From the IMG/VR virus record IMGVR_UViG_3300045952_000066, positions 1-57,687 of that record: 57,687 nt of DNA, one strand, 5' to 3'. The stretch's first letter is position 1; each line of letters opens with the position of its first letter. Below are positions 1-57,687 of the stretch, piece after piece. This stretch comes from a virus (lineage: Duplodnaviria; Caudoviricetes). The position numbers were made by a program, and so were the translations under genes. The notes beneath the pieces are model-generated. The model did not search any database and was not told the origin of the DNA. It was given only the letters and a program-made list of their open reading frames with translations.

Positions 1-177
1 GTCGGGCTGGCGTCGGGCTGGGCTGGGCTGGCGTCGGGCTGGGCTGGGCTGGCGTCGGGCTGGGCTGGGCTGGGTCGAGCGTCGGGCTGGGCTGGGCTGG
101 GCTGGCGTCGGGCTGGGCTGGGCTGGGTCGAGCGTCGGGCTGGGCTGGGCTGGGCTGGCGTCGGGCTGGGCTGGGCT
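1..177. repeat. G-rich tandem repeat of GGGCT units interspersed with GGCGTC/GGGTCGAGC; runs off the window edge
   Basis: Directly visible, with a higher-order unit of about 52 bp. Confidence 0.95.
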
Positions 178-213
178 AAAACAGAACGGGCGCCCGTGTT
201 ACCGGGCGCCCGT
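178..213 (-). terminator. Intrinsic terminator
   Basis: Minus strand ACGGGCGCCCG-GTAACA-CGGGCGCCCGT followed by TCTGTTTT, downstream of 241..396. Confidence 0.7.
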
Positions 214-240
214 GGTTGGTTCGATCTATCGCCGCGCGTC

Positions 241-396
241 TTATTCCGCGTCGGGGATGTCAGCGGGTAAAGGGTCATAAGGGTACATCAAATCCGGCGT
301 CCAATCGCACATGCAATTTTCAATGTAATCGGCGCCGCATGTCGGGCAAAAAGCCCATTGTTCGTCATCAGTCAGCCATCTATCGAAATCGGTCAT
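241..396 (-). CDS. Small acidic Cys-containing protein (51 aa)
   Basis: Hand translation MTDFDRWLTDDEQWAFCPTCGADYIENCMC...; follows 421..1194. Confidence 0.6.
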   Translation of the reverse strand: MTDFDRWLTDDEQWAFCPTCGADYIENCMCDWTPDLMYPYDPLPADIPDAE

Positions 397-420
397 TGTC
401 GTATGTCCTGTCCTGTCCGT

Positions 421-1194
421 TTAGAGTGAGATCTGAATCAACGTCGGCGCCGTCTGGAAATTGCGGGCGCCCGACCCATGCACGATGATTGCAATGTCTT
501 TTCTAGGATCATCGGCGCCCGTGGTTCCCGCACAGAGCTTGCAATTCTCGCATGTCGTCTTATGGTCGGCCTCGTCCGACGCCGGACAAATGATCTCAGA
601 ATGGCGCATAGATTCATCAGCCGAACGGACGCGGAAAGTACGCCAACCGCGCGTTTTGGCTTCGATGTAATCGTGGGGATTGTCGCACGACGCCATGAAA
701 TAACGCCTATAGGCGTCATACTCCGCATGTCGCCATTGGTGGGTGTACCCTGTCCACCCGTCGGACACTGTCGCAAGTGCAGACACGATGTGAAGCGGAA
801 TCAAGACAGGTTCGCCATAGGCGCCGAATCGGATCTTACGACCCTGGAAAACTGCCCGGTAACCGTCGGGCGCCAGTGCGGGATACTTCCCAGCCCGATA
901 CGCACGCCATACAGCTAAAGGCGCCTGAACGACGCGGACATAGCATGTCCGTCCGACGTTCCTAGTGGTGCCGTCATCGCCTAATACTTCAATCGTGCCA
1001 CGATGCGGACAGTCAAAACAGACAACGTCATCGGCGCCCGTTTTGGTGGCGGTGACAGGGTCGACATCCCGATTCAAGATCCACAATTGAACCATGTTGC
1101 CTGTTTTGGGATTGTGCGTTTTGATGGTCGCGACAATCACAATGTTGGGTGTCTCAAGTAGCAAGTAGCCCGTCGGGCGTTTTTTATTGGTCAT
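421..1194 (-). CDS. Conserved Cys-rich phage protein (DUF7227-like, possibly a metal/Fe-S enzyme)
   Basis: Motifs NPKTGNMVQ, CxDCPHRG..CYV, RFGAYGEP, GYTHQW, MASCD, CPAS..CxxCxLC, IVHG. Confidence 0.7.
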   Translation of the reverse strand: MTNKKRPTGYLLLETPNIVIVATIKTHNPKTGNMVQLWILNRDVDPVTATKTGADDVVCFDCPHRGTIEVLGDDGTTRNVGRTCYVRVVQAPLAVWRAYRAGKYPALAPDGYRAVFQGRKIRFGAYGEPVLIPLHIVSALATVSDGWTGYTHQWRHAEYDAYRRYFMASCDNPHDYIEAKTRGWRTFRVRSADESMRHSEIICPASDEADHKTTCENCKLCAGTTGADDPRKDIAIIVHGSGARNFQTAPTLIQISL

Positions 1195-1258
1195 ACCAGC
1201 TATCAGACCATTGACATAGCTATCCTGTCGCGGTACTAATGAGGCGCCCGCGCGTTTC

Positions 1259-1288
1259 AGGCGCCCGAAGGCGCCCGAAGGCGCCCGA
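1259..1288. repeat. Three direct copies of AGGCGCCCGA
   Basis: Directly visible. Confidence 0.85.
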
Positions 1289-1294
1289 CAGGGG

Positions 1295-1627
1295 CTAAGT
1301 TGTTGAAACGCCAGGTCTTAGCTGTTCACGCCTCAAAAGTGGCGTCCGAATCGGGCGCTTCACTCGAGGGTAAATGCCGTGGTTTCAATCGGTTGGACCG
1401 AAACCGCGGGCTAAGTAGCTGATTCTGAAGGCGTTAGCTATCTGCTTGATTCCAGGGCACTTAGTTATCTGCCTGATTCTAAAGGCTTTAGTCAAGTGCT
1501 TTAGAATCAAGGCTTTACCAAGTGCCTGATTCGATTGCACTTACGCAAGTGTCTGATTCGGAAGGAGTTAGCTAAACCGCTGATTCTAAAGGGGTAGAGG
1601 CCATCCCCAATGGAATCAGCGGGTTAC
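1295..1627. repeat. Array of about ten 27-bp degenerate units with an IHF-like core (YAANNNNYTGATT)
   Basis: Units at 1295, 1370 (reverse), 1411, 1438, 1465, 1492 (reverse), 1518, 1545, 1572, 1601 (reverse); frame nTAA-N19-TTAn. Confidence 0.8.
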
Positions 1628-1779
1628 CGGAAATCACGGTGTGGGGAGTGTGGAGGGGGCGTTTCCTATTATTCCCGCCAAGTGAAACGCAATTTGAAAA
1701 AGTGATTTGGGTCCGAACTTTTCCTATGTGGGGGCCGACCCTACAGGGCCTTCTATTAAATTAACGTGCCGGCCTTGGG

Positions 1780-1986
1780 TTAGTCGGGCCAGATATAGTC
1801 CGCGCTCTTGACCGTGTAGTTAGCAACCTTCCGTTCCTGGTCGGTGTCGATCAATTCGAGCACGACCTGGACCGGCGGCTTGAGAGCGCACGGTCGCATC
1901 CGCAGGGTCTGGGTAGCAGGCGCAGGCGCGTCGTCGGCCCACATGAAGTGGTAGGGTTTGCCGTCGAGGAAGAACTCACCGATCAT
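1780..1986 (-). CDS. Hypothetical protein (68 aa)
   Basis: MIGEFFLDGKPYHF...; protein-like 3' part of ORF 1780..2205. Confidence 0.6.
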   Translation of the reverse strand: MIGEFFLDGKPYHFMWADDAPAPATQTLRMRPCALKPPVQVVLELIDTDQERKVANYTVKSADYIWPD

Positions 1987-2245
1987 GGCTTGCCGCAGTG
2001 ACGGGCGCCTGGAGGACAGGGGGCGACGACCGATCAGCCGCCGCCCCTGTTGCCCAGCCCCGGCGAAGTCGTGCGGGACCGGGTTCGGCGCGTGATCCCT
2101 CCTCAACGGGAGTTGCTGATGGGATAGGCGCCGAAGCTTGCATCGCGAGTGCCTTGCAGATGGATCGTGTGCGCGGGATGTCCGATGACTTCGGAGTGAG
2201 GGCACTCCCGCGAGGCCCGGTGCGGTTCAAGCGATTGGCCTGATC
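1981..2245 (-). ncRNA. Candidate multi-branched structured RNA or leader
   Basis: At least six nested or adjacent helices; G-U-containing hairpin on the minus strand; upstream TGGTATGAT extended -10. Confidence 0.45.
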
Positions 2246-2250
2246 ATACC

Positions 2251-2286
2251 AAAACAAAAGGCCCGCCAGCATGACGCCAGCGGGCC
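2251..2286 (-). terminator. Intrinsic terminator
   Basis: GGCCCGCTGGC..GCTGGCGGGCC followed by TTTTGTTTT on the minus strand. Confidence 0.75.
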
Positions 2287-2335
2287 GACAGAAAGGAACC
2301 ATTCAACCGTACTATCCGAAGACGGATCTATTCTA

Positions 2336-2560
2336 TCAGGGAGGACCCATAGGAGGACCCTCCTCCTCGACCGTGGGCAACATGCCGCCCTTGCGTTCCA
2401 AGAGTTCCCAGACCTTCCGGCGCATCGAAGCGTAGGGCTTGCCGTCGCGTTCGGTCCAGTCCTGATAGTCGCCCTCGCCCCAGCCCTGCGCGTCAGCGAT
2501 AGCAGCCATGCGGTTGATCAGATCAAGCTCATGCCGGGTGAACTGAATCCGCTTCGCCAT
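2336..2560 (-). CDS. Hypothetical protein
   Basis: Abuts the upstream gene in the operon. Confidence 0.7.
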   Translation of the reverse strand: MAKRIQFTRHELDLINRMAAIADAQGWGEGDYQDWTERDGKPYASMRRKVWELLERKGGMLPTVEEEGPPMGPP

Positions 2561-2737
2561 CTACTGGCCCTCCTGCGCGTCGGCGCCGTAGTCGTGCTCG
2601 ACCTCGTCCAGGTCGGCCATTGCCATCCCGTGGATGAACGACGCGATGTCGGCGCGGGTGGCCTTCTTCCAGCCGAAGCGATGCATGATCGCGGCACGCA
2701 TGGTGTCGGAGATCTCGAATGTGACGGTGACCTTCAT
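2561..2737 (-). CDS. Hypothetical protein, possibly ribbon-helix-helix
   Basis: ATGA overlap; beta strand followed by two helices. Confidence 0.65.
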   Translation of the reverse strand: MKVTVTFEISDTMRAAIMHRFGWKKATRADIASFIHGMAMADLDEVEHDYGADAQEGQ

Positions 2738-3114
2738 CGTCCTGTCCAATCTTTCGCCCGCTTGATCCGGCTGGCGTGGAACTCGCCAATCGGCGTGAGC
2801 ACCCTGTCCGGTCGGCTATGCGCCGGTCCCGATTCGCGGCACTCGAAACCGGGCGCCGCGTTGCAGCCGCGCACGGTGCAGGGGAAGTCGAGCGGCGTCG
2901 GCTCCTTGGCCTTGCGCCGCTTCTCCATGCACTTCACGCACCGGCAGTTGTTGACCTTCGAGTTGTGCTTCGCCCAGAGCACGCCGCCCGTGTAGCTCTT
3001 GCGCTGGGCGCCTCGACGGCGCCCGACCTCCGCGTACAGCACGTCGTTGGGGATGGTGGACATGTCGAGGTCCCGCGTCCACTTCGATCCCGGCAATTCA
3101 AACGTGGCGCCCAT
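2734..3114 (-). CDS. Zinc-finger protein
   Basis: CRCVKC and CTVRGCNAAPGFEC..HASR motifs; coupled start. Confidence 0.7.
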   Translation of the reverse strand: MGATFELPGSKWTRDLDMSTIPNDVLYAEVGRRRGAQRKSYTGGVLWAKHNSKVNNCRCVKCMEKRRKAKEPTPLDFPCTVRGCNAAPGFECRESGPAHSRPDRVLTPIGEFHASRIKRAKDWTGR

Positions 3115-3371
3115 CAGGCCACCTCCTTGACCAACCGACCGCAGAGCCAGCACCGTGTCTGGCCTTCCTCGACCACGGTGCGCTCCGCGCCGCCGGGGCA
3201 ATCACAGACGGCCAGCCGCTCCTGCATGTACACGTCAGCTTCGGCGGCGTCGACCACGCCTTCGCCCATGCACGTCGGGCAGTCCAGGGTCACCTCCGAC
3301 CCTGGAGCGCCATCGTCAAACGTCACTTCCTTTGTGCCCTTGCACTGCGGGCAGATGATGTCAGCGGCCAT
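3114..3371 (-). CDS. DnaJ-type zinc-finger protein
   Basis: CPQCKGTK, CPTCMGEG, CDC, CWLC. Confidence 0.7.
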   Translation of the reverse strand: MAADIICPQCKGTKEVTFDDGAPGSEVTLDCPTCMGEGVVDAAEADVYMQERLAVCDCPGGAERTVVEEGQTRCWLCGRLVKEVA

Positions 3372-3931
3372 TACTTTTTCACCTCCATTAGATCGATCAG
3401 GGTCAGCACGCTGGCGCCGCACGGTGTCGCCCAGATGACATCGGCATTGTGGTTCAGAATGTAGCGGACGGCGCCCGACTCGCGCTCCTCGTAGTCGCGC
3501 CACTCCTCGTCGTCGTAGAGGACGTAGATGCAGCCCTCGCCAAACTCCACGATGGAGCCGAAGCAGGCGCCCTCATCGCAGGCGCCGACCACGCGCCCGT
3601 GGAGCGCCATGATCGCGCGACGGCAGGCGTCGGGATCGTCGCCCTCGTAGACCTGGATCGCGTCGTTGTCGGAGCAGGGATCGGCCACTGCGTGAACCCA
3701 GACGCTATACCGCTTGTTGGGCGGCTCCCGGTCCTCGACCTTCTCATGCTCACACCATGCGACGAGGCAGGGGTAGCCTGCCTCTTCGCTGTAGCCTTCC
3801 AGCGGCCTGACGGCGCGGGCGCACATGTCGTTGTGGTAGCTCTGGTCCTCGAATCGAAGCTCCCGCAGAAACTGCGGGAACTCGATGCTGGGCCACTCGC
3901 GGAAACCGTTCGGAACGGCGGCGGGAATCAT
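3371..3931 (-). CDS. Hypothetical acidic protein
   Basis: Coupled at both ends. Confidence 0.75.
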   Translation of the reverse strand: MIPAAVPNGFREWPSIEFPQFLRELRFEDQSYHNDMCARAVRPLEGYSEEAGYPCLVAWCEHEKVEDREPPNKRYSVWVHAVADPCSDNDAIQVYEGDDPDACRRAIMALHGRVVGACDEGACFGSIVEFGEGCIYVLYDDEEWRDYEERESGAVRYILNHNADVIWATPCGASVLTLIDLMEVKK

Positions 3932-4137
3932 TCGGCTTGTCCTCTCTCTTTCTTCTGAGCCAACTCGACGGCCTGCGCCAGCGCACGCGAGAGCATGTCA
4001 GCCTCGCGGATCGACAGACGCGCCCGATAGCGCGGGATGGTGACTTCGGGCGAGGGCAGTTCGCCCTCGCGCCGGTAAGCTTCGGAGTGAACTCCGGTGA
4101 CCACGTTGCAGAATGCGTTGACGGCGTAACGGGCCAT
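3928..4137 (-). CDS. Hypothetical protein
   Basis: MARYAVNAF...; TAATG coupling. Confidence 0.65.
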   Translation of the reverse strand: MARYAVNAFCNVVTGVHSEAYRREGELPSPEVTIPRYRARLSIREADMLSRALAQAVELAQKKERGQAE

Positions 4138-4496
4138 TAGCGGGACTCCGTCAGGTTCAACGAGATCAGGTAGGCGTCCACCAGGACACCCTTTTCCATG
4201 CGCCCGCGCCAGGAGCCGCCAGCGCGGAGATGCTCTGCGATGAAGGCCGCGACCTCGTCGGTGACCTTGAGCGTCAGCGTCTTCTCGCCGCCGGTAAAGC
4301 GGGCGGTGTAGCGGTCGGACTTGGCGTCGTGCGCGACGGCGACGACGGTGGACAAGTCGATGGGGGCATTCAGCCCAGCCGTGATCTCTCTGGCCTTCCT
4401 CTCGCGGGCGTTGGCAACGGACTGCCAGTCGCCATCCTTGAACTGCGTGCGGTCGATCTGCGCGTCCGTTTCGGCAGTGATGTACACGATCCTCAT
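4137..4496 (-). CDS. Hypothetical protein
   Basis: MRIVYITAET...; TAATG coupling. Confidence 0.7.
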   Translation of the reverse strand: MRIVYITAETDAQIDRTQFKDGDWQSVANARERKAREITAGLNAPIDLSTVVAVAHDAKSDRYTARFTGGEKTLTLKVTDEVAAFIAEHLRAGGSWRGRMEKGVLVDAYLISLNLTESR

Positions 4497-4765
4497 TAGC
4501 GGCGGCTCCTTGCCATCGCATCGGAGCAGTGCTCCATCACTTGCTCGTATTCGGCCATGAGGGCCTGGACACGGCGAAGCCGGTCGAAGTGCTCGTCCTG
4601 CGCCCGCTCCATCGCGCCAGCGGCCTGCGGATAGTAATCGCGCCCGTTGGGAGCGGCCTGCTGCATTTGGCGCATGGCCTCTTGCAGCGCATTGTAGGCG
4701 GCTTCGGCCTGATCGTAGAGCGATTGGGCCGACGTGCCGTTCATGTGAACTGTCGGTAAAGTCAT
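4496..4765 (-). CDS. Conserved phage helical protein
   Basis: PTVHMNGTS..PNGRDYYPQ motif. Confidence 0.75.
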   Translation of the reverse strand: MTLPTVHMNGTSAQSLYDQAEAAYNALQEAMRQMQQAAPNGRDYYPQAAGAMERAQDEHFDRLRRVQALMAEYEQVMEHCSDAMARSRR

Positions 4766-4773
4766 ACGACAAG

Positions 4774-4812
4774 AGTATAGCACATGCACGCATCTGGCAG
4801 ATGCACGCATCA
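4774..4812 (-). promoter_or_regulatory. Extended -10 promoter (probably leaderless) with two GATGCGTGCAT direct repeats
   Basis: TGCTATACT 8 nt before the ATG; repeats just upstream. Confidence 0.55.
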
Positions 4813-4816
4813 AATG

Positions 4817-4841
4817 AAAAAGCCCTCCCCGAAGGGAGGGC
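4817..4841 (-). terminator. Intrinsic terminator
   Basis: GCCCTCCC-TTCG-GGGAGGGC-TTTTT. Confidence 0.9.
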
Positions 4842-4867
4842 CGGTTGGATCGTTTGTCGAAGCCGGG

Positions 4868-5023
4868 TTACTCCTGCCTGGAGCCGCTCTGTTGCTGGGC
4901 GTTGGTCGCGTTGCCGTTCTGGATCTGCTCACGCGCTTCGGCGTCGGGAAGATCGATAGACTCTCCTTTGCGCCGTTGCTGGCCGTCCTTGGACGTGAAA
5001 TCCTTTTGCACTTGAACTCGCAT
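4868..5023 (-). CDS. Small protein (51 aa)
   Basis: MRVQVQKDFTSKDGQQRRKGESIDLPD...; GGAGG RBS; terminator follows. Confidence 0.7.
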   Translation of the reverse strand: MRVQVQKDFTSKDGQQRRKGESIDLPDAEAREQIQNGNATNAQQQSGSRQE

Positions 5024-5094
5024 TCGCGTGTTCCTCCGACCTCTAAGTCTATCGACCGTTGTCTTCCGGCTCCGTCTTTGACTTCACGTTCCCG

Positions 5095-5637
5095 CTACCG
5101 GACCATGCGGATGATGGCCGCAGTGACCGGGCGCCGCCGGGTGTGATCCCGCCAGTCGGGCGCGTTCCGATAGGCGCGGTCAATGATGCGGTCGTACTCG
5201 ACCACGACGCCGCTCTTGAGCCTGCACTCCCAAGTGTTCTCGCCGCCGTAGGGGCCGACGATGGCCGGTCCCGTGAGGATGTCTTTCTGCGGTCGTTCGG
5301 CCTGCCCAATGGAGAAGTCTCCGAACAGATGGTCGGTGGCCGCGATCAGGTGGCCGCTCCATTTGCCTTCCTGTTTTCCGAAGCCGATGCCCACTGCCCA
5401 GGAGCCATCCGAAAAGTCGGTCGGGATCGCGTTGCCTTGAGCCTCGAGCTTCTGGTCGTAGGTCCGGTTGTACACGACGGCGCGGACGGACAGAGGCCAG
5501 ACCGCGATGCCGAAGTATTCGGCTACGTCCATCACGATGCGCGTGGTGAGCACGCAGAGGTCGCGCCGCTCGAATATCTTCTCCAGCGCGGGCGCGAGGA
5601 CCGGCGCGAGTCGGCGGAAGAGTTCCTGGCCGGTCAT
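5095..5637 (-). CDS. Putative papain/transglutaminase-like (Cys-His-Asp) protein
   Basis: DLCVLTT helix, SGHLIA strand, FGDFS. Confidence 0.55.
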   Translation of the reverse strand: MTGQELFRRLAPVLAPALEKIFERRDLCVLTTRIVMDVAEYFGIAVWPLSVRAVVYNRTYDQKLEAQGNAIPTDFSDGSWAVGIGFGKQEGKWSGHLIAATDHLFGDFSIGQAERPQKDILTGPAIVGPYGGENTWECRLKSGVVVEYDRIIDRAYRNAPDWRDHTRRRPVTAAIIRMVR

Positions 5638-5777
5638 GCGCGTTCGATCTTCCGGTAATACTCCACCGTCTCGTCCACGGCTTCGTTCACCACTGCCTTG
5701 ATCTCCTTGGGATCGACGCCGCACCCGATCAGCCGGTCGATCAGAATGTAGATGGCGTCCAGTTGTGGTCCGGTCAT
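5634..5777 (-). CDS. Small hypothetical protein
   Basis: MTGPQLDAIYIL...; ATGA overlaps. Confidence 0.6.
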   Translation of the reverse strand: MTGPQLDAIYILIDRLIGCGVDPKEIKAVVNEAVDETVEYYRKIERA

Positions 5778-5923
5778 TTCGGCAGAGTGTCGATCAGAAT
5801 ATCGATCTCATCGCGCAGGGCCTGAAGATTCTCCCGCGCTCTCGCCGCATCGACCGTCTGGTCGTTGAACAGTCGGCTGATGGCCTCACGCGCCTGCCGA
5901 AACAGTCTCTCGTTGTTGGTCAC
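5774..5923 (-). CDS. Small helical protein
   Basis: GTG start after GGAGG; ATGA overlap. Confidence 0.6.
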   Translation of the reverse strand: MTNNERLFRQAREAISRLFNDQTVDAARARENLQALRDEIDILIDTLPK

Positions 5924-5933
5924 ATTCCCTCCA

Positions 5934-6185
5934 TCATCCGCCCCAGTCCATTTGCGACTCCTCGCACGGCTCGTATGCGTCCTCCGCTACGATGATCGGC
6001 GGCATCCCGGCGTCGATGCGCCGCTGGTTGAATCGCGCCATGCACTGAGCGCAGATCGGCTCACGGTCGCCTGCCGGATCGACGTGGCCGTTCTTCATCC
6101 GGATGCTGGGAACTTTCATCGGGTTGTAGTTGCTGACGATCTGCCTGCATATGCCGCAGGCCGAAGTCGCGCCAATATATCCCAT
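5934..6185 (-). CDS. Zinc-binding hypothetical protein
   Basis: CGIC..CAQC. Confidence 0.7.
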   Translation of the reverse strand: MGYIGATSACGICRQIVSNYNPMKVPSIRMKNGHVDPAGDREPICAQCMARFNQRRIDAGMPPIIVAEDAYEPCEESQMDWGG

Positions 6186-6191
6186 CGTCGT

Positions 6192-6608
6192 TTACCCTTC
6201 CCTCCGCGCCTTACGCTGACGAGCCGCCGCCACCTTGGCGACTGCGCGGATCGCTCGTCGGCCTGGAGCTTTGATCTCGCGCAGGCCATGCGCCGCCGCT
6301 TCGGCTCCGCTCTTGAAGAGCCGCACGGTGCGCTTCGGGATCTTGAGGACGCCTCGACCGAACGCAATCGCGAAGCGGAGCGCCAGGAGTTCATAGCCGC
6401 GAGGCGCCGCGTCATGGCACTGCGCCCAGCCGGTGCAGACGAAATCCGGCGACGTGTGACAGTGAAAGATGAGCGGAGGTTGCGCCCCGGTCGGCTTGTC
6501 GTACTCCGGAAGCTTCTCGTACTCATGCGCCGCCCAGACGCCGGAAGGCACGTCGCGGCGGTAGGGGCACGTCTCGCAGGGTTCGGTGCGGCATCGGAGC
6601 TTGCTCAT
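6192..6608 (-). CDS. DUF6283-like Cys/His protein
   Basis: PCETCPYRRDVPSGVW..FHCH..CTGWAQCH. Confidence 0.75.
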   Translation of the reverse strand: MSKLRCRTEPCETCPYRRDVPSGVWAAHEYEKLPEYDKPTGAQPPLIFHCHTSPDFVCTGWAQCHDAAPRGYELLALRFAIAFGRGVLKIPKRTVRLFKSGAEAAAHGLREIKAPGRRAIRAVAKVAAARQRKARREG

Positions 6609-7450
6609 GAGGCTTCTTCCTTCGGCGGCTTAACCTTGTAGTCCGAAATAACGGCGCCCTTCTTCTCCGTGCCGCGCGTATGCATGGGAACCCAGAATCG
6701 CCCGTGGATGCCGCGACCAAAGAGGCCGGGGCCGCTCTCCGGATAGTAGGCGAAGTGCCCCCGGCAAATGTGGAGCGCCCGCTCCAGGCCCTCCGATTCG
6801 ATACGCCCTTTGGTTCGCAGGAGCCGCTTTAACGAGCCTAGCTCCAGCGTCTGGTACTTCAGCATGGGCGGCTTGCCTCGCTCGATGTTTCGCTTTGCCA
6901 GTTTCGGTGGCGGCGCGTGCTCGATACGGGTGACGTTCTTGCAGTGCATGAACATGATAGCCAGGACGAAGACTACTGAGGTGCCGTGAATCGAGCGGTC
7001 GAAGTCAATCTCAGGCTCCAACTCCTCGTGATAGTTGAGACTCTTCCAATAGCTGGACTCATCGTCGCGTAGTTCGTTGCCTTGCTCATCGAACCGGGAG
7101 CAATGAACGGCGATACATCTGGCTTCGGGGCGCCGTTCGCCGCCAACAAAGAACGCGATATCTGTCCACCACTCCTTGCCGCGTCGTTCCTGAACATGTG
7201 CGCCCATGTGGACAGTGTCGCCGCCGTTCGGTAATGGCGCATGAAATTCCATCCAGAATTCCGGAAATGGCGGCGGGAGCAAAGCGAGATCATGCGGCTG
7301 GGGTTCATGCCGGTGCGCCTTGAAGTAGTCGTAGACGTTATCGACGCGCACGATTGGTATCCGTCGAAGCCGCTGACGAAGCTCCTCAACCGTATCGAAC
7401 GGATTGTCGATGACCGATAGCGCCTGGAGCAATTCCGCAAAGTTCGGCAT
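6605..7450 (-). CDS. Conserved phage protein with HICRGHF motif (paralog A)
   Basis: Homologous along its length to 8519..9439. Confidence 0.8.
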   Translation of the reverse strand: MPNFAELLQALSVIDNPFDTVEELRQRLRRIPIVRVDNVYDYFKAHRHEPQPHDLALLPPPFPEFWMEFHAPLPNGGDTVHMGAHVQERRGKEWWTDIAFFVGGERRPEARCIAVHCSRFDEQGNELRDDESSYWKSLNYHEELEPEIDFDRSIHGTSVVFVLAIMFMHCKNVTRIEHAPPPKLAKRNIERGKPPMLKYQTLELGSLKRLLRTKGRIESEGLERALHICRGHFAYYPESGPGLFGRGIHGRFWVPMHTRGTEKKGAVISDYKVKPPKEEAS

Positions 7451-7626
7451 CACAGTTCCTTGACCTCCAGTCCCGGCCCCAGCGATTCGAGCCAGCGGAA
7501 CAGATTCTCCATCGGCTGGCCCAGGAACTTCTCGACAATCGGAGCGCACTGGCCGATGACGCCGTTGTCATCGACATCGATCTGAACGGTCATCTTGGGA
7601 TGCGACACCCAGAGGCGATGCGTCAT
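7450..7626 (-). CDS. Hypothetical protein
   Basis: MTHRLWVSHPK...; TGATG coupling. Confidence 0.7.
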   Translation of the reverse strand: MTHRLWVSHPKMTVQIDVDDNGVIGQCAPIVEKFLGQPMENLFRWLESLGPGLEVKEL

Positions 7627-7766
7627 CAGTCGAACACTCCTCGCTGGATGCGCTCCAGCGCGGCCTTGAATCCCTTGCGGTAGCCGACCGTGATGCCGAA
7701 GCGGAAGCCCAGGAGGGCCACCACGGCGCCGCCGATCCACGCGATGAGGAACACGGTCCAGTCCAT
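7626..7766 (-). CDS. Small single-TM membrane protein
   Basis: MDWTVFLIAWIGGAVVALLGFRFGITVGYRKG... Confidence 0.6.
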   Translation of the reverse strand: MDWTVFLIAWIGGAVVALLGFRFGITVGYRKGFKAALERIQRGVFD

Positions 7767-7789
7767 AATCAAACCAGGAGGGCAGTATC

Positions 7790-7948
7790 ATGCCTCTGAA
7801 AAAGGGCTACTCGAAAGCCTCGATGTCGAAGAACATCAAGACCGAAAAACGGGCTGGCCGCTCGACCAAGCAAGCCGTCGCCATCGCGTACAGTGTCGCG
7901 CGGAAGGCCGCGAAGAAAGCAGGCAAGAGGCCGAAGCATCTGCGGTGA
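7790..7948 (+). CDS. Small basic phage protein (MPLKKG..QAVAIA type)
   Basis: Hand translation; GGAGG RBS. Confidence 0.75.
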   Translation: MPLKKGYSKASMSKNIKTEKRAGRSTKQAVAIAYSVARKAAKKAGKRPKHLR

Positions 7949-8016
7949 GGTCGAAATTTCCGCCGCCCAAAAATTTTTGCCGGTGAATCGAATCCGGTTT
8001 GAAACCATATGCGGAC

Positions 8017-8232
8017 CTACTTGAACGGCCAGTGCGGCTCGTACCGCTCCTCTTCCTTCGCGATGTTCAGGTAGTCGATGAGAAACGAGAGAAGGTGCCG
8101 CGCGTTGGAGCACTGAGCTTCGGCATGATTCCAGTTCCGTTCCTCGATAGCAGTCTGCGCCCCTTCAATCTGACCGGCGACTCTTCTCAGCCGCTCGATG
8201 AGCGCCTCGCGCATTTCGTTCGTCACTGCCAT
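8017..8232 (-). CDS. CsoR/RcnR-like helical protein
   Basis: LIERLRRVAGQIEGAQTAIEE resembles CsoR/RcnR helix 1. Confidence 0.55.
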   Translation of the reverse strand: MAVTNEMREALIERLRRVAGQIEGAQTAIEERNWNHAEAQCSNARHLLSFLIDYLNIAKEEERYEPHWPFK

Positions 8233-8522
8233 TCCCTCCGTTTCTCCCGCGTGACCCATTCGGCCAACTCAACCAGTTCGCGTAGACGCGGATCACGCCT
8301 GAGGATGCGGCGCCGCTCTTCTCGCGCCACCGGCTGCGGATGGAGCTTGGCGTCATAGCGACTCAACGCGCCGCAGTACAGGCAGACCACAAGGTTGCCC
8401 GGTTCCGGCTGGGGATGCTCATCGTTGCCCATGCCGGTCGCGCCGCTGGCGGGCCGCTTGCACTTCGGGCAAACCGCGCCTTCGATCTTCCGCTTAACTG
8501 AGGAGACGTGGATTTCCTTCAC
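8223..8522 (-). CDS. Zinc-ribbon protein
   Basis: CPKC..PEPGNLVVCLYCG. Confidence 0.7.
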   Translation of the reverse strand: MKEIHVSSVKRKIEGAVCPKCKRPASGATGMGNDEHPQPEPGNLVVCLYCGALSRYDAKLHPQPVAREERRRILRRDPRLRELVELAEWVTREKRREWQ

Positions 8523-9439
8523 ACCTTTACCTCGACCTCGCGCGGCGGCGCCTTGGTCCCGCGCGTCCCGCGCACCACTGACGGCGTCCAGACCAACTGG
8601 TGATACCGCCCGAATAGCCCGCGCCCCTCGCGATAGTCCTTGAAGTGCCCTCTGCAAATGTGAAGGGCCTTCTGCACGCCGACCTCGTTAGATCGTCCCT
8701 CCTGGCGCAGAATCTGCTTCAGCGGCTCGATGACCAGCGTCTTGTACGGCGTCGGCTCGATGCCGTGGCGGGCCTTGTACTTTTTCACCAGCGGCGCCGG
8801 GATGCGATTGTCGTTCAGCCTGACATTCTTGCAGTGGAGGAAGCTGACGGCGAGGAAGGCCGGATTGAACCACGCCATCAGCCTGACCATCTGCTCCTCA
8901 TGCCGCCCGCCCGTGAACGCTTGCATCCAGGGTCGATCTACCAGCCTGCCTTCGGCGTCCACTGCCATGAACACGGCGCCGTGCGATCCGTCTGCGGCGA
9001 TGCCGTGCCGCCGGTAGTCGATGAAGAGTTCGCACCAGTAGATCCACTTCACGTTGTCGGGCACGTCGGTGCCTTTGAACTCGCCCTGCTCCAGCGCGTG
9101 GAGGTACATGCCGCACCGACCGTTCGGGACCGGCTGAGTCGAGTCGCCCGCCTCTTTCGAGTGGATCAGCCGTGGCAGGCGATGCTCACACCAGAAGTGC
9201 TTGAACGGCGGCGCGAGGTTCGGGAAGTCCGTCGAGAGGTCCCAGTATTCCTGGTCGCTGGCGGTGTAGTAGTAGTCGCTGACGTTGTCGATCAGGAGCA
9301 CCGGCAGATCGGGAGAGCGGATCGCTTCCATCACCTTGCCGGTGTGTTCGCGCCACTGGCTGAACAGATGCGGCGCGATCCAGATGGGCGCGTTGATGCG
9401 GACGCCGGGTGTTCGGATGTCATCGATGAATCGGGACAT
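8519..9439 (-). CDS. Conserved phage protein with HICRGHF motif (paralog B)
   Basis: Homologous to 6605..7450. Confidence 0.8.
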   Translation of the reverse strand: MSRFIDDIRTPGVRINAPIWIAPHLFSQWREHTGKVMEAIRSPDLPVLLIDNVSDYYYTASDQEYWDLSTDFPNLAPPFKHFWCEHRLPRLIHSKEAGDSTQPVPNGRCGMYLHALEQGEFKGTDVPDNVKWIYWCELFIDYRRHGIAADGSHGAVFMAVDAEGRLVDRPWMQAFTGGRHEEQMVRLMAWFNPAFLAVSFLHCKNVRLNDNRIPAPLVKKYKARHGIEPTPYKTLVIEPLKQILRQEGRSNEVGVQKALHICRGHFKDYREGRGLFGRYHQLVWTPSVVRGTRGTKAPPREVEVKV

Positions 9440-9442
9440 GGT

Positions 9443-9685
9443 CTACTGTTCCTGCACCTCTTCACGCGCGGCTTCCATGAGCCACTGCTCCAGAATCTGC
9501 ACGACGGCCCACTTGCCTTTCGGAAACCACTCCCGACGATCTGCGCTCTCGCGGAGCAGGAAGTAGATCCAGCCCCACGCCAGCAAGGTATTGTCGTTGC
9601 CCAGGAAGCTCAACTCCTGGCCCCAGTTATCCTGCGCCCAGCGGTGCAGACCGGCCTGCGTCTCTTGTGAGAACCTCTCGATCAT
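9443..9685 (-). CDS. Hypothetical protein
   Basis: MIERFSQETQ... Confidence 0.6.
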   Translation of the reverse strand: MIERFSQETQAGLHRWAQDNWGQELSFLGNDNTLLAWGWIYFLLRESADRREWFPKGKWAVVQILEQWLMEAAREEVQEQ

Positions 9686-9693
9686 AACGACTC

Positions 9694-9918
9694 TCAGTTG
9701 GCCGCGATCTGGCACAGAGCGCACCGGACGTGGCCCCCCATCAAGGCCAGCGGACTGCCCTGACCGGACACCAAGACGACGTGGCCGCAGTTGAGGAAGA
9801 CTACCGCGCCGACCGGCAGAGGGCATACGACCAGGATCTTGCGATGGTAGGGATCGAACGGCGGCTGGAAGCGAACCTCCATCCTGCCGTACCGGGCATC
9901 AAGCTCGTCATCGTCCAT
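9694..9918 (-). CDS. Zinc-finger hypothetical protein (start could be 10074)
   Basis: LNCGH..CALC. Confidence 0.6.
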   Translation of the reverse strand: MDDDELDARYGRMEVRFQPPFDPYHRKILVVCPLPVGAVVFLNCGHVVLVSGQGSPLALMGGHVRCALCQIAAN

Positions 9919-10070
9919 CGACGGCCTTCTCTTCCTTCGGGCGGCGAGTCCGGAGAGCGAAGCGTCGTGCCCCACTTCGCCCCATAATCTCTCCGGACTC
10001 GCCACAAAACGGCGGGAACCGGCGTCACCTCCCCCGAAGTTAAACCGCCGGTTCCCGCCGGGTTCAATGC

Positions 10071-10409
10071 TCACGCCGCGCCTTTAGCTTTCGGCATGAC
10101 GTGAACGGAGCCTTTCTTCGCCGGGATCTTCAGGTTGTACGCAGTGGGATCGAAGTACGCAGTCAGCGGGAGCGTTGGGTCTTTCCTGAAGATGTCCACG
10201 TTGTGAAACTCGTTCCAGGCGTCCATCCCGGCCTGCGTGACCTTGAAGCCATGGCCGGGATAATACGCGATGTACTTGTTGTAGAGCATGGACCGGAAGG
10301 GCCGCTGATCGAAGGTCTGGGCCTCATCGAGGCGCATGTACTGACGGCTGGACATCTGCATGAAGTGCTCCAGCATGGCGCGTTTGCGCCAGGAAAACAG
10401 GACACTCAT
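10071..10409 (-). CDS. Putative winged-helix protein
   Basis: FKVTQAGMDAW wing-like motif; ATGA overlap. Confidence 0.6.
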   Translation of the reverse strand: MSVLFSWRKRAMLEHFMQMSSRQYMRLDEAQTFDQRPFRSMLYNKYIAYYPGHGFKVTQAGMDAWNEFHNVDIFRKDPTLPLTAYFDPTAYNLKIPAKKGSVHVMPKAKGAA

Positions 10410-10636
10410 GATTGCGCCTTTCCGAATTTCTCCTCGCGCTTCGCGCTGGCGAGGACACTCTTGCTGACATCGGTGTCGATCAGGGATTGCCCGCCGCCAC
10501 GGATCGTGCCGTCCGGTTCCCGCTTGCCGCACTGCACGACGATGGCGTCACCCGCGTTGATGCCGGTCTTCCTCTTTAGCGCCAGCCTCACGATGTAGAG
10601 GATGATGATCCGCTCCAGCGCCTGAAGGCTGCTCAT
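10406..10636 (-). CDS. Hypothetical protein
   Basis: ATGA overlaps. Confidence 0.65.
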   Translation of the reverse strand: MSSLQALERIIILYIVRLALKRKTGINAGDAIVVQCGKREPDGTIRGGGQSLIDTDVSKSVLASAKREEKFGKAQS

Positions 10637-10842
10637 ACGATGTTCACCTCCAGCGCGGGCGGCGCGACCGGATCGAATCTCGCGTGAGCATCGACATGCG
10701 GATTGAAGTGCTTGCTGACGATCTTGACGCCGTTCTCTGTCGGGTAGATCGCCCCGATCAGGCCGCGCGTCGGATGGTAGATCTCGATGATCAAACCGCG
10801 ATCCTGATCAGTGGCGTGCATGGTCGGCCAGAGGTGCGTCAT
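10633..10842 (-). CDS. Hypothetical protein
   Basis: MTHLWPTMH...; ATGA overlap. Confidence 0.65.
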   Translation of the reverse strand: MTHLWPTMHATDQDRGLIIEIYHPTRGLIGAIYPTENGVKIVSKHFNPHVDAHARFDPVAPPALEVNIV

Positions 10843-11327
10843 GCCGCCGCCGCTTTCTGCGCTCTCGCGGCTTGCACCTTCGCTAGCCATGCGGCGTGGC
10901 CGGGATGGTTCTGGTTCGCCGGATGGTTCGGCTGTTTCGGCTTCGCCATCTTCACGGTCGGCTTCTCCGCTTTCCACTCCGCGCGTGTGATGGTCGCCTT
11001 GGCCTTCTGATCCTTCTTGCGCTGGCCCTTCAGGAATCGCCGCCGCATCTCTGCCTTCCGTTGTTGCGGCGTGAGCTTCGACCAGTATTTCTGGCTGTTC
11101 TGGCCGTTCGCTACGCTTCGTCTGCTTTGCTCTGGCGCGTGCCCGTTCTGCAAGCCCGCCAGCCGCGCCTTGAACGCATCGATCTGCGCCTGCAAGATCT
11201 CGACGGCGTGAACCATTCCCGGCAGCATCGCCGCTATGCCCATCTGGGCGTATGTAGCAATATCGTTGTCAGGTTGTCGTCTCTTCAACAGAACCTCCTC
11301 GTCGGTCAGGCCCCGTACTTCGCCCAT
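10839..11327 (-). CDS. Basic coiled-coil protein
   Basis: Coiled coil followed by WSKLTPQQRKAEMRRR. Confidence 0.7.
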   Translation of the reverse strand: MGEVRGLTDEEVLLKRRQPDNDIATYAQMGIAAMLPGMVHAVEILQAQIDAFKARLAGLQNGHAPEQSRRSVANGQNSQKYWSKLTPQQRKAEMRRRFLKGQRKKDQKAKATITRAEWKAEKPTVKMAKPKQPNHPANQNHPGHAAWLAKVQAARAQKAAAA

Positions 11328-11416
11328 TCCAACATGATCCGCGCACGATTGTATACCGTGGACGTATCGAATGCCACGGCATATGTGACTCGCGTGGTTT
11401 CGCTATGACCGTTCGA

Positions 11417-11788
11417 TCACTTGACGCGGCACTTGCACGGCCTCGCGAAGTCGGCCTCATACTCGCGCAAGCCGCCGATGCTGACGGGCCGGGTGACCGA
11501 CACCCAGCCGCTTCCATTGCAGACCTGGCAGTCCGGATTCCCGGCGATGACCTTTGGCCTCTGCATACCGTTCGCGCGGCGCAACAGTTCGGCGGGAGTC
11601 GGACATCGCTCGTCGGTGTCGACCACGTCACTGATCAGACGCATGATGAACTTGCCGTCCGTCTCAGAGATTCGCCGCAGAGCGCGGCGCAATTCCTTCT
11701 GGGCTTCCGGAATCATCGGGTATCGCGGAAGCCCGCTCATGCGCTCGATCTGCTGATCGTAGAATTCGTCAGCCAGCAACTTTTTCAC
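11417..11788 (-). CDS. Putative helicase-loader-like replication protein with zinc finger
   Basis: CPTPAEL, CQVCNGSGW..RPCKC; directly downstream of the initiator. Confidence 0.55.
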   Translation of the reverse strand: MKKLLADEFYDQQIERMSGLPRYPMIPEAQKELRRALRRISETDGKFIMRLISDVVDTDERCPTPAELLRRANGMQRPKVIAGNPDCQVCNGSGWVSVTRPVSIGGLREYEADFARPCKCRVK

Positions 11789-12698
11789 GCCATACCTCCG
11801 GATCTTGTCCGTACTCGCGGAGCGCATCCCACTGCTCGTTCTCCGCGAGAGTTCGGTAATACCGCTGGTCTGATTCGGCCATCTCCTGGTTGCGCCGCTT
11901 CATGTAGCCTTCCCGCTGGATGCCCTTCCGTTGAGGCGCCGGATACTTCCATTCGCCGCTGGCGAACCAACGCCACAACTGGGGGATAAACCTCTCGACA
12001 GGCAACATGGCCCAATGCGCTCTCCAGGTCGCGTGGTGACGCCGGATGGTCGCGATGGTCACCTCGAGGTCAGCGGACGCAGCCAGGAGCCGCTGGGCCT
12101 CTTCTACGGCCCTCCCAGGATTCCCCGGCTCCGGATGGTTGGGAATCAATTCCTCGACCAGTTCGCGGGCTTCCTGCGGTCGCCTCTGAGGAGCGGCGTG
12201 TTCTTCCCCTCCCCTCCCCTCCTCGCACGGCGCCGCCGCCGCCGACCTCTCCTCCGGTTCCACTACAGTACGGAGTTTGGCGTCGGCGTCGGTGTTCTTC
12301 TTCTTTTTCTGGTTCTCTAAAAACATCTGGTTCATATAAGGAAGCGGAGCTTCATACGCGGCATTTTTGCCGCTTGGGCACGCGGCATTTTTGCTCCGTG
12401 GGGAAGCGGCATTCTTGCGCTCGATGTCGTCGTGAAGGTCGTATCGCCAGCCGTGCAGGCCCCGGTGGCCGGTGACCCAGCCCGCCAGCCGAAGCTCCCG
12501 CATCCGGCGCGTGATGGTTGCCTCATCCACTCCCAGCACCTTGGCGAGGGTGCGGCGGCGAGGATTGCACTGGCCGGTGGCCCGGTTCTTGTATGTCTTA
12601 AGACATTGGAAGAGACGGTAAGCGCCGTTTGAGACATCCTTCGCGCGAACGTAACTTGCCGGTGACAAAACAAACGGTATGATTCCTGTAGTACTCAC
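11769..12698 (-). CDS. Phage replication initiator (N-terminal HTH)
   Basis: CNPRRRTLAKVLGVDEATITRRMRELRLAGWV; internal iterons. Confidence 0.75.
   Translation of the reverse strand: MSTTGIIPFVLSPASYVRAKDVSNGAYRLFQCLKTYKNRATGQCNPRRRTLAKVLGVDEATITRRMRELRLAGWVTGHRGLHGWRYDLHDDIERKNAASPRSKNAACPSGKNAAYEAPLPYMNQMFLENQKKKKNTDADAKLRTVVEPEERSAAAAPCEEGRGGEEHAAPQRRPQEARELVEELIPNHPEPGNPGRAVEEAQRLLAASADLEVTIATIRRHHATWRAHWAMLPVERFIPQLWRWFASGEWKYPAPQRKGIQREGYMKRRNQEMAESDQRYYRTLAENEQWDALREYGQDPEVWREKVAG
12356..12418. repeat. Three iterons with 24-bp period (putative origin)
   Basis: ACGCGGCATTTTTGC twice and AAGCGGCATTCTTGC. Confidence 0.75.
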
Positions 12699-12796
12699 AA
12701 GTCTTCTCCTCAAAAACCTCGAAAAGCTTTGGCGGGAAGATTTGAAACAGAACGGCGTGCGGCGCGACTCCATCGGAGGGATCGCGCCGTTTGCTT

Positions 12797-13201
12797 TTAG
12801 GGCGCCCGTGGCATCGCGGCCAGGAGTCGCGCCCACTCGACCTTGGCGCTTTCCTGGTGGCCGTCGAGCCACCTGACGAGAGACTCCACGCTATCGACCG
12901 TGCAGATCGCGAGTCGGTAGCCCAGGAAGATCTCCCGGTGCTTTGCTGCCTGCTCTATTGAGGCGCCCTCGCCAGGACGCTTCACCTCAAGCAGGAAGCC
13001 TGGATAGACGCAGTGGATCGCGCCGTAGTCGGGAGTGCCCTTCTCGACGCCTTTGATCCACCGCTTGCCATCGATGGTCTTGAAGGTCCCGGCGTGCAGC
13101 CGCGCAGGCCAGTAGGACCGGAGCCGCAACAGATCGAGGCACGCCTTCTCGATGTCGTTCTCGACCACTTTCACGCGCGGCGGTGTGAGCCGGAAGGTCA
13201 C
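12797..13201 (-). CDS. VRR-NUC domain nuclease
   Basis: GTPD..LLEVKRPG..SIEQ. Confidence 0.85.
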   Translation of the reverse strand: MTFRLTPPRVKVVENDIEKACLDLLRLRSYWPARLHAGTFKTIDGKRWIKGVEKGTPDYGAIHCVYPGFLLEVKRPGEGASIEQAAKHREIFLGYRLAICTVDSVESLVRWLDGHQESAKVEWARLLAAMPRAP

Positions 13202-14166
13202 TGGAGAACCTCCAGCAACGGGAAGGTCGGCGCGGGCTTCAGGTAGATGGGCTGATACTTCGCGCCGGTCCAGTCCTTCCATGCGATCCGCTTGTCGTAG
13301 GCGCCCAGGACCCAGCGTTGGAAGCCGACCAACTCAGCCGTCCGCACGTAGGGCATCGGGTACGGCCTCGCGCCGAACTCGCGCAGGCGCCGCCGCCGGT
13401 AGTCGCGGTCCTCGTGCGTCTCACCGGGCCAGTAGCCGATGAGCATGTAGACCAGGAGATGGTTCGGTCGCACGCCATGCCGCGTCAGAGCCTCAAGACC
13501 GGCGAACAATCGAGCCTCGTCCTTGCGGTTGTCCCATGCGGTGTACAGGCGCGGGCGGTCGAAGTGCGAGTCGTAGTAGCGGACGGAAGCCGCCGCCGCC
13601 GCCGTCTCGTCGTTCAAGAATCGCGCGTTGATTCCCTGCGTGAAGTTGACGCGGAACGTGCCGGCGATGAGTTCATCGATGCGGTCGCGCCATCGCGGCT
13701 GGCCGAAGAAGTCGTTGTCGAGGAGCGTGATGTCGCGCGGGTGCGGCTCTCCGCGCCAGATGTCGAAGATCGACCGCTCCTCGCGCACGGCGCCTTCCTT
13801 CGACGGCACGACGCAGAACGGACACCGGAGCCGACACCCGCGTTGCGAGAAGCCGATGGAGGGCCGGTAGTCGGGATAGATGGAGTAGTCCTGCTCCCGC
13901 GTCGTGATGCCGACTTCCTCCAGCGTGATGTTGGAGGTCCCGGTCCCGCCGATGACCGCGCCGGGATACTCGCGGAGCACCCGGTCTACCGCCGGTCGCG
14001 TCTTCTGAAAGATCGCGGACGCATACACGCGATCCCACTCCTGGTCCCACAACTCGCGTTCGCCGCCCCGGCGCAGCACGACCTCGTCGCCGCGATGGTG
14101 CGCCGCGATTCGCATCAGTGCCACGTTGGGGAGCTTCCCGTCGAGTTGGAGCAGGAGCACGCGCAT
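13198..14166 (-). CDS. Radical SAM protein
   Basis: SQRGCRLRCPFCVVP (CxxxCxxC), LLDNDF, FTQGIN. Confidence 0.85.
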   Translation of the reverse strand: MRVLLLQLDGKLPNVALMRIAAHHRGDEVVLRRGGERELWDQEWDRVYASAIFQKTRPAVDRVLREYPGAVIGGTGTSNITLEEVGITTREQDYSIYPDYRPSIGFSQRGCRLRCPFCVVPSKEGAVREERSIFDIWRGEPHPRDITLLDNDFFGQPRWRDRIDELIAGTFRVNFTQGINARFLNDETAAAAASVRYYDSHFDRPRLYTAWDNRKDEARLFAGLEALTRHGVRPNHLLVYMLIGYWPGETHEDRDYRRRRLREFGARPYPMPYVRTAELVGFQRWVLGAYDKRIAWKDWTGAKYQPIYLKPAPTFPLLEVLQ

Positions 14167-14366
14167 CAGAGGCCGTTCCTCTCCTCCGCTGCATCGCGGA
14201 TCTCGATGCCCTGCCGGTCGCAGAACTGGGCGAGCTCCGCCCACTCCTCGCCGTTGAAGTCGAAGACGCCGACCACATGCCATCGGTCGCCGCGCTTCAG
14301 CTTCAGACGGCCATGCACCGACTGGTCCTCGCGGTAGCGGACAACGAATCTGGCCTCGACGCTCAT
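14166..14366 (-). CDS. Hypothetical protein
   Basis: Coupled ORF. Confidence 0.65.
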   Translation of the reverse strand: MSVEARFVVRYREDQSVHGRLKLKRGDRWHVVGVFDFNGEEWAELAQFCDRQGIEIRDAAEERNGL

Positions 14367-14488
14367 GGGCGTCTCCTGAAGAGCCGGAAGCGCACGAACC
14401 GGATGACGGCGACTGAGATGGCCGCGCCGATGAACACCCAGATCGCAACGTCGAGCACGATGGCGATGCTGGCGAGGTCTTCACGCAT
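14363..14488 (-). CDS. Small single-TM protein with basic tail
   Basis: MREDLASIAIVLDVAIWVFIGAAISVAVIRFVRFRLFRRRP. Confidence 0.65.
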   Translation of the reverse strand: MREDLASIAIVLDVAIWVFIGAAISVAVIRFVRFRLFRRRP

Positions 14489-15795
14489 CACGACGCCTTG
14501 CCGATCATCCGCAGGATCTGCGCGATGAGAAGGACGAGATCGAAGTCCACGACCGGGCGAGTGAGTTGTTGTGTCGCGCCGCCCTGCACGTTGATGCCGC
14601 TATTGCCCTGCCCCATCTCGACGGAGCCAGCGTTCTCGAATGTGAGGTTGCTGTTGTTCAGTTCCAACGACCACTGGTTGTTGCCGCTGATGGTCATGTT
14701 CCTGAACTGGGAGTTGGTCACGTACTGCAAGGCGCCCAGCCGCTTGCAGTTCTCAAACTTGCAGTCGTGGATGTTCAGGTTGGCGTTGCCCTGCCCGCTG
14801 ACGATGTAGAAGCCCCCGAACGAAGTCCCGTCCGCGCCGCAGTTCTTCGATACGTGGCCTCTGACTTCGATGATTGGATCGACGTTACTGCCCTCGATCA
14901 TGAATCCGGCATTGCCGGTGTCGGCGGCGAGATTGTTCTCAAACAGAGCGGCGTCGGCAGGGCCTCGCGGAATGAACTTGTAAGCCGACCCATGCTGGCG
15001 AACCTCGTAGACTTCGTTGTCGTGAAAGTGAGGCCCGTTGGCTTCGGCAATGATGCCGCTATGGCCCGTCCGCTCGACCCTGTTGTGGTGGATATGCGGC
15101 TTGGAGTCGCGGCGCGAATCGCTGACGCCCAGCCAGATGCCCCTGACTTCCGGCCCGGTGTCATGCACATGGCAGTAGCCGATCTCCGTCTCGATGCACT
15201 GTTCGCCGTAGATTCCGGCCCACGGCGCCCCGGCGGGATTCTGCGCGACGTTCCACGCCTCGCAGTGCAGCACCCGGCCACGGGTGGACTTGCAGAGGAA
15301 CACGCCGCCAGCCTGCTTGCCGTTGCAATTGAACTTCAGCGCGTCGAACGACGAGTCGTTGAAGCCCTCCGCGTAGACCATCGCGGCGAACGGGCCGGTG
15401 TACGCTCCGTTGCCGATGGCCTTGAAGCCGCCGCCGTTGGTGCTGGTGATCTTGACGTTGGTCTTGCCCATCACCCGCAGGCCCTGCGTATTGATTGCCG
15501 CCGTTCCGCGAATGTCGTAGATGGCGTTCGACGGTTGCTGGTTGATCCAGTTCTGGAGCGAAGAGGTGTCGTCGTTCCCGCTGGCTTGATACGTCTTCAC
15601 CGGACGGTCATCCGGCGGCTGGGGATCGGGAGGATCGGGAGGATCGGGAGGATTCTGGTCGAAGGTGATCTCCACGGTCTTGAGGCATTTCTGGCAGTAG
15701 ACCCACGGTGGATTGTCCACGACCGGAATGAATGCGTGCGGCGTATTGTCCACCGGGCACTTTTCAGTGATCGATTCCAGCACTGCTTGCGGCAT
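14488..15795 (-). CDS. Right-handed parallel beta-helix (pectate-lyase-like) protein
   Basis: GNDDTSSLQNWIN cap; Asn/Cys-ladder repeats; PPD linker. Confidence 0.8.
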   Translation of the reverse strand: MPQAVLESITEKCPVDNTPHAFIPVVDNPPWVYCQKCLKTVEITFDQNPPDPPDPPDPQPPDDRPVKTYQASGNDDTSSLQNWINQQPSNAIYDIRGTAAINTQGLRVMGKTNVKITSTNGGGFKAIGNGAYTGPFAAMVYAEGFNDSSFDALKFNCNGKQAGGVFLCKSTRGRVLHCEAWNVAQNPAGAPWAGIYGEQCIETEIGYCHVHDTGPEVRGIWLGVSDSRRDSKPHIHHNRVERTGHSGIIAEANGPHFHDNEVYEVRQHGSAYKFIPRGPADAALFENNLAADTGNAGFMIEGSNVDPIIEVRGHVSKNCGADGTSFGGFYIVSGQGNANLNIHDCKFENCKRLGALQYVTNSQFRNMTISGNNQWSLELNNSNLTFENAGSVEMGQGNSGINVQGGATQQLTRPVVDFDLVLLIAQILRMIGKAS

Positions 15796-16123
15796 GTACC
15801 TTTCCCTCCTCGATGAGTTCTTCGATGGCCTGACGACAATGCGGGCAGACGACGGTCAGCGATTCGAGATGTAGATCGATCCGCCCGCGCCGGTCGTTGA
15901 CATGCACGTCGCGCCCGCAGAAGGTCTTCTCGACCGTGAACGCCTTGACGTGCCGCACGCCGCTCTGCGCGACAGTGATCAGTTCGCCGTCGCCCGCGAC
16001 GACCTTGCGGAGAGCTTCGGCCTGGATGCGCCGCACCTCCGCGTCGGACCTCTTGGTCAGGCAGGCCATGCAGGCCAGCAGAGGCTCCGGAATCGGGTGA
16101 TTGCAGGACCGGCAGACTCTCAT
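15764..16123 (-). CDS. Cys-rich hypothetical protein
   Basis: CRSC..CMAC..TFCG..CPHC. Confidence 0.7.
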   Translation of the reverse strand: MRVCRSCNHPIPEPLLACMACLTKRSDAEVRRIQAEALRKVVAGDGELITVAQSGVRHVKAFTVEKTFCGRDVHVNDRRGRIDLHLESLTVVCPHCRQAIEELIEEGKVHAASSAGIDH

Positions 16124-16299
16124 TCGATGGGCCTCTCTCCGCTCTCGTAGGCAGAGCGCGACCGATACCATCCGCGATTCGAGGGAGCGTCCGCGTAGTA
16201 GGCGCCGCACTGGCAGGACGCCGCGAGTGACATGATGCCGATTGAGACGGAGCGTTCGCAGCACGGACAGACGACGACGACCCAGAAGAGATTGCTCAT
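16120..16299 (-). CDS. Small zinc-ribbon protein
   Basis: CPCC..CQCG; ATGA overlaps. Confidence 0.6.
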   Translation of the reverse strand: MSNLFWVVVVCPCCERSVSIGIMSLAASCQCGAYYADAPSNRGWYRSRSAYESGERPIE

Positions 16300-16457
16300 G
16301 GCTCCCTCCAGACCCAGCCCAGGAGCAGCCAATACCAGAACCGGCGCCAGAGGTTCGGCATCGGGCGGGCGCAGTGAACGGTGAGGCACGACGATGCGTG
16401 CAGGACGGAGCGCACGGGCGGCTCCGTGATGATCAGCATGTGGAAGTGCTGGTTCAT
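16296..16457 (-). CDS. Small hypothetical protein
   Basis: MNQHFHML..PNLWRRFWYWLLLGWVW; ATGA overlaps. Confidence 0.55.
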   Translation of the reverse strand: MNQHFHMLIITEPPVRSVLHASSCLTVHCARPMPNLWRRFWYWLLLGWVWREP

Positions 16458-17908
16458 CTCAGCACCCCAAGTCTCCTAGCAAGCACCGTAAAGACTGCCG
16501 CTGCCTGGAGAGGTACGACTGCATTTCCGACGCACTGAAGGCGTGGTCGACGCTCGACCAGCCAACGGGCAGTCCCATCAGCCAGTCCTCGAATGACGGA
16601 CTCAGCCTCTTGCGAAAGATCCGCTTCCGTAATTTGTAGGGCGAGGGCAAGCGTGAGCGTAACCGGCGACAGAGCAGGCGCAAGATCCGGACGCGCCGCG
16701 AGAATGGCAGGCCATCGAGGATCGTTGGGACCGGGCGCGAAGAGGGGAAGCTCGTCACCTGATCCGCGATGTAGAGTTGTCTCTGCGGGTGCTCTGCTCG
16801 AGGCCCCTGCTCGTGCCAGTCGCGCGTGTTCGGCGTGCGCCAGTGGTGCTCGATGAAGTTGGGCAACTGCTCCCCCTTCAGGTTGTCGTGCCGCTCCAGG
16901 CGCGTCCGCGCGTTCGGGTCGCGCGAGTCCCTCGACGCTGGCGTCGGCCACTGCCGGATCGCGTCGACCAAGGTCGTGCCGGAATGCATCACGCCCGTCG
17001 TCGTCGTGTGCCGCGCCGTCTCCTCCGCATCGCGCGTGTTCGGCGTCGGCCATAGCTCGACCTGATTCGCGAGGTCCACCGTCCGCTTGACGCCATTCGC
17101 ATCCATCCCCTTCCGCGCGACCGTCGCCGGATCGAGCTTGTTGCCGCCGCCCATCGTGCGCGGCGTCTGCCACTGCTCCGTCTGCTCCGCGATGGTCACC
17201 TGATGGCCCGCGTCCCGCGAGGTCGTCCTGGTCCTCACGCCGCCGGTCTTCGGCACGTCCGGAGTGCGCCACTCCTCCGTCTTCCGCTCCAGGTCCTGGC
17301 CGCTCTGGTGGCCGTTCGCCGCCGCGGCGCCCCTCGACCCATGTCCCGTGATCGAGCAGCCGGTGTCGGGAGACGGCCAGGAAGAACGTGCGGAGCCGAC
17401 CGTGGCTGGCTCCCACGTCGGAAGCGCGTAAACTTCCCCACGCGACATCGAACCCCAGCGCGGCCAGATCCCTGAGAACGGCGCCCATTCCGCCCACAGC
17501 GTCATCTGCGGCGTCATCCACGTCGAGCGGTTCGTCAGCAGGGCTATCGGTGTCCCGCAGGATTCCGGAGACGTTCTCTCCGAAGAAGTAGGGCGCTCCG
17601 GATTCATCGAGCACGCGGGCGATGTCGGACCAGATCCACCGCTCGTCGTTGACGCCTCGCCTGCGACCGGCGACGGAGTGAGGCTGGCACGGCCAGCCCG
17701 CAACGACGCAATCCACGAGGCCACGGAGGGGTCGTCCATCGAATCCCAGGACATCGCGGAAGACCTTCGCCTGCGGGAACGCTCTTCGGAAGCGCCGCGC
17801 CGCCTGGGGGTCTTTCTCGACGCCAGCGATGCAGCGATATCGGGGGAATGCGATCTCAACAGCCAAGTCAAGGGAGCCTATCCCCGCGCAGAGCGATAGC
17901 CCGTTCAT
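16454..17908 (-). CDS. dcm: C5 cytosine DNA methyltransferase, alpha polypeptide (motifs I-VIII and X)
   Basis: LSLCAGIG, GWPCQPHS, GENV, HGRLR, GNAVVP. Confidence 0.9.
   Translation of the reverse strand: MNGLSLCAGIGSLDLAVEIAFPRYRCIAGVEKDPQAARRFRRAFPQAKVFRDVLGFDGRPLRGLVDCVVAGWPCQPHSVAGRRRGVNDERWIWSDIARVLDESGAPYFFGENVSGILRDTDSPADEPLDVDDAADDAVGGMGAVLRDLAALGFDVAWGSLRASDVGASHGRLRTFFLAVSRHRLLDHGTWVEGRRGGERPPERPGPGAEDGGVAHSGRAEDRRREDQDDLAGRGPSGDHRGADGAVADAAHDGRRQQARSGDGRAEGDGCEWRQADGGPRESGRAMADAEHARCGGDGAAHDDDGRDAFRHDLGRRDPAVADASVEGLARPERADAPGAARQPEGGAVAQLHRAPLAHAEHARLARAGASSRAPAETTLHRGSGDELPLFAPGPNDPRWPAILAARPDLAPALSPVTLTLALALQITEADLSQEAESVIRGLADGTARWLVERRPRLQCVGNAVVPLQAAAVFTVLARRLGVLR
16459..17754 (-). 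CDS. Overlapping-frame methyltransferase beta polypeptide (WxTP repeats and motif IX)
   Basis: Six W-x-[TS]-P modules; RLSPSFEDWLMGLPVGWS. Confidence 0.75.
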   Translation of the reverse strand: MSWDSMDDPSVASWIASLRAGRASLTPSPVAGEASTTSGGSGPTSPACSMNPERPTSSERTSPESCGTPIALLTNRSTWMTPQMTLWAEWAPFSGIWPRWGSMSRGEVYALPTWEPATVGSARSSWPSPDTGCSITGHGSRGAAAANGHQSGQDLERKTEEWRTPDVPKTGGVRTRTTSRDAGHQVTIAEQTEQWQTPRTMGGGNKLDPATVARKGMDANGVKRTVDLANQVELWPTPNTRDAEETARHTTTTGVMHSGTTLVDAIRQWPTPASRDSRDPNARTRLERHDNLKGEQLPNFIEHHWRTPNTRDWHEQGPRAEHPQRQLYIADQVTSFPSSRPVPTILDGLPFSRRVRILRLLCRRLRSRLPSPYKLRKRIFRKRLSPSFEDWLMGLPVGWSSVDHAFSASEMQSYLSRQRQSLRCLLGDLGC

Positions 17909-18341
17909 GCACTGCCGCCTTTCCCGGCTTGCTGCCTCTGGTTCGGTTGTCGAAGTTGCGATGGCAAGGAACGCAGAGACGCCGGTAGTCAGAAGGATCG
18001 TCGTAACGTCCCGTCTGGTTCGCCCACTCGTATCGCCGCCCCGGATCATCCAGGCTGCATTCCTCGCATCGTTGAGGGGCGCCCCGAAGCGCGTACACGC
18101 GAAGGTGGAGGGCTTGATAGTCAGCGGCGCCGCCCTTCCATGAAGGACACCTTGCGCCCCTGCCATCCCGCTTCACTGCTCGTCGTGGCGGGATGCCGTA
18201 ACGCTTTAGGTCACGCTGAATCTTGTGAAGACTGACAGAGAAGTGATCAGCGATTTCTTGCTGGCTCCGACTTTGCTCGACGTAGAGTTCAACGAGTCGC
18301 GCACGGTCGCAGGCCGGGACGCATGTATAGCGATTAGCCAT
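17868..18341 (-). CDS. HTH plus HNH-like homing endonuclease
   Basis: PSWKGG, CEEC..YEWAN..LCVPCHRNFD. Confidence 0.75.
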   Translation of the reverse strand: MANRYTCVPACDRARLVELYVEQSRSQQEIADHFSVSLHKIQRDLKRYGIPPRRAVKRDGRGARCPSWKGGAADYQALHLRVYALRGAPQRCEECSLDDPGRRYEWANQTGRYDDPSDYRRLCVPCHRNFDNRTRGSKPGKAAVHERAIALRGDRLP

Positions 18342-18356
18342 TCAGGCATCCTCCAC

Positions 18357-18395
18357 AGGAGAGTGCCGATTCCGGCGCAGAGGGAGAGGCCATTT
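18357..18395 (-). pseudogene. Remnant of the original methyltransferase 5' end
   Basis: Encodes VNGLSLCAGIGTL, against MNGLSLCAGIGSL in the intact gene. Confidence 0.75.
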
Positions 18396-18415
18396 ACACT
18401 TCCCGCATCTGCCCC

Positions 18416-18458
18416 AAAAAGCACAAAGCCCCCGAAGCCGCGAGGGCGTCGGGGGCCA
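18416..18458 (-). terminator. Terminator after the recombinase
   Basis: GCCCCCGA..TCGGGGGC followed by TTTGTGCTTTTT. Confidence 0.65.
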
Positions 18459-18485
18459 GTGTCTCAAGGAGACTGAGGCGCGGTG

Positions 18486-20171
18486 TCACGCGATGCGCCT
18501 CTTGATTTCAAAAGGGATAGCAGTTAAACAAGTGTGAGGGGCGTGAACACCCCCCTCACAGTTGTTTGAGGTATGCCGGGAACCCGCGCCGGGTTCCGGC
18601 AGGGGCATCGGAATCGCCCCGGTAATCGTCACTTCGCCGTCCGCGTACACTGCCTTAAAATCCTGAATGCTCTCCAGAATACTCCTGCGGTGCTCGAATT
18701 TGACAGGCTTGTTTTTGGGGTCCGCGATGCGGCGCAGGGCGGCTTCGGCCTGACGCTCTGACGGGATGGACACAACCTTGCCCGCTTCCTTGAGGTCGGC
18801 CTGAACCTCGCGCAGACGCTTCTGTTTCGCAAGGATGTCAGCCGTCGCCTTGACCGGGTCACCGGCGCCCTCGCTGATCATGTGCTGCAAACCGCCGATG
18901 GACGCCTGAAGGTTCTGCGCTTCCTTCTCCAGCCGCTTGGTGACGCCCGTGTTCACCTCCCGCGCCTTGTAGAAAGCCGTCGCGGATTCGATGAACGTCG
19001 CCGGAACGGTGATCGTCTCCCAGACGGCGTCGAACGCGACCGGCTCGATCAGGTGAACGCCGACACGACGTAGCCTGCAAGGCCCGGTGTGTGTCCGCGA
19101 GTCCTCGTAGTGCTTGCAGCCATAGACCGGATAACGTGCGCCGCGAGAGCCAGCCGTGCCGTTGGAGCACATGCGGTGACCGGCCTTGTCGAACAGAAAG
19201 TGCGAGAGCAGATACTTCCGCTTCGGCGGGCGCCCGTTGGTCCGCTCCGGAGCGTTCTGGTTGACGCGCTGCACCTCCAGCCAGAACTCCTTCTCGATGA
19301 TGGCGCCGCACGGGATGATGCGACCGATGCGCTGGTGCTCTCCGCAGTACGTCGAGTTGACGAGCATCTGGCGGATGACGCGAGGCACCCACAGTCCCGG
19401 CGGAACCCAGACGGCCTTGCCCGTCTCCGGATCTTTCTTTCCCCAGTAGCCGTTCGACAGAATGCCCTTCGCGTTGAGCGCGTGCGTGATCTTGGCGATT
19501 GTCCAGCCGGTGCGGCGCCAGCCGTAGACCATCTCGACCACGTTCCGCTTGCTGATCCCCTCGACGTTGGTCATCGCCGGATCGATCACCAGCTTCCGGC
19601 CATCCGGCGTCTGGATGTTCAGCATCCCGTAGCACGCCATGCCGTGATCGAGCATCCCGGCGTCGAGGTTGAGCAGCCGCTGATCCATCGAGCGGCCCAG
19701 GATCTCGTGCCACTCCGCGCTGGCCTGCCCCATCGCTTGCCAGCACTTGCTCTTGCCTTCCCGCGTGCTGGTGTCGACCACGCCTTCGCGCACCGACCAG
19801 ATGAGCTTGCCCGCGTGAGTGAAGCGGTCCAGCATCGCGGTCTGTCCGAACTCCAACGCGGGACGGAGCAGACGGTCCAGAGCGGAGAGGCCGATGCCGT
19901 CGATATCCGGCGAGGCGAGTTCGTCCAGAACTCGCTGCATCTGCTCGTTGGTCAGGGTGTCGGTTCCGCTGACGCCCTGAAGCTCCAGCGTGCGGACGAT
20001 GATCGCGCCAAACTTCGCTTCCAGCTTCTTCTGGTCGGCGCGTTGGCGGGCCACGTCCTGGCGATTGCCAGAGACGCGGATGACCATGATGATCCGCGGC
20101 GTCGTCGGGACGACCTTGGCGGCGAAGTTGAATCCCTTAGCGGTCGTTCTTTTCATTGGCGCCGTCATCAA
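18486..20171 (-). CDS. Large serine recombinase (integrase)
   Basis: IRVS catalytic Ser, GVSG, LDRLLR, recombinase domain, coiled coil. Confidence 0.9.
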   Translation of the reverse strand: MMTAPMKRTTAKGFNFAAKVVPTTPRIIMVIRVSGNRQDVARQRADQKKLEAKFGAIIVRTLELQGVSGTDTLTNEQMQRVLDELASPDIDGIGLSALDRLLRPALEFGQTAMLDRFTHAGKLIWSVREGVVDTSTREGKSKCWQAMGQASAEWHEILGRSMDQRLLNLDAGMLDHGMACYGMLNIQTPDGRKLVIDPAMTNVEGISKRNVVEMVYGWRRTGWTIAKITHALNAKGILSNGYWGKKDPETGKAVWVPPGLWVPRVIRQMLVNSTYCGEHQRIGRIIPCGAIIEKEFWLEVQRVNQNAPERTNGRPPKRKYLLSHFLFDKAGHRMCSNGTAGSRGARYPVYGCKHYEDSRTHTGPCRLRRVGVHLIEPVAFDAVWETITVPATFIESATAFYKAREVNTGVTKRLEKEAQNLQASIGGLQHMISEGAGDPVKATADILAKQKRLREVQADLKEAGKVVSIPSERQAEAALRRIADPKNKPVKFEHRRSILESIQDFKAVYADGEVTITGAIPMPLPEPGAGSRHTSNNCEGGVHAPHTCLTAIPFEIKRRIA

Positions 20172-20322
20172 CGTCGACCTCTCGTGCGGCTTCGATCTCG
20201 TCCACGATCCGCACTAGATTCTCCATGAAGGCGTCTGCGGCCTGCGGATTGACCACGGTCTTGAGCCGGTTCGTCGCCTTGACCGGCGGCTCGTCGGGGG
20301 GTTCCGGCCTGCGGCGCGTCAT
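20137..20322 (-). CDS. Small protein upstream of the recombinase (directionality-factor candidate)
   Basis: MTRRRPEPP..ADAFMENLVRIVDEI; overlaps both neighbours. Confidence 0.45.
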   Translation of the reverse strand: MTRRRPEPPDEPPVKATNRLKTVVNPQAADAFMENLVRIVDEIEAAREVDVDDGANEKNDR

Positions 20323-20536
20323 TGCAGAACCTCGCGAGGAGATCGATCTGCGCCTGGAACCTCTCCATAGCCTTCCTCGCCAGCAGACAACGCGCCGTCG
20401 CGACATCCTCGACGCCGCTCGATTCCTGGCGCAGGACGTACTTGGAGTCGCGGTAGATGAGCCAGAGCATCTTGCCGCGACGTTGAAGGGAACCGGCCCC
20501 TCTGGGCCATCCCTTCGGGTTTTGAGTTTCGGTCAT
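20168..20536 (-). CDS. Stand-alone protein resembling a tyrosine-integrase arm-binding domain
   Basis: RGAGSLQRRGKMLWLIYRD..RQESSGVEDVATARCLL. Confidence 0.6.
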   Translation of the reverse strand: MTETQNPKGWPRGAGSLQRRGKMLWLIYRDSKYVLRQESSGVEDVATARCLLARKAMERFQAQIDLLARFCNDAPQAGTPRRAAGQGDEPAQDRGQSAGRRRLHGESSADRGRDRSRTRGRR

Positions 20537-20545
20537 GCGTATAGC

Positions 20546-20755
20546 TTAACATGATTTCTCTACATTGTGAGGGGGCCTTGCCGTGGAGGTCCATTCCGCC
20601 CGCCGCCGCTCTGCGAATGCGTCGAACGTGTTCCGCTTCGGCTTTGCCTGCGCTTCCGCAGATCTCAACTCCAAGTCGAGTGTGCTCTGCGCGTAGTCGG
20701 CCATGCCCTTGCCAGAGCCAGCCCGTCGCGCCTGACCCAGTGTGCCCCGCGTCAT
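20546..20755 (-). CDS. Hypothetical protein
   Basis: ATGA overlap. Confidence 0.5.
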   Translation of the reverse strand: MTRGTLGQARRAGSGKGMADYAQSTLDLELRSAEAQAKPKRNTFDAFAERRRAEWTSTARPPHNVEKSC

Positions 20756-20958
20756 CGCCGCACCGCCGCGCTCTTCGCCATCACCGCCGTCACGATCTTG
20801 TCCTCCAGGCCCGCGTCGAGCTTGTCCGCGTGAAGGTCCCAGCCCGCCACCGGCCCGACCACTTCCTGAACGATCACCGACCGCAGGGTCGCCCGCTCGT
20901 CCTCGTTGAACTGATCGCGGATCGCCTGCCACGTTCGCTTGCTGATGAAGAGCATCAC
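20752..20958 (-). CDS. Hypothetical protein
   Basis: Coupled ORF. Confidence 0.65.
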   Translation of the reverse strand: MMLFISKRTWQAIRDQFNEDERATLRSVIVQEVVGPVAGWDLHADKLDAGLEDKIVTAVMAKSAAVRR

Positions 20959-21188
20959 GCCCCCTGCCGCCGCTGGACTTCCCGCGCCATCGCTTCCTGG
21001 TAGTCGTTGATCACGTCGAAAACCTTCATCGCGATTTCCGGCGGCATGAACATCTTGAGCGTCACCTCTGAGGGCACGCGCGGGTACGTCTCCAGGCCGA
21101 CCTGGAGAACCTGGAGGACGCCTTCGATGGCGTCATCGAATCCCTTCTGCCACTGCGTCAGCCGTTCCTTCTTGAGTTCGTTTTCCAT
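20955..21188 (-). CDS. Hypothetical protein
   Basis: TAATG coupling. Confidence 0.7.
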   Translation of the reverse strand: MENELKKERLTQWQKGFDDAIEGVLQVLQVGLETYPRVPSEVTLKMFMPPEIAMKVFDVINDYQEAMAREVQRRQGA

Positions 21189-21502
21189 TACCCCTCCCTG
21201 ACCATCTTCATGGCGAGCTGCGTTCTGCTATGCACGCCCGTCTTTTGAAAGATCCGGTTCATGTAGACCTTGATCGAGCCTTCCGTCAGGGCCAACGCGC
21301 CCGCGATCTGCTTGTTCAGCATCCCCTCCATCACGCATCCGACGACCTGACGCTCCCGTGGCGAGAGCGGCCCCTCGACTCGTCGCGGCGCATAGTCGCG
21401 CGGCGGCTTCCGGCAGTTCACGCACAACCTCGCCGGAAACCAGCAAGGCCCGCCGCACCGATAGCACGTCCGATCCGGCGGCGTGTGCTGGGCGAGGATC
21501 AA
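21188..21502 (-). CDS. Zinc ribbon plus LuxR-type HTH regulator
   Basis: CYRC..CVNC; LSPRERQV..GMLNKQIA..SIKVYMNRIFQKTGVHSRTQL. Confidence 0.85.
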   Translation of the reverse strand: MILAQHTPPDRTCYRCGGPCWFPARLCVNCRKPPRDYAPRRVEGPLSPRERQVVGCVMEGMLNKQIAGALALTEGSIKVYMNRIFQKTGVHSRTQLAMKMVREG

Positions 21503-21566
21503 TGGGCCTTCTCCTCGCGCATGACGTGAGCCTTCACGATCTCGTCTTCGGTTTGCATCATAAAGC

Positions 21567-22220
21567 TCACGCCGCCGGAAGCCACGGCTCGACGGCCAGC
21601 CGCTTCCGCGCCAGATCCTCCATCGCTATCGCGCCTTCCTTCCGCGCCAGATCCTCGAGGATCGGCATCCCGCTGACAATGGACGCCAGCACCTCCTCGC
21701 GAGTCGCCACGCGCCCCTCCGCGTACCACTCGACCGTGACCGGCGGGCCGACCTCGATTAGCGGCTTGCCGTCAGAGTCGCGCCAGACGCGATAGCTATG
21801 CGTGATCCAGACCGCGATGCATCCTGGGTTGCGGAGGATCGGGCATCCCGCGACGTTCTCCTGGGTCTGCCGCGTTAGATCGTCCTCGCGCCGCACCATG
21901 TGAGGCCGCGAGAGGAACGGGCAGAACTGCGCCGACCAGCGGGCGCACTCCGCGTGACAGGGCGGCTCCGACGTGGTCAGGTTGATGCAGCACATGGGGC
22001 CGATGCAGAACGCGAGGTAGCTCCCGACCCTGTCGCCGCAGACCCAGCACCGCTTCTGCTGCACGCACCGCGCCCAGTGCGCCTGCGACATGAAGCGGAA
22101 GTCGCGGACGCCTTTGATGGTGTCGACAAACGCCGGGATCGGATAGCCTCGCTCATCGATGGGCAGATCCTGCATCCGGATCGGCAGGGCGCCCAGTTCA
22201 GGCCGCAGTGGATGCTGCAT
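21567..22220 (-). CDS. Conserved Cys-rich phage protein
   Basis: RGYPIP..DFR..CWVCG..IGPMC..EPPCHAECA..CPFL. Confidence 0.8.
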   Translation of the reverse strand: MQHPLRPELGALPIRMQDLPIDERGYPIPAFVDTIKGVRDFRFMSQAHWARCVQQKRCWVCGDRVGSYLAFCIGPMCCINLTTSEPPCHAECARWSAQFCPFLSRPHMVRREDDLTRQTQENVAGCPILRNPGCIAVWITHSYRVWRDSDGKPLIEVGPPVTVEWYAEGRVATREEVLASIVSGMPILEDLARKEGAIAMEDLARKRLAVEPWLPAA

Positions 22221-22560
22221 GGTTCACCTCCCGCGCCACCCAGACGGACGCTTTTCTCCCGCTCCTGGTAGGGCGCTTCGCGCTGGCGCGCTCGATCAGT
22301 TCTGCCTTCCATAGCTCGACGCGCCGGGGCCTCTGCGTCGATGGATTCATGCTCAACGCGACCTGGACCTCGTCGTCGGTCGCGCCGGTCGCGCCGCATC
22401 GCCGGATGTAAGCCAGCACCTCGCCGCGCAACGACTCCGCATCCGGCTCGATCAGTTCGGCGGCTTCGCGGCTGGTGTCGGAGTGCTCCTGGTAGGGCGC
22501 TTCCGGCCCGCCATCGAAGTCGGGGCCGTCGTAGAAGTTGAAGTCTTCCTGGTAGCTCAT
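22198..22560 (-). CDS. Winged-helix DNA-binding protein
   Basis: TSREAA..GATDDEV..RPRRVEL..TRSGRKASVW. Confidence 0.8.
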   Translation of the reverse strand: MSYQEDFNFYDGPDFDGGPEAPYQEHSDTSREAAELIEPDAESLRGEVLAYIRRCGATGATDDEVQVALSMNPSTQRPRRVELWKAELIERASAKRPTRSGRKASVWVAREVNHAASTAA

Positions 22561-22567
22561 TCGACTG

Positions 22568-23158
22568 TCACTCGTCAAATAAACGGTCCTGGCCTTCGCA
22601 GGGCCAGATCCGCCGCCGCCGATGCGGCTTGTATTGAGGCTTCGGCGGGCGCTTTGCGCGTTTGCTCCACCCGTTTACGATTGCCTCTGATCTCCAAGGG
22701 AGCACCGGCTGCTCCGGTGTCCCAGGCCCTCGCTCCCAAAAACCTCGTCCGGAGATCGAGGCTTGAAACATGCCTTCCCCGGTGACGGCATAGGCGCCGT
22801 GCTTCTCCAGTTCCGGATCTGAGCGGCCATCATGATGAGTCGCCCATGTGCAGCCGCATTCGCCCATGACGAAGCCGTGAAAGACGCGCGGCAATGCCCA
22901 GTCGAGGTTCACGCGGAAAAAGTCGTTCGAGATGTAGTCCGACTGATGACGCTGCATCAGCATCGCCTCGACTGTCCGCGCCGTGACATTGTCCGGAAAC
23001 CGAAAGAGCGCGATGACATAGCAGGGGGCCGAACACCCATACGCCAGTTGCTCGAAACGCTTGGAGCCGTCGCGCATCAGCCCGATCTTGAGCGCGTTCC
23101 GATCAGGAAAGCCGACGACGTAAACATACGTGTCTGCCTGCCAAAGCTCGTCCTTCAA
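22568..23158 (-). CDS. T5orf172/GIY-YIG-like domain protein
   Basis: YVYVVG..LKIG..RFEQL..VEAML. Confidence 0.75.
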   Translation of the reverse strand: MKDELWQADTYVYVVGFPDRNALKIGLMRDGSKRFEQLAYGCSAPCYVIALFRFPDNVTARTVEAMLMQRHQSDYISNDFFRVNLDWALPRVFHGFVMGECGCTWATHHDGRSDPELEKHGAYAVTGEGMFQASISGRGFWERGPGTPEQPVLPWRSEAIVNGWSKRAKRPPKPQYKPHRRRRIWPCEGQDRLFDE

Positions 23159-23325
23159 CGCTCCTCCATCGCGCCGCAGGCGCGGCATCGAGTGACGACG
23201 GCCCGCCGGTATTCCTTGCCGCCGTCAGGGCTGGTCACGCCCGTCTCGCACACGGCCTCCACGTCGTAGAGGTCGTCGGAGCCGCACACGTAACAGCCGT
23301 CACTGGTTTGGCTCTGGCCGGTCAT
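23155..23325 (-). CDS. Small zinc-ribbon protein (56 aa)
   Basis: CYVCG..CRACG; hand translation. Confidence 0.6.
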   Translation of the reverse strand: MTGQSQTSDGCYVCGSDDLYDVEAVCETGVTSPDGGKEYRRAVVTRCRACGAMEER

Positions 23326-23671
23326 CGGGCCGATCCTCGAATAGCCGCTCCTGCTTCTCCTGCCACGTCAGCGGCTCGTACCGCAGGGTCTTGTTGGTGT
23401 CGAGGCGCAGGATCTTCGCCTGATCGGCGCCCTTCTCCACGACTCGCATCACCTCGACCTCGATGGACCTTGAGCCGGTGATGATCATCTCCGCGAGTTC
23501 GGTGATGCGCTTCTCGCAGGCCCTCGTCCGGTGCGAGATCTCCGCGATGGTCGTCTGCCGCTCGACGCGGATGCCTGCCAGTTCCTTCTCGACCAACGCG
23601 AGTTCATCGCCGCACTTCAGGATTTCTACCGTCGTCAGCGGCTCCTGCACCATCTCGAATTGACTGGGCAT
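23300..23671 (-). CDS. Coiled-coil phage protein
   Basis: Coiled coil, RLDT..EKQERLF. Confidence 0.75.
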   Translation of the reverse strand: MPSQFEMVQEPLTTVEILKCGDELALVEKELAGIRVERQTTIAEISHRTRACEKRITELAEMIITGSRSIEVEVMRVVEKGADQAKILRLDTNKTLRYEPLTWQEKQERLFEDRPDDRPEPNQ

Positions 23672-24628
23672 CTACTCTCCCTCTCCCGGCTCTCGCGCCG
23701 GTTCATCGAGGAACGAATCCTGCTTCAGCACGTCGCGCAGAGAGGGTCGCGCGGGCCGCTCTGCCTGCGGATCGGACACGTACTTCGCTTCGGCATCGAC
23801 CGCCAGGTCTGGCGATTGCAAGTCGGCGGGCAACTCTTCCGGCGCGGCGTCTTCGACCGGCACAACGTCGAGAGCTTCCTCCTGAACCACGCCGCCGCGC
23901 AGGACGTGCGGCGCGTAATACTTCTTTACCCGCGCGATACACCGCCAGTAGTACATGTCCTGCGGCCACTGCTTGTACATCGCCTTTTCGGAGAGCTTGA
24001 TGGTGCGGCCCTCCTCGCGCGTGTCGATGGTAGAAGCGTCCATCTCCGTGAACGACACCGACGCCTGCTCTCCCGTGCCGGGTTCCCTGATCGGCTCGTA
24101 GGATTGCGTGGAGCGGTTCCAGCGCGAGAGCCAGAGCGTGCAGCCGATGCACTTCTTCAGGGCCATGCCCTTGTAGGTCACGTCCTCGTGATAGAACTGC
24201 GGCTCCCACATGATGCCTGCGGCGCGGAGCTTCCCGGCGACGATACTGTTCTCGACGGCGGGCTTGCCGTTCACGATGTAGATCGAACTGATCGCGTCTG
24301 CGTCGGTCATCCCCCAGTTCTTCCCGAACATCAGCTTCAGCGTGAGCAGGGCCAGCAGTTGCTGGGGATTCTGCCTCTGCGTCTGGTTCTGGCTGAACGA
24401 ACCGGAGGTCATCAGGTCCATTGCCATCGCGCGGTACTGCGCGTAGGTCTGCCGCGCGACCTCGACTTCCGCGAGTTGCGCGATCAGGTTGTCGCGCCTC
24501 TCTCCCGGCCCCATCAGGATCAGTTGGTCGGCGGTGATGCGCGGCGGCTTGTCGAGCGCACGCTGCATGGGCGACACGGTCGCAGGCGCCGTGTCGGGCG
24601 CGTCAGTGGTTGGAGGTTGCGGTTGCAC
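23672..24628 (-). CDS. RecT-like single-strand annealing protein
   Basis: IYIVNGKPAV, KQWPQDMYYWRC..APHVLRG; next to YqaJ. Confidence 0.7.
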   Translation of the reverse strand: MQPQPPTTDAPDTAPATVSPMQRALDKPPRITADQLILMGPGERRDNLIAQLAEVEVARQTYAQYRAMAMDLMTSGSFSQNQTQRQNPQQLLALLTLKLMFGKNWGMTDADAISSIYIVNGKPAVENSIVAGKLRAAGIMWEPQFYHEDVTYKGMALKKCIGCTLWLSRWNRSTQSYEPIREPGTGEQASVSFTEMDASTIDTREEGRTIKLSEKAMYKQWPQDMYYWRCIARVKKYYAPHVLRGGVVQEEALDVVPVEDAAPEELPADLQSPDLAVDAEAKYVSDPQAERPARPSLRDVLKQDSFLDEPAREPGEGE

Positions 24629-24869
24629 GTTTCCCCTTTCTGAATCGGTCCCTGTCGGGACAGTCGATGAAGTGGTTCTGGCCCTCTGCGGTATAGGGCA
24701 CGCTCTTGTTGGTGCGCGGATGGTGGACGAACCGGATCGCCGCGCCGCAAGCCTTGCAGGAAGCCCAAGGCCCGCCGATCTGATCGAGCAGATGCGTCAT
24801 GCGCTCCCGCGCGTCGGCCAGCTTCTGCTCCACGTCGCAGTAGTCGTTGTTCGCGGGATCGCCGTTCAC
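24603..24869 (-). CDS. Small zinc-finger protein
   Basis: CKACGAAI..NHFIDCP. Confidence 0.75.
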   Translation of the reverse strand: MNGDPANNDYCDVEQKLADARERMTHLLDQIGGPWASCKACGAAIRFVHHPRTNKSVPYTAEGQNHFIDCPDRDRFRKGKRATATSNH

Positions 24870-25855
24870 GCCGCCGCTCCTTCCTCGCCTTCGACCTCGA
24901 GGTGGCCCTGCTTGGAAGCCTTGTAGGCCGCAGAGTTGAAATAGATCCGGCGCGCGCCGGGTTTGGTGCGGGTGTAGAACTCCTCCAGCCGCTGGCGCTC
25001 TGCCGGATCTTCGATGAACTTCTGGCGCAGGGCAATCGCCATCGACTGCCAGTCGGTGACCGCACTGTCCTTGGTCTTCTTCCAGGTGAACTTGCCGCCG
25101 CCCGCCGACCAGCGCAAGCCCTCGTTGTCACCGATGGCTTCCTTCAGCCGGTTCTCCAGTAGCCGCCGATGCTCGATGAACTCGTCCTGGCAGATGCGGA
25201 GCGTCTCGTAGTCTTGCAGGACCAGGATCTCCGCGTCGGTCGCCTCGCGCAGGGGCTGGCGCTCTCGCGGGTGCCTCTGTTGCAGCCACTGCGTAGCCAC
25301 CATCGAGCCGTCGATGGGCACTTCCTCCTCGCCCACGACGTAGCGGTTCCAGGCGTTGGTCAGGCGCCGGATGACCTTCTGCTCGATCTCCGCATCGCGG
25401 TAGACGGTGAAGGTCGTCGGCGCGGCGCCGCGAAGCGAGACGGCGAAGTCCCAGCAGTCGTATTCGGAGACGGCCATGTAGACGACGGCCTGAAGCTGGT
25501 AGTAGAGCGGCGGGCCGTCCTCCCACTCGTCGCCAAACCCGGCGGCATACTTGGCGTCGACGCCGCGCCGTTCGGTCGCCACGGTGGCGTCGTAGGTCGC
25601 GACCAGCGGGTGCTCCGGATGCTTGATGGTCTGGTGCTCCAGAATCAGTTCGCACCCGTGCTGCTCCGCGTAGCTCTGGAGGATCGGCCCTTCCAGCAAC
25701 TGGCCCCAGCGCATGACCGGCGTCGGCTCCGCTGGCGGGAGCAGGCCCTTCTTCTCCGCGACGACCGCCCACAACGAGCGATAGGGACTGAGGCCCATGA
25801 CCGGCGCCGCGTCACTGCCGCCGAAGCCTTGCTTGCGAATCTCCGGATCGATCAT
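24866..25855 (-). CDS. YqaJ-like viral recombinase exonuclease
   Basis: RKQGFGGSDAAPVMGLSPY, WGQLLE, ATYDA..DAK, YQLQ. Confidence 0.9.
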   Translation of the reverse strand: MIDPEIRKQGFGGSDAAPVMGLSPYRSLWAVVAEKKGLLPPAEPTPVMRWGQLLEGPILQSYAEQHGCELILEHQTIKHPEHPLVATYDATVATERRGVDAKYAAGFGDEWEDGPPLYYQLQAVVYMAVSEYDCWDFAVSLRGAAPTTFTVYRDAEIEQKVIRRLTNAWNRYVVGEEEVPIDGSMVATQWLQQRHPRERQPLREATDAEILVLQDYETLRICQDEFIEHRRLLENRLKEAIGDNEGLRWSAGGGKFTWKKTKDSAVTDWQSMAIALRQKFIEDPAERQRLEEFYTRTKPGARRIYFNSAAYKASKQGHLEVEGEEGAAA

Positions 25856-26010
25856 CGAATCCTCTCCAGTTGCAGCCGCGCGTAGTACAGGTAGGCGCAC
25901 CGCAGGCAGGACCAGAAGCCGTCGCAGAATCGCGTGCCCAGCCGCCGATGGCAGAGATCGCAGACGTAGCGGTCTGGAACGGAGACACACGTCTCCTGTT
26001 CGGCTTGCAT
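25852..26010 (-). CDS. Small Cys-rich protein
   Basis: CDLC..CLRC; ATGA overlap. Confidence 0.55.
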   Translation of the reverse strand: MQAEQETCVSVPDRYVCDLCHRRLGTRFCDGFWSCLRCAYLYYARLQLERIR

Positions 26011-26036
26011 CGCTGGGTTCCTTTTCTGCGGAAGAA

Positions 26037-26273
26037 TTAGGCCGACACGGGCATCGGCACGGTCTGCGCCTTCTCTGCCTTGCGCTTGACCGGCTTGGGT
26101 TCCTGTTCCTGGTCACGCTTCGCCGCGATCAGTTCGTTGATCAGCCGCGCGGGCGGCACGTAGACGCCCTCGACCGACCGCCGCTTGGCGCATTCGCCCC
26201 GAAGCCATTTAAGATTGGGCTTCGTTAAAAGCACCGTGATCCTGGGCGGCACATTTTGTCTGGTATTGGACAT
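26037..26273 (-). CDS. Putative RHH (Cro/Arc-like) regulator, first early gene
   Basis: RITVLLT strand plus two helices; GAGGA RBS. Confidence 0.6.
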   Translation of the reverse strand: MSNTRQNVPPRITVLLTKPNLKWLRGECAKRRSVEGVYVPPARLINELIAAKRDQEQEPKPVKRKAEKAQTVPMPVSA

Positions 26274-26407
26274 TGATTCCTCACAAAAACGAACGCGCGA
26301 ACACACGACTACTGCACAATTGTTCGCTGTTAATTAACTTGTTCCCGCGCGACAAGTGCTGGAGGTAGGAAGGTTCTGACTTCGCTTGAATTTCGCGGCT
26401 GACTGAG

Positions 26408-26461
26408 ATCCTAATCCCGACCGGCGAATCTGTCAAGCCCCTTTTTTTAATCAATGGGTTA
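26408..26461 (-). promoter_or_regulatory. Sigma70 early promoter with upstream A-tract and consensus IHF site
   Basis: TTGACA-17-TAGGAT; AATCAATGGGTTA at 26449-26461. Confidence 0.8.
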
Positions 26462-26484
26462 GCGTGATTTTCATGAGACATTCA

Positions 26485-26651
26485 TGCGACTTTTTCTCAC
26501 ATGAAAGTCGCACGAAAGTCACACTACATCTGAGCGTGGATCTGTTTTTTTAACACGCCTACGTAGGTGTAACGACTGATCGCTTCAGGGGTAGAGGGCG
26601 TGCGCGTATCCACCGTGGCAACATCCACCGTGGCTACACGCCACGTAGGTG
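26485..26651. promoter_or_regulatory. Operator-like repeats of the immunity switch
   Basis: TGCGACTTT/AAAGTCGCA inverted repeat; ACACGCC(T)ACGTAGGTG twice; ATCCACCGTGGCWAC twice. Confidence 0.55.
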
Positions 26652-26671
26652 ATGTAGCCTTTTTAGCAGAG

Positions 26672-26941
26672 ATGAAAGAGCCGTCTGAGGCGGCGCTCCG
26701 GGTGGCGTTTGGGAAGGCCATCCGACAACTGAGGCATGACCGCAAATTGGCGCAGGAGAACTTGGCCGCATTGGCCCAACTGGATCGGGCATACATGGGA
26801 GGGCTGGAACGCGGGAAGCACGCTCCGACGATTATCACGGTTCGCAAGATCGCACATGGCCTGCGAATCACCCCAGCCCATATCATGCGTGAGTGGGAGC
26901 GGCATGTGAAGTATCCGCCGAACAACAACGCGAACACGTAG
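26672..26941 (+). CDS. XRE-family HTH repressor
   Basis: FGKAIRQLR..LAQENLA..LDRAYMGGLERGKHAPTI; divergent from the early promoter. Confidence 0.9.
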   Translation: MKEPSEAALRVAFGKAIRQLRHDRKLAQENLAALAQLDRAYMGGLERGKHAPTIITVRKIAHGLRITPAHIMREWERHVKYPPNNNANT

Positions 26942-27001
26942 CGTTCGTCCCTCCCCCCCCCATCGACCGGGGCCTTGCGGCCCCGGCGCTATTGGTGTCC
27001 T

Positions 27002-27424
27002 TCAGAAGAGCTTGTTGACGATGCTCTCGACGGCAGTCTGCAAGCCAGCATCGCTGACGCCGGTCCCGTCGATCTGCACGGCAGGCGTCATCACCACGGC
27101 TGGCTGAAGCTCCGTGGCTTCCATGTCTGGCTGCTTCATGGTCGCATAGGCCCATGTCGTGCGCGTCTTGTGCGCGGCGGTCGTGATCGGCTCGTTGAGG
27201 ATGTAGTCGGCATATTTCAGGCAGGCCACCTTGATCCGGCCCCGGAAGATCGAGTCCGTCATGAGCATGGCGCTCTGCTCATACGTCAGAACGTCCTGCG
27301 GCGTCGGCGTCGGCGGCGTCGTTGTCGGCGTGGTCGGCGGCGTGGTTGGCGGCGTTGTCGGTGTCATCGGTTTCTCTCCTTTGAAAAGTCTCAGTATCGC
27401 GATCACAAAACTCTTGAGGACCAT
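27002..27424 (-). CDS. Hypothetical virion-module protein (alternative start 27367)
   Basis: PT-rich N-terminus; FRGRIKVA..SDAGLQTAVES. Confidence 0.7.
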   Translation of the reverse strand: MVLKSFVIAILRLFKGEKPMTPTTPPTTPPTTPTTTPPTPTPQDVLTYEQSAMLMTDSIFRGRIKVACLKYADYILNEPITTAAHKTRTTWAYATMKQPDMEATELQPAVVMTPAVQIDGTGVSDAGLQTAVESIVNKLF

Positions 27425-27433
27425 TCCTCCTCC

Positions 27434-28201
27434 TCAGTAGCGCGGCCTTCGCACGCGCTCCCACAGATGCTCTGGCGGCGTCCCGACGCCGCGACTCGCG
27501 ACCCTCACCTTGGAAGATCCGGAGCCGACGAAGCGCAACGACGCCGATCCCGAGGAGGCCACCATCACATGACTGCGGCCCTCGTCCCAGATGAAGATCA
27601 ACTCCGCGAGGCCGGTGGACGCCACCCGCACTTTGCTCTCGCCCAGAGCGAGGATCGCCTGCGGCGTGTACGTGCCTGCGCCGCCGGATGCGATGCGGAC
27701 GGCTGACGCGCCGGTCCCGATGAAGGCCATCGCGCCCGCGCCGCCGGATGCGACCAGGACGGTCGATGCGCCGGTCCCGCTGAAGACCAGGAAGCCCGCG
27801 CCGACCGACGCAGTGCCAATCGAGCTTGCGCCGTCGCCCGTGCGCGGGAGCGGAGTGTACTCGCCTGCGCCACCGGAGCCGACAGAGATCATACTGTCGC
27901 CCCAGCCGAAGCGTGGAGCGTAGTTGATCCCCTCGCCGGTCGATCCGACGAAGACGGTGGAGAGGCCCGCCCCACTGCCAAGGTCCATCTCCCCGGCGCC
28001 GGATGAGCCGACGAGAACGGTAGCGGTCCCGATTCCGATCAGGCCAATGTCAGGACCGAAGCCGCCCTCTCCGAAGCCGCCCTCTCCGTATACGGCTTCC
28101 ATGAAGATGATCGTGAGCAGATCTTCCTGGCTGAGAAATTGGCCGACGCCGCTCTCCGCGACCAGGACACCGGACGATCCTGCTCCAACGACATCCGCCA
28201 T
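27434..28201 (-). CDS. Gly/Ser-rich beta-repeat protein
   Basis: About nine GxGxSxVxVxSxGxG repeats. Confidence 0.75.
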   Translation of the reverse strand: MADVVGAGSSGVLVAESGVGQFLSQEDLLTIIFMEAVYGEGGFGEGGFGPDIGLIGIGTATVLVGSSGAGEMDLGSGAGLSTVFVGSTGEGINYAPRFGWGDSMISVGSGGAGEYTPLPRTGDGASSIGTASVGAGFLVFSGTGASTVLVASGGAGAMAFIGTGASAVRIASGGAGTYTPQAILALGESKVRVASTGLAELIFIWDEGRSHVMVASSGSASLRFVGSGSSKVRVASRGVGTPPEHLWERVRRPRY

Positions 28202-28210
28202 CGTGATCCT

Positions 28211-29122
28211 CTATTTGCCTGTCACTACTGCGTCCTTGGCTTTTTGCAGAGCCGCTTCCGCCGCCGCGAGATTCGCCCGCGCCTTCTGCACGTCTGGCGT
28301 GGGGTAAGCGTCGAGAACCGGCGCCAGCGTCCGCTGAATGTTCGCGGCGAAGTAGCTCCACCAGTCGGGATACTTGTAGAGCGGCTTCCCGGTGGCGTCG
28401 AGGCCCGCCCGCTCGTACTCCACCATGAATTTCTGGATCGACGCGATCACCTCTGCCGGGACCGTGAAGCACCGTTGCGTCTTGTTGATCTCCGCGCAGA
28501 CCTTTGTCGGCGTCGGCGGCGGGTACGGCCCCTGCTCCGACTGGATGGTGATATTGATGATCGCCTGCGCCTTCTGCCCGCCGCTATCGCCCACCACTAC
28601 CGATACCGGCGCGTTGGTGACCGGCGCAGTGGGAGTCCCGCTGATCACTTCGCCGTTGAGCGCCAGTCCTGGGGGCATGACTTGATTGGCGACTAGCGCC
28701 CACGTATACGGCTCCGCGCCGCCCGCTGCGGTGAGCGTCAGCATGAACGCTTTCCCGACCATCCCCGGCATCGGATTGCGTGGCGCGGTGACCGTGAGGA
28801 CTTCCTGTATCCGCAACGAGACGCGGATCTGCCCGGTGCGCTGCGGATTGCTGGAGTCGGTGACCATCGGAAAGACATCCATCATGAAGCTCTGAGTCGG
28901 CGTGCCGGATATTGTCGCCACGCCGTTCACCGTGTTCCCCAGCGCGAGGCCGGAAGGCAATCCCGATACGGTCCACTTGTGAGGCGCAGTGCCGTCTTTC
29001 ACCCACAACTCGATCTTCATGGGCATCCCGACGACGCCGATTGGATTGCCCGTGAACCCGGCATTGTTCAGCGGTGTCTGCGCGTAAGCGGCGACTGCCG
29101 CAAAGACGAGCCATAGTTTCAT
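28211..29122 (-). CDS. Signal peptide, two putative Ig domains and a chaperone-like C-terminal domain
   Basis: MKLWLVFAAVAAYA|Q; GLPSGLAL..ISGTPT twice; C-terminus homologous to 32327..32716. Confidence 0.8.
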   Translation of the reverse strand: MKLWLVFAAVAAYAQTPLNNAGFTGNPIGVVGMPMKIELWVKDGTAPHKWTVSGLPSGLALGNTVNGVATISGTPTQSFMMDVFPMVTDSSNPQRTGQIRVSLRIQEVLTVTAPRNPMPGMVGKAFMLTLTAAGGAEPYTWALVANQVMPPGLALNGEVISGTPTAPVTNAPVSVVVGDSGGQKAQAIINITIQSEQGPYPPPTPTKVCAEINKTQRCFTVPAEVIASIQKFMVEYERAGLDATGKPLYKYPDWWSYFAANIQRTLAPVLDAYPTPDVQKARANLAAAEAALQKAKDAVVTGK

Positions 29123-29130
29123 AGAGCCTC

Positions 29131-30273
29131 TCAGTAATTCGTTACTTGGGGCCGACTGCGGAGGTAGCCGGTCTGGTAGTATGTCCAACCGGCTGCAAGC
29201 CCTCCGTTATCGACCACGTACACGTAGCCGTGCAATGGCGGTCTGCTCAGTTGGAACGGCTTGAACATGATCCGCACCACAGCGGTCACGTCGGTGCCCG
29301 ACTTGGAGAAGTAGCTGCTTGGCGTGTCCACCTGACAGGTGATGTTCTGCGGGTAATTGCCCGTTCCCATCGTGATCGCTCCCTGCCAGCCGCCGCCGTC
29401 GCCCGACAGGTGGAAGTAGTTGCCGTTGGGGTACATCAGGAAGTAGCAGGCTTGGTTGGCGTCGACGCCGTTGTTGATCAGGATGTGCATGTAGTTGATG
29501 TTTCCGTAGCCGTCCGCGTCCCTGACCGTGGCGCTGACGTAGAACCAAGTGTTATAGGCGACGTTGGCCGGGATGCCGCTCAGACCGATGGTCTGCGGCG
29601 TATTGTTCACGGTGTAGGTGATCTCGACCCTGCCAGCAATCCCGGCATTTCCTCCGCTCTCGCCGTTTCCACCCTGACATCCGCCGCCTGGAGCAGCACA
29701 TGCAGGGTTAAACCCGCTACCCTGGTTGTTCGAGCCGCCGCCGCTGCCGCCCCAGCCGCCGCAACCATCGCCCCAGTCGCATGTTTCTCCCTGGTTGCCT
29801 TGCTGGCCGCTTTGCCTGAAGTCGCCGGTGCTGGTGTTATACGAGCCGCCGCCGCCGCCGCCGCCCGAACCCCAGCCGCCCTCGTTCTGATGGTTGAACC
29901 ACCCGCCGCCGCCGCCGTACCCACCGTCCGCTACGCAGTGCGATCCAAAAGAAGAGTCGCCGGAGTCACCGCCGTTTGATCTTGGAGATCCTGCGCCGCC
30001 GCCGCCGCCGACCGTGACTGTGATTTGCTGGCCCGCCGATACTGCGATGCTGTTCCTGACAGCGTATGCGCCGCCGCCTCCCCCTCCTCCGCCGCCGCAC
30101 CGCTGGCTCTCGCAGAACCCGCCGCCGCCGCCGCCGCCCGCGCCCCAGCATTTCGCCTGGATGGCCGTCACGCCGGAAGGCACGGTGAAGGTCGTTGAAC
30201 CCGGTGTATTCCACGTCTGCGTCACGCCGAAGGCCGACGCCGCGAATAGAAGAAGCGTTGTCAGTAGTCTCAT
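29131..30273 (-). CDS. Signal peptide, glycine-rich domain and Acidobacteria-type surface domain
   Basis: MRLLTTLLLFAASAFG|; FTVPSGVT..CWGAGGGG; DADG..ILINN..ACY..CQVD. Confidence 0.8.
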   Translation of the reverse strand: MRLLTTLLLFAASAFGVTQTWNTPGSTTFTVPSGVTAIQAKCWGAGGGGGGGFCESQRCGGGGGGGGGAYAVRNSIAVSAGQQITVTVGGGGGAGSPRSNGGDSGDSSFGSHCVADGGYGGGGGWFNHQNEGGWGSGGGGGGGSYNTSTGDFRQSGQQGNQGETCDWGDGCGGWGGSGGGSNNQGSGFNPACAAPGGGCQGGNGESGGNAGIAGRVEITYTVNNTPQTIGLSGIPANVAYNTWFYVSATVRDADGYGNINYMHILINNGVDANQACYFLMYPNGNYFHLSGDGGGWQGAITMGTGNYPQNITCQVDTPSSYFSKSGTDVTAVVRIMFKPFQLSRPPLHGYVYVVDNGGLAAGWTYYQTGYLRSRPQVTNY

Positions 30274-30278
30274 GCTGG

Positions 30279-31898
30279 TCACCAGTTTGTGTAGTAGCGG
30301 TAGCCGATCCGGATGGACTTGGCAGAGCCGCTGATCACGTAGGCTCCGACGAACATCCCGACCGGGATGACGTGGTAGCCGTTGTTGATGTTTGTGGACT
30401 GCGACCCATTGCACGCGAGGTTGCCGTTGATGAAGTCGCCGCCGTCGTTGCGCCGCAGATTGATCGTGGCGTCGTTGGTGTCCGACCAGCACTGCACCTG
30501 ATCGATGACGCTCTGCACGTTCTGCGGCTGGAAGACGCCCCAGACGACCACGCCGGTCTGGAGCGCGAGGTACGGATCGTTGAGAGCGAACGAGCCGGTC
30601 CAGCGGCGCACGTTCACGACCTGTCGGGCCGCGTTGTCGAGACTGCCGTAGCGATAGAATCCATCGCCACTGTTCACAACAAAGCTGGAGATAGCCGGGT
30701 TCTCGATACCGTTGCTGGAGTTGAAGTAGCCACCCATGATGTAGCCGTTGCCCTGCGTGCGGACAACCTTGTTGGCTTCATTGTTGGTGCCACCGTGAAC
30801 GACCAGCCCACCCACGGCATTCGCGTTGTCGGCGGTATCCACCAGCCCGTTCTGGCCCGCATCGCAGGACGTTGCCCAGGAACCGGAGCAGCCGACCTCG
30901 AACATGCGGACACCCGCTCCCGTCGCGTTGTTGAGAAACGCAGGCTTCCCGGTCACGCCGGTATACGGCACGCTTCCCGCGCTCCCCGCGCTCCCTGATG
31001 CGTTGCCGGTGATGTGAATGGTATAGGTCCCGGTGAGAGCATCAGCGGCGCCCTGAACGTGTGAACTGGCGTGCGCGGACGGAGCGAACGTCGCGGGCTT
31101 GCCGCTGACGCCGGTCCACGGCACTGCGGTCGCGTTGGTGGCATTGGTCGCGTTGGTGGCGGTCGTGGCCGTCGCCGCGTTGCCGCTGATCCCGATGCTG
31201 TACGTGCCGCTGGTGATCTTGCTGGAGTAGTCGCCCACCGTCGAGAGGTCCGCGACCGGGTGTGTGTGCGCGGATGGCGTGAAGGTCGATGGGACGCCGC
31301 TCAGTTTTCCCCACGCGAGGCCGGTGATCCATGCGGGATTGTTGTAGCTTCCCGTCGTGTAGACGCCGTTGGTGACGGTGTCCGCGTTGCCAGCGAGAGG
31401 CCCGCTGAATCCCGTAGCCGTGATGGTCCCGGCGAACACGTTGCTCCGCGTCAGGAGCGCCGTGTTCAGAAAGCCCGCGCCCAGCCCGTTCTGGATCGCC
31501 TTCACTTCAGCGGCTAGCTGGTTGTGATAGTTCTCGTCGTTGAGGATCTGGACCGGCGTCCCGTTGGCGTGCGCCCGCGCCGGTCCATGTATGCCGCGCC
31601 CGCCCGCGCAGACGGTGACCGTAGCCCCCGACGCAGAGCAGATCTTGATCACCTCTGCGGTCGTGCCGCTCCCCAGCGTGTAGTACGCGGGAGCGCAGAA
31701 CGTGACGCCGCTGGCGACGGAGAACGACAGGACCGAATCGTTGATCCCTCCGTCCAGCGTCGAGCGGGCGCTATTGCACGCCACGCCCAGCGTGGTGTCG
31801 GTGGCGACGGACGCAGGGAACGCCGCCGGTCGCGGGTTCCCGTTCTGTTGCGCGAGGACGATGCACGCGCAGAGAAACACGGAGAGGAGTTGTCGCAT
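30279..31898 (-). CDS. Signal-peptide-bearing tail-fibre-like protein
   Basis: MRQLLSVFLCACIVLA|Q; VPSTFTPSAHTH, GNAATATTATNA, NKVVRTQGNGYI. Confidence 0.8.
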   Translation of the reverse strand: MRQLLSVFLCACIVLAQQNGNPRPAAFPASVATDTTLGVACNSARSTLDGGINDSVLSFSVASGVTFCAPAYYTLGSGTTAEVIKICSASGATVTVCAGGRGIHGPARAHANGTPVQILNDENYHNQLAAEVKAIQNGLGAGFLNTALLTRSNVFAGTITATGFSGPLAGNADTVTNGVYTTGSYNNPAWITGLAWGKLSGVPSTFTPSAHTHPVADLSTVGDYSSKITSGTYSIGISGNAATATTATNATNATNATAVPWTGVSGKPATFAPSAHASSHVQGAADALTGTYTIHITGNASGSAGSAGSVPYTGVTGKPAFLNNATGAGVRMFEVGCSGSWATSCDAGQNGLVDTADNANAVGGLVVHGGTNNEANKVVRTQGNGYIMGGYFNSSNGIENPAISSFVVNSGDGFYRYGSLDNAARQVVNVRRWTGSFALNDPYLALQTGVVVWGVFQPQNVQSVIDQVQCWSDTNDATINLRRNDGGDFINGNLACNGSQSTNINNGYHVIPVGMFVGAYVISGSAKSIRIGYRYYTNW

Positions 31899-32308
31899 TA
31901 CTGGCCTGCTTTCAGAACCGTGAACGAATAGCTGTTGATGGACACCTTCGCATTGACCTGGATGTCGATGCTATTCAGATTGAGGTTGAAGCCCGCGCCG
32001 ACGCCGACCGTTCCATCGAAGACCGGGGCGCCGCCCGACGTGAAGAACCGACACCAGGATGCCTGCCCGGTCGCCACCGCAGTGCCGTCCGCGATTGGGT
32101 TGGCGGCGGCTACACCTCCAGCGGCGCCGCCGAATGCGGGATTCCCAAGAGCGTGGCTGGAGAGCAGGACCTGGCCGGTGATTGCAGTGTCGCCGTTCGC
32201 CGGTTTCGCGCCGTCGTAGATCTTGAGCGTGCCGCCGTTGCATTGCGTCAGACCGGCGTTCGCCATCGCGTTCGCCATCGCATCGGTGATTTGAGTGTCG
32301 AGTGCCAT
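31898..32308 (-). CDS. Conserved phage virion protein
   Basis: LKIYDGAKPA..TGQASWCRF..FDGTVG. Confidence 0.75.
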   Translation of the reverse strand: MALDTQITDAMANAMANAGLTQCNGGTLKIYDGAKPANGDTAITGQVLLSSHALGNPAFGGAAGGVAAANPIADGTAVATGQASWCRFFTSGGAPVFDGTVGVGAGFNLNLNSIDIQVNAKVSINSYSFTVLKAGQ

Positions 32309-32326
32309 GTTGGTTCTCCTGTTTGA

Positions 32327-32716
32327 TTAGCCCTGCGGTGTCACCGGCAATTGCGGTGGCGGCGTCGGAGCCGGTGGCGTCGGAGCCGGTGGCGTCGGAG
32401 CCGGTGGCGTCTGGGCTGGCGGCGCCGGGGCCGGTGGAGTTCCGCCGACGCGCTTTGGCCGCGCCATGTCTTTAATCTCTTTCTCGATCTTCTGCGCCGC
32501 TTCCAACTGTGCGCGGAGTGATGGCGGCGGGTACTGCTTTACGACTTGGTGAATGGTTTGGTGAACGGCGTCTTCGATAAAGGCGTCTGGTGTCGGATAG
32601 AGCTTGGTCATGACTTGAGCGCCGGTAACCGGATCGTTGGTGACGCGGATCTGCGTGGCGATGTACTGCTCGATGCTCCAGACCACGTCCTGCGGAATGT
32701 CTAGGACGATCTGCAT
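32327..32716 (-). CDS. Putative fibre assembly chaperone with Pro-rich tail
   Basis: GAGGAG RBS; follows the fibre gene; TPPAP repeats. Confidence 0.7.
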   Translation of the reverse strand: MQIVLDIPQDVVWSIEQYIATQIRVTNDPVTGAQVMTKLYPTPDAFIEDAVHQTIHQVVKQYPPPSLRAQLEAAQKIEKEIKDMARPKRVGGTPPAPAPPAQTPPAPTPPAPTPPAPTPPPQLPVTPQG

Positions 32717-35700
32717 TGGGTGTCTCCTCTCCTTCTCGCTCTCGTAGCGGGATCTCTCCGATATAGGTCACGATGCCGTTGGTGAATGTGACTGACCGGC
32801 CATCCCTGTCGATAATCGTGCCGCTCTTGCCGTCCGCTACCTGGAAGATGCCGAACGATTGCGCTCGACACATGGCAGTCGAGGTCGTTTGAACGAACTG
32901 AACGCTGGTGTACTCCTGCGCGTAGCTTCCCGCTGGCTGGTAGTTGCCCTTCGGCTGGTAGAGACTGTCCAGTTCCGTGCCGTTGCGGTAGATGTAGCGG
33001 AAGTAGCCGTCGCGGCTGCTATTGATGGTTTCGGTGTTCTGAATTTTGACCGACAGAAAGTTGGCATTCAAGCTGGAATCGACCATCGTGTACGCGCCCA
33101 GCTTGTAGGTGGCAAAAGGACCGCTACCGTATCCGCTATTGGAGGTGACCCAGCCAGCCAAGGTTTCAAAGTTCCCGCCGCCCGTCAACTGGACGCCCCC
33201 GGTGCCGGTGAACTTCACCGGGGTCGCGCCGGTCACGGTCATTTCTCCCACGGTCAGCTTGCTGAAGTTGAGCGATTTGATTTGCGTGTCGGTGAGACTG
33301 TCGCCTTTCACCTTCACGGTTGGTCCGCGCTCCAGTGTAGTTTCGTCGGAAGAGAAGATGATTTGGTTGCCGCTGGTAGTCAACCCTGCGCCCTGATCGA
33401 CGCGGATGCTGGTCGTTCCGGTGATCCCGATGCCGATTGTGATGGTGGCTCCATTGGCTCCGACAGTCAGCGGCCCGCCCGTGTCTGGCTTAAAGCGGAT
33501 GGCGCCGGTGTCCACGGCAATGCCGTTGCCACTTCCAACGACGATGCCGTTGGAGTCGAGTCCCATACCGGAGACGCCGCCCAGCCTAATCTTGATCCTG
33601 GTGGAATCGCCTGACGGATACATGATCCCGTCACTGAGGCCGACCGCCACGCCGCTGGCGTCCACGCCCAGCCCGCCGTTGACCTTGACATCGATGTCAC
33701 CGTTGTAGAGTACAGTGCCTCTGGCGACACGCACGGCAATGCCGTCCGATTGAACCTTTGTCCCGGCGTTCGCCCCGATCTTGACCTGGATACCCTCAGT
33801 TGCGCCACGCTTGATGCCAGCCGCGCCATCCACCTTGACCTGGATGGCTCCGTCCGCGCCGAACTCCGTGCCGCTGGCTACTCCGGTGAGAGGCTCCAGC
33901 GCGTCGGTGCCGCTGACGAACACTTGCCCGCGCCCGATCTTGATCGCGCCTTTCTTGTTGACATCGATCTCCATGCCGGGACCGGGCAAAAACTTGAGCG
34001 GCCCGCCGGTCTTGATGAGTCCATCGGAAGCGTTGACCTCGAGCAGTGGCCCCTTGAACGTCTGCCCCTCGCCAAGGTTGAGAGTTAGATCGCGCCCAGC
34101 GGCGGCTTGTCCTGCGCCGCGCCGCACGCGCAGATGGCCGCGCATCAGTCCGGACGCGCCACCGTCCGTATGGACATCGACACCCTCGCCCTCGTCGGTC
34201 TTGAGATCCAGGTTGCCGTTGGTGATCCGGTGCGGGCGATTGGGATCGAGCGGGATCGTGACGCCGGGAATCCTGGTGGACGGATTGAGGATCGGACCCT
34301 TGAGCAAGCTGTGATCGAGATCGAGCACCACGTCGAAGTACGGACGCTGGGCTGGCGTCGTCTGTCCGACTCCTGCGCTCCAGACGTTCTGCTGCGTCAG
34401 CGTGCCGCCGAATCCGTAGGGGTCGTAGCGCGAACCGATGTACTGCTTGAAGCGCACGATATTGTCGGGATTGAGCGTCGTGCCCAGAGGGTCCTGCGGC
34501 GTCGGCGCGAGATATTTATCCGGCACGTCCCACAGAAGGTCGTTCTCGATGTACACCCGGTTGGAGCGCGGGATGCGGTGGACGCTACTGTCGTCGTCAT
34601 CCGTGAACGCCATCTCTTCGGGATGCTGCCCGCCGCCGACGAACGTCGCCGGATTCCCCGGCGTCTGGTAGTGGCCGGTCTGGATCGTCCACCGCGCGAA
34701 GAAGAACTCGTCCTCATGCGTGAAGGGCAGGACGGAGTACAGGTGACCCCAGCCGTACTTCCCGGCCTTCGGCCCGTCGCCGTAGATGATCCAGTCGATG
34801 TAGGAGACGGCCACGCCCGCGCCCACGCTCCCGACCACGTCGTTGGTCGGTTCGGGCGGCGGATTGACGGTGAACCGGCTCGTCCGGATCGCGCCGGATC
34901 GGCTGGTGTCTTCGCCGTCGAGGAGGTTGCCGGGGGCCACCAGGACGGACCACTCCTGCGGGAAGTCGGTCGGCGGATAGACCGCCGTGTTCCAGTCGCC
35001 GCGCTCTCCCAAGTAGACCGTCGTGGCGCCAGCCGGGATGCTCACCGACTTCTGCCAGAGGTCGGCGCCGCCTTTGTTCAGCAGGAGCGTGACGTTCTGC
35101 GCCTGCGGGAAGTTCACGGTCACCGCGACGACCATCCGCAGAGCGCCGCCATCATCCTTCCAGCGTTCGCGGTAGCGCGGATCGCTCGTCGGGAGCGTGC
35201 TGGCATCGACCGCAGTTGCCGTCGCCGCCGGTCCACCGGGAATGGTCTGCGTCTTGCCGGGAAGCGTGATCTGGATGTCGTAGGGTTCGCTGGGAACGTC
35301 TGCTTCAGTGAAGCCGGTGAACCGGAGGTAGCAGTTCGCGATTGGTTGCGGCTGCAACTGGATGCGCCCGTCCACGATATGGAACGGGATCTCAGAGCCG
35401 GTCGCCGGGACCTCGTAGGTGCGGAGGATCGCCGTAGACGCGGGCGTCCCTGGATAGCGGAACTCGACATCGACGTGATGCAGTAGCGCGTAATCCGGAT
35501 GGAGCGTCGGCAGATGGATCGAGCCGTCGAAGACTGCGGCCACGCCACTGCCCCACGGTTCGCCGGTCGGCTGGTACACGTCAGCGGTGACCGGCGGCGG
35601 CTTCTGGATGCCGCCACCTGTCGGCGGCGAAGCTCCACCTTGCGCCACGATCACGCGGAGCTCGCACTGTTTGGTGGCGACGGCGGGATCTTCCCACGGC

Positions 35701-36869
35701 TTCAGGCCCGGTTGCGGCGCCACGCGATTGATCGCGTACACCTGGATGTCGAACCCGGCGCCGCCCTCTCCATAGGGACCGCCCAGATCCCCGAAGTGCT
35801 GGACGCCGTTGATGGGCAGTTCGTCCTTGAACGGATGCGGCGGGCCGAAGGGGAAAGCGAACGCGCCGTTGAAATCATAGAGGACGAGTTGGATGTACCA
35901 CGTATTGACGCCAAGCTGACCGGCAGAGCCGGGATACGCGCGAGTGGTGTCCACGCGGACGTATTCGAGATACCAGTCGTGACTGCCATCGGCCCATACC
36001 CGGTCGTAGGGGAACGTGCCGCCGACGCCGGGAGGGACTTTGACATCGGCGGGCGCGATCATGCCCGGTGACGGCGGCTGCACCTTGACCACGCTGAACG
36101 GCAGGCTGGTGACCGCTCCCTGCGTCGGCGCGACGGACGCATCGATGGTTCCGCGCTCTACGGTGATCGTCCACTGCTCGTCCTTGAGCGGCGTGAACAG
36201 ATTGGTATTGGCGCCCTCGCCGCCGATCCGGATCTGATCGCTCCGGTGCCAGCCGTGCCAGATGCGTTCCGGCATCACACTGTCGGCGGGATGGTTCGTC
36301 CAGACCGTGCAATAGAACGGCGCGTTCTGAGTGGTCACCGTGGCGGTCGCCGTCACCACGGAATGCACGTTGCGGTCTGGCTCGTCCTGCCAGCGGTCCA
36401 CCGTGTACTCGCGGCCCGTCACGGTCCCGATACTGAGCGCAGGGAGCGTCAGCGGGATGTCGAACGGATTCGGCCCGCTGATGTCTTCCTTGCTGAAGCT
36501 GGTGAACCGCAGGATGCAATCCTCGACGGCGTCCTCGCCCAGCAGAATGCGGTCGTCGGACAGGCCGGTGTAATCGATGAACGACGCGCCGCCCTCTGGC
36601 CGGAAGTAGCGCCCGATCAGCACAGAGACGCCGCGCTTCACGGTCGGCGGATAGACCAGTTCCACGTCAACGTGGTCCCAGTTGCCCAGCGCGACCGGCA
36701 GATCGATGCGCCCGTTGAAGACGGCGGCGGTGTCGTGGCTGGTGATCCGCCCGGTGATGCTGGTCAGGATGGCGGTAACGTCGGGCGGCTTGATGACGCC
36801 CGTCCCGGTCCCGCCCGTGGTGGAGCCTCGCTCGTAGATCCAGGTGCCGACTTTGGTCGATTCAGGCAT
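32472..36869 (-). CDS. Long tail fibre with duplicated N-terminal region and beta-spiral shaft
   Basis: Two related units of about 400 aa; about 17 GxG(L/I)xxxGxx(I/L)xV repeats; FTNGIVT near the C-terminus. Confidence 0.8.
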   Translation of the reverse strand: MPESTKVGTWIYERGSTTGGTGTGVIKPPDVTAILTSITGRITSHDTAAVFNGRIDLPVALGNWDHVDVELVYPPTVKRGVSVLIGRYFRPEGGASFIDYTGLSDDRILLGEDAVEDCILRFTSFSKEDISGPNPFDIPLTLPALSIGTVTGREYTVDRWQDEPDRNVHSVVTATATVTTQNAPFYCTVWTNHPADSVMPERIWHGWHRSDQIRIGGEGANTNLFTPLKDEQWTITVERGTIDASVAPTQGAVTSLPFSVVKVQPPSPGMIAPADVKVPPGVGGTFPYDRVWADGSHDWYLEYVRVDTTRAYPGSAGQLGVNTWYIQLVLYDFNGAFAFPFGPPHPFKDELPINGVQHFGDLGGPYGEGGAGFDIQVYAINRVAPQPGLKPWEDPAVATKQCELRVIVAQGGASPPTGGGIQKPPPVTADVYQPTGEPWGSGVAAVFDGSIHLPTLHPDYALLHHVDVEFRYPGTPASTAILRTYEVPATGSEIPFHIVDGRIQLQPQPIANCYLRFTGFTEADVPSEPYDIQITLPGKTQTIPGGPAATATAVDASTLPTSDPRYRERWKDDGGALRMVVAVTVNFPQAQNVTLLLNKGGADLWQKSVSIPAGATTVYLGERGDWNTAVYPPTDFPQEWSVLVAPGNLLDGEDTSRSGAIRTSRFTVNPPPEPTNDVVGSVGAGVAVSYIDWIIYGDGPKAGKYGWGHLYSVLPFTHEDEFFFARWTIQTGHYQTPGNPATFVGGGQHPEEMAFTDDDDSSVHRIPRSNRVYIENDLLWDVPDKYLAPTPQDPLGTTLNPDNIVRFKQYIGSRYDPYGFGGTLTQQNVWSAGVGQTTPAQRPYFDVVLDLDHSLLKGPILNPSTRIPGVTIPLDPNRPHRITNGNLDLKTDEGEGVDVHTDGGASGLMRGHLRVRRGAGQAAAGRDLTLNLGEGQTFKGPLLEVNASDGLIKTGGPLKFLPGPGMEIDVNKKGAIKIGRGQVFVSGTDALEPLTGVASGTEFGADGAIQVKVDGAAGIKRGATEGIQVKIGANAGTKVQSDGIAVRVARGTVLYNGDIDVKVNGGLGVDASGVAVGLSDGIMYPSGDSTRIKIRLGGVSGMGLDSNGIVVGSGNGIAVDTGAIRFKPDTGGPLTVGANGATITIGIGITGTTSIRVDQGAGLTTSGNQIIFSSDETTLERGPTVKVKGDSLTDTQIKSLNFSKLTVGEMTVTGATPVKFTGTGGVQLTGGGNFETLAGWVTSNSGYGSGPFATYKLGAYTMVDSSLNANFLSVKIQNTETINSSRDGYFRYIYRNGTELDSLYQPKGNYQPAGSYAQEYTSVQFVQTTSTAMCRAQSFGIFQVADGKSGTIIDRDGRSVTFTNGIVTYIGEIPLREREGEETPNADRPRHSAGRGLEHRAVHRHADPRHQRSGYRRSSHDQALSDTRRLYRRRRSPNHSPSRKAVPAAITPRTVGSGAEDRERD

Positions 36870-36873
36870 AGGA

Positions 36874-39800
36874 CTACCCTGCGGTCACTCTGATGGTTTC
36901 CTGAGGAGCCACCGTCACTGCCGCGTTGCCGTCGAAGAGAAGCTCGTCGGTCGCGCAGTGGACGATGAGGTTGTTAGGTCCATTATCGTTCGAGAAATAG
37001 AGCGTGCGGCCCTGATATACGGCCAGCGGCATCAACTGCACCTCCACGTCGTTGTCGGTCGTGTCGGCGCGGACAGTATGGTCGGTCGCGAACACTTCCC
37101 ACGGCTGGCCGGTGTCCGGATCGAATCGCGGCGGTCCCACCTCGCGCACGGTCGGCGGCTGGCCGTAGATGAAGATCTCGCGGTAGACGGCGAACTCTTC
37201 ATGCGAGATCCGGCCCGCGCGATCTACCAGGAAGCCGCCCACCAACGCGACCAGCGTGGCGAGGTTGTCGACGCGGACTCTCAACTCGAAAGCCTGCTTC
37301 GGTCGCGGGACCAGCAGTTCGCTGGTGACGCCCGCGTAGTCCCAGTCGTGCGCCTCGATGATGCCGATGGAGGTCGCGTCCGGTTGCGTCTCCCACGGTG
37401 GCTCCACGGTGACGCGGATGTTTGTGTTCGCGGTGATCGCGCGGACCTGACCGGCGCCCTTGCCGCGCAGGATGCGATACAGGCGCCCGATCTCCTCGTC
37501 GGGACGCAGGCCCTCCGTGTCGGGGAATTGCAGGCGCCCGACGCTGTTATTCCAGAGAGGGTCTTCGACCCAATCCGTGCCGGCGATTGCGCCAATGGAG
37601 CGCACGATGAGCACGTCGCCCTTTTCGACGGAGTCGGCTTGGTCGGCGCGGACGCAATCCGGCGTCACGGTGAACGTGCCGGTCGCCGGATCGAATGCGG
37701 TGATCTCGAAATTCCAGAGCGGCGCCGATCCATCGCTGAGATCCGCGAGAGCGGAGAGGTATCGCTTCGGCGGGCCGACCCAGTTGTCGGTGGCGCCGAT
37801 GAAGTTGTCGGCCTGGATCTTGTTCGGCGCGGTGACGCCGGTCACCAGGACGCCCGCGACTCCGGAGTGCCAGACGTGCTTCGCCGCGATCCTCACGCGC
37901 TCTGCGGCGGCGTCGGGCAGTTGCTGGGTCATGGGCGCGAGGAAGCCGGTGTACTCGTAGCTCACGGGCGGCGCCCCCAGCGTCTGGGCTTGCAGGGCGA
38001 TGCGCCGCCGGTCGGTCCCGATGTAGAGGTCCCAGCCCGCCCACGTTCCGCTGGGCGCCGGGAGCATCGAGATGGTGAGCTTCTGATCGGTCACGCCTTC
38101 CGGAATCCAGATCGCGTAGAGGTTCGACGGCGCGGATGGCGCGTTGGTCAGATCGAACTGCGTGACCGCGACGTACACCGTGACCGGCCCGGAGATATGC
38201 CCGCCCGCCGACCGGGCCACGCCCGTGATGCGCGGCTGCACGGGCGCGGCGAAGTGGTTGATCACCTCCTCGCCGCCGACCCAGATGGCCGGTGACCAGA
38301 CGCCGTCACGCTGAATGTTGTAGTCCTGCCAGAGGTCGAAGGTGCGCTCTCTGGGATCGGGATAGAGTGGATCGCCGGGGAACGGCGCGACGTGGTTCGG
38401 CATCCAGGCGAGGCCGCTGATGCTCTGCAACAGTTCCGGCGGGACCGGCTTGGCCGCAACGTCGGCTGGCTTGGGGCCGAAGGCGAGGTCGTACATCGAG
38501 TCGGTCGTGCATGTCGCCTGGATGTCGATGGAGAAGTCGGGATTCAGGACCCAGCCGGTCACCCGGCCCTCGCCGCGCCCGCCGGGGAGCCGGTCGTGAT
38601 CCATGCTGACGATGTCGCCGCACATGGTCCGCAGGGCCAGGAGGGTCGTCCGGAAGCGGAGGTCCCGCGCCTTGACCTGTTCCGCGAGGCCGACGCCGCC
38701 AAGCTCTTCGCGCAGGCGCGTGGTGATGACGCGGGCGCACTGGCTCTTGTTGCTGACGCCGACGAAGGCCATCGTGCTCTGGAGGTATTGCGGCGTGTCG
38801 GTCGCCTCGCCCAGCCAGAGCGCGTGATCGATGTCATAGATGGTGACGCTATTGAGGCCCCAGTCGAACTCATCGTCTCCGAACTCTCCGATGAGCCAAT
38901 TGAACCGGGGCACGACCGGCGAGGCTTCCAGGCTCCTGAACAGGATGTTCGCGCGGGTGAAGGCGTTGCCCGCGAGAACCGAAGAGTTGACGCGGATGCC
39001 GATCCAGAGCCGCCCGTGGACGAACGTGTAATAGCCGAGGCAACAGTTCAGAATTTCGGTGAGCCAGTCCTTCAGAGGCTTCCGCTCTTTCAGCACGCCA
39101 CGGAACGGAAACTGCCGCTCGTTGATGGCCGGTGTGATCAGGCTGGGCACGTACTTGTCGCAGATCTCTGCGGCGGCGATGCAGGACTCGACGTTGACGA
39201 AATCCTCCATCACCGACGCCGGGATGTCGTCGGCGCGGGATGGATCGACGCGCAGGCCGATTGCTCTGAGATAGACGTTGACCGCGACCCAGACGGGATT
39301 GGAGAGCGCGTTGACCCAGACGCGCGTTCCCGGCGCCGTCCAGGTCCAGCCCCCGATGCCTTCGGTCACCGTGACCGTCATGGCCCGGTCGGACACCGGG
39401 GCAAGCTGCAAGCCTGCCTCGTCGGTCCTGCGGATCTCCGCGAAGGCCACGCCTGCCGCGTAGCTGGCCTGCGGCGGGACCGTCCCTCCCCACGGCGCCT
39501 GATCGAGAGCGAAGAAGTCGGCGGTCGCCGCCGGATCGGTGCCCAGGATGCCGCGCCACCCGCCCCTCTTCTTTGGATCGTGCGGCGGCTGCTCATCGAG
39601 CTTGTGCGCGATCAGGTTCGATGAATAGGAGCCGATGGGGCCTTCGCCGACGATGCCCAACGCGCTGTAGAACTCGCTCTCGTCGCGGCCTGCGGCCACG
39701 TCGCAGACGACCTTCATCGCGATGTCGGTGTAGATCTCCTGAAGCGGACGCTGGTAGACGGACTCCTCCGCGACGGTGACGCTCTGGATGCGCGACCGCC

Positions 39801-40857
39801 CGACGCCCAAGCTCCCCAGAGCTATCGCCATCGGATTGATGCGGACATCCTGCGGCAATGCGACGACGCCGCCGAAGCTCTTGGGCACGCCTCGCGCCAC
39901 GCACGCCGCGAAGTCTTTCGGGCAGTCGGGGAACGACGACGTGCTGGGACAGTGCGGCCCCTTGTATTTCTTCCAGCACGTTCTGCTGATCTGGCGCCAC
40001 GGGTACGCGAGGGTCAACTCGAATAGCCCGTCCGACGCGGGCAGGATGAACGTGCCATCGCTGGTCAGCGTCCACGGTCGCGCGTAGCCCATCCAGAGGT
40101 CGATCAGATAGCCGGTGTTTATGTGGTAGAGCGCGAACGCGACATCGGCCCGGTAGAGGTTGGTCGCGTTCGCGTACTTGACGAACACGTCGTCCGCGTT
40201 GCCGAAGCTGAAGGTGGCCGAATCGCTGGCCTCGTTGAGCGTCTGCGAGATGCCGCCCCATTCGAGCAGACGCGGGAGAAACAGGTTGGCCGCGCCGTTG
40301 ATGGTGCATCGCTGGTTGCTGATCCGCAGGACATCGCTCGTCCCTCGCGGATAGATGGTGACCAGCGGGATGAACCGCTGCACCTGATCCTCCAGCGCGG
40401 GCGTGAGCACGTCGTCGGGGAATCGCGTCACGCGCTCCGCGACGTTGTAGTTCGGCGTCGAGGTCGGGACCTCGAGGAGAGTTAGCCCGCCGACCGACGC
40501 GAGATATGCGGTCAGATGCGCGAAGTCCAGGTTCGGATTCTCGTATCGCGCAGTTAGTAACTCATTGCCGCCAGGTCCGTGATAAGTGAATGGAAACTGC
40601 GCGTACTGTCCCTGCGCCTGCTGCCAGTGGCCCCTCAGGTTGTTGTAGTCGTCGCACGACAGATGATCGCGATGGATGCGGAACCGGCGCGTCCCGCTCC
40701 CCAGCAAGTAGCGTTGCTCAGTCTTGAGGCCCGGTTGATCGAAGACGTGCGTAACGACTTGCGGCTCGTAATCGACGCCGCTCCCATAGTCGATGCCGAG
40801 AGGAAACGCGCCGATCACCGGAGGATCTGGGATGGGAACCGCGCCGAGGTAGTCCAC
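36874..40857 (-). CDS. Fused tail hub/tip protein (Dit-like, gpL-like Cys cluster and J-like regions)
   Basis: CWKKYKGPHC..CPKDFAAC..FGG; SNPVWV..AAEICD. Confidence 0.8.
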   Translation of the reverse strand: MDYLGAVPIPDPPVIGAFPLGIDYGSGVDYEPQVVTHVFDQPGLKTEQRYLLGSGTRRFRIHRDHLSCDDYNNLRGHWQQAQGQYAQFPFTYHGPGGNELLTARYENPNLDFAHLTAYLASVGGLTLLEVPTSTPNYNVAERVTRFPDDVLTPALEDQVQRFIPLVTIYPRGTSDVLRISNQRCTINGAANLFLPRLLEWGGISQTLNEASDSATFSFGNADDVFVKYANATNLYRADVAFALYHINTGYLIDLWMGYARPWTLTSDGTFILPASDGLFELTLAYPWRQISRTCWKKYKGPHCPSTSSFPDCPKDFAACVARGVPKSFGGVVALPQDVRINPMAIALGSLGVGRSRIQSVTVAEESVYQRPLQEIYTDIAMKVVCDVAAGRDESEFYSALGIVGEGPIGSYSSNLIAHKLDEQPPHDPKKRGGWRGILGTDPAATADFFALDQAPWGGTVPPQASYAAGVAFAEIRRTDEAGLQLAPVSDRAMTVTVTEGIGGWTWTAPGTRVWVNALSNPVWVAVNVYLRAIGLRVDPSRADDIPASVMEDFVNVESCIAAAEICDKYVPSLITPAINERQFPFRGVLKERKPLKDWLTEILNCCLGYYTFVHGRLWIGIRVNSSVLAGNAFTRANILFRSLEASPVVPRFNWLIGEFGDDEFDWGLNSVTIYDIDHALWLGEATDTPQYLQSTMAFVGVSNKSQCARVITTRLREELGGVGLAEQVKARDLRFRTTLLALRTMCGDIVSMDHDRLPGGRGEGRVTGWVLNPDFSIDIQATCTTDSMYDLAFGPKPADVAAKPVPPELLQSISGLAWMPNHVAPFPGDPLYPDPRERTFDLWQDYNIQRDGVWSPAIWVGGEEVINHFAAPVQPRITGVARSAGGHISGPVTVYVAVTQFDLTNAPSAPSNLYAIWIPEGVTDQKLTISMLPAPSGTWAGWDLYIGTDRRRIALQAQTLGAPPVSYEYTGFLAPMTQQLPDAAAERVRIAAKHVWHSGVAGVLVTGVTAPNKIQADNFIGATDNWVGPPKRYLSALADLSDGSAPLWNFEITAFDPATGTFTVTPDCVRADQADSVEKGDVLIVRSIGAIAGTDWVEDPLWNNSVGRLQFPDTEGLRPDEEIGRLYRILRGKGAGQVRAITANTNIRVTVEPPWETQPDATSIGIIEAHDWDYAGVTSELLVPRPKQAFELRVRVDNLATLVALVGGFLVDRAGRISHEEFAVYREIFIYGQPPTVREVGPPRFDPDTGQPWEVFATDHTVRADTTDNDVEVQLMPLAVYQGRTLYFSNDNGPNNLIVHCATDELLFDGNAAVTVAPQETIRVTAG

Positions 40858-40858
40858 C

Positions 40859-41254
40859 TCACGTCACCTCCCTCATGCCCAGAGACACCTCGCTCCGACC
40901 GACGCCGACCTGATCGCTCCAGTTGCCGTCCCAGACGACCGTGTATCTGCCCACGGGATTCTCGCCGGTCGGATCGGGCTTGAACGGCGGGACCGTCTCG
41001 CGCGGCAAGTAGAAATAGAACGGCGCGACCAGATGCGCCTTGAAGAACGTCCAGAGCGTCGTGTAGCTGGCGGGCGTCACCCGCCGGGTGATCCGGAAGA
41101 AGTGGCGCGGGTTCAGAACCAGCGCGGCCCGGTCGCTCGATCCGTCCGGATAGCGGTTGACGAATGCCTCGACGCGAAGCTCTTCCTGAAGCGCCGTGTA
41201 GAAGCCAGCGGGCAGGACATCGACCGGCGCGGCGGGCTTGATGTTACCGGGCAT
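40859..41254 (-). CDS. Distal tail protein (gpM-like)
   Basis: YPDGSSDR..LWTFFKAH..PFYF; follows the tape measure. Confidence 0.7.
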   Translation of the reverse strand: MPGNIKPAAPVDVLPAGFYTALQEELRVEAFVNRYPDGSSDRAALVLNPRHFFRITRRVTPASYTTLWTFFKAHLVAPFYFYLPRETVPPFKPDPTGENPVGRYTVVWDGNWSDQVGVGRSEVSLGMREVT

Positions 41255-41285
41255 TCCGGCCCCCTTTGGTATCCTGGTAGAACGT

Positions 41286-41534
41286 ATGTTTTCCGACACT
41301 CAATGGAAGGCCGCAGGCGTCGTTCTCCTTCTGGCCGTCCTCTGCATCGCCGGTCTGTTCTGGATGGAGTCGCGGCGTCAGCCCGAATGGCGCGTGTATG
41401 AAACCTTCAGCGATGGTTCCGTTATGGAGATCAAACAGGCGTGCCCCGACTGCGAACTGCTGACTCGCGTCCGCAAAGGCGACAAGATCATCGGCGCTCC
41501 GTTTGTGGCAGTGCCCGCCAAGGCGAAGAAGTAG
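41286..41534 (+). CDS. Small membrane-anchored protein on the opposite strand
   Basis: N-terminal TM helix and CPDC; fills the gap between two tail genes. Confidence 0.6.
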   Translation: MFSDTQWKAAGVVLLLAVLCIAGLFWMESRRQPEWRVYETFSDGSVMEIKQACPDCELLTRVRKGDKIIGAPFVAVPAKAKK

Positions 41535-41539
41535 CTCCA

Positions 41540-44500
41540 TCACGCCATCACCGTGGAAGGCTCCAGCAACGCGCCCGTCTGCGCCGCCCTGCCTTGTCCT
41601 GACCGCGCCGCCGTCGTGTTCGCGGCGCCGACTGCGCCGGGATTGTTGCCCAGCACCTGGACGACCTGACCGCTGAACAGGCTGGTCGCCTGTTGCGGAT
41701 TGAGTTGGAGGAACATCGGGTTCGGCCCCTGGAGCGCGTTCGCCACCTGAGTCGTCGTCGTGCCGACGTAGGGATTCGCGACCATGCGCCCGTTGCTGTA
41801 GACCGGCTGAAGCTGAAGCCCTCCCGCCGCGCTCTGCGCGAACGTCGCGCCGTACATCTGGCGCGGCATCCCGCCCACTCCCTGATTGGTGTTCAGCGCA
41901 TAGAGGCGCACCATCTCCTGCACCTCAGGCGAGAACACCGCCATGCGGAGGTCGCCGCCGAACCGCTGGTCCGCGATCTGGACGACCTGTTCGCGGATCG
42001 ATCTATCCACGATATCGACGCCGTAGGCGTTGCGGATAAGGCGCCTGACCTGTTCCTCCTTGGGCTTCCGGAAGTGCCGCACAAGAGTGGCGATGCCGCC
42101 CGCCGCCGCGCCCGCGATCAAGCCGACTCCCGCGCCGATCAGGGCGCCCATCGGCCCGAACATGGCGCCGATCATAAAGCCGATCCCAGCCCCGGCGAGA
42201 GCGCCGCCGCCGATGCTCATCGCCGCGCCCGTGACACCGCCACGCTTGTAGCCAGCCGCAAACAGGCCCAGACCGGCTCCAGCCACAGCGCCAGCCACCG
42301 GGTGGCCGACCATCTTGCCCAGCCCGTACCCGGCGAGGGCGCCACCGGCAATGCCCATCAGACCGGCTCTGACGCCTCGCTTGCTACTGAGGGCGCCCGC
42401 CATGAACATCGGCGTGCCGACCGCCGCCGCCATCGCGCCCATGCCGGGACTGTTCAGCATGGCGCCCAGCTTCTGCCGCCCGGTCAACTGCGCCCACGGC
42501 TTGGTCGAGATCGCGCCAGTCACCGGATCGCGGACCTGGACCGGCTTGCCGATATTCAACGACTCGCGCATGGCCTGGACGCTCTGCGACCACTGGCCGC
42601 GCACGCCGCCGCCGCCGGTCGCGCCGGTCGCGCCGACGCCCGCAACGTCTGCGGCGGAACCGCTCCTCGCGGACCACGCCTCACGCGCCGCGTCGGTGAC
42701 GATGGCGTCGACATCGCGCCCGACGACCTCGCGGTTTCGCGATTCCTGGGTCGCGTAGGTGACATCGGTCTGGGCCGATCCGTAGATGGTCGGCGCCGTC
42801 TGCCCCATGCCGGGGAACCACGGGCCGCGCCACGGGCCGCGCGGGAACTGCGTCTTGAAGCCGCCGAAGATTCCGGCGAGTTGCGCCGTCATCGAGTTGG
42901 TCACGATGGTCTTCATCACGCCCAGCATCGTGTTCTTCATCAGGTTGCCGAGGCTCTGCCAGACGCTCCGCGACCTGTCGAGCAAGGCGTCCCACATGTC
43001 TCCGATGAAGCCCTTGATCTCCCCGAACATCTCCTCCTGTTGCTGGATGATCACGTCGTTGGTCTGCGACCAGCCCTGCAATCGCGCGACCTGGAGCGCG
43101 GTGTCGGCGTCGAGCCAGATGCCCTCGATTCGTTCCGTGGTCCGCTTCGTCTCCTCGATGATGCTGGCTTCCGACGTTGCGTTGTTGTTGCGGAACACGC
43201 GCAGGCGTTCGTTCTCTGCCGCGATCTGCGCGTCCCTCGTCTTCTCGATGCGGACGCGCTCCACGTCGGTGATGTCGGCAATGTTCTGCATCCGCTCCTG
43301 CGGCGTGCGCGGGCGCCGCGCGTAGAGATAGCCGCCCTCAAGCGTGGCCGTCCGGTTGATCCGCAGAAGCTCCATCTGGATGGACTCCTCCATCAGTTGC
43401 TTCCGCTCCTCCAGAATGATCCCGTTGGTTTCGCGTTCGCCCTCGACGCGGATGCGCTTCTCCTCGTTCTTCCGGAACTCCGCGAGTTTCAGGATGTCGG
43501 CGTTCGCGGCGTCCGCGTATCTCTGCTGCTCCTGGCGGATCTGCTCTTCGGACTTCCGCGCCTTCCGGCCCGCTTCCCTGATGCCCTTGAGTTGGAGATC
43601 CCCGACGCGCTTGATCTCTTCTTCCTTCGCGGCGACGTTGGTCCGCATCTCCTCGACGTTGGCTTCGGTTCGGAGCCTCACCAGTTCGCGTTGACCGGCG
43701 AAGGTGTGATCGCGCAACTTCTCCATTTCGGCAATCGCGGTTTGCCGTTGCGCCTTGGCGATATCCTCGTTGAGCTTGGCCTGCTCCCGGCGCGACTCCT
43801 CCTCGCGTTTCGTCACCTCCGTATTGACATCCAGCCAGAGGGCCTTGCGGTAGATCGCGATGGCCTGATCGTTGCCCTTGACCTTGCGGAAGTACTGCTC
43901 GTAATCGCTGGTCAACGCGGATATCGTCTCCTGGCCCGCTTTCCGGTTGCGGACTTGCGCCTCTTCCAAGACGGTCATCGCCTGCTCGACTTGCCGCTTC
44001 ATCTCCTCGACATCGACCTTCGGCAGGCCCGCTTTCAGCCGCGCGATCTCCTCCGGTGTCGCGGGACCATAGCCCGCCCCGGCGGCTTTCTGCTGCGCTT
44101 CGGCTTTGGCCCTGCTGCTCGACAGGTATTGGAGAACGGCGCCGCCCAGCAATCCGACGACGATGGCGATGAGGCCGACCGGCCCGCCGACCAGCCCCAG
44201 CAATCCGGCCAGCGCGGCGCGGACGCCGGTCGCCGCGACCACTTCGGTCGCCACGCCGGTCGCCGCTCCAGCCGCCGCCGCCGCGCCTGCTCCCGCCACG
44301 GCGCCCCCGGCTTTGCCCAGAGCCGTCTGCGCGACCTTCTGCGCCGCTACCGTCGCCGCTGCATTCGCCGCCGCTTCCGTCGCGATCTTGGCCGCTTCCT
44401 TCGCCGCCGCATTTGCAGCCGCCCTGCGGGCCATCGCGCCTGCCAGAGCCTCGCCTGCAAGCCCGCCCGCGACCGATGTCGCCACTTCCTTTGCGACCGC

Positions 44501-45721
44501 TTTGGCGGTTTCCTTTGCCGCCGCTTTCGCCGCCGTCGCCGCCGCCGCTCTCGCCGCCGCTTCGGTGGCCGCTTTGGTCGCCGTCTCTACCGCCGCCTCT
44601 GCGCTCCGTCTCGCGACCGCCGACGTAGCAGCCGCCGCCGCGCCGCCGAGGCCCAGCGTGCCACGGGCGCCCGCCGCCGCCGCTCCTGCCCCTGCCGCCG
44701 CCGCGCCTGCGCCCGCGCCTTTCAGGAGTCCGCCGATGCTCCTCCAGGCGCCGAAGCCGGTCGTCACGACGGAGATCGCCAGACCCAGCGCGATGATCGC
44801 GCCGGTAAGCCCGCCGATCAGAACGGTGATGTCTTTGATCGGCCCCGGCAGTCGGTCGAAGATGTCGAGAAGCCTCCCGAACATGTTGACCAGACTCGAC
44901 GCGAAGTCGAGGAGCTTGATGAACGACGGCCCCAGCTTCTTGTCGAGGTCGGCGGCGGTATTGATCACCTGATTCTGGAGCCGGTTCGACGCCGCTTCGA
45001 CGGACACCAGCGCGTCCTTCGCCGCCGCGCCGTTGGTCTTCACCGAGAGCATCGCCAGCGCGTACCGGACGAACGCTTCAGGGTCCATCTGCCGCGCCGA
45101 CGATTTCAGTTCGGCCAGCGTCTTGCCGAGGCCCTCCGCTGCTTCCTGCGGGAGGTTCATCTTCACGCTGGCGAAGATCGCCTGGATGCTCTTGGCGGTA
45201 GGGTTGAACGATGCGCCGACCTTGGACAGGGCTTCGGTGAAAGCTTCCATGCTATCGACGCCTTTGATGCCGTATGCGGCGGTGATGTCGAGGACGTACT
45301 GCATGTTCTTGGCGAGATCCTTCGCCGGGATGCCCGCCGCTTGCATCGAGAACGACATTCTGGCGAGTTGGTCTTGGAGCACACCGGCCCGCTCCGCTAG
45401 GGCCTTCAACTCCTCCAACTGATCGCTCAATCCGGCGCGGGAGAACTGGCGCACGATCCGGTTCCACTCCTCGCCCATGCCGATCAGTTGCTGGAAGCCT
45501 CGCGCGACTCCCAGCGCGGCGACGGCGCGGGCCAGCTTCGCCATCTCGTCGGCGGTGTCATGCACCGACACGTTGACCGACTGCATCCCCTTCGCGGCCT
45601 GCTTGGTGGCCTTCTCAGAGGTCGAGCCTACGTTCGCGAGTTTTTGGTTGAGAGCATCGATGTCCCGGCCCGCTTCCTCTCCCTGGAATTGGACCTGGAT
45701 GTAAATGCGATTCGTCGCCAT
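41540..45721 (-). CDS. Tape measure protein
   Basis: 1393 aa, helical and Ala-rich, Gly-zipper segments; follows the chaperones. Confidence 0.9.
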   Translation of the reverse strand: MATNRIYIQVQFQGEEAGRDIDALNQKLANVGSTSEKATKQAAKGMQSVNVSVHDTADEMAKLARAVAALGVARGFQQLIGMGEEWNRIVRQFSRAGLSDQLEELKALAERAGVLQDQLARMSFSMQAAGIPAKDLAKNMQYVLDITAAYGIKGVDSMEAFTEALSKVGASFNPTAKSIQAIFASVKMNLPQEAAEGLGKTLAELKSSARQMDPEAFVRYALAMLSVKTNGAAAKDALVSVEAASNRLQNQVINTAADLDKKLGPSFIKLLDFASSLVNMFGRLLDIFDRLPGPIKDITVLIGGLTGAIIALGLAISVVTTGFGAWRSIGGLLKGAGAGAAAAGAGAAAAGARGTLGLGGAAAAATSAVARRSAEAAVETATKAATEAAARAAAATAAKAAAKETAKAVAKEVATSVAGGLAGEALAGAMARRAAANAAAKEAAKIATEAAANAAATVAAQKVAQTALGKAGGAVAGAGAAAAAGAATGVATEVVAATGVRAALAGLLGLVGGPVGLIAIVVGLLGGAVLQYLSSSRAKAEAQQKAAGAGYGPATPEEIARLKAGLPKVDVEEMKRQVEQAMTVLEEAQVRNRKAGQETISALTSDYEQYFRKVKGNDQAIAIYRKALWLDVNTEVTKREEESRREQAKLNEDIAKAQRQTAIAEMEKLRDHTFAGQRELVRLRTEANVEEMRTNVAAKEEEIKRVGDLQLKGIREAGRKARKSEEQIRQEQQRYADAANADILKLAEFRKNEEKRIRVEGERETNGIILEERKQLMEESIQMELLRINRTATLEGGYLYARRPRTPQERMQNIADITDVERVRIEKTRDAQIAAENERLRVFRNNNATSEASIIEETKRTTERIEGIWLDADTALQVARLQGWSQTNDVIIQQQEEMFGEIKGFIGDMWDALLDRSRSVWQSLGNLMKNTMLGVMKTIVTNSMTAQLAGIFGGFKTQFPRGPWRGPWFPGMGQTAPTIYGSAQTDVTYATQESRNREVVGRDVDAIVTDAAREAWSARSGSAADVAGVGATGATGGGGVRGQWSQSVQAMRESLNIGKPVQVRDPVTGAISTKPWAQLTGRQKLGAMLNSPGMGAMAAAVGTPMFMAGALSSKRGVRAGLMGIAGGALAGYGLGKMVGHPVAGAVAGAGLGLFAAGYKRGGVTGAAMSIGGGALAGAGIGFMIGAMFGPMGALIGAGVGLIAGAAAGGIATLVRHFRKPKEEQVRRLIRNAYGVDIVDRSIREQVVQIADQRFGGDLRMAVFSPEVQEMVRLYALNTNQGVGGMPRQMYGATFAQSAAGGLQLQPVYSNGRMVANPYVGTTTTQVANALQGPNPMFLQLNPQQATSLFSGQVVQVLGNNPGAVGAANTTAARSGQGRAAQTGALLEPSTVMA

Positions 45722-46095
45722 TATCGGCCCCGATGCTGCGACTGCTTACGGACTTCTTCGGCCTGGAAGGCTTCCCGCTCTTCAGCCAATTGGCGCAGGA
45801 GCAGGAAGGCGTGGTACGGAATCTGATTGAGCGTCACGGCTACTCCCGTCTGCATCGCGAAGTCGAGGTCGATCACCGATTGCAGGAGCAAGCCCCCAGG
45901 AGACTCCAAATAGTTGTGGAGGAGCAGCGAAGGGCAACCCTCGCATGGCAACGCGGAAGGCCCTGCGTCTGGCTCCTCTGTCAGGACGTAGGGGCAATGT
46001 TGCGGCGTCGGGCAGAGGTCTTTCTGCCGTAGCAGCCGGTTGATGATGAATCGGGGCGAAGGACATTCCGGCCATTCCCCGCCGGTTAAAAATTT
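45721..46095 (-). CDS. Frameshifted (GT-type) extension of the tail assembly chaperone
   Basis: The -1 frame is open from the slippery site to 45721. Confidence 0.8.
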   Translation of the reverse strand, partial: KFLTGGEWPECPSPRFIINRLLRQKDLCPTPQHCPYVLTEEPDAGPSALPCEGCPSLLLHNYLESPGGLLLQSVIDLDFAMQTGVAVTLNQIPYHAFLLLRQLAEEREAFQAEEVRKQSQHRGR

Positions 46096-46700
46096 GTGTC
46101 ATCCCTCTTCGGCCCCAAGTTCTGGTCGATCACGTCCACCACTGACCGCGCGACGGCGTCCTTATGCACGCCGGGAATCCCGTTCGCGTAGTCGGACGAT
46201 CTACCGCCGCACTGGTCGTAGAGCCGCGCCCCGGCGTCGGGCGCGACCCTCAGTTCTTGCTGGTTGAAGGGCAGATCGAGCAGCCGGAAACCGGCGCGTC
46301 GGAACGAGAGCACCTGATCGGCGGTCGGGATCTTCATGCGGTGGCGCACGCTCCCGACGACCGTCATCATCTCGACTTCGGCTTCCTCTCCTTCGATCTG
46401 CACGTTGAACACGTCGGCGGTCGAGATGGTCGTCAGCACTTGCGCGGCTTCGGCTGGCGTCATCTCCGGAGCGCCGTTGAGAGCGATGGCCTTGTACAGC
46501 TTCACGTCGGCCTCGCCCGGTTCGGGCGGAACAGTCTCTGAGACGCCGCGCCCCAGCCGCCGGATGATGATCTTGCGCGACCGGGCGCGGGCGCTCCATT
46601 CCTCGTCGGTCGGGAAGCGCACCGCGATGGTCTGCGGCGCTCCTCCCGTCGAGGCGACTTGCGCCGGGAATGCGTATTCTGCTTGGCTATCGAATTTCAT
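46086..46700 (-). CDS. Tail assembly chaperone (G-type)
   Basis: Position; ends A AAT TTT TAA. Confidence 0.8.
   Translation of the reverse strand: MKFDSQAEYAFPAQVASTGGAPQTIAVRFPTDEEWSARARSRKIIIRRLGRGVSETVPPEPGEADVKLYKAIALNGAPEMTPAEAAQVLTTISTADVFNVQIEGEEAEVEMMTVVGSVRHRMKIPTADQVLSFRRAGFRLLDLPFNQQELRVAPDAGARLYDQCGGRSSDYANGIPGVHKDAVARSVVDVIDQNLGPKRDDTNF
46089..46095 (-). other. -1 programmed frameshift heptamer AAATTTT
   Basis: X XXY YYZ in the correct phase. Confidence 0.8.
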
Positions 46701-46850
46701 CTAGACCCTCGTCGTGACCAGCCACGCCAGCGTGAGCAACGCCAGCCCAGCGGCCACCCAATTGATCGACCTGTTTGCGGGCCACTGCGCGTTGACCGTT
46801 CCGATCAGGAACATCAACAGGCCCAGGATCACCAGGACGCTTACGAGCAT
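46701..46850 (-). CDS. Small two-TM membrane protein (holin candidate)
   Basis: MLVSVLVILGLLMFLIG..INWVAAGLALLTLAWLV; AGGAGG RBS. Confidence 0.7.
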   Translation of the reverse strand: MLVSVLVILGLLMFLIGTVNAQWPANRSINWVAAGLALLTLAWLVTTRV

Positions 46851-46862
46851 GACCTCCTCCTT

Positions 46863-48005
46863 TTAGGTGAGTCCGAGAATTCCGGACTTCTCCGTGGTCG
46901 CGGAGAGCGTCACGTAGTCGCCGGTCGGCGGCTTGAGGGGAGTCACGACGCAATCCACGGTGACGATGCCATCGGATTCGCCGTTGACGACGGCGGTAAA
47001 GACGGCGCGAGGGAAGTTGACGCTGAAGCCGTGCTTGGCGGGACCGGCGCCGATGGTCGCGCCGGTCGTGCTGATGGTGACCGACCCTTCGTTCCCCGGC
47101 GCGGGCGTCATCAGCAGAGCGTATTCGGGAGAGCCTTTCAGAGCGCGGGCGACGAAGCGCAACGACACCTCGCGGGAGCCGTACTCCATGCGCCCTCTGA
47201 TCGCGTATCCGTTCTGCGTTCCGGAGCCGGGATAGAGTCCGGACGGCAGGCGCACGTTGTTCGCCCAGCGAAGCTCCGCAGAGATGAACGACGCCGACAT
47301 CACGTAGTCGATCCCCAGGATGCTGATGGTCGCGCTGGCCGCATTGAGGAAGTGTTCCGGCTCGATGGCGGGCCACGGTGTGATGCCGGATGGCGCGAGG
47401 GTCTTGCCGGTGCCGACCGTGTTCACGCTGACTCTGCAATTTGCGCGGCCAGGTCCCGACTCCATCGTCAGCGTCCAGTCGTTGACGACCATGCCGACCA
47501 TCGCGCGGTCCACGACCGAATCCGGTTGCGGTCTGATCTGTTCGGCATACGTGAACGCCGGAAGGTTGAGACAGTTCACGACGGGATCGGACGGCACTGC
47601 GGTGTAGGTATTGCTGGCCTTGGTCGCCTTGCCGGTCGTGAAGCAGAAGAGCCATGCGAGGAATTCCGACGAGCAGAACTTCTCGATGGTGGCGGCGGTG
47701 TCGATGTTCGTCGGGAAGGTCTGCGTCGGGAACTCGTCGCCTTTGCCGATGTCGTCGGCGTCGGTTTCGTTGACCGGCGTCACCACGCCAAGGGCCGGGT
47801 TGGTCTTGGTGAGGGACCACATTTCCGCTGGCGTGTTCGGCGTCGGCAGATCGGCCTGCGCGACGAACCCGAAGGCAATCTTCGTCTCGCGGACGTTGGC
47901 AGGGCAGGAAGTGGGGCCTGCCAGCAGGCCGGGATCTACTGGCGGCGGCGTCACGTCGAGCGGCGCGACGGGCGCATTGTGCGCGGGCGGGCGCGGTGTA
48001 GCCAT
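46863..48005 (-). CDS. Major tail tube protein
   Basis: Position; beta-rich, 380 aa. Confidence 0.7.
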   Translation of the reverse strand: MATPRPPAHNAPVAPLDVTPPPVDPGLLAGPTSCPANVRETKIAFGFVAQADLPTPNTPAEMWSLTKTNPALGVVTPVNETDADDIGKGDEFPTQTFPTNIDTAATIEKFCSSEFLAWLFCFTTGKATKASNTYTAVPSDPVVNCLNLPAFTYAEQIRPQPDSVVDRAMVGMVVNDWTLTMESGPGRANCRVSVNTVGTGKTLAPSGITPWPAIEPEHFLNAASATISILGIDYVMSASFISAELRWANNVRLPSGLYPGSGTQNGYAIRGRMEYGSREVSLRFVARALKGSPEYALLMTPAPGNEGSVTISTTGATIGAGPAKHGFSVNFPRAVFTAVVNGESDGIVTVDCVVTPLKPPTGDYVTLSATTEKSGILGLT

Positions 48006-48006
48006 G

Positions 48007-48465
48007 TTATGCGTCTCCTGTTTCTTTGGTTTCGGTTTGGATCGTCCAGTAATCGATCTGTTCCGGATCGCTCACGCGCGTGAGCAGCATGACGCTGGTG
48101 GGATCGACGCCAGCCATCACCGGGCAGAAGTACCAGCGTTGCCCGTCGCCTGGATCGGGCACGCCGCGCATGATGTCATCGATGATCTTGAAGGTCGTCT
48201 GCCCTTTCTGCGGGCGCACGTAGAACTCGACGCGATGCAGCCAGCGGGCCATCTCGCCTTCGGTCTGAATCGATTCGACGGCGGCGACGACCACGGTTCC
48301 CGGCGCCATCGAGTACTTGGCGGATTCCAGGTTCTGACGAACGGGATTGCTATCGATGTACGCGATGATCGACGCCGGGACCGGCGGCTCGAGGTCCGCG
48401 ACCAGCGGCTGGATGCGCCGCAGAGCGTCCACTATCGCGTTCGTCAGATCCGCCAGACTAACCAT
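48007..48465 (-). CDS. Tail terminator-like protein
   Basis: Position and size. Confidence 0.6.
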   Translation of the reverse strand: MVSLADLTNAIVDALRRIQPLVADLEPPVPASIIAYIDSNPVRQNLESAKYSMAPGTVVVAAVESIQTEGEMARWLHRVEFYVRPQKGQTTFKIIDDIMRGVPDPGDGQRWYFCPVMAGVDPTSVMLLTRVSDPEQIDYWTIQTETKETGDA

Positions 48466-48898
48466 TGACCTGATACCAAGCGTTTTTCGCCAGAGCGCCG
48501 TAAGCGGTCTGCACGTCCCTGTAGAGCGCGGCCTGATCCGATCCGGAGAGGCCGATCATTTCCTCATGCAATTGCGCCTGCCTCGCGTGCTGCCGCGCCT
48601 CGCGCGAGGTGTTCTCCGCTCTGATCACGCCGTTGATGGCCTTCCGCAAGATGAAGTTCTTGAGCATGACGCCGGTCAGATTGTTGTCGCGGTAGGGCCG
48701 ACCGACGTTGCGGACCTTCTTCTTGATGAACACGTACTTCTTGTTGAGCGGCTTGGCCTGTTGCCCGTTCGCGTTGATGTGTTTCTCCCAGCGGGCCTTC
48801 TGCTCCTTGACCATGCGGTTGCCGATCCTGGTCAGCTTCCCGTTGTCGAGGTTCGGCTTCTTGACGTGGCCGGTGCGCGGAACGTTGACCTTGACCAT
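48458..48898 (-). CDS. Neck/tail completion protein
   Basis: Basic; LTGVML..IGLSGSD. Confidence 0.6.
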   Translation of the reverse strand: MVKVNVPRTGHVKKPNLDNGKLTRIGNRMVKEQKARWEKHINANGQQAKPLNKKYVFIKKKVRNVGRPYRDNNLTGVMLKNFILRKAINGVIRAENTSREARQHARQAQLHEEMIGLSGSDQAALYRDVQTAYGALAKNAWYQVNG

Positions 48899-49377
48899 CA
48901 GGCCCCTCCTGACGGGTTTTGCAGCACGACGTTGGACGCGCCGTACTTGTAGGCGTCGACGCGCACGACCTCGTAGATTGAGCCGTTCGACGCCACCGTG
49001 TCGCCCACTGCGGGCGGCGCCGGGAGATGCCGGTTGAGCACCTGGATATGCGAGTAGCGCCCCGGCGAGACATCCTCGTCTTCGGCGCCCTCCTTCCACA
49101 TGACGCTGATCGGCCATGCGTCGTCGGGATTGCCCGCGATGCGGTACTCGACATCGCGCCGGAACTCCGTCATCAGGGCTTCCCAGAGCATCGGAACGTG
49201 GACGGACGTGAAGCGGTCGACGCCCGAATCGAGGTCACCCGCCGCGCGAATTCCGGCCCTTGGCGACAAGCCGGAAAACGCGCTGGGTCGGGGATTGCCT
49301 GCGCGTCCCGCCGTGTTAGCGCGCGCCGACAAATGCGAGAAAGGCCCGATGAACGGGTTGGTGTAGCCCTTCGCCAC
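48898..49377 (-). CDS. Head-tail joining (FII-like) protein
   Basis: PAVGDTV..GSIYEVVRVD. Confidence 0.65.
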   Translation of the reverse strand: MAKGYTNPFIGPFSHLSARANTAGRAGNPRPSAFSGLSPRAGIRAAGDLDSGVDRFTSVHVPMLWEALMTEFRRDVEYRIAGNPDDAWPISVMWKEGAEDEDVSPGRYSHIQVLNRHLPAPPAVGDTVASNGSIYEVVRVDAYKYGASNVVLQNPSGGA

Positions 49378-50393
49378 TAGATCACCTTGGCTTTGAACGA
49401 AGCGTTGGGCCTGTACGGGACCAGGAGCGGCGCCGACTGCAACAGAATGAAGCGCACGCTGGGGTCAGGCTCCACCCACGACTTGACGTAATACGGCACG
49501 GCCTGGAGTCCCGCCTCTTCGTCGCGGATGGCGCCGTAGGCGCGGACGCCGTCGAGTTGCTGAGACGCCATGATCACCGAATCGATGGGGAGGATCGGCT
49601 TCTCAGTGCTATCGGCGGGATCGACGTACCACGACGCATAGACGTAGATGTCGAAGCCGTCGATGTTCCCGATGAAGGTCCCGCCCTCCGTCGAGCCAGC
49701 CGCGTTGAGCGAGAGCGTGGTGCTCGTCCCGCGCCGGATGTCGAGCCGCTCTTTGACATCGGCGTGATTGCGGAAGACCTTCCAGACGGCCAGCGGCATG
49801 ATCACGTCGGTCATGTAAATGCCGGTCGATTGCAGCCCGATCTGCGCCCAGTCCTGTAGATCGTCCAGCGGATGCGATCCGGCGGCGCTCCAGAGCGTGG
49901 CGGCGGTGATGGTGTTTCCGGGGGCGCGTTGAAAGTCCACGATGGCCTGCGGGTACTTGTCGCCCACGATGGTCACCTTGCCGGTCGAGAGGATCTCGCC
50001 CGCCATGACCTCCTGGCGCCGTTGCAGCATGTTGACTTGGTCTTCCATGTCCATCGCGATCAGAGCGCGTTGCCGGTCCATCGGACTCATCGTGCCGCCC
50101 CAGTTCTCGCCTGCCGACCGCTTGAACGGGCGCAGCATGTCGAAGACTCTCTTGTCCTTGACATAAGCTGGCCGGAAGCTTCCCGTCCGGTATCCCGGCG
50201 AGGCCACGATCTGGCCTTCCACCAGGAACGAGACGAACGGCGAGATGCGCCGTGTGCCATCGACCACGTCGAAGTGGATCTCCTCGCTCTGTTCGCTTTG
50301 CACGGTCTGGAAGTAGCGTTCGAGCAGAAACTGTGTGCTTCCCTTCAGGCTCGTCACCACGCGATTGAGCGTGCCTGTGCTCCAGAGGTCCAT
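49377..50393 (-). CDS. Major capsid protein, lambda gpE family
   Basis: RISPFVS..FRPAYVKDK..YGAIRD..QSAPLLVP. Confidence 0.95.
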   Translation of the reverse strand: MDLWSTGTLNRVVTSLKGSTQFLLERYFQTVQSEQSEEIHFDVVDGTRRISPFVSFLVEGQIVASPGYRTGSFRPAYVKDKRVFDMLRPFKRSAGENWGGTMSPMDRQRALIAMDMEDQVNMLQRRQEVMAGEILSTGKVTIVGDKYPQAIVDFQRAPGNTITAATLWSAAGSHPLDDLQDWAQIGLQSTGIYMTDVIMPLAVWKVFRNHADVKERLDIRRGTSTTLSLNAAGSTEGGTFIGNIDGFDIYVYASWYVDPADSTEKPILPIDSVIMASQQLDGVRAYGAIRDEEAGLQAVPYYVKSWVEPDPSVRFILLQSAPLLVPYRPNASFKAKVI

Positions 50394-50434
50394 GTGACTC
50401 TCCTACGCGGCGGGAGTTAGAGGTGAAGGGTCAT

Positions 50435-50474
50435 GCCGCCTGACCGGGTCGTCGCCAGACGCCGGTCAGACGGC
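50435..50474 (-). promoter_or_regulatory. 13-bp stem-loop upstream of the capsid gene
   Basis: GCCGTCTGACCGG/CCGGTCAGGCGGC; no U-tract. Confidence 0.6.
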
Positions 50475-50488
50475 GCTACTCGATGCGA

Positions 50489-51181
50489 TTACTTGCGATG
50501 CGGTTCGGGCGGCTTCGGAGGCGGCGGCTTGGGAACGTCCGTCCGCTTCTCCTTCGGCTCCTTCTCTGCTTGCTCCTCCGCGAACTCTTCGGCGGCGATG
50601 CCCAACGCGCTGGTCGCGAGGCCGGGATTGTCGGCCTTCTCGTCCTGCGTCAAATACTGGAACGGCGAATCCGATGGCGGCTGCTTCTCCTCCTCGACGG
50701 CTTCCTCCGTCTCTTTCGCGGCGGCGCGGGCCTTCTTCAGGTTCGCGATGGCTTCCTTCGCTTCGGCCTCTGTCGGGACCGACTTGGCGAGACTGCCGTC
50801 CGCGATGATGACGCTCTCGATGTAGATGCCGACATCGCGCAGGGCTTCGGTGCAGTCGGCGTGCGACAAGGCTCCCGGCCACTGGATGGCGTCGGCCTTC
50901 ATCCTGCCGGTGAGATAGACGCCTGCCTGCACGGTCGCGGTGCTGGCGTCCACGTCATCGACCAGGACGCAGTTGCAGTCGGCGGCGGCGGCGGGCACGG
51001 TGATGACGCCGGTCGCCGCGACGATCTTGAGGATGGCGCCGCGTTTGAGGATGCCGATCCCCGACGCCACGGTGCCCTTGCGCGAGGTCACGTCGTGACC
51101 GTCCGCGAGGAGCGGCGACAGGAATACCGGCGTCTGAAAGCCGAATGTGGCTTTGCTGATGGGGTCATAGGTAGCGGGCAT
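50489..51181 (-). CDS. Head decoration protein (gpD-like) with C-terminal extension
   Basis: LKRGAIL..VLVDDVDAS..VYLTG..LRDVGIY. Confidence 0.85.
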   Translation of the reverse strand: MPATYDPISKATFGFQTPVFLSPLLADGHDVTSRKGTVASGIGILKRGAILKIVAATGVITVPAAAADCNCVLVDDVDASTATVQAGVYLTGRMKADAIQWPGALSHADCTEALRDVGIYIESVIIADGSLAKSVPTEAEAKEAIANLKKARAAAKETEEAVEEEKQPPSDSPFQYLTQDEKADNPGLATSALGIAAEEFAEEQAEKEPKEKRTDVPKPPPPKPPEPHRK

Positions 51182-51196
51182 GAGTACACTCCTTTC

Positions 51197-51604
51197 TTAC
51201 GCGGCGCTATGGCGCCGATCCTTCGGGACGAACGCCAGGATCTTGGCGGCTTCGCTGGCTTCGGTGTCCGGTTCCTGCTCACCCGTGCCGACCTTCGGGT
51301 TCGCCACCTTCGCCATCTGCGCGGCCAGCGGATCGACCGGCGCGGCGGCGGCGGGCGCGACCGGCGAGGCCGCGAGGATCTTCTTGGCCTCTTCGGGCGA
51401 CATGCTGGTTTCGAGAGCCAGCGTGCGGGCGAGAGCTTCGCGGCCCGTGGCTTCGGGCGCGTTCAGGATGGCCGCGATGCGCTGGCGTTCGGGCGCCCGC
51501 AGATCTTCGGCGTGGATGACGCGGGCGGGCGCAGGCGCCGCAGGAACGGGTTCGGGTGGAGCCACCGGGACCGGAGCCGCCGGGGGCTGGGGATTGTCTG
51601 CCAT
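51197..51604 (-). CDS. Nested scaffolding protein (Nu3-like)
   Basis: In-frame ATG after AAGGAGGA; ERQRIAAIL. Confidence 0.65.
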   Translation of the reverse strand: MADNPQPPAAPVPVAPPEPVPAAPAPARVIHAEDLRAPERQRIAAILNAPEATGREALARTLALETSMSPEEAKKILAASPVAPAAAAPVDPLAAQMAKVANPKVGTGEQEPDTEASEAAKILAFVPKDRRHSAA

Positions 51605-52483
51605 CGTTATTTCCTCCTTCACTGAAACGGTCGTAGCGCGTGGCGTGGACTCAGCCGCCAGACGCGCTACCAGCGGCTCGAAAGTTCCGATCTCGTCGGC
51701 CATGCCCGCCGCGACGGCGTCTCTGGCGATGAGCATCTTGCCCTGCCCGAAGCGGGCCTCAACGGTTTCCGTTGAGACGCCGCGAAACGCGGCCATGCGA
51801 CCGATGAAGATCTCCGCGAGAGCGTCGACTCGCGCCAGGATCTGCGACCGGCCCTCGTCCGTCGCTGGATCGGGCCGCTTGTACGGAGACTTGCTCGACA
51901 CGATCTCGTAGTTCTTGACTCCCTGCCGCTCCTGCGCGGCGCGATTGTCGCGGATCGACGCCACCACGCCCAGAGAGCCAAGCTCACTCGACTCCGACGC
52001 GACCACATGCGGCGCCGCCAGAGCCAGCCAGAGGCCACCGGACGCGGCCATGTTGTCCACGTATGCGGTCACCGGCTTCACCTTGCTCCCGGCGCGGATC
52101 TGGTCCGCGAATTCCTGAATGCCCGCGATCTCGCCGCCGGGAGAGTCCACCTCGAGCAGGATGCTCTTGACTTGCGGGTTCTCCAGCGCGGCCTGGAAGC
52201 TGTTCGCCAGCACCTGGACGCTGGTCGCGCCGCTCACTTCGGTGACGAGGTTCGCGTAGCGGAAGAGCGGCCCGGTGACGCCCAGGATCGCGACGTTGTT
52301 GCGGATCTCGACTCCATTGCCTGCATTGTCGAGCGGTCGGCCCAGCTTCGCCGCGACGGCCTCAAGATCCACCGTCCCGGCCTGCTCGACGCGGGCGATG
52401 AGGTTCTCCATGTCTTCGGCCTTCATCACCCACGGACGGTTGTGGAGCTCGCCCAGAATGCGGAGCAACGCGGAGCGCGGCAT
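51197..52483 (-). CDS. S49 prohead protease (gpC-like)
   Basis: VDSPGG, MAASGG, GSLGVV, SPYK. Confidence 0.95.
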   Translation of the reverse strand: MPRSALLRILGELHNRPWVMKAEDMENLIARVEQAGTVDLEAVAAKLGRPLDNAGNGVEIRNNVAILGVTGPLFRYANLVTEVSGATSVQVLANSFQAALENPQVKSILLEVDSPGGEIAGIQEFADQIRAGSKVKPVTAYVDNMAASGGLWLALAAPHVVASESSELGSLGVVASIRDNRAAQERQGVKNYEIVSSKSPYKRPDPATDEGRSQILARVDALAEIFIGRMAAFRGVSTETVEARFGQGKMLIARDAVAAGMADEIGTFEPLVARLAAESTPRATTVSVKEEITMADNPQPPAAPVPVAPPEPVPAAPAPARVIHAEDLRAPERQRIAAILNAPEATGREALARTLALETSMSPEEAKKILAASPVAPAAAAPVDPLAAQMAKVANPKVGTGEQEPDTEASEAAKILAFVPKDRRHSAA

Positions 52484-54252
52484 TATGCGTCCTCCTCCTC
52501 TTTGCTCTCGTCGTCTTCGTCGTCGTCCACGTCGTCGGACTCCTCGTCGGGCGTCTCCTCCTCTTCCTCGTCGTCCTCTTCCTCTTCCTCGTCGGGCTTC
52601 TCCTGCGGCGGCGTTCCGGCCATCGGCGCGGGCATGAGATTCAACTGGCGCATCCGCTCCAGTTCCAAGGCCCGCTGATCGAGAACCTCAACCCAGTCGA
52701 GGCCCTGTTCGGCGCATTCCATCTCAAGCGTCGAGATCATGTTGGTCATCCTTATCTGCGCGGCGTTCGCCTCTTTGACGGCGTCGGTGTAGCCGCGTCC
52801 CGGCCCCAGCCATTTGCACTTGAGATAGAGCGGCATCAACTCGTAGAAGTCGGGGGCTTCGATCAGGCCAGCGTTGACGACCTCCTCCAGCCAGAGCTTG
52901 TAGACCGGCGAGGCCCAATACGTTCCCAGCCACTGGCGCCGCGCCAGGAAGAATCGCCACGCCTCATTCAACGCGGCGCGCGCCGACGAATAGTTGGTTT
53001 TCGAGAAATCCTTGTAGACCAACTCATACGGCAGGCCCAGCGCGGCGCCGATCTGTCGCGAGATCGACTCGACAAACGCCGGGTATGTGTTCGGTGGCCG
53101 GTTCGGCGTGTACGGCGTGAGCTTGTCGCCGGGATACAAGGGGATAAAAGTGCCCCCTTCCATCTGCGGTCGGTACTCGCCTTTCGAGGCCAAATAGGCG
53201 TTCGGATCGCCGCCCATCAACTCCGCGATGCCCGCAGGGTCCATCGGCGTCTCGATCACGCCCGCGACCAGCGAGTTCACGATGGCCGACTGTAGCTCCG
53301 TCCGCTGGTAACTATCCAACATGCGGAACTGCTCGATGATCGGCGTGAGCACCGGCTTCCCGCGCGACTGATCCACGCGATCCTTCGAGAAGATATGCAG
53401 CACCCGCTTGCGGCCCCAGTCGGTTTCCGCCGGGATGCGCTCCCACTCGACAATTCCGCGATTCGCGAACAGACCTCCAGCGGTGAGCGTCAGATACCAG
53501 ATCTCCAGACCGCTCCAGGTCGGGTTCTTCAGGACGTGGTACGCGAGAGGCTTGCCGTAGTCATCGAACTCGATGCCGCCGCGCAGGTTCAGGGTGCTCT
53601 GCTCGAAATTGGGGTTGCACAAGCGGTCGGTGTCGACCAGTTGCACGCACGTCTTGAACGGCGTGTCCGGTCGATCTAACCAGAGCGGCAACGCGAGGGC
53701 CTCGCCGTTCTGGAGCGAGGACCGGAACACCAACTGCGTCATCTGCGCGAACGTCATCTGACCGGCGGCGTCACACGCCATTGTGTTCGCCCACGTCGCC
53801 CAGAGGCTCTCGACGCCTCGCGCCCACTCTTCCGCCCACTGGATGTCCCGCCCCAGAGCGCGGTAATCCGGCATCGCGGCGAGGCGCAGGCCCGTGCCGA
53901 CCGTGTTATCGGTGAGCGTCTGGAACGTCCCGCTGGCGATGCCGTTGTTGCGGTCGAGGTCCCGGCTCCGCGCGATCAGCAGATCCTGCTCTGGCAGAAG
54001 CTCCACGTCGGCGGGCGCCCGCTCCGGTTGCCAGTTGGTCAGTTGCTTCCGGGTACGGCTGGCCCCGGCGTATGCGGTGTCGCGGTAGCGGGCTAGCTGG
54101 GCGCCGAAGCGAATCCCCGGCGCGGAAGGAGGATTCGTCCAGCGTCCCAGGAGCCGCGCCAGTAGACCATGCCTTGGAGCTACTGGCGCGGCGGTCGTCG
54201 CGACGGCCCGACGAGGTTCGCGACGATTCTGCAAGGTCGGTGTCATGGGCAC
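52483..54252 (-). CDS. Portal protein, lambda family
   Basis: RSRDLDRNN, QSRGKP, DFSKTNYSSARAAL. Confidence 0.95.
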   Translation of the reverse strand: MPMTPTLQNRREPRRAVATTAAPVAPRHGLLARLLGRWTNPPSAPGIRFGAQLARYRDTAYAGASRTRKQLTNWQPERAPADVELLPEQDLLIARSRDLDRNNGIASGTFQTLTDNTVGTGLRLAAMPDYRALGRDIQWAEEWARGVESLWATWANTMACDAAGQMTFAQMTQLVFRSSLQNGEALALPLWLDRPDTPFKTCVQLVDTDRLCNPNFEQSTLNLRGGIEFDDYGKPLAYHVLKNPTWSGLEIWYLTLTAGGLFANRGIVEWERIPAETDWGRKRVLHIFSKDRVDQSRGKPVLTPIIEQFRMLDSYQRTELQSAIVNSLVAGVIETPMDPAGIAELMGGDPNAYLASKGEYRPQMEGGTFIPLYPGDKLTPYTPNRPPNTYPAFVESISRQIGAALGLPYELVYKDFSKTNYSSARAALNEAWRFFLARRQWLGTYWASPVYKLWLEEVVNAGLIEAPDFYELMPLYLKCKWLGPGRGYTDAVKEANAAQIRMTNMISTLEMECAEQGLDWVEVLDQRALELERMRQLNLMPAPMAGTPPQEKPDEEEEEDDEEEEETPDEESDDVDDDEDDESKEEEDA

Positions 54253-54764
54253 GCCTCGATGCTGATCGGCCTGCGGCGCATCGTGACCGCAGAGGTCGGA
54301 TCGATTTGGCCCTTCAACCAGTCAATGAACCGCTGGAGGTCCGCGATGTTCGTCTGGTTATAAACGACGCGCCCAAGCTGGGGCGTCTCGATGGCGACGA
54401 CGGCCTGACCGGCGGCATAGCGGGCCATCTGCGCCGACGCCTGCAAGAGCAGTTCCGCGTAGGGATTGATCGGCGTGACCGGCGTGACCGGCGCGACCGG
54501 CGCCGCCTCAACCGTAGCGGCGGCTTGCCCTGAGACGCCGTTGGAGGTGGCCGTAATGGTCGCGGCCCCGGCGGATATGCCGGTGACGAGTCCTTGGGAA
54601 TCGACCGACGCGACCAGCGGATCGGATGACGCCCATACGCTCGTCAGCGTCATGTCCGCGCTATCGCCGTTGCTGTAGACTTCGGTCGCGGAGAACTGTT
54701 GCTCCTCCCCGGCAGTGATCGTGACGGTGACCGGCGTGACGAGTACGTGTGCGATAGCGGGCAT
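54243..54764 (-). CDS. Ig-like (Big_2) domain fused to a gpW-like head completion protein
   Basis: WASSDPLVASVDSQGLVTG; GRVVY..DLQRFIDWL..RRRP. Confidence 0.8.
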   Translation of the reverse strand: MPAIAHVLVTPVTVTITAGEEQQFSATEVYSNGDSADMTLTSVWASSDPLVASVDSQGLVTGISAGAATITATSNGVSGQAAATVEAAPVAPVTPVTPINPYAELLLQASAQMARYAAGQAVVAIETPQLGRVVYNQTNIADLQRFIDWLKGQIDPTSAVTMRRRPISIEACP

Positions 54765-54766
54765 TC

Positions 54767-54922
54767 TCAGTCGTCCTTCTCACTCGCCCACTCGAATGCC
54801 TCGTAGGTTTCGCGGTCCCATCCTTCGGCAATCAGGTCGGGGCATTCGCGGGCGAACTCCTCGTCCAGGCGGGCCTCTTCCAGTTCCGCTTGCTCAAGCT
54901 GATACTGCTTCATGAAGCCCAT
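54767..54922 (-). CDS. Small acidic protein (51 aa)
   Basis: MGFMKQYQLEQAELEEARLDEEF...; fills the intergenic gap. Confidence 0.55.
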   Translation of the reverse strand: MGFMKQYQLEQAELEEARLDEEFARECPDLIAEGWDRETYEAFEWASEKDD

Positions 54923-54925
54923 CGG

Positions 54926-56851
54926 TTACTCCAGCCAATCGTGGCTCGATGACATCGAGCGGAACCTTGGAACAGGCGAGGACGCCTTTGTTTGCGGGCC
55001 TGCGGACGCGCCCGTGGTTGCCGGTCTGGCGGTCTGATTCGGATCGCTCAACTCCTTCTCCATGCCGTCCCATCGCTCCGGTTTCCAACTCTCGAAACGC
55101 AACGACGCGGCGGCGGCTCTCGCATACACGCGACAGTCGAGAGCCTCGTTGCGGTCGCGGATCGGCTCCCACTTGCTGATGCGCCTGCCCGCCACAGTGC
55201 GCGTGATCAGAGCTTCTGCGGTCAACTGCTCGAAATACTCCTTCCCATACGCCGGGAAGTGGCAGAAGCCGACCGGCCATTCCTCGCCTTTCGCGAGATC
55301 CGGCACGGGCTGGCGCAACCAGCGGTACAACTCCTCCTTCGCGATATTGGTATTGCAGGGCCACAATCGGATGCCCCACTTCACGCGCGATCCGGTGGGA
55401 CCGGCCTCGATCAACGAGGGTGCGCTGACGAGGTTGGGCCTTGTCGTCTGCCCTTTAATCGCCATCACGCGCTGGCGCGACTGCTTCCTGATCCAGTCGT
55501 AGCAGGCCATCGTCTGAAAGCCGGTGTCCACGCCCATGCGGCGGATCTTGATCGGCTGGCCGTACTCCGTCCGGAAGTCTTCATCGAGCAGTTCGGAGAG
55601 TTGCGCCCAGACTTGCGGCTGGTTCGTCTCGCCGTCGAAGCGCCGGTAGTCCACCGACCACGACTCCTTGTTCCGGCCCCACGCGACGACTTCCACCTCG
55701 ATGCGCCGAAGCTGCACGTCCACGCCTGCGGTGAGCACCAGCCCGCCGCGAGGCACGACGCCGACCTCGTAGCCCTCGCGCCGCTCGTACAGCCGCTCCG
55801 CGTCGGGCACTTCGGAAGCGTCCGCGTAGGGCAGGCCCAGCACCGTGTTCCAGAACACCTGGAGCTTCTCCGGATCGCGACCGGCCTTCTCCCGCTTCTC
55901 CGCAACCTCGCCCCAACTCAACCAGCCGACCGGCGAGTTCAGCGAGGGCAGATGGTAGCCGTGGATCTTCGGGTTCGGGACGCGATGCCGCCACTGGCCG
56001 CGCTGGAGCATCCACTCCTTCGCGTAGTTCTCAATCGGGCGGGCGCACGCCTCGCAGTGATACTTCGCGAGATGCGGCTGACCCTTCGGCCAGCGCAATT
56101 GCTCGAATGCGAGGACCAGGAACTCGCCGCAGTGCGGGCACGGCATCCACCACTGCGCCTGAGAGCTTTCCTCGTAGAACCGCTCGATCCGGCTCCGACC
56201 GCTCACGACCGGCGTCGAGGTGATCAGGATCTTCCGGCGCGGGAAGTTCGACGTGCGGGCAATCGCGAGATCGCAGGGGTCGCCCTCGCCGCCGACATCG
56301 CCGCCATATCCGTCCACCTCATCGAGGAACAGATACCGCACCGGCATCGAGCGCAGGCCCTTCGGTGAGTTCGCGCCGACCAGCACCAGGACGCCGCCGG
56401 GGAACTCCTTCGCGAGGACGCTGTTTCCGCCGTCTCTCGCGCGTGGCGCCGCCACCAGCCCTCGCAACGCGGGCGAGTCATCGATCAGCGGCTGGATGCG
56501 CTGGCGCGAGTTGCGCTTCGCCATGTCGGTCGTCGGCTGCACGGCCATCATCGGCCCCGGCGCCATGTGCATGTTGAAGCCGGTCCAGTTGTTGCCGCAC
56601 TCCGTCTTGCCGATCTGCGATCCGGCCATCACGATGACCATCTGCACCCGGCTCGACGGCGACAGGTCGTCCATGATGTCGCGCAAGTACGGCACGCGCG
56701 ACGTGCGCCACGGGCCGGGTTCCGGCGACGACCGCTCCGTCAGCATCCGGTAGCGGTCGGCCCATTCGCTGATCTTCAGCAGAGGCTCCGGTCGGAGCGC
56801 GGCCAGCGCGGCCCCCCGGTACACCTCGACGCCGGTCAGCATGGGCGTCAT
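54926..56851 (-). CDS. Terminase large subunit, gpA family
   Basis: GSQIGKTE, FLDEVD, TSTP, CPHC, GVDVQ, RNEALDC. Confidence 0.95.
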   Translation of the reverse strand: MTPMLTGVEVYRGAALAALRPEPLLKISEWADRYRMLTERSSPEPGPWRTSRVPYLRDIMDDLSPSSRVQMVIVMAGSQIGKTECGNNWTGFNMHMAPGPMMAVQPTTDMAKRNSRQRIQPLIDDSPALRGLVAAPRARDGGNSVLAKEFPGGVLVLVGANSPKGLRSMPVRYLFLDEVDGYGGDVGGEGDPCDLAIARTSNFPRRKILITSTPVVSGRSRIERFYEESSQAQWWMPCPHCGEFLVLAFEQLRWPKGQPHLAKYHCEACARPIENYAKEWMLQRGQWRHRVPNPKIHGYHLPSLNSPVGWLSWGEVAEKREKAGRDPEKLQVFWNTVLGLPYADASEVPDAERLYERREGYEVGVVPRGGLVLTAGVDVQLRRIEVEVVAWGRNKESWSVDYRRFDGETNQPQVWAQLSELLDEDFRTEYGQPIKIRRMGVDTGFQTMACYDWIRKQSRQRVMAIKGQTTRPNLVSAPSLIEAGPTGSRVKWGIRLWPCNTNIAKEELYRWLRQPVPDLAKGEEWPVGFCHFPAYGKEYFEQLTAEALITRTVAGRRISKWEPIRDRNEALDCRVYARAAAASLRFESWKPERWDGMEKELSDPNQTARPATTGASAGPQTKASSPVPRFRSMSSSHDWLE

Positions 56852-57363
56852 GCCGCTTTGCCCTCCTGGGCCGCAAACGTCTCCAGAGTGCGGCGCAGCT
56901 CGCCCTCTAATAGCTCGTAAATGGTCGCCTCATCGGTCTGGCCGACTAACTGACCGGATAGGCGGGCGGGCACGTTCAGGATCGCGTCACGCAACTGCCG
57001 GTAGAGCCGCGAGGCTTCCTTCTCCACGTCGGCCCGCGTCACGACCTCGCCGCGCCGAAGCTGTAGCTCCAGGCTCCTGCGCTGGGCGTCATACACCTCG
57101 CGCAACGCGCGGGCCTGCGTGTAGGTCATCCCCGGCACGGCTTCGGTCGGAGCAGGCTCACCCGGTGAGCCACCCCTCGCGATCAGCTTCGGCCCCGGTC
57201 GCGCCTGCGCCGCGTCGGTGTTCTCCAGCCACTGCCGGTCGGCCTCGTCGGAGTCGATCTGGTTGTCGCCGGTCAACGCGATCCGGCCCGCCGCGATTGC
57301 GTACTGCACCGCCGTCGTGTCGCATCCGCGATGAGCCGCGTAGGCGGCGATTCCCAGAAGCAT
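56848..57363 (-). CDS. Terminase small subunit (Nu1-like)
   Basis: AYAAHRGCDTTAVQYAIAAGRI HTH; LRDAILNVPAR. Confidence 0.9.
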   Translation of the reverse strand: MLLGIAAYAAHRGCDTTAVQYAIAAGRIALTGDNQIDSDEADRQWLENTDAAQARPGPKLIARGGSPGEPAPTEAVPGMTYTQARALREVYDAQRRSLELQLRRGEVVTRADVEKEASRLYRQLRDAILNVPARLSGQLVGQTDEATIYELLEGELRRTLETFAAQEGKAA

Positions 57364-57492
57364 GAATACACCTTGCAGTCAAGCGCAGATGGGAGTACCA
57401 TTCTGCAAAGCGGTTCAGCACTGATTGGATTTTTCTGAGGGCTAGAGAAGGCAGATCTGGGTCGTCTGGTATCAGACGGCCCTTTTCGTTGC

Positions 57493-57521
57493 ACAGTACC
57501 AGCACTTCCTCAAGAAGTCAA
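57493..57521 (-). promoter_or_regulatory. Putative promoter for the packaging operon
   Basis: TTGACT-17-TACTGT with extended TG. Confidence 0.5.
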
Positions 57522-57563
57522 CAAGATAGCCGCTCCCCAGTACCGCCGGGACTTGATTTCCCC

Positions 57564-57687
57564 GTAAATCCCTGAAACTGTTGACTTTCCGGAATTCCTC
57601 GTTCTCCGAGCCGTGATTTTCGCGTAAGTCGTTGAAAGAAGCGGATTTAGCCACTCGCACAGGTTCCGTTGTGCGGGCGGCGAAGCC
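57564..57687. other. Candidate cos region: two 27-bp IHF-like units and a lambda-cos-like terminus
   Basis: Units at 57564 and 57624; window ends GGGCGGCGAAGCC. Confidence 0.5.

What the first reader, a model, noticed from the sequence alone, without database searches (positions are those of the whole stretch)
1981..2245. Candidate ~260-nt structured RNA with a switchable pairing
Seen on the minus strand: CCGCA/TGCGG closing stem, ACCGGG/CCCGGT, GAGTGCC/GGCACTC, TCCGA/TCGGA, TTCGGCGC/GCGCCGAA with inner ATCCC/GGGAT and CAAC/GTTG, and ACAGGGGCGGCGGC/GTCGTCGCCCCCTGT with two G-U pairs. CGAAGTC (about 2187-2193) can alternatively pair with GACTTCG (2064-2070). It lies just after a terminator and an extended -10 and ends at the start of a 68-aa gene. 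ORFs over it look non-protein-like, and I cannot assign it to a known family.
Basis: partly seen in the sequence, partly recalled or inferred. Interest (0 to 1): 0.7.

Follow-up and report, generated by a model that had tools for sequence, protein, structure and literature searches.

The report
Hairpin-rich leader of small phage gene
This is most likely a long, unusually well-folded untranslated leader in front of a small conserved gene of a soil phage; it fits no known RNA family, and the single large switchable fold that was proposed for it is not supported.

Summary
The window is a complete 57.7-kb phage record. The stated landmarks hold on the minus strand. An intrinsic terminator lies at 2286-2260. 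TGG-TATGAT follows at 2251-2243. About 250 nt then run to the ATG at 1986 of a real 68-aa gene.

All eight complementary segment pairs exist. Six are in the thermodynamic optimum. Two (ACCGGG/CCCGGT, GAGTGCC/GGCACTC) have pair probability of 0.03 or less.

The leader (1987-2236) folds better than shuffles (z -3.95, 0 of 200). It ranks 3rd of 458 genome windows, and only on the transcribed strand. By GC-adjusted energy it is ordinary: 10.5% of windows do as well.

Rfam gives nothing. No frame over the leader looks coding.

One related phage, seen only through read laying, keeps the promoter-proximal part and the twin 3' hairpins. It replaces the middle 70 nt. It also deletes the 3' arms of the long-range closing stems. 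A third syntenic phage has an unrelated leader of similar length.

Covariation could not be tested.

Verdict: probably a cis-acting structured 5' UTR, a lineage-restricted orphan of modest interest.

The parts
2260..2286 (-). Intrinsic terminator that ends the upstream operon (74-aa gene 2336-2560): 12-pair stem followed by TTTTGTTTTG
   Evidence: scan; sequence
2243..2251 (-). Extended -10 promoter element TGG-TATGAT. The transcription start at about 2236/2235 is inferred. The syntenic phage L002 has GGTATCATC preceded by TTGCAG at 18 nt
   Evidence: read by eye. The promoter scan, which requires a -35 element, found none
1987..2236 (-). About 250 nt of untranslated leader for the 68-aa gene. 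MFE -121.3 kcal/mol, z -3.95
   Evidence: rank 3 of 458; plus strand z -1.04
2172..2212 (-). Promoter-proximal hairpin CGCGGGA/TCCCGCG enclosing TCCGA-AGTCA-TCGGA (2195-2181). It lies in the 5' block that is conserved in the relative
   Evidence: z -2.38; pair probabilities 0.87 and 0.81
2084..2135 (-). Three-tier hairpin TTCGGCGC/GCGCCGAA, ATCCC/GGGAT, CAAC/GTTG. Its 5' arm lies in the 70 nt (2093-2162) that the relative replaces with 65 unalignable letters
   Evidence: (z -5.15, boundaries chosen after the fact)
2053..2083 (-). Hairpin CCCGGTCCCG/CGGGGCTGGG with GACTTCG in its loop
   Evidence: z -2.97; pair probability 0.97
2016..2050 (-). Strongest hairpin (15 pairs, two of them G-U, loop TGATCGG region). 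The 52-nt window 2008-2059 folds at -33.3 kcal/mol on the minus strand and -24.3 on the plus. Positions 2019-2061 are identical in the relative except for one inserted base in the loop
   Evidence: (z -4.70)
1987..2015 (-). Variable linker to the start codon, with no clear Shine-Dalgarno sequence. It holds the 3' arms of the long-range stems. In the relative, 11 of these 29 positions are left out (places 1995, 2000, 2010) and 3 are substituted (1991, 2006, 2008)
1780..1986 (-). 68-aa gene (p68 family). It is a real gene and the start at this ATG is confirmed. The predicted fold is a five-strand all-beta structure of unknown function

Best explanation
The stretch is the long 5' untranslated leader of a separate transcription unit. 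It is not a free-standing RNA gene and not one closed 260-nt domain.

Transcription starts at an extended -10 promoter that abuts the terminator of the upstream operon. It runs through about 250 nt holding four GC-rich hairpins, then the 68-aa gene, an array of short repeats and the 257-aa phrog_2554 gene. The next terminator is at 213-186.

The functional core is probably the promoter-proximal hairpin (2212-2172) and the twin hairpins (2083-2016). The twin hairpins end about 30 nt before a start codon without a clear Shine-Dalgarno sequence.

The most likely action is in cis on the same mRNA, setting how much p68 is made. One route is stabilising the transcript; another is controlling ribosome access to a weak start site.

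Shown: the landmarks, the non-coding nature, the strand-specific excess of structure, and block-wise conservation in one relative. Inferred: the transcription start, co-transcription with p68, and the regulatory effect itself.
For: Landmarks are.

Not coding:
- A full HMMER search with the 141-aa upstream-extended frame found 1 protein among 1.84 billion. It matches only residues 74-133 of the query and itself begins MIGEF.
- The relative's indels between 2205 and 1987 sum to -17 bases, which is not a multiple of 3.
- The other two open frames have low third-position GC.

Structure:
- z -3.95, with 0 of 200 shuffles as good.
- z -3.78 without the linker.
- Rank 3 of 458 genome windows, plus strand -1.48.
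- Window 2008-2059 is at the 0.1 percentile of 52-nt windows on the minus strand, and 9 kcal/mol weaker on the plus strand.

Conservation: DNA contigs of runs X12 and X9 carry a relative.
- It aligns to 1933-2092 (15 substitutions, 14 gap letters) and to 2163-2272 (8 substitutions, 2 gap letters).
- Positions 2019-2061 are unchanged except for one loop insertion.
- Its contigs skip the flanks, 1431 to 1933 and 2252 to 2939, at the 80% likeness threshold.
- Its p68 is only 58% identical in protein.

Position: the syntenic phage L002 also has a terminator, a promoter-like element and a leader of about 225 nt before its p68 homologue.

Transcription: one RNA-library contig (X14, 169 nt, no differences) spans 1944-2112, across the twin hairpins and the start codon. 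The tool warns that DNA can be present in such libraries.
Against: - No covariation evidence exists.
- The only relative shows no visible compensatory change.
- That relative loses the long-range stems: 3' arms deleted at 1995-1998 and 2000-2003, substitutions at 1991, 2006, 2008 and 2018, with the 5' arms kept.
- The L002 leader is unrelated in sequence and not unusually stable (z -0.40, 64 of 200 shuffles as good). A conserved RNA fold is therefore not a family-wide feature.
- Adjusted for GC against native windows, the fold is ordinary.
- The grid was anchored on the target, which favours it.
- High conservation in one relative could reflect recent recombination, or DNA-level promoter and operator sites.
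- The promoter has no recognisable -35 element, and the scan tool called no promoter.
Confidence: 0.5

Rival explanations
1. There is no RNA-level function. The stretch is a GC-rich spacer whose inverted repeats are chance, or are DNA sites (promoter, operators for dimeric binding proteins) between two operons. Its similarity to the relative reflects recent recombination or DNA-level constraint.
For: - The GC-adjusted energy is ordinary: 10.5% of 1916 windows are as stable.
- Strong hairpins are common, 171 and 156 per strand.
- 12 of 458 windows reach z -3 or below.
- TCCGA-AGTCA-TCGGA (2195-2181) is a 5-5-5 palindrome of operator type just downstream of the promoter.
- The conserved 5' block includes the promoter.
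- The L002 leader is unrelated and unstructured.
- The long-range stems are not kept in the relative.
Against: - The excess of structure is strand-specific (z -3.95 or -4.17 against -1.04 or -1.48). Both imperfections of the strongest hairpin are G-U on the transcribed strand. A double-stranded DNA site would not prefer one strand.
- The identical block 2019-2061 lies 175-215 nt downstream of the promoter, far for an operator.
Confidence: 0.3
2. It is a new cis-acting phage riboregulator with a specific mechanism. One form: the twin hairpins (2083-2016, 68 nt) modify RNA polymerase, as the put RNA of HK022 does. Another form: an immunity RNA processed from the leader acts by loop-to-target pairing, as P1 c4 and P4 CI do. 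The pairing would be GACTTCG (2070-2064) with CGAAGTC (2193-2187).
For: - Two adjacent stable hairpins separated by 2 nt, 68 nt in all, z -3.55, sit in the leader of an operon.
- Their core is unchanged in the relative.
- The 7-nt complementarity lies between a loop and a small upstream hairpin.
- RNA-only antitermination elements in mobile-element leaders are known. Passages of PMC11658703 name put, EAR and canT.
Against: - No terminator-like site lies between the leader and 213-186(-), so nothing needs to be read through.
- Rfam models, including the C4 clan, give no hit at E up to 10.
- The 7-nt match is of chance size.
- In the relative, a base is inserted into the loop of the last hairpin.
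- No sign of a processed small RNA could be obtained from contig data.
Confidence: 0.12
3. The stretch encodes protein, either as an N-terminal extension of p68 from GTG 2205 or as one of the other open frames (108 aa, minus strand; 81 aa, plus strand).
For: - All three frames are open.
- GC by codon phase between 2140 and 1990 resembles the p68 frame: 0.77-0.80, 0.47-0.63, 0.80-0.83.
- A six-frame comparison with the L002 leader gave one weak match, E 0.003, 46 residues.
Against: - HMMER against 1.84 billion representatives matched only the p68 part.
- All five full-length family members start at M/V-(I/T)-G-E.
- The relative's indels are not in frame.
- The weak match pairs the p68 frame with a frame of L002 that is not its gene's frame. 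It is Arg/Pro/Ala-rich, so it looks compositional.
Confidence: 0.03

Closest known systems
Structured 5' untranslated leaders of bacterial and phage mRNAs that set stability or translation (general class; from my own knowledge, not looked up)
   Same: It lies between a promoter and a start codon on the coding strand. It holds several stable hairpins. The start site is weak. Everything about it points to action in cis.
   Different: No ligand, protein partner or effect is known here. It matches none of the 4227 Rfam models.
HK022 put RNA and other RNA-only processive antiterminators (EAR, Tn916 canT). Passages of PMC11658703 were read. The two-stem-loop anatomy of put is recalled, not looked up
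   Same: A nascent leader RNA just downstream of a promoter in a mobile element. Two adjacent stem-loops of about 68 nt (2083-2016). canT is likewise a long leader with many stem-loops.
   Different: No downstream terminator to bypass was found within the unit. No sequence or model comparison with put was possible. The host polymerase is unknown.
P1/P7 c4 and P4 CI immunity RNAs (Rfam C4 clan; mechanism recalled, not looked up)
   Same: A leader-embedded hairpin whose loop is complementary to another site in the same transcript, upstream of a small gene.
   Different: No hit to the C4 models at E up to 10. There is only one 7-nt complementarity. No second target sits at the ribosome-binding site. 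No icd/ant-type genes lie downstream.
CcsR1 (RF02791), the best Rfam near-match
   Same: Two consecutive GC-rich hairpins align to 2015-2089.
   Different: 16.1 bits against a gathering score of 65.3, E 0.54. The defining CCUCCUCCC loop motif is absent from the window's hairpin.

Membership tests
Any Rfam 15 family (4227 models) | Covariance-model score at or above the family's gathering score | tested here: not met
   0 matches in the whole window; 4 matches at E up to 10 in 1600-2700, best E 0.54, all at 15.5-16.9 bits against gathering scores of 49.5-85.
C4 / CI-type phage immunity RNA | Match to the C4 clan models | tested here: not met
   One search lists no C4 clan hit in the window at E up to 10.
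C4 / CI-type phage immunity RNA | Two loop segments complementary to targets both upstream and at the ribosome-binding site of the downstream gene | tested here: not met
   Only one 7-nt pair exists (2070-2064 with 2193-2187). Read by eye in the sequence, there is no complement at the p68 start.
put-like processive antiterminator RNA | Two adjacent stem-loops in nascent RNA soon after the promoter | tested here: inconclusive
   Twin hairpins lie at 2083-2016, but they start about 150 nt after the inferred transcription start. The anatomy of put is recalled, not checked.
put-like processive antiterminator RNA | Terminators downstream in the same operon that are read through | tested here: not met
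   there is no minus-strand terminator-like site between 2260 and 213. The consensus scan covers only canonical intrinsic terminators.
put-like processive antiterminator RNA | Direct action on RNA polymerase | not testable with these tools
   This needs in vitro transcription.
Transcription attenuator / riboswitch expression platform | A leader hairpin followed by a U-tract (intrinsic terminator) with a competing antiterminator | tested here: not met
   Searches find no terminator-like site inside 1987-2236. No leader hairpin is followed by a T-run.
Protein-coding gene | Homologues at protein level, a preserved frame, and codon-position GC bias | tested here: not met
   the hit covers the p68 part only; indels sum to -17; only the p68 frame shows some bias.
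Structured cis-acting 5' UTR (generic kind) | Non-coding, on the coding strand between promoter and start, and more stable than expected | tested here: met
   The promoter and transcription start are inferred, not mapped.
Structured cis-acting 5' UTR (generic kind) | Structure conserved through compensatory changes | tested here: inconclusive
   Only one relative was seen, and only as a list of differences. Stem cores are unchanged, so they carry no information. The long-range stems are lost. Differences within about 30 nt of the ends of aligned pieces are not listed.

The most novel reading that the evidence does not exclude
The twin hairpins, together with the promoter-proximal hairpin, form a previously undescribed phage leader riboregulator. 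It would either be processed into a small immunity-type RNA or act on the transcribing polymerase or ribosome. It would control a unit (p68, repeat array, phrog_2554 gene) that sits at the genome end of this phage lineage.
Probability: 0.12. Interest if true: 0.55.

Novelty: new member of a known kind. Interest (0 to 1): 0.32.

Why it matters
If the leader does regulate p68, it marks an autonomously transcribed end-of-genome module in a group of soil phages. The module comprises a small all-beta protein with no known fold relative, a repeat array and the widespread phrog_2554/DUF7227 gene. No part of it has a known function, so the leader would give an experimental handle on the module.

As it stands this is an orphan. 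The sequence is seen in this phage and one close relative only. It answers no open question.

Tried and rejected
Homologue hunting for the leader, all negative:
- The phages collection with 901 nt, distant mode: no match.
- Exact window stretches in viral contigs: 0 and 0.
- A 22-mer in metagenome contigs: 2 loci, both only the 22-mer itself.
- A 20-mer in genome contigs: 13 loci, all matching over 20-24 nt only.
- blastn, nhmmer and tblastn against 82 loci around relatives of the neighbouring genes. Only two blastn hits came up, both in the repeat array of L008. nhmmer found nothing. The best tblastn hit for p68 had E 0.24.
- 340 nt against the whole records of 50 related phages. 15 records had matches at E up to 1. 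The best was E 0.005, and all were 14-41 nt, which is noise. Loci L053-L083 were not searched in this way.
- Earlier notes of this scan: no look-alike stretch.

Loci from protein queries:
- p68 in viral contigs: 7 pattern matches, none a relative.
- The p68 alignments A1 and A3: only the L002 record.
- The 74-aa neighbour gave L002 and L003. L003 is not syntenic downstream.
- Of the 80 phrog_2554 loci, I inspected the upstream regions of 7 (L004-L010). Only L008, which is the same record as L002, is syntenic.

The L002 leader:
- It shares no k-mer of 9 or more with the window's leader.
- MAFFT did not align the promoters.
- It has no Rfam hit near any threshold.

p68 function:
- Pfam and PHROGs gave nothing.
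- Foldseek against PDB: best E 0.51.
- VIA-align wide: best Z 5.6, below the tool's stated noise level of 7-8.
- ESM Atlas: best score 0.76, below the lead level.

Read laying:
- RNA-library contigs of this phage lie at 1227-1377, 1597-1750, 1759-1909 (X13) and 1944-2112 (X14). None lies at 2113-2938.
I draw no expression boundary from them.

Ideas rejected:
- The direct repeat TGATCGGT, in the loop of the last hairpin and across the start codon, as a protein site or kissing pair. It is of chance size, and the relative inserts a base in the loop copy.
- A boxA/boxB (nut) reading. CGCTTGAA at 2233-2226 and the 5-nt-loop hairpin at 2195-2181 resemble them only loosely, from memory, and the spacing is wrong.
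- The GGGCTGGGC unit of the terminal repeats also occurs once in the leader (2060-2052). It is a 9-mer, so chance.

Papers:
- PMC4496710: passages only. It does not mention put.
- PMC11658703: passages only.
- The other papers: listing only.
- Supplements are closed. No claim here rests on them.

Full report
WHAT THE WINDOW IS. The window is a whole IMG/VR virus record of 57,687 bases, rated 100% complete, with 63.7% GC. Near-identical DNA occurs in soil metagenome runs. The finding lies about 2 kb from the left end of the record, among genes read on the minus strand.

THE OBSERVATION. Reading the minus strand, the features come in this order:
- The 74-aa gene 2560-2336.
- A canonical intrinsic terminator at 2286-2260, with 12 pairs followed by TTTTGTTTTG.
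- Directly abutting it, TGG-TATGAT at 2251-2243, an extended -10 element.
- About 250 nt without a convincing gene.
- ATG at 1986 of a 68-aa ORF.

So are CGAAGTC (2193-2187) and GACTTCG (2070-2064).

The minimum-energy fold of 1981-2245 is -123.0 kcal/mol. It contains six of the eight pairs, with pair probabilities of 0.64-0.98. ACCGGG/CCCGGT (0.00) and GAGTGCC/GGCACTC (0.03) lose to CCCGGTCCCG/CGGGGCTGGG (0.97) and CGCGGGA/TCCCGCG (0.87). It reaches -106.8, which is about the shuffle mean of -105.35. The outermost helix of the fold uses 2245-2241, which is part of the -10 element and so probably not RNA.

IS IT MORE THAN CHANCE? Against dinucleotide-preserving shuffles:
- 1981-2245: z -3.11, 0 of 200 shuffles as good.
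- The leader proper, 1987-2236: z -3.95, 0 of 200.
- 2013-2236, without the linker: z -3.78, 0 of 200.
- The plus strand of the same DNA: z -1.04, 22 of 200.

To calibrate, 36 random windows of this genome gave a mean z of -0.08 with sd 1.19. One of the 36 reached -3.1 or below.

A full tiling used 229 positions on both strands, 250 nt per window and 25 shuffles each. It gave mean -0.28, sd 1.24, and 12 of 458 windows at or below -3. The leader scored -4.17, rank 3 of 458. Its plus strand scored -1.48. The grid was anchored on the leader, which favours it.

Two controls speak against it.
- Regressing the energy of 1916 native windows on GC, the stretch is only 1.18 sd below expectation. 10.5% of windows do as well.
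- Strong local hairpins are commonplace. There are 171 (minus) and 156 (plus) non-overlapping 52-nt windows at -24 kcal/mol or better.

Within that scan, 2008-2059 on the minus strand (-33.3) lies beyond the 0.1 percentile (-31.7). It is 9 kcal/mol weaker on the plus strand. This is because both imperfections of the hairpin are G-U on the transcribed strand.

Single hairpins score z -2.4 to -5.2, but their boundaries were chosen after seeing the fold.

My reading is that there is a real, strand-specific excess of local structure. It is strong by the standard test and unremarkable by raw GC-adjusted energy.

NOT A KNOWN RNA, NOT CODING. Rfam gives 0 matches at gathering scores in the whole window. 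In permissive mode it gives only four matches of 15.5-16.9 bits, best E 0.54. No tRNA or tmRNA was found.

Three frames are open over the stretch. The frame of the 68-aa gene keeps a gene-like GC phase pattern up to about 2140. So I searched the 141-aa extended frame against 1.84 billion representatives with HMMER. There was one hit, P0002 (65 aa, 58% identity). It covers only query residues 74-133, and it begins MIGEF itself.

With the L002 ORF and two further metagenomic proteins, the family has five full-length members and one 36-aa fragment. All five full-length members start at M/V-(I/T)-G-E. P0002 links the two subgroups at 35-44% identity over 91% of its length. A direct BLASTP of the window protein against the L002 ORF found nothing.

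So the 68-aa gene and its ATG are real, and nothing upstream is conserved as protein. AlphaFold gives a confident five-strand all-beta fold (pLDDT 91.3). It has no convincing structural relative and no Pfam or PHROG family.

COMPARATIVE EVIDENCE. No DNA homologue of the leader could be fetched from any collection.

The only view of a relative is through read laying. Contigs of two DNA runs (X12, 21,273 nt, depth 30.5; X9, 2,728 nt) align as follows:
- To 1933-2092, with 15 substitutions and 14 gap letters.
- Then 65 letters in place of 2093-2162.
- Then to 2163-2272, with 8 substitutions and 2 gap letters.

At the 80% threshold the same contigs skip from 1431 to 1933 and from 2252 to 2939. The predicted changes in the first codons (Phe6 to Tyr, Asp8 to Ala) match P0002, so this relative is the P0002 phage.

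Three things follow.
(i) The leader's two outer blocks are better conserved than the coding sequence that follows, which is 58% identical in protein. That argues for constraint, or for a recent exchange.
(ii) Positions 2019-2061 are unchanged except for one base inserted in the apical loop. This block is the core of the strongest hairpin plus the 3' arm of its neighbour. By contrast, 18 of the 32 positions 1987-2018 are deleted or substituted.
(iii) The long-range closure is not kept. The 3' arms TGCGG (1997-1993) and GCCCG (2006-2002) are hit by the deletions listed at 1995 and 2000 and by the substitution at 2006. CAAGC is hit by the substitution at 1991. The 5' arms (2232-2215) stay, with one inserted base behind 2220.

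No compensatory change is visible. However, the tool does not list differences within about 30 nt of the ends of aligned pieces. Both halves of the proposed switch, and the partner of the changed 2211, lie in those zones. The 65 replaced letters were not shown either.

A more distant syntenic phage (L002/L008, 79% identity in the 74-aa neighbour) has the same layout. It runs terminator, TTGCAG-18-TATCAT, about 225 nt of leader, a p68 homologue, a repeat region and a phrog_2554 gene. But its leader shares no k-mer of 9 or more with the window's. It also folds no better than shuffles (z -0.40). A long leader is therefore conserved in position. Its sequence and fold are not conserved across the family.

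MECHANISM. The next minus-strand terminator after 2260 is at 213-186. So the unit probably comprises the leader, p68, the repeat array (about 1295-1627) and the 257-aa phrog_2554/DUF7227 gene.

None of the leader hairpins is followed by a U-tract, so they are not attenuators. There is nothing downstream to antiterminate. The start codon has no clear Shine-Dalgarno sequence, whereas L002 has GGAG.

The best-supported reading is a cis-acting structured 5' UTR that tunes stability or translation of the p68 message (confidence 0.5). The promoter start and the effect are inferred. An RNA-library contig spans the twin hairpins and the start codon (1944-2112). This is compatible with co-transcription, but the library may contain DNA.

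Rivals:
- No RNA-level function, meaning chance structure plus DNA-level sites or recent recombination (0.3).
- A specific new riboregulator of put-like or c4/CI-like logic (0.12).
- Coding (0.03).

COMPARISON AND NOVELTY. It works most like an ordinary structured mRNA leader. It is not a member of any Rfam family (tested). It lacks the defining context of put-type antiterminators, because no downstream terminator was found. It also lacks that of c4/CI immunity RNAs: no model hit, and only one short complementarity. It is an orphan seen in this phage and one close relative. I rate it a new member of a known kind, with interest 0.32.

Noticed in passing
window 1295-1627 (-) and L002 4490-4620: The array of short repeats downstream of p68 (units containing GAATCAG / CTGATTC next to TAAAG) shares its unit with the syntenic phage L002. 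The only blastn similarity between the two phages in this 1.1-kb region lies here: 84-85% over 37-39 nt against L008. So the repeats are conserved although the leader is not. They look like binding sites for a phage protein.
   Followed up: partly
window 421-1194 (-): The 257-aa phrog_2554 / DUF7227 protein has relatives in 487 of 491 candidate IMG/VR stretches and in 151 cultured-phage records (hosts include Mycobacterium, Klebsiella, Gordonia, Caulobacter, Ruegeria). In 23 of the 25 listed records it sits within about 3 kb of a record end (the other two lie 3.6 and 9.5 kb from one), as it does here. Its function is unknown.
   Followed up: partly
window 1780-1986 (-): The p68 family is tiny: six clusters among 5.8 billion proteins. 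It folds with high confidence (pLDDT 91.3) into a five-strand all-beta domain. No PDB relative scores above noise.
   Followed up: yes
L002 4028-4052: The unrelated leader of the syntenic phage carries CCTCCTC-ACCTCCTCCC, an exposed anti-Shine-Dalgarno-like pyrimidine run. It lies upstream of a gene that has a GGAG ribosome site. That leader might sequester its own ribosome site. Rfam gave no hit.
   Followed up: partly
window 44737-44986 (-), 53987-54236 (-), 10010-10061 (-): Other stretches are as structured as the finding, or more so. Two 250-nt windows score z -4.62 and -4.58, and one 52-nt hairpin reaches -40.2 kcal/mol, the strongest in the genome.
   Followed up: no
window 2036-2029 and 1985-1978 (-): TGATCGGT occurs twice, once in the apical loop of the strongest hairpin and once across the p68 start codon. 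L002 has GATCGGG at its start and once in its leader. This is probably chance plus the conserved M-I-G-E codons.
   Followed up: partly

What the first reader, a model, noticed from the sequence alone, without database searches (positions are those of the whole stretch)
28211..31898. Exported fibre module: three consecutive signal-peptide genes inside the late tail operon
Seen: three tightly spaced genes begin with classic Sec signal peptides (MRQLLSVFLCACIVLA|Q, MRLLTTLLLFAASAFG|V, MKLWLVFAAVAAYA|Q). Their bodies are a tail-fibre-like protein (SAHTH, GNAATAT repeats), a glycine-rich fibre-like domain and tandem Ig domains. Known: tailed-phage virions assemble in the cytoplasm, so fibres normally lack signal peptides. 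Inference: this phage builds a second appendage in the periplasm or at the cell surface. It could be added to virions on exit, or displayed by infected cells as an adhesin or receptor decoy. This is my best candidate for an undescribed system.
Basis: partly seen in the sequence, partly recalled or inferred. Interest (0 to 1): 0.88.

Follow-up and report, generated by a model that had tools for sequence, protein, structure and literature searches.

The report
Phage tail fibres carrying export signals
The last three fibre-module genes of this temperate soil phage start with ordinary bacterial secretion signals and hold paired cysteines, so they are probably folded outside the cytoplasm, where tailed phages are not known to make tail parts.

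Summary
Observation confirmed. Genes A (30279-31898), B (29131-30273) and C (28211-29122), all on the minus strand, are tightly coupled late-operon genes of a complete 57.7-kb lambda-like temperate siphophage. They are the only real gene starts in the genome with Sec-type signal peptides by my home-made rule; no trained predictor was on hand.

- The signal is kept in character in 8 of 8 homologues of A that have an N-terminus, and in the closest homologues of B and C.
- A is a true tail-fibre relative. Its N-terminal domain is the anchor-type domain of signal-less tailspikes in podovirus structural modules. Those tailspikes begin exactly where A's predicted mature end lies.
- Among the 150 best of 1385 representatives of that domain, 131 have a signal, almost all followed by Gln. 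A cysteine pair is present in 128 of these 131, but in only 3 of the 16 without a signal. A tree-based control had too few independent contrasts to prove this link.

Best reading: Sec export, cleavage and disulfide folding in the periplasm. Whether the fibres then join virions at lysis or act on the cell envelope is open.

This scan has noted the same theme before on other phage DNA. My six literature searches found no description of it in print.

The parts
30279..31898 (-). Gene A, 539 aa: signal peptide + anchor-type N-domain + HxH fibre shaft + jelly-roll tip
31851..31898 (-). A signal peptide, residues 1-16, predicted cleavage VLA|QQ
   Evidence: conserved in 8 of 8 homologues that have an N-terminus
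31464..31850 (-). A N-terminal domain (residues 17-145) with Cys41/68 and Cys87/97
   Evidence: AF2 pLDDT about 80 for residues 41-120. VIA Z 11.3 to 8jov_1 and Z 9 to phage tail-tip and baseplate chains. 1385 representatives match the profile.
30624..31463 (-). A fibre shaft (residues 146-425) with PSAHTH / PSAHASSH motifs, GNAATAT repeats and the Cys337/345 pair
   Evidence: Low pLDDT as a monomer.
30282..30623 (-). A C-terminal jelly-roll domain (residues 426-539) with Cys470/496
   Evidence: pLDDT about 82. VIA Z 8.9 to Agrobacterium phage 7-7-1 tail fibre and Z 9.3 to a Pam1 capsid chain. This is a generic jelly-roll match.
29131..30273 (-). Gene B, 380 aa: signal peptide (1-16, SAFG|V) + Gly_rich_2 domain (23-220) + Ig-like C-domain (221-380, Cys276/313)
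28211..29122 (-). Gene C, 303 aa: signal peptide (1-14, AYA|Q) + two He_PIG-type Ig repeats + PPPTP linker + helical C-domain (about 205-303, Cys209/218)
32327..32716 (-). 129-aa gene without signal or cysteine; its first 83 residues are a paralogue of C's C-terminal domain
   Evidence: BLASTP 29% identity over 87 residues, E 2e-6; 0 Cys; strong GGAGAGGAG in front of its ATG

Best explanation
A, B and C are the distal fibre module of a temperate lambda-like siphophage, and they are made as Sec pre-proteins.

**Shown by sequence**
- Each begins with a short signal: M, then K/R, then 10-13 hydrophobic residues, then small-x-small.
- The three genes are translationally coupled to the late tail genes, with no promoter or terminator of their own.
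- A is built like a receptor-binding tail fibre. It has an N-terminal anchor-type domain that is homologous to the N-terminus of signal-less tailspikes, a shaft with HxH motifs, and a jelly-roll tip.
- B is a glycine-rich tip-type domain on an Ig-like foot.
- C is two Ig repeats on a helical domain. That domain also occurs, without signal or cysteines, in the 129-aa gene that follows the 1465-aa central fibre.

**Inferred**
- SecYEG exports the three proteins late in infection.
- Signal peptidase I cuts them. This leaves Gln at the new end of A and C, which may cyclise to pyroglutamate.
- The host Dsb system closes their 4, 5 and 1 cysteine pairs.
- The fibre trimerises in the periplasm.

**Most likely next step (inferred, about 0.4 given export)**
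When the holin opens the inner membrane, cytoplasm-built tails meet the periplasmic fibres. A docks by its freed N-terminal domain as a side fibre, with B and C as tip or assembly partners. This would parallel the well-known ability of finished T4 fibres to join fibreless particles in mixed extracts (recalled textbook knowledge, no call).

The confidence given is for export plus extracytoplasmic folding, not for the docking step.
For: 1. **Only these three real gene starts pass.** 10 of 1754 candidate starts pass the signal rule; 4 of them are A, B (two starts) and C.
2. **The signal is conserved in kind.**
   - 8 of 8 A homologues with an N-terminus have it, at 38-53% overall identity.
   - B's homologue P0124 and C's homologue P0221 have it too.
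   - In a second, baseplate-bearing phage (L006), 5 genes have it. These include an A homologue followed by a protein carrying B's C-domain.
3. **Cysteines come in pairs.**
   - The mature proteins hold 8, 10 and 2 Cys.
   - Cys41/68 of A are both present in 5 homologues, both absent in 3, and never single.
   - Cys337/345 are both present in 5 and both lost with a deletion in 5.
   - C's domain has a pair, while its signal-less paralogue has no Cys.
4. **Family of A's N-domain.** 1385 representatives match at E <= 1e-3. Of the best 150:

   | Class | n | Cys87/97 both | none | one |
   |---|---|---|---|---|
   | Hydrophobic leader (signal) | 131 | 128 | 2 | 1 |
   | Domain starts at residues 1-9 (no signal) | 16 | 3 | 13 | 0 |
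   | Domain internal | 3 | 3 | 0 | 0 |

. A small residue followed by Gln sits at the junction in 122 of the 131, plus 5 more by eye.
5. **Signal-less relatives begin where A's mature end is predicted,** and they lie in podovirus-like structural modules with portal, major head protein, adaptor and Hc3.
6. **Fold of A.** The N-domain matches chains of solved phage tails: 8jov_1 at Z 11.3, and Chi tail tip and JBD30 baseplate at Z about 9. The C-domain is a jelly roll.
7. **No promoter-like or terminator-like site** on the minus strand between 27000 and 33500.
Against: - **No trained signal-peptide predictor and no experiment.** My rule is home-made.
- **The signal-cysteine link may reflect few events.** On a FastTree tree of the domain, with the Cys columns removed, each trait needs at least 9 changes. 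Only 2 independent contrasts lie on supported branches, and the sign test gives p = 1.
- **Exceptions in the family.** 3 of 16 signal-less representatives keep the pair, although their starts look like truncated leaders by eye. 3 of 131 signal-bearing ones lack the full pair (2 have neither Cys, 1 has one).
- **Disulfides could also form after release from the cell.**
- **A virion part made in another compartment has no documented precedent.** The phage also has a large central fibre without a signal (1465 aa) that could suffice for infection.
- **No lysis genes were recognised** among the proteins I scanned, so the meeting step cannot be tied to a known holin here.
- **The identity of chain 1 of 8jov could not be established** from the papers I read.
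Confidence: 0.7

Rival explanations
1. The three proteins are exported but never join the virion. They act on the envelope of the infected or lysogenic cell. They could serve as adhesins, could mask or remodel a surface receptor to block superinfection or stop progeny sticking to debris, or could work like the Bdellovibrio MAT fibres.
For: - Export evidence is as in the best explanation.
- He_PIG Ig, IPT-type Ig and FG-GAP-like repeats behind signals (C here; two further L006 proteins) are typical of bacterial surface proteins. 41 of 120 C hits have signals, many of them lipoprotein-like.
- Lambda Lom and T5 Llp show that signal-bearing genes can sit among tail genes (recalled, no call).
- This reading avoids the two-compartment problem.
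Against: - A's N-domain is homologous to the N-terminus of signal-less tailspikes that sit inside podovirus structural modules. This points to a virion anchor.
- The genes have no promoter or terminator of their own and are translationally coupled to late genes, unlike typical morons.
- The phage has no signal-less copy of A's tip, so A cannot be a decoy for a receptor that the virion uses through the same domain.
- Sec alone reaches only the periplasm, and no outer-membrane secretion signal was seen.
Confidence: 0.25
2. The hydrophobic N-termini are not export signals. The proteins stay in the cytoplasm and assemble on the tail in the usual way. The leader would serve as an assembly or trimerisation aid, or be removed by a phage protease.
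For: - All studied tailed phages assemble tails in the cytoplasm (textbook knowledge).
- Matrishin et al. 2023 read predicted signals on Porphyromonas phage capsid proteins as segments cut by the prohead protease (passage read, PMC10367356).
- No predictor or experiment was available here.
Against: - The leaders keep the full n/h/c pattern with small-x-small and Gln at +1 in about 127 of 131 family representatives, while their sequence drifts.
- Signal-less relatives lack both the leader and, mostly, the cysteine pair.
- An uncleaved 16-residue hydrophobic extension would sit on the very end that is free in signal-less relatives.
- Three relatives carry what looks like a Tat signal instead. 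That is a second, unrelated export signal at the same place.
Confidence: 0.12
3. Annotation artefact: the true starts lie downstream, and the leaders are untranslated or belong to other frames.
For: The public collection holds a 263-aa form of C that starts at V41 (P0158).
Against: - The TAATG overlap, the 5-nt and 8-nt spacers and the GAGAGG site fit the upstream starts.
- Residues just after the leaders are conserved at protein level.
- Homologues from other contigs start with the same kind of leader.
- A start at V41 would truncate C's first Ig repeat.
Confidence: 0.03

Closest known systems
Podovirus and siphovirus tailspikes and tail fibres with a conserved N-terminal anchor domain and swapped distal modules (for example the signal-less beta-helix tailspike of viral contig L026)
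   Same: A's N-domain is homologous to theirs: profile E about 1e-16 to the group that includes L015 and L026. The layout is the same: anchor domain, short helix, then a variable shaft and tip. The position at the end of the tail module is the same, and the fold resembles domains in solved tail complexes.
   Different: A, B and C carry a Sec-type leader, Gln at +1 and cysteine pairs. The classical forms start directly with the domain and mostly lack the pair (13 of 16).
Bdellovibrio bacteriovorus MAT (mosaic adhesive trimer) fibres, Caulton et al. 2024, PMC10769870 (passages read)
   Same: [quoted passage not shown] The proteins work outside the cytoplasm.
   Different: MAT genes are chromosomal genes of a predator, not late genes of a phage. 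Many MATs end in an S74 chaperone-protease, which Pfam did not find in A. Homology of the two N-domains was not tested.
Signal-bearing accessory genes inside tail regions: lambda Lom and Bor, T5 Llp (recalled, no call); signal-peptide genes of Porphyromonas phages obeying the Bacteroidetes Q-rule (Matrishin et al. 2023, PMC10367356, passage read)
   Same: These are phage genes with Sec signals near tail genes. In the Porphyromonas case Gln is at +1, read there as adaptation to the host's secretion system.
   Different: They are small membrane proteins or proteins of unknown function, read as envelope modifiers, often with their own transcription signals. None is a tail-fibre homologue. Here the signal sits on a fibre with an anchor domain, inside the late operon.
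T4-type fibre pathway: fibres finished separately and added to fibreless particles, and gp38-type glycine-rich adhesins on fibre tips (recalled, no call)
   Same: It shows the idea that a finished fibre can join a finished particle. It also shows a glycine-rich domain protein encoded just after the fibre gene.
   Different: In T4 everything happens in the cytoplasm. B's relation to gp38 was not tested, because its model was too poor (pLDDT 37.8).

Membership tests
Sec/SPase I signal peptide | Positive n-region, hydrophobic h-region of 7-15 residues, small residues at -3/-1, no lipobox Cys at +1 | tested here: met
   A: MR + 13 hydrophobic residues + VLA|Q. B: MR + LLTTLLLFAAS + AFG|V. C: MK + LWLVFAAVA + AYA|Q. 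This used a home-made rule only.
Sec/SPase I signal peptide | Score by a trained predictor (SignalP, DeepTMHMM) and experimental cleavage | not testable with these tools
   No such predictor was offered and no proteomics exist for this uncultured phage.
Sec/SPase I signal peptide | Conserved in character, not in sequence, among homologues | tested here: met
   8 of 8 A homologues that have an N-terminus. 131 of the 150 best N-domain representatives by position and hydropathy; 117 of 150 by the strict rule.
Phage tail fibre / receptor-binding protein | N-terminal virion-anchor domain shared with known tail proteins | tested here: met
   Profile hits to signal-less tailspike N-termini in podovirus-like modules. 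VIA Z 11.3 to 8jov_1 and Z about 9 to Chi tail tip and JBD30 baseplate. That the domain actually anchors was not tested.
Phage tail fibre / receptor-binding protein | Fibrous shaft with tail-fibre repeats and a distal binding domain | tested here: met
   phrog_23676, phrog_14 and phrog_9574 hits on residues 193-344. PDB 9d93 'tail collar fibers' at E 2e-5. Jelly-roll tip.
Phage tail fibre / receptor-binding protein | Presence in the virion | not testable with these tools
   This needs virion proteomics or cryo-EM.
Pfam Gly_rich_2 (PF21722), gene B | Score above the gathering threshold | tested here: met
   44.5 bits against a cut-off of 24.3, residues 23-220.
Pfam He_PIG (PF05345), gene C | Score above the gathering threshold | tested here: inconclusive
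   The direct scan of C found no family at E <= 0.1. All 119 listed homologues other than the window's own fragment carry PF05345.
Bdellovibrio MAT fibres | Signal + conserved N-domain + trimeric fibre, often with a C-terminal S74 chaperone-protease | tested here: inconclusive
   The layout is alike. No S74 (PF13884) hit in A. N-domain homology and trimer state were not tested. A is not filed as a member.
Moron-type lysogenic-conversion gene (Lom/Bor-like) | Own promoter and terminator, independent of late transcription | tested here: not met
   No promoter-like or terminator-like site on the minus strand within 27000-33500. Starts overlap or abut the upstream stops.

The most novel reading that the evidence does not exclude
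Tailed-phage assembly can be split between two compartments. Heads and tails are built in the cytoplasm. The host-recognition fibres are sent through Sec, trimmed to a Gln (possibly pyroglutamate) end, disulfide-bonded by the host Dsb system in the periplasm, and bolted onto the tail only when the holin merges the compartments. The same anchor domain then exists in cytoplasmic, Sec-exported and perhaps Tat-exported versions across more than a thousand protein clusters of soil phages.
Probability: 0.28. Interest if true: 0.9.

Novelty: new variant of a known kind. Interest (0 to 1): 0.7.

Why it matters
- **Assembly.** If the fibres really mature outside the cytoplasm, the rule that tailed phages assemble entirely in the cytoplasm has a large natural exception in soil phages. 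In that case lysis is also an assembly step.
- **Practical consequences.**
  - Receptor-binding proteins of such phages would need periplasmic or oxidising expression to fold.
  - Host-range prediction and annotation pipelines that treat a signal peptide as evidence against a virion protein would misfile them. One example is the argument used for phage DGR targets in PMC6199706 (passage read).
- **Experimental handle.** The paired signal-less and signal-bearing versions of one anchor domain offer a natural experiment on how proteins adapt to the oxidising compartment.
- **If instead the proteins stay on the cell,** they are a new class of phage-encoded surface fibres made late in infection.

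Tried and rejected
- **Genomic context of homologues.** I used the search for related loci instead.
  - Viral contigs with alignment A1 gave only 3 repeat-level hits.
  - Genome contigs with A1 gave none.
  - Genome contigs with P0067 gave 7 Bacteroidales repeat-level hits, which I did not use.
  - Metagenome contigs gave L004-L006.
  - Viral contigs with P0007 gave none.
- **Cultured phages.** tblastn of A against 50,697 phage records gave one weak repeat-level hit, at 24.5% identity. No isolated relative is known.
- **The 136-aa upstream gene as a fibre adaptor.** Rejected on position, because its homologue lies beside the portal in L014.
- **Complex prediction** of A's C-domain (3 copies) with B's C-domain returned 'no answer' (median score 0.01, mark 0.32). 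This is no evidence either way.
- **AlphaFold2 of B** with a 4-row alignment gave pLDDT 37.8. The model was too poor to search, so the gp38 polyglycine idea stays untested.
- **ESM Atlas.**
  - B's C-domain gave only unnamed Acidobacteriota clusters and Ig-like or CARDB-like folds.
  - C's C-domain gave nothing usable.
- **PDB sequence searches** of B and C gave nothing significant.
- **Tree-based control** of the signal-cysteine link had too few supported contrasts.
- **Decoy idea** is weakened.
- **Q-rule paper** (PMC5837995) does not mention Acidobacteria, so I cannot say whether Gln at +1 is the host's habit.
- **DsbA hits in a Klebsiella screen** (PMC13412088) are read there as receptor effects and do not bear on this finding.
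- **Supplements of papers** were not opened. Supplementary Data 4 of PMC10367356 may list which Porphyromonas phage genes carry signals.

Full report
**What the window is**

The window is a whole 57,687-bp contig with no tRNA genes and about 63% G+C. Nearly all genes lie on the minus strand. PHROGs and Pfam identify the following:

| Coordinates | Gene product |
|---|---|
| 56848-57363 | small terminase |
| 54926-56851 | large terminase |
| 52483-54252 | portal |
| 51197-52483 | head protease |
| 50489-51181 | decoration protein |
| 49377-50393 | major head protein |
| 41540-45721 | 1393-aa tape measure |
| 36874-40857 | giant tail-tip protein, 1327 aa |
| 32472-36869 | giant tail-tip protein, 1465 aa |
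| 32327-32716 | 129-aa gene |
| 31898-32308 | 136-aa gene, phrog_3758 'virion structural protein' |
| 28211-31898 | the three genes of the finding (A, B, C) |
| 27434-28201 | 255-aa Gly/Ser-rich gene |
| 27002-27424 | 140-aa gene |

- A terminator-like site follows at 26947.
- Downstream lie RecE-like and RecT-like genes.
- A large serine recombinase sits at 18486-20171 (Resolvase and Recombinase domains).
- This is therefore a temperate, lambda-like siphophage, and the three genes close its late tail operon.

- A (30279-31898, 539 aa) starts at an ATG that shares a base with the stop of the upstream gene (TAATG).
- B (29131-30273, 380 aa) starts 5 nt after A's stop.
- C (28211-29122, 303 aa) starts 8 nt after B's stop, behind GAGAGG.
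- My von Heijne-type rule passed 10 of 1754 candidate starts in six frames. Four of the ten are A, B (ATG and an upstream GTG) and C. The other six are internal starts or lie in frames with no coding signal.
- No promoter-like or terminator-like site lies on the minus strand between 27000 and 33500. The genes are part of late transcription and are not morons.

**The leaders are conserved as leaders**

- In the alignment of A with nine relatives at 38-53% identity, all 8 sequences that have an N-terminus begin with M, K/R, a hydrophobic run and A/G|Q. The other two are fragments or have another start.
- B's only close relative beyond a deletion variant is P0124. It begins with a leader ending LTA|Q.
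- More distant hits match only the fibre repeats and mostly lack leaders: 25 of 119 A hits and 5 of 35 B hits pass the rule. Leaders are therefore not a general property of tail fibres.

**A second phage shows the same theme**

- L006 is part of a 57-kb metagenome contig and carries a baseplate wedge gene (phrog_6).
- It holds five leader-bearing genes among leaderless baseplate genes:
  - an IPT-type Ig protein;
  - an 809-aa FG-GAP-like repeat protein;
  - a 790-aa fibre that starts on the last base of the wedge gene;
  - a 647-aa A homologue;
  - directly after it, a 369-aa protein made of Ig repeats plus B's C-terminal domain.
- The A homologue matches A at 39% identity in the tip and 29% in the N-part. 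The 369-aa protein matches B's C-domain at 33%, E 2e-17.
- So the pairing of an A-type fibre with a protein that carries B's C-domain recurs in an otherwise different phage.

**Cysteines**

- The mature parts hold 8 (A), 10 (B) and 2 (C) cysteines, in local pairs.
- In A's alignment:
  - Cys41/68 are both present in 5 sequences and both absent in 3, never single;
  - Cys87/97 are present in 8 of 8;
  - Cys337/345 are both present in 5 and both lost with a deletion in 5;
  - Cys470 is present in 10 of 10 and Cys496 in 9 of 10. The odd one has a different tip.
- B's Cys276/313 are invariant in its 4-row alignment.
- C's helical C-domain has a pair.
- The first 83 residues of the leaderless 129-aa gene are a paralogue of that domain (29% identity, E 2e-6), and that gene has no cysteine at all.

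**What A is**

- AlphaFold2 with the 10-row alignment gave confident models only for residues 41-120 and 430-539 (pLDDT about 80). The shaft scored low, as expected for a monomer.
- The N-domain aligns to chains of solved phage tails:
  - 8jov chain 1, the portal-tail complex of podophage GP4: Z 11.3, 106 residues;
  - Chi tail tip: Z 9.2;
  - JBD30 baseplate: Z 8.8;
  - Mystique tail tube protein: Z 9.3.
- I could not establish which GP4 protein chain 1 is. The DEV paper speaks of a 93-aa Ig-like 'tail-fiber adapter' and of three fibre sets in GP4 (passages read, PMC11445570).
- The C-domain is a jelly roll with generic matches: Agrobacterium phage 7-7-1 tail fibre at Z 8.9, plus capsid and lectin-like domains.

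**The family test**

I built a profile of the mature N-domain, using A residues 17-145 plus the L006 and L005 homologues without leaders. I searched it against 1.84 billion representatives.

- It found 1385 proteins at E <= 1e-3 and 322 at E <= 1e-10.
- In the best 150, I classed each protein by where profile position 1 projects and by the hydropathy of what precedes it.

| Class | n | Cys87/97 both | none | one |
|---|---|---|---|---|
| Leader | 131 | 128 | 2 | 1 |
| Domain begins at residues 1-9 | 16 | 3 | 13 | 0 |
| Domain internal | 3 | 3 | 0 | 0 |

- Two of the three internal-domain proteins themselves begin with leaders.
- The strict rule passes 117 of the 150.
- The junction reads small residue then Gln in 122 of the 131 leader-bearing proteins. 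Five more, A among them, have A|Q a few residues further up by eye.
- The leaderless forms begin M-A-N-P-N-T-A-A-F-P or M-A-T-P-T-P-V-F-P. That is exactly where the leader-bearing forms are predicted to be cut (A|Q-N-P-x-T-A-x-F-P).
- By eye, the three leaderless forms that keep the pair look like starts called inside a leader.

**The leaderless forms are ordinary virion proteins**

- P0363 recovered 22 viral contigs.
- In L026 the 692-aa protein is a beta-helix tailspike. It lies between an adaptor-like gene and a phrog_578 'head closure Hc3' gene, downstream of the portal (phrog_156) and major head protein (phrog_283).
- Of 21 loci checked, 18 have no hydrophobic in-frame extension upstream.
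- Their G+C is 58-64%, like the window. The two forms therefore do not obviously belong to different host groups.

**Control for kinship**

- I built a FastTree tree of the domain with the four cysteine columns removed.
- The leader needs at least 9 changes and the pair at least 9.
- Only 2 independent contrasts lie on supported branches, and the sign test gives p = 1.
- The association is therefore strong in counts but not shown to be independent of descent.
- Independent support comes from the within-genome paralogue pair and from the pairwise gain and loss of Cys41/68.

**Reading**

- The simplest account of these facts is that the proteins are exported by Sec, cut by signal peptidase I and oxidised in the periplasm. 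The facts are:
  - a leader that keeps its n/h/c form while drifting in sequence;
  - Gln at +1 only in leader-bearing forms;
  - cysteine pairs that track the leader;
  - leaderless relatives that begin at the cut.
- Gln at +1 recalls the Bacteroidetes Q-rule, where it becomes pyroglutamate and stabilises exported proteins (listing and abstracts of PMC5837995 and PMC10653852).
- PMC5837995 does not mention Acidobacteria.
- The likely host phylum is Acidobacteriota. This rests only on two homologues named Bryobacteraceae and on Atlas look-alikes.
- Because A's N-domain is the anchor-type domain of classical tailspikes, I favour the view that A still ends up on the virion, presumably when the holin opens the inner membrane. 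B and C would be tip or assembly partners.
- C's helical domain may do for A what the 129-aa gene does for the central fibre.
- These last steps are inference. The alternative, that the proteins stay on the cell envelope, cannot be excluded.

**Comparison with print and with this scan**

- Six full-text searches found no paper that describes Sec signals on tail fibres or tailspikes.
- Benler et al. 2018 use the absence of signals as support for phage origin of DGR targets (passage read).
- Matrishin et al. 2023 report signal peptides with the Q-rule on Porphyromonas phage genes of unknown function and read them as envelope modifiers (passage read).
- Caulton et al. 2024 describe chromosomal MAT fibres with a signal and a conserved N-domain (passage read).
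- This scan has logged the same theme on other phages, mostly podoviruses and soil phages, with later checks pricing the two-compartment reading at 6-30%. I treat those entries as leads only.
- What this window adds:
  - a complete temperate siphophage in which only the distal module is affected;
  - a within-genome exported/cytoplasmic paralogue pair;
  - the finding that leaderless relatives begin at the predicted cut.

**Verdict**

Export is likely (0.7). The fate of the exported fibres is open. This is a new variant of a known kind, and the interest is high because simple experiments could settle it.

Noticed in passing
L030:9869-11869 (also L028 and L032, upstream of the matches listed): Three of 21 'signal-less' tailspike relatives have an in-frame N-terminal extension with a Tat-like T-R-R-S-[IL]-L motif followed by a hydrophobic run. 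In L030 this ATG overlaps the stop of the upstream gene. It may be a second kind of export signal on the same anchor domain.
   Followed up: partly
window 32472-32716 (minus strand): The 1465-aa central-fibre ORF runs 245 nt into the 129-aa gene in another frame, ending in about 95 Arg-rich residues that look non-coding. The 129-aa gene has its own strong GGAGAGGAG site. This could be an assembly indel, a real overlap or a frameshift site.
   Followed up: partly
L006:663-1280 and L006:1659-4088: Two further leader-bearing proteins sit between baseplate genes: an IPT-type Ig protein and an 809-aa FG-GAP-like repeat protein. They end in the same short tail (R-[RV]-V-I-L-V-N). B-type proteins end in a similar strand (L-I-V-T-x-Y/H). 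This may be a shared docking strand.
   Followed up: no
window 31898-32308 and L014:9935-10333: The 136-aa phrog_3758 gene lies after the tail-tip genes here, but directly after the portal gene in another viral contig (50% identity). It is a small virion gene that moves between head and tail modules.
   Followed up: partly
window, whole genome: None of the roughly 36 proteins that I scanned with PHROGs or Pfam hit an endolysin, holin or spanin family. The lysis system of this phage is unidentified.
   Followed up: partly
P0123 against window 29131-30273: The public collection holds a 305-aa variant of B with identical ends. It lacks 75 residues between two poly-Gly runs, as if by slippage or recombination between the GGC-rich repeats.
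   Followed up: no
window 13198-14484: A 428-aa early-region protein has a weak radical-SAM match (E 2e-4, below the Pfam cut-off).
   Followed up: no
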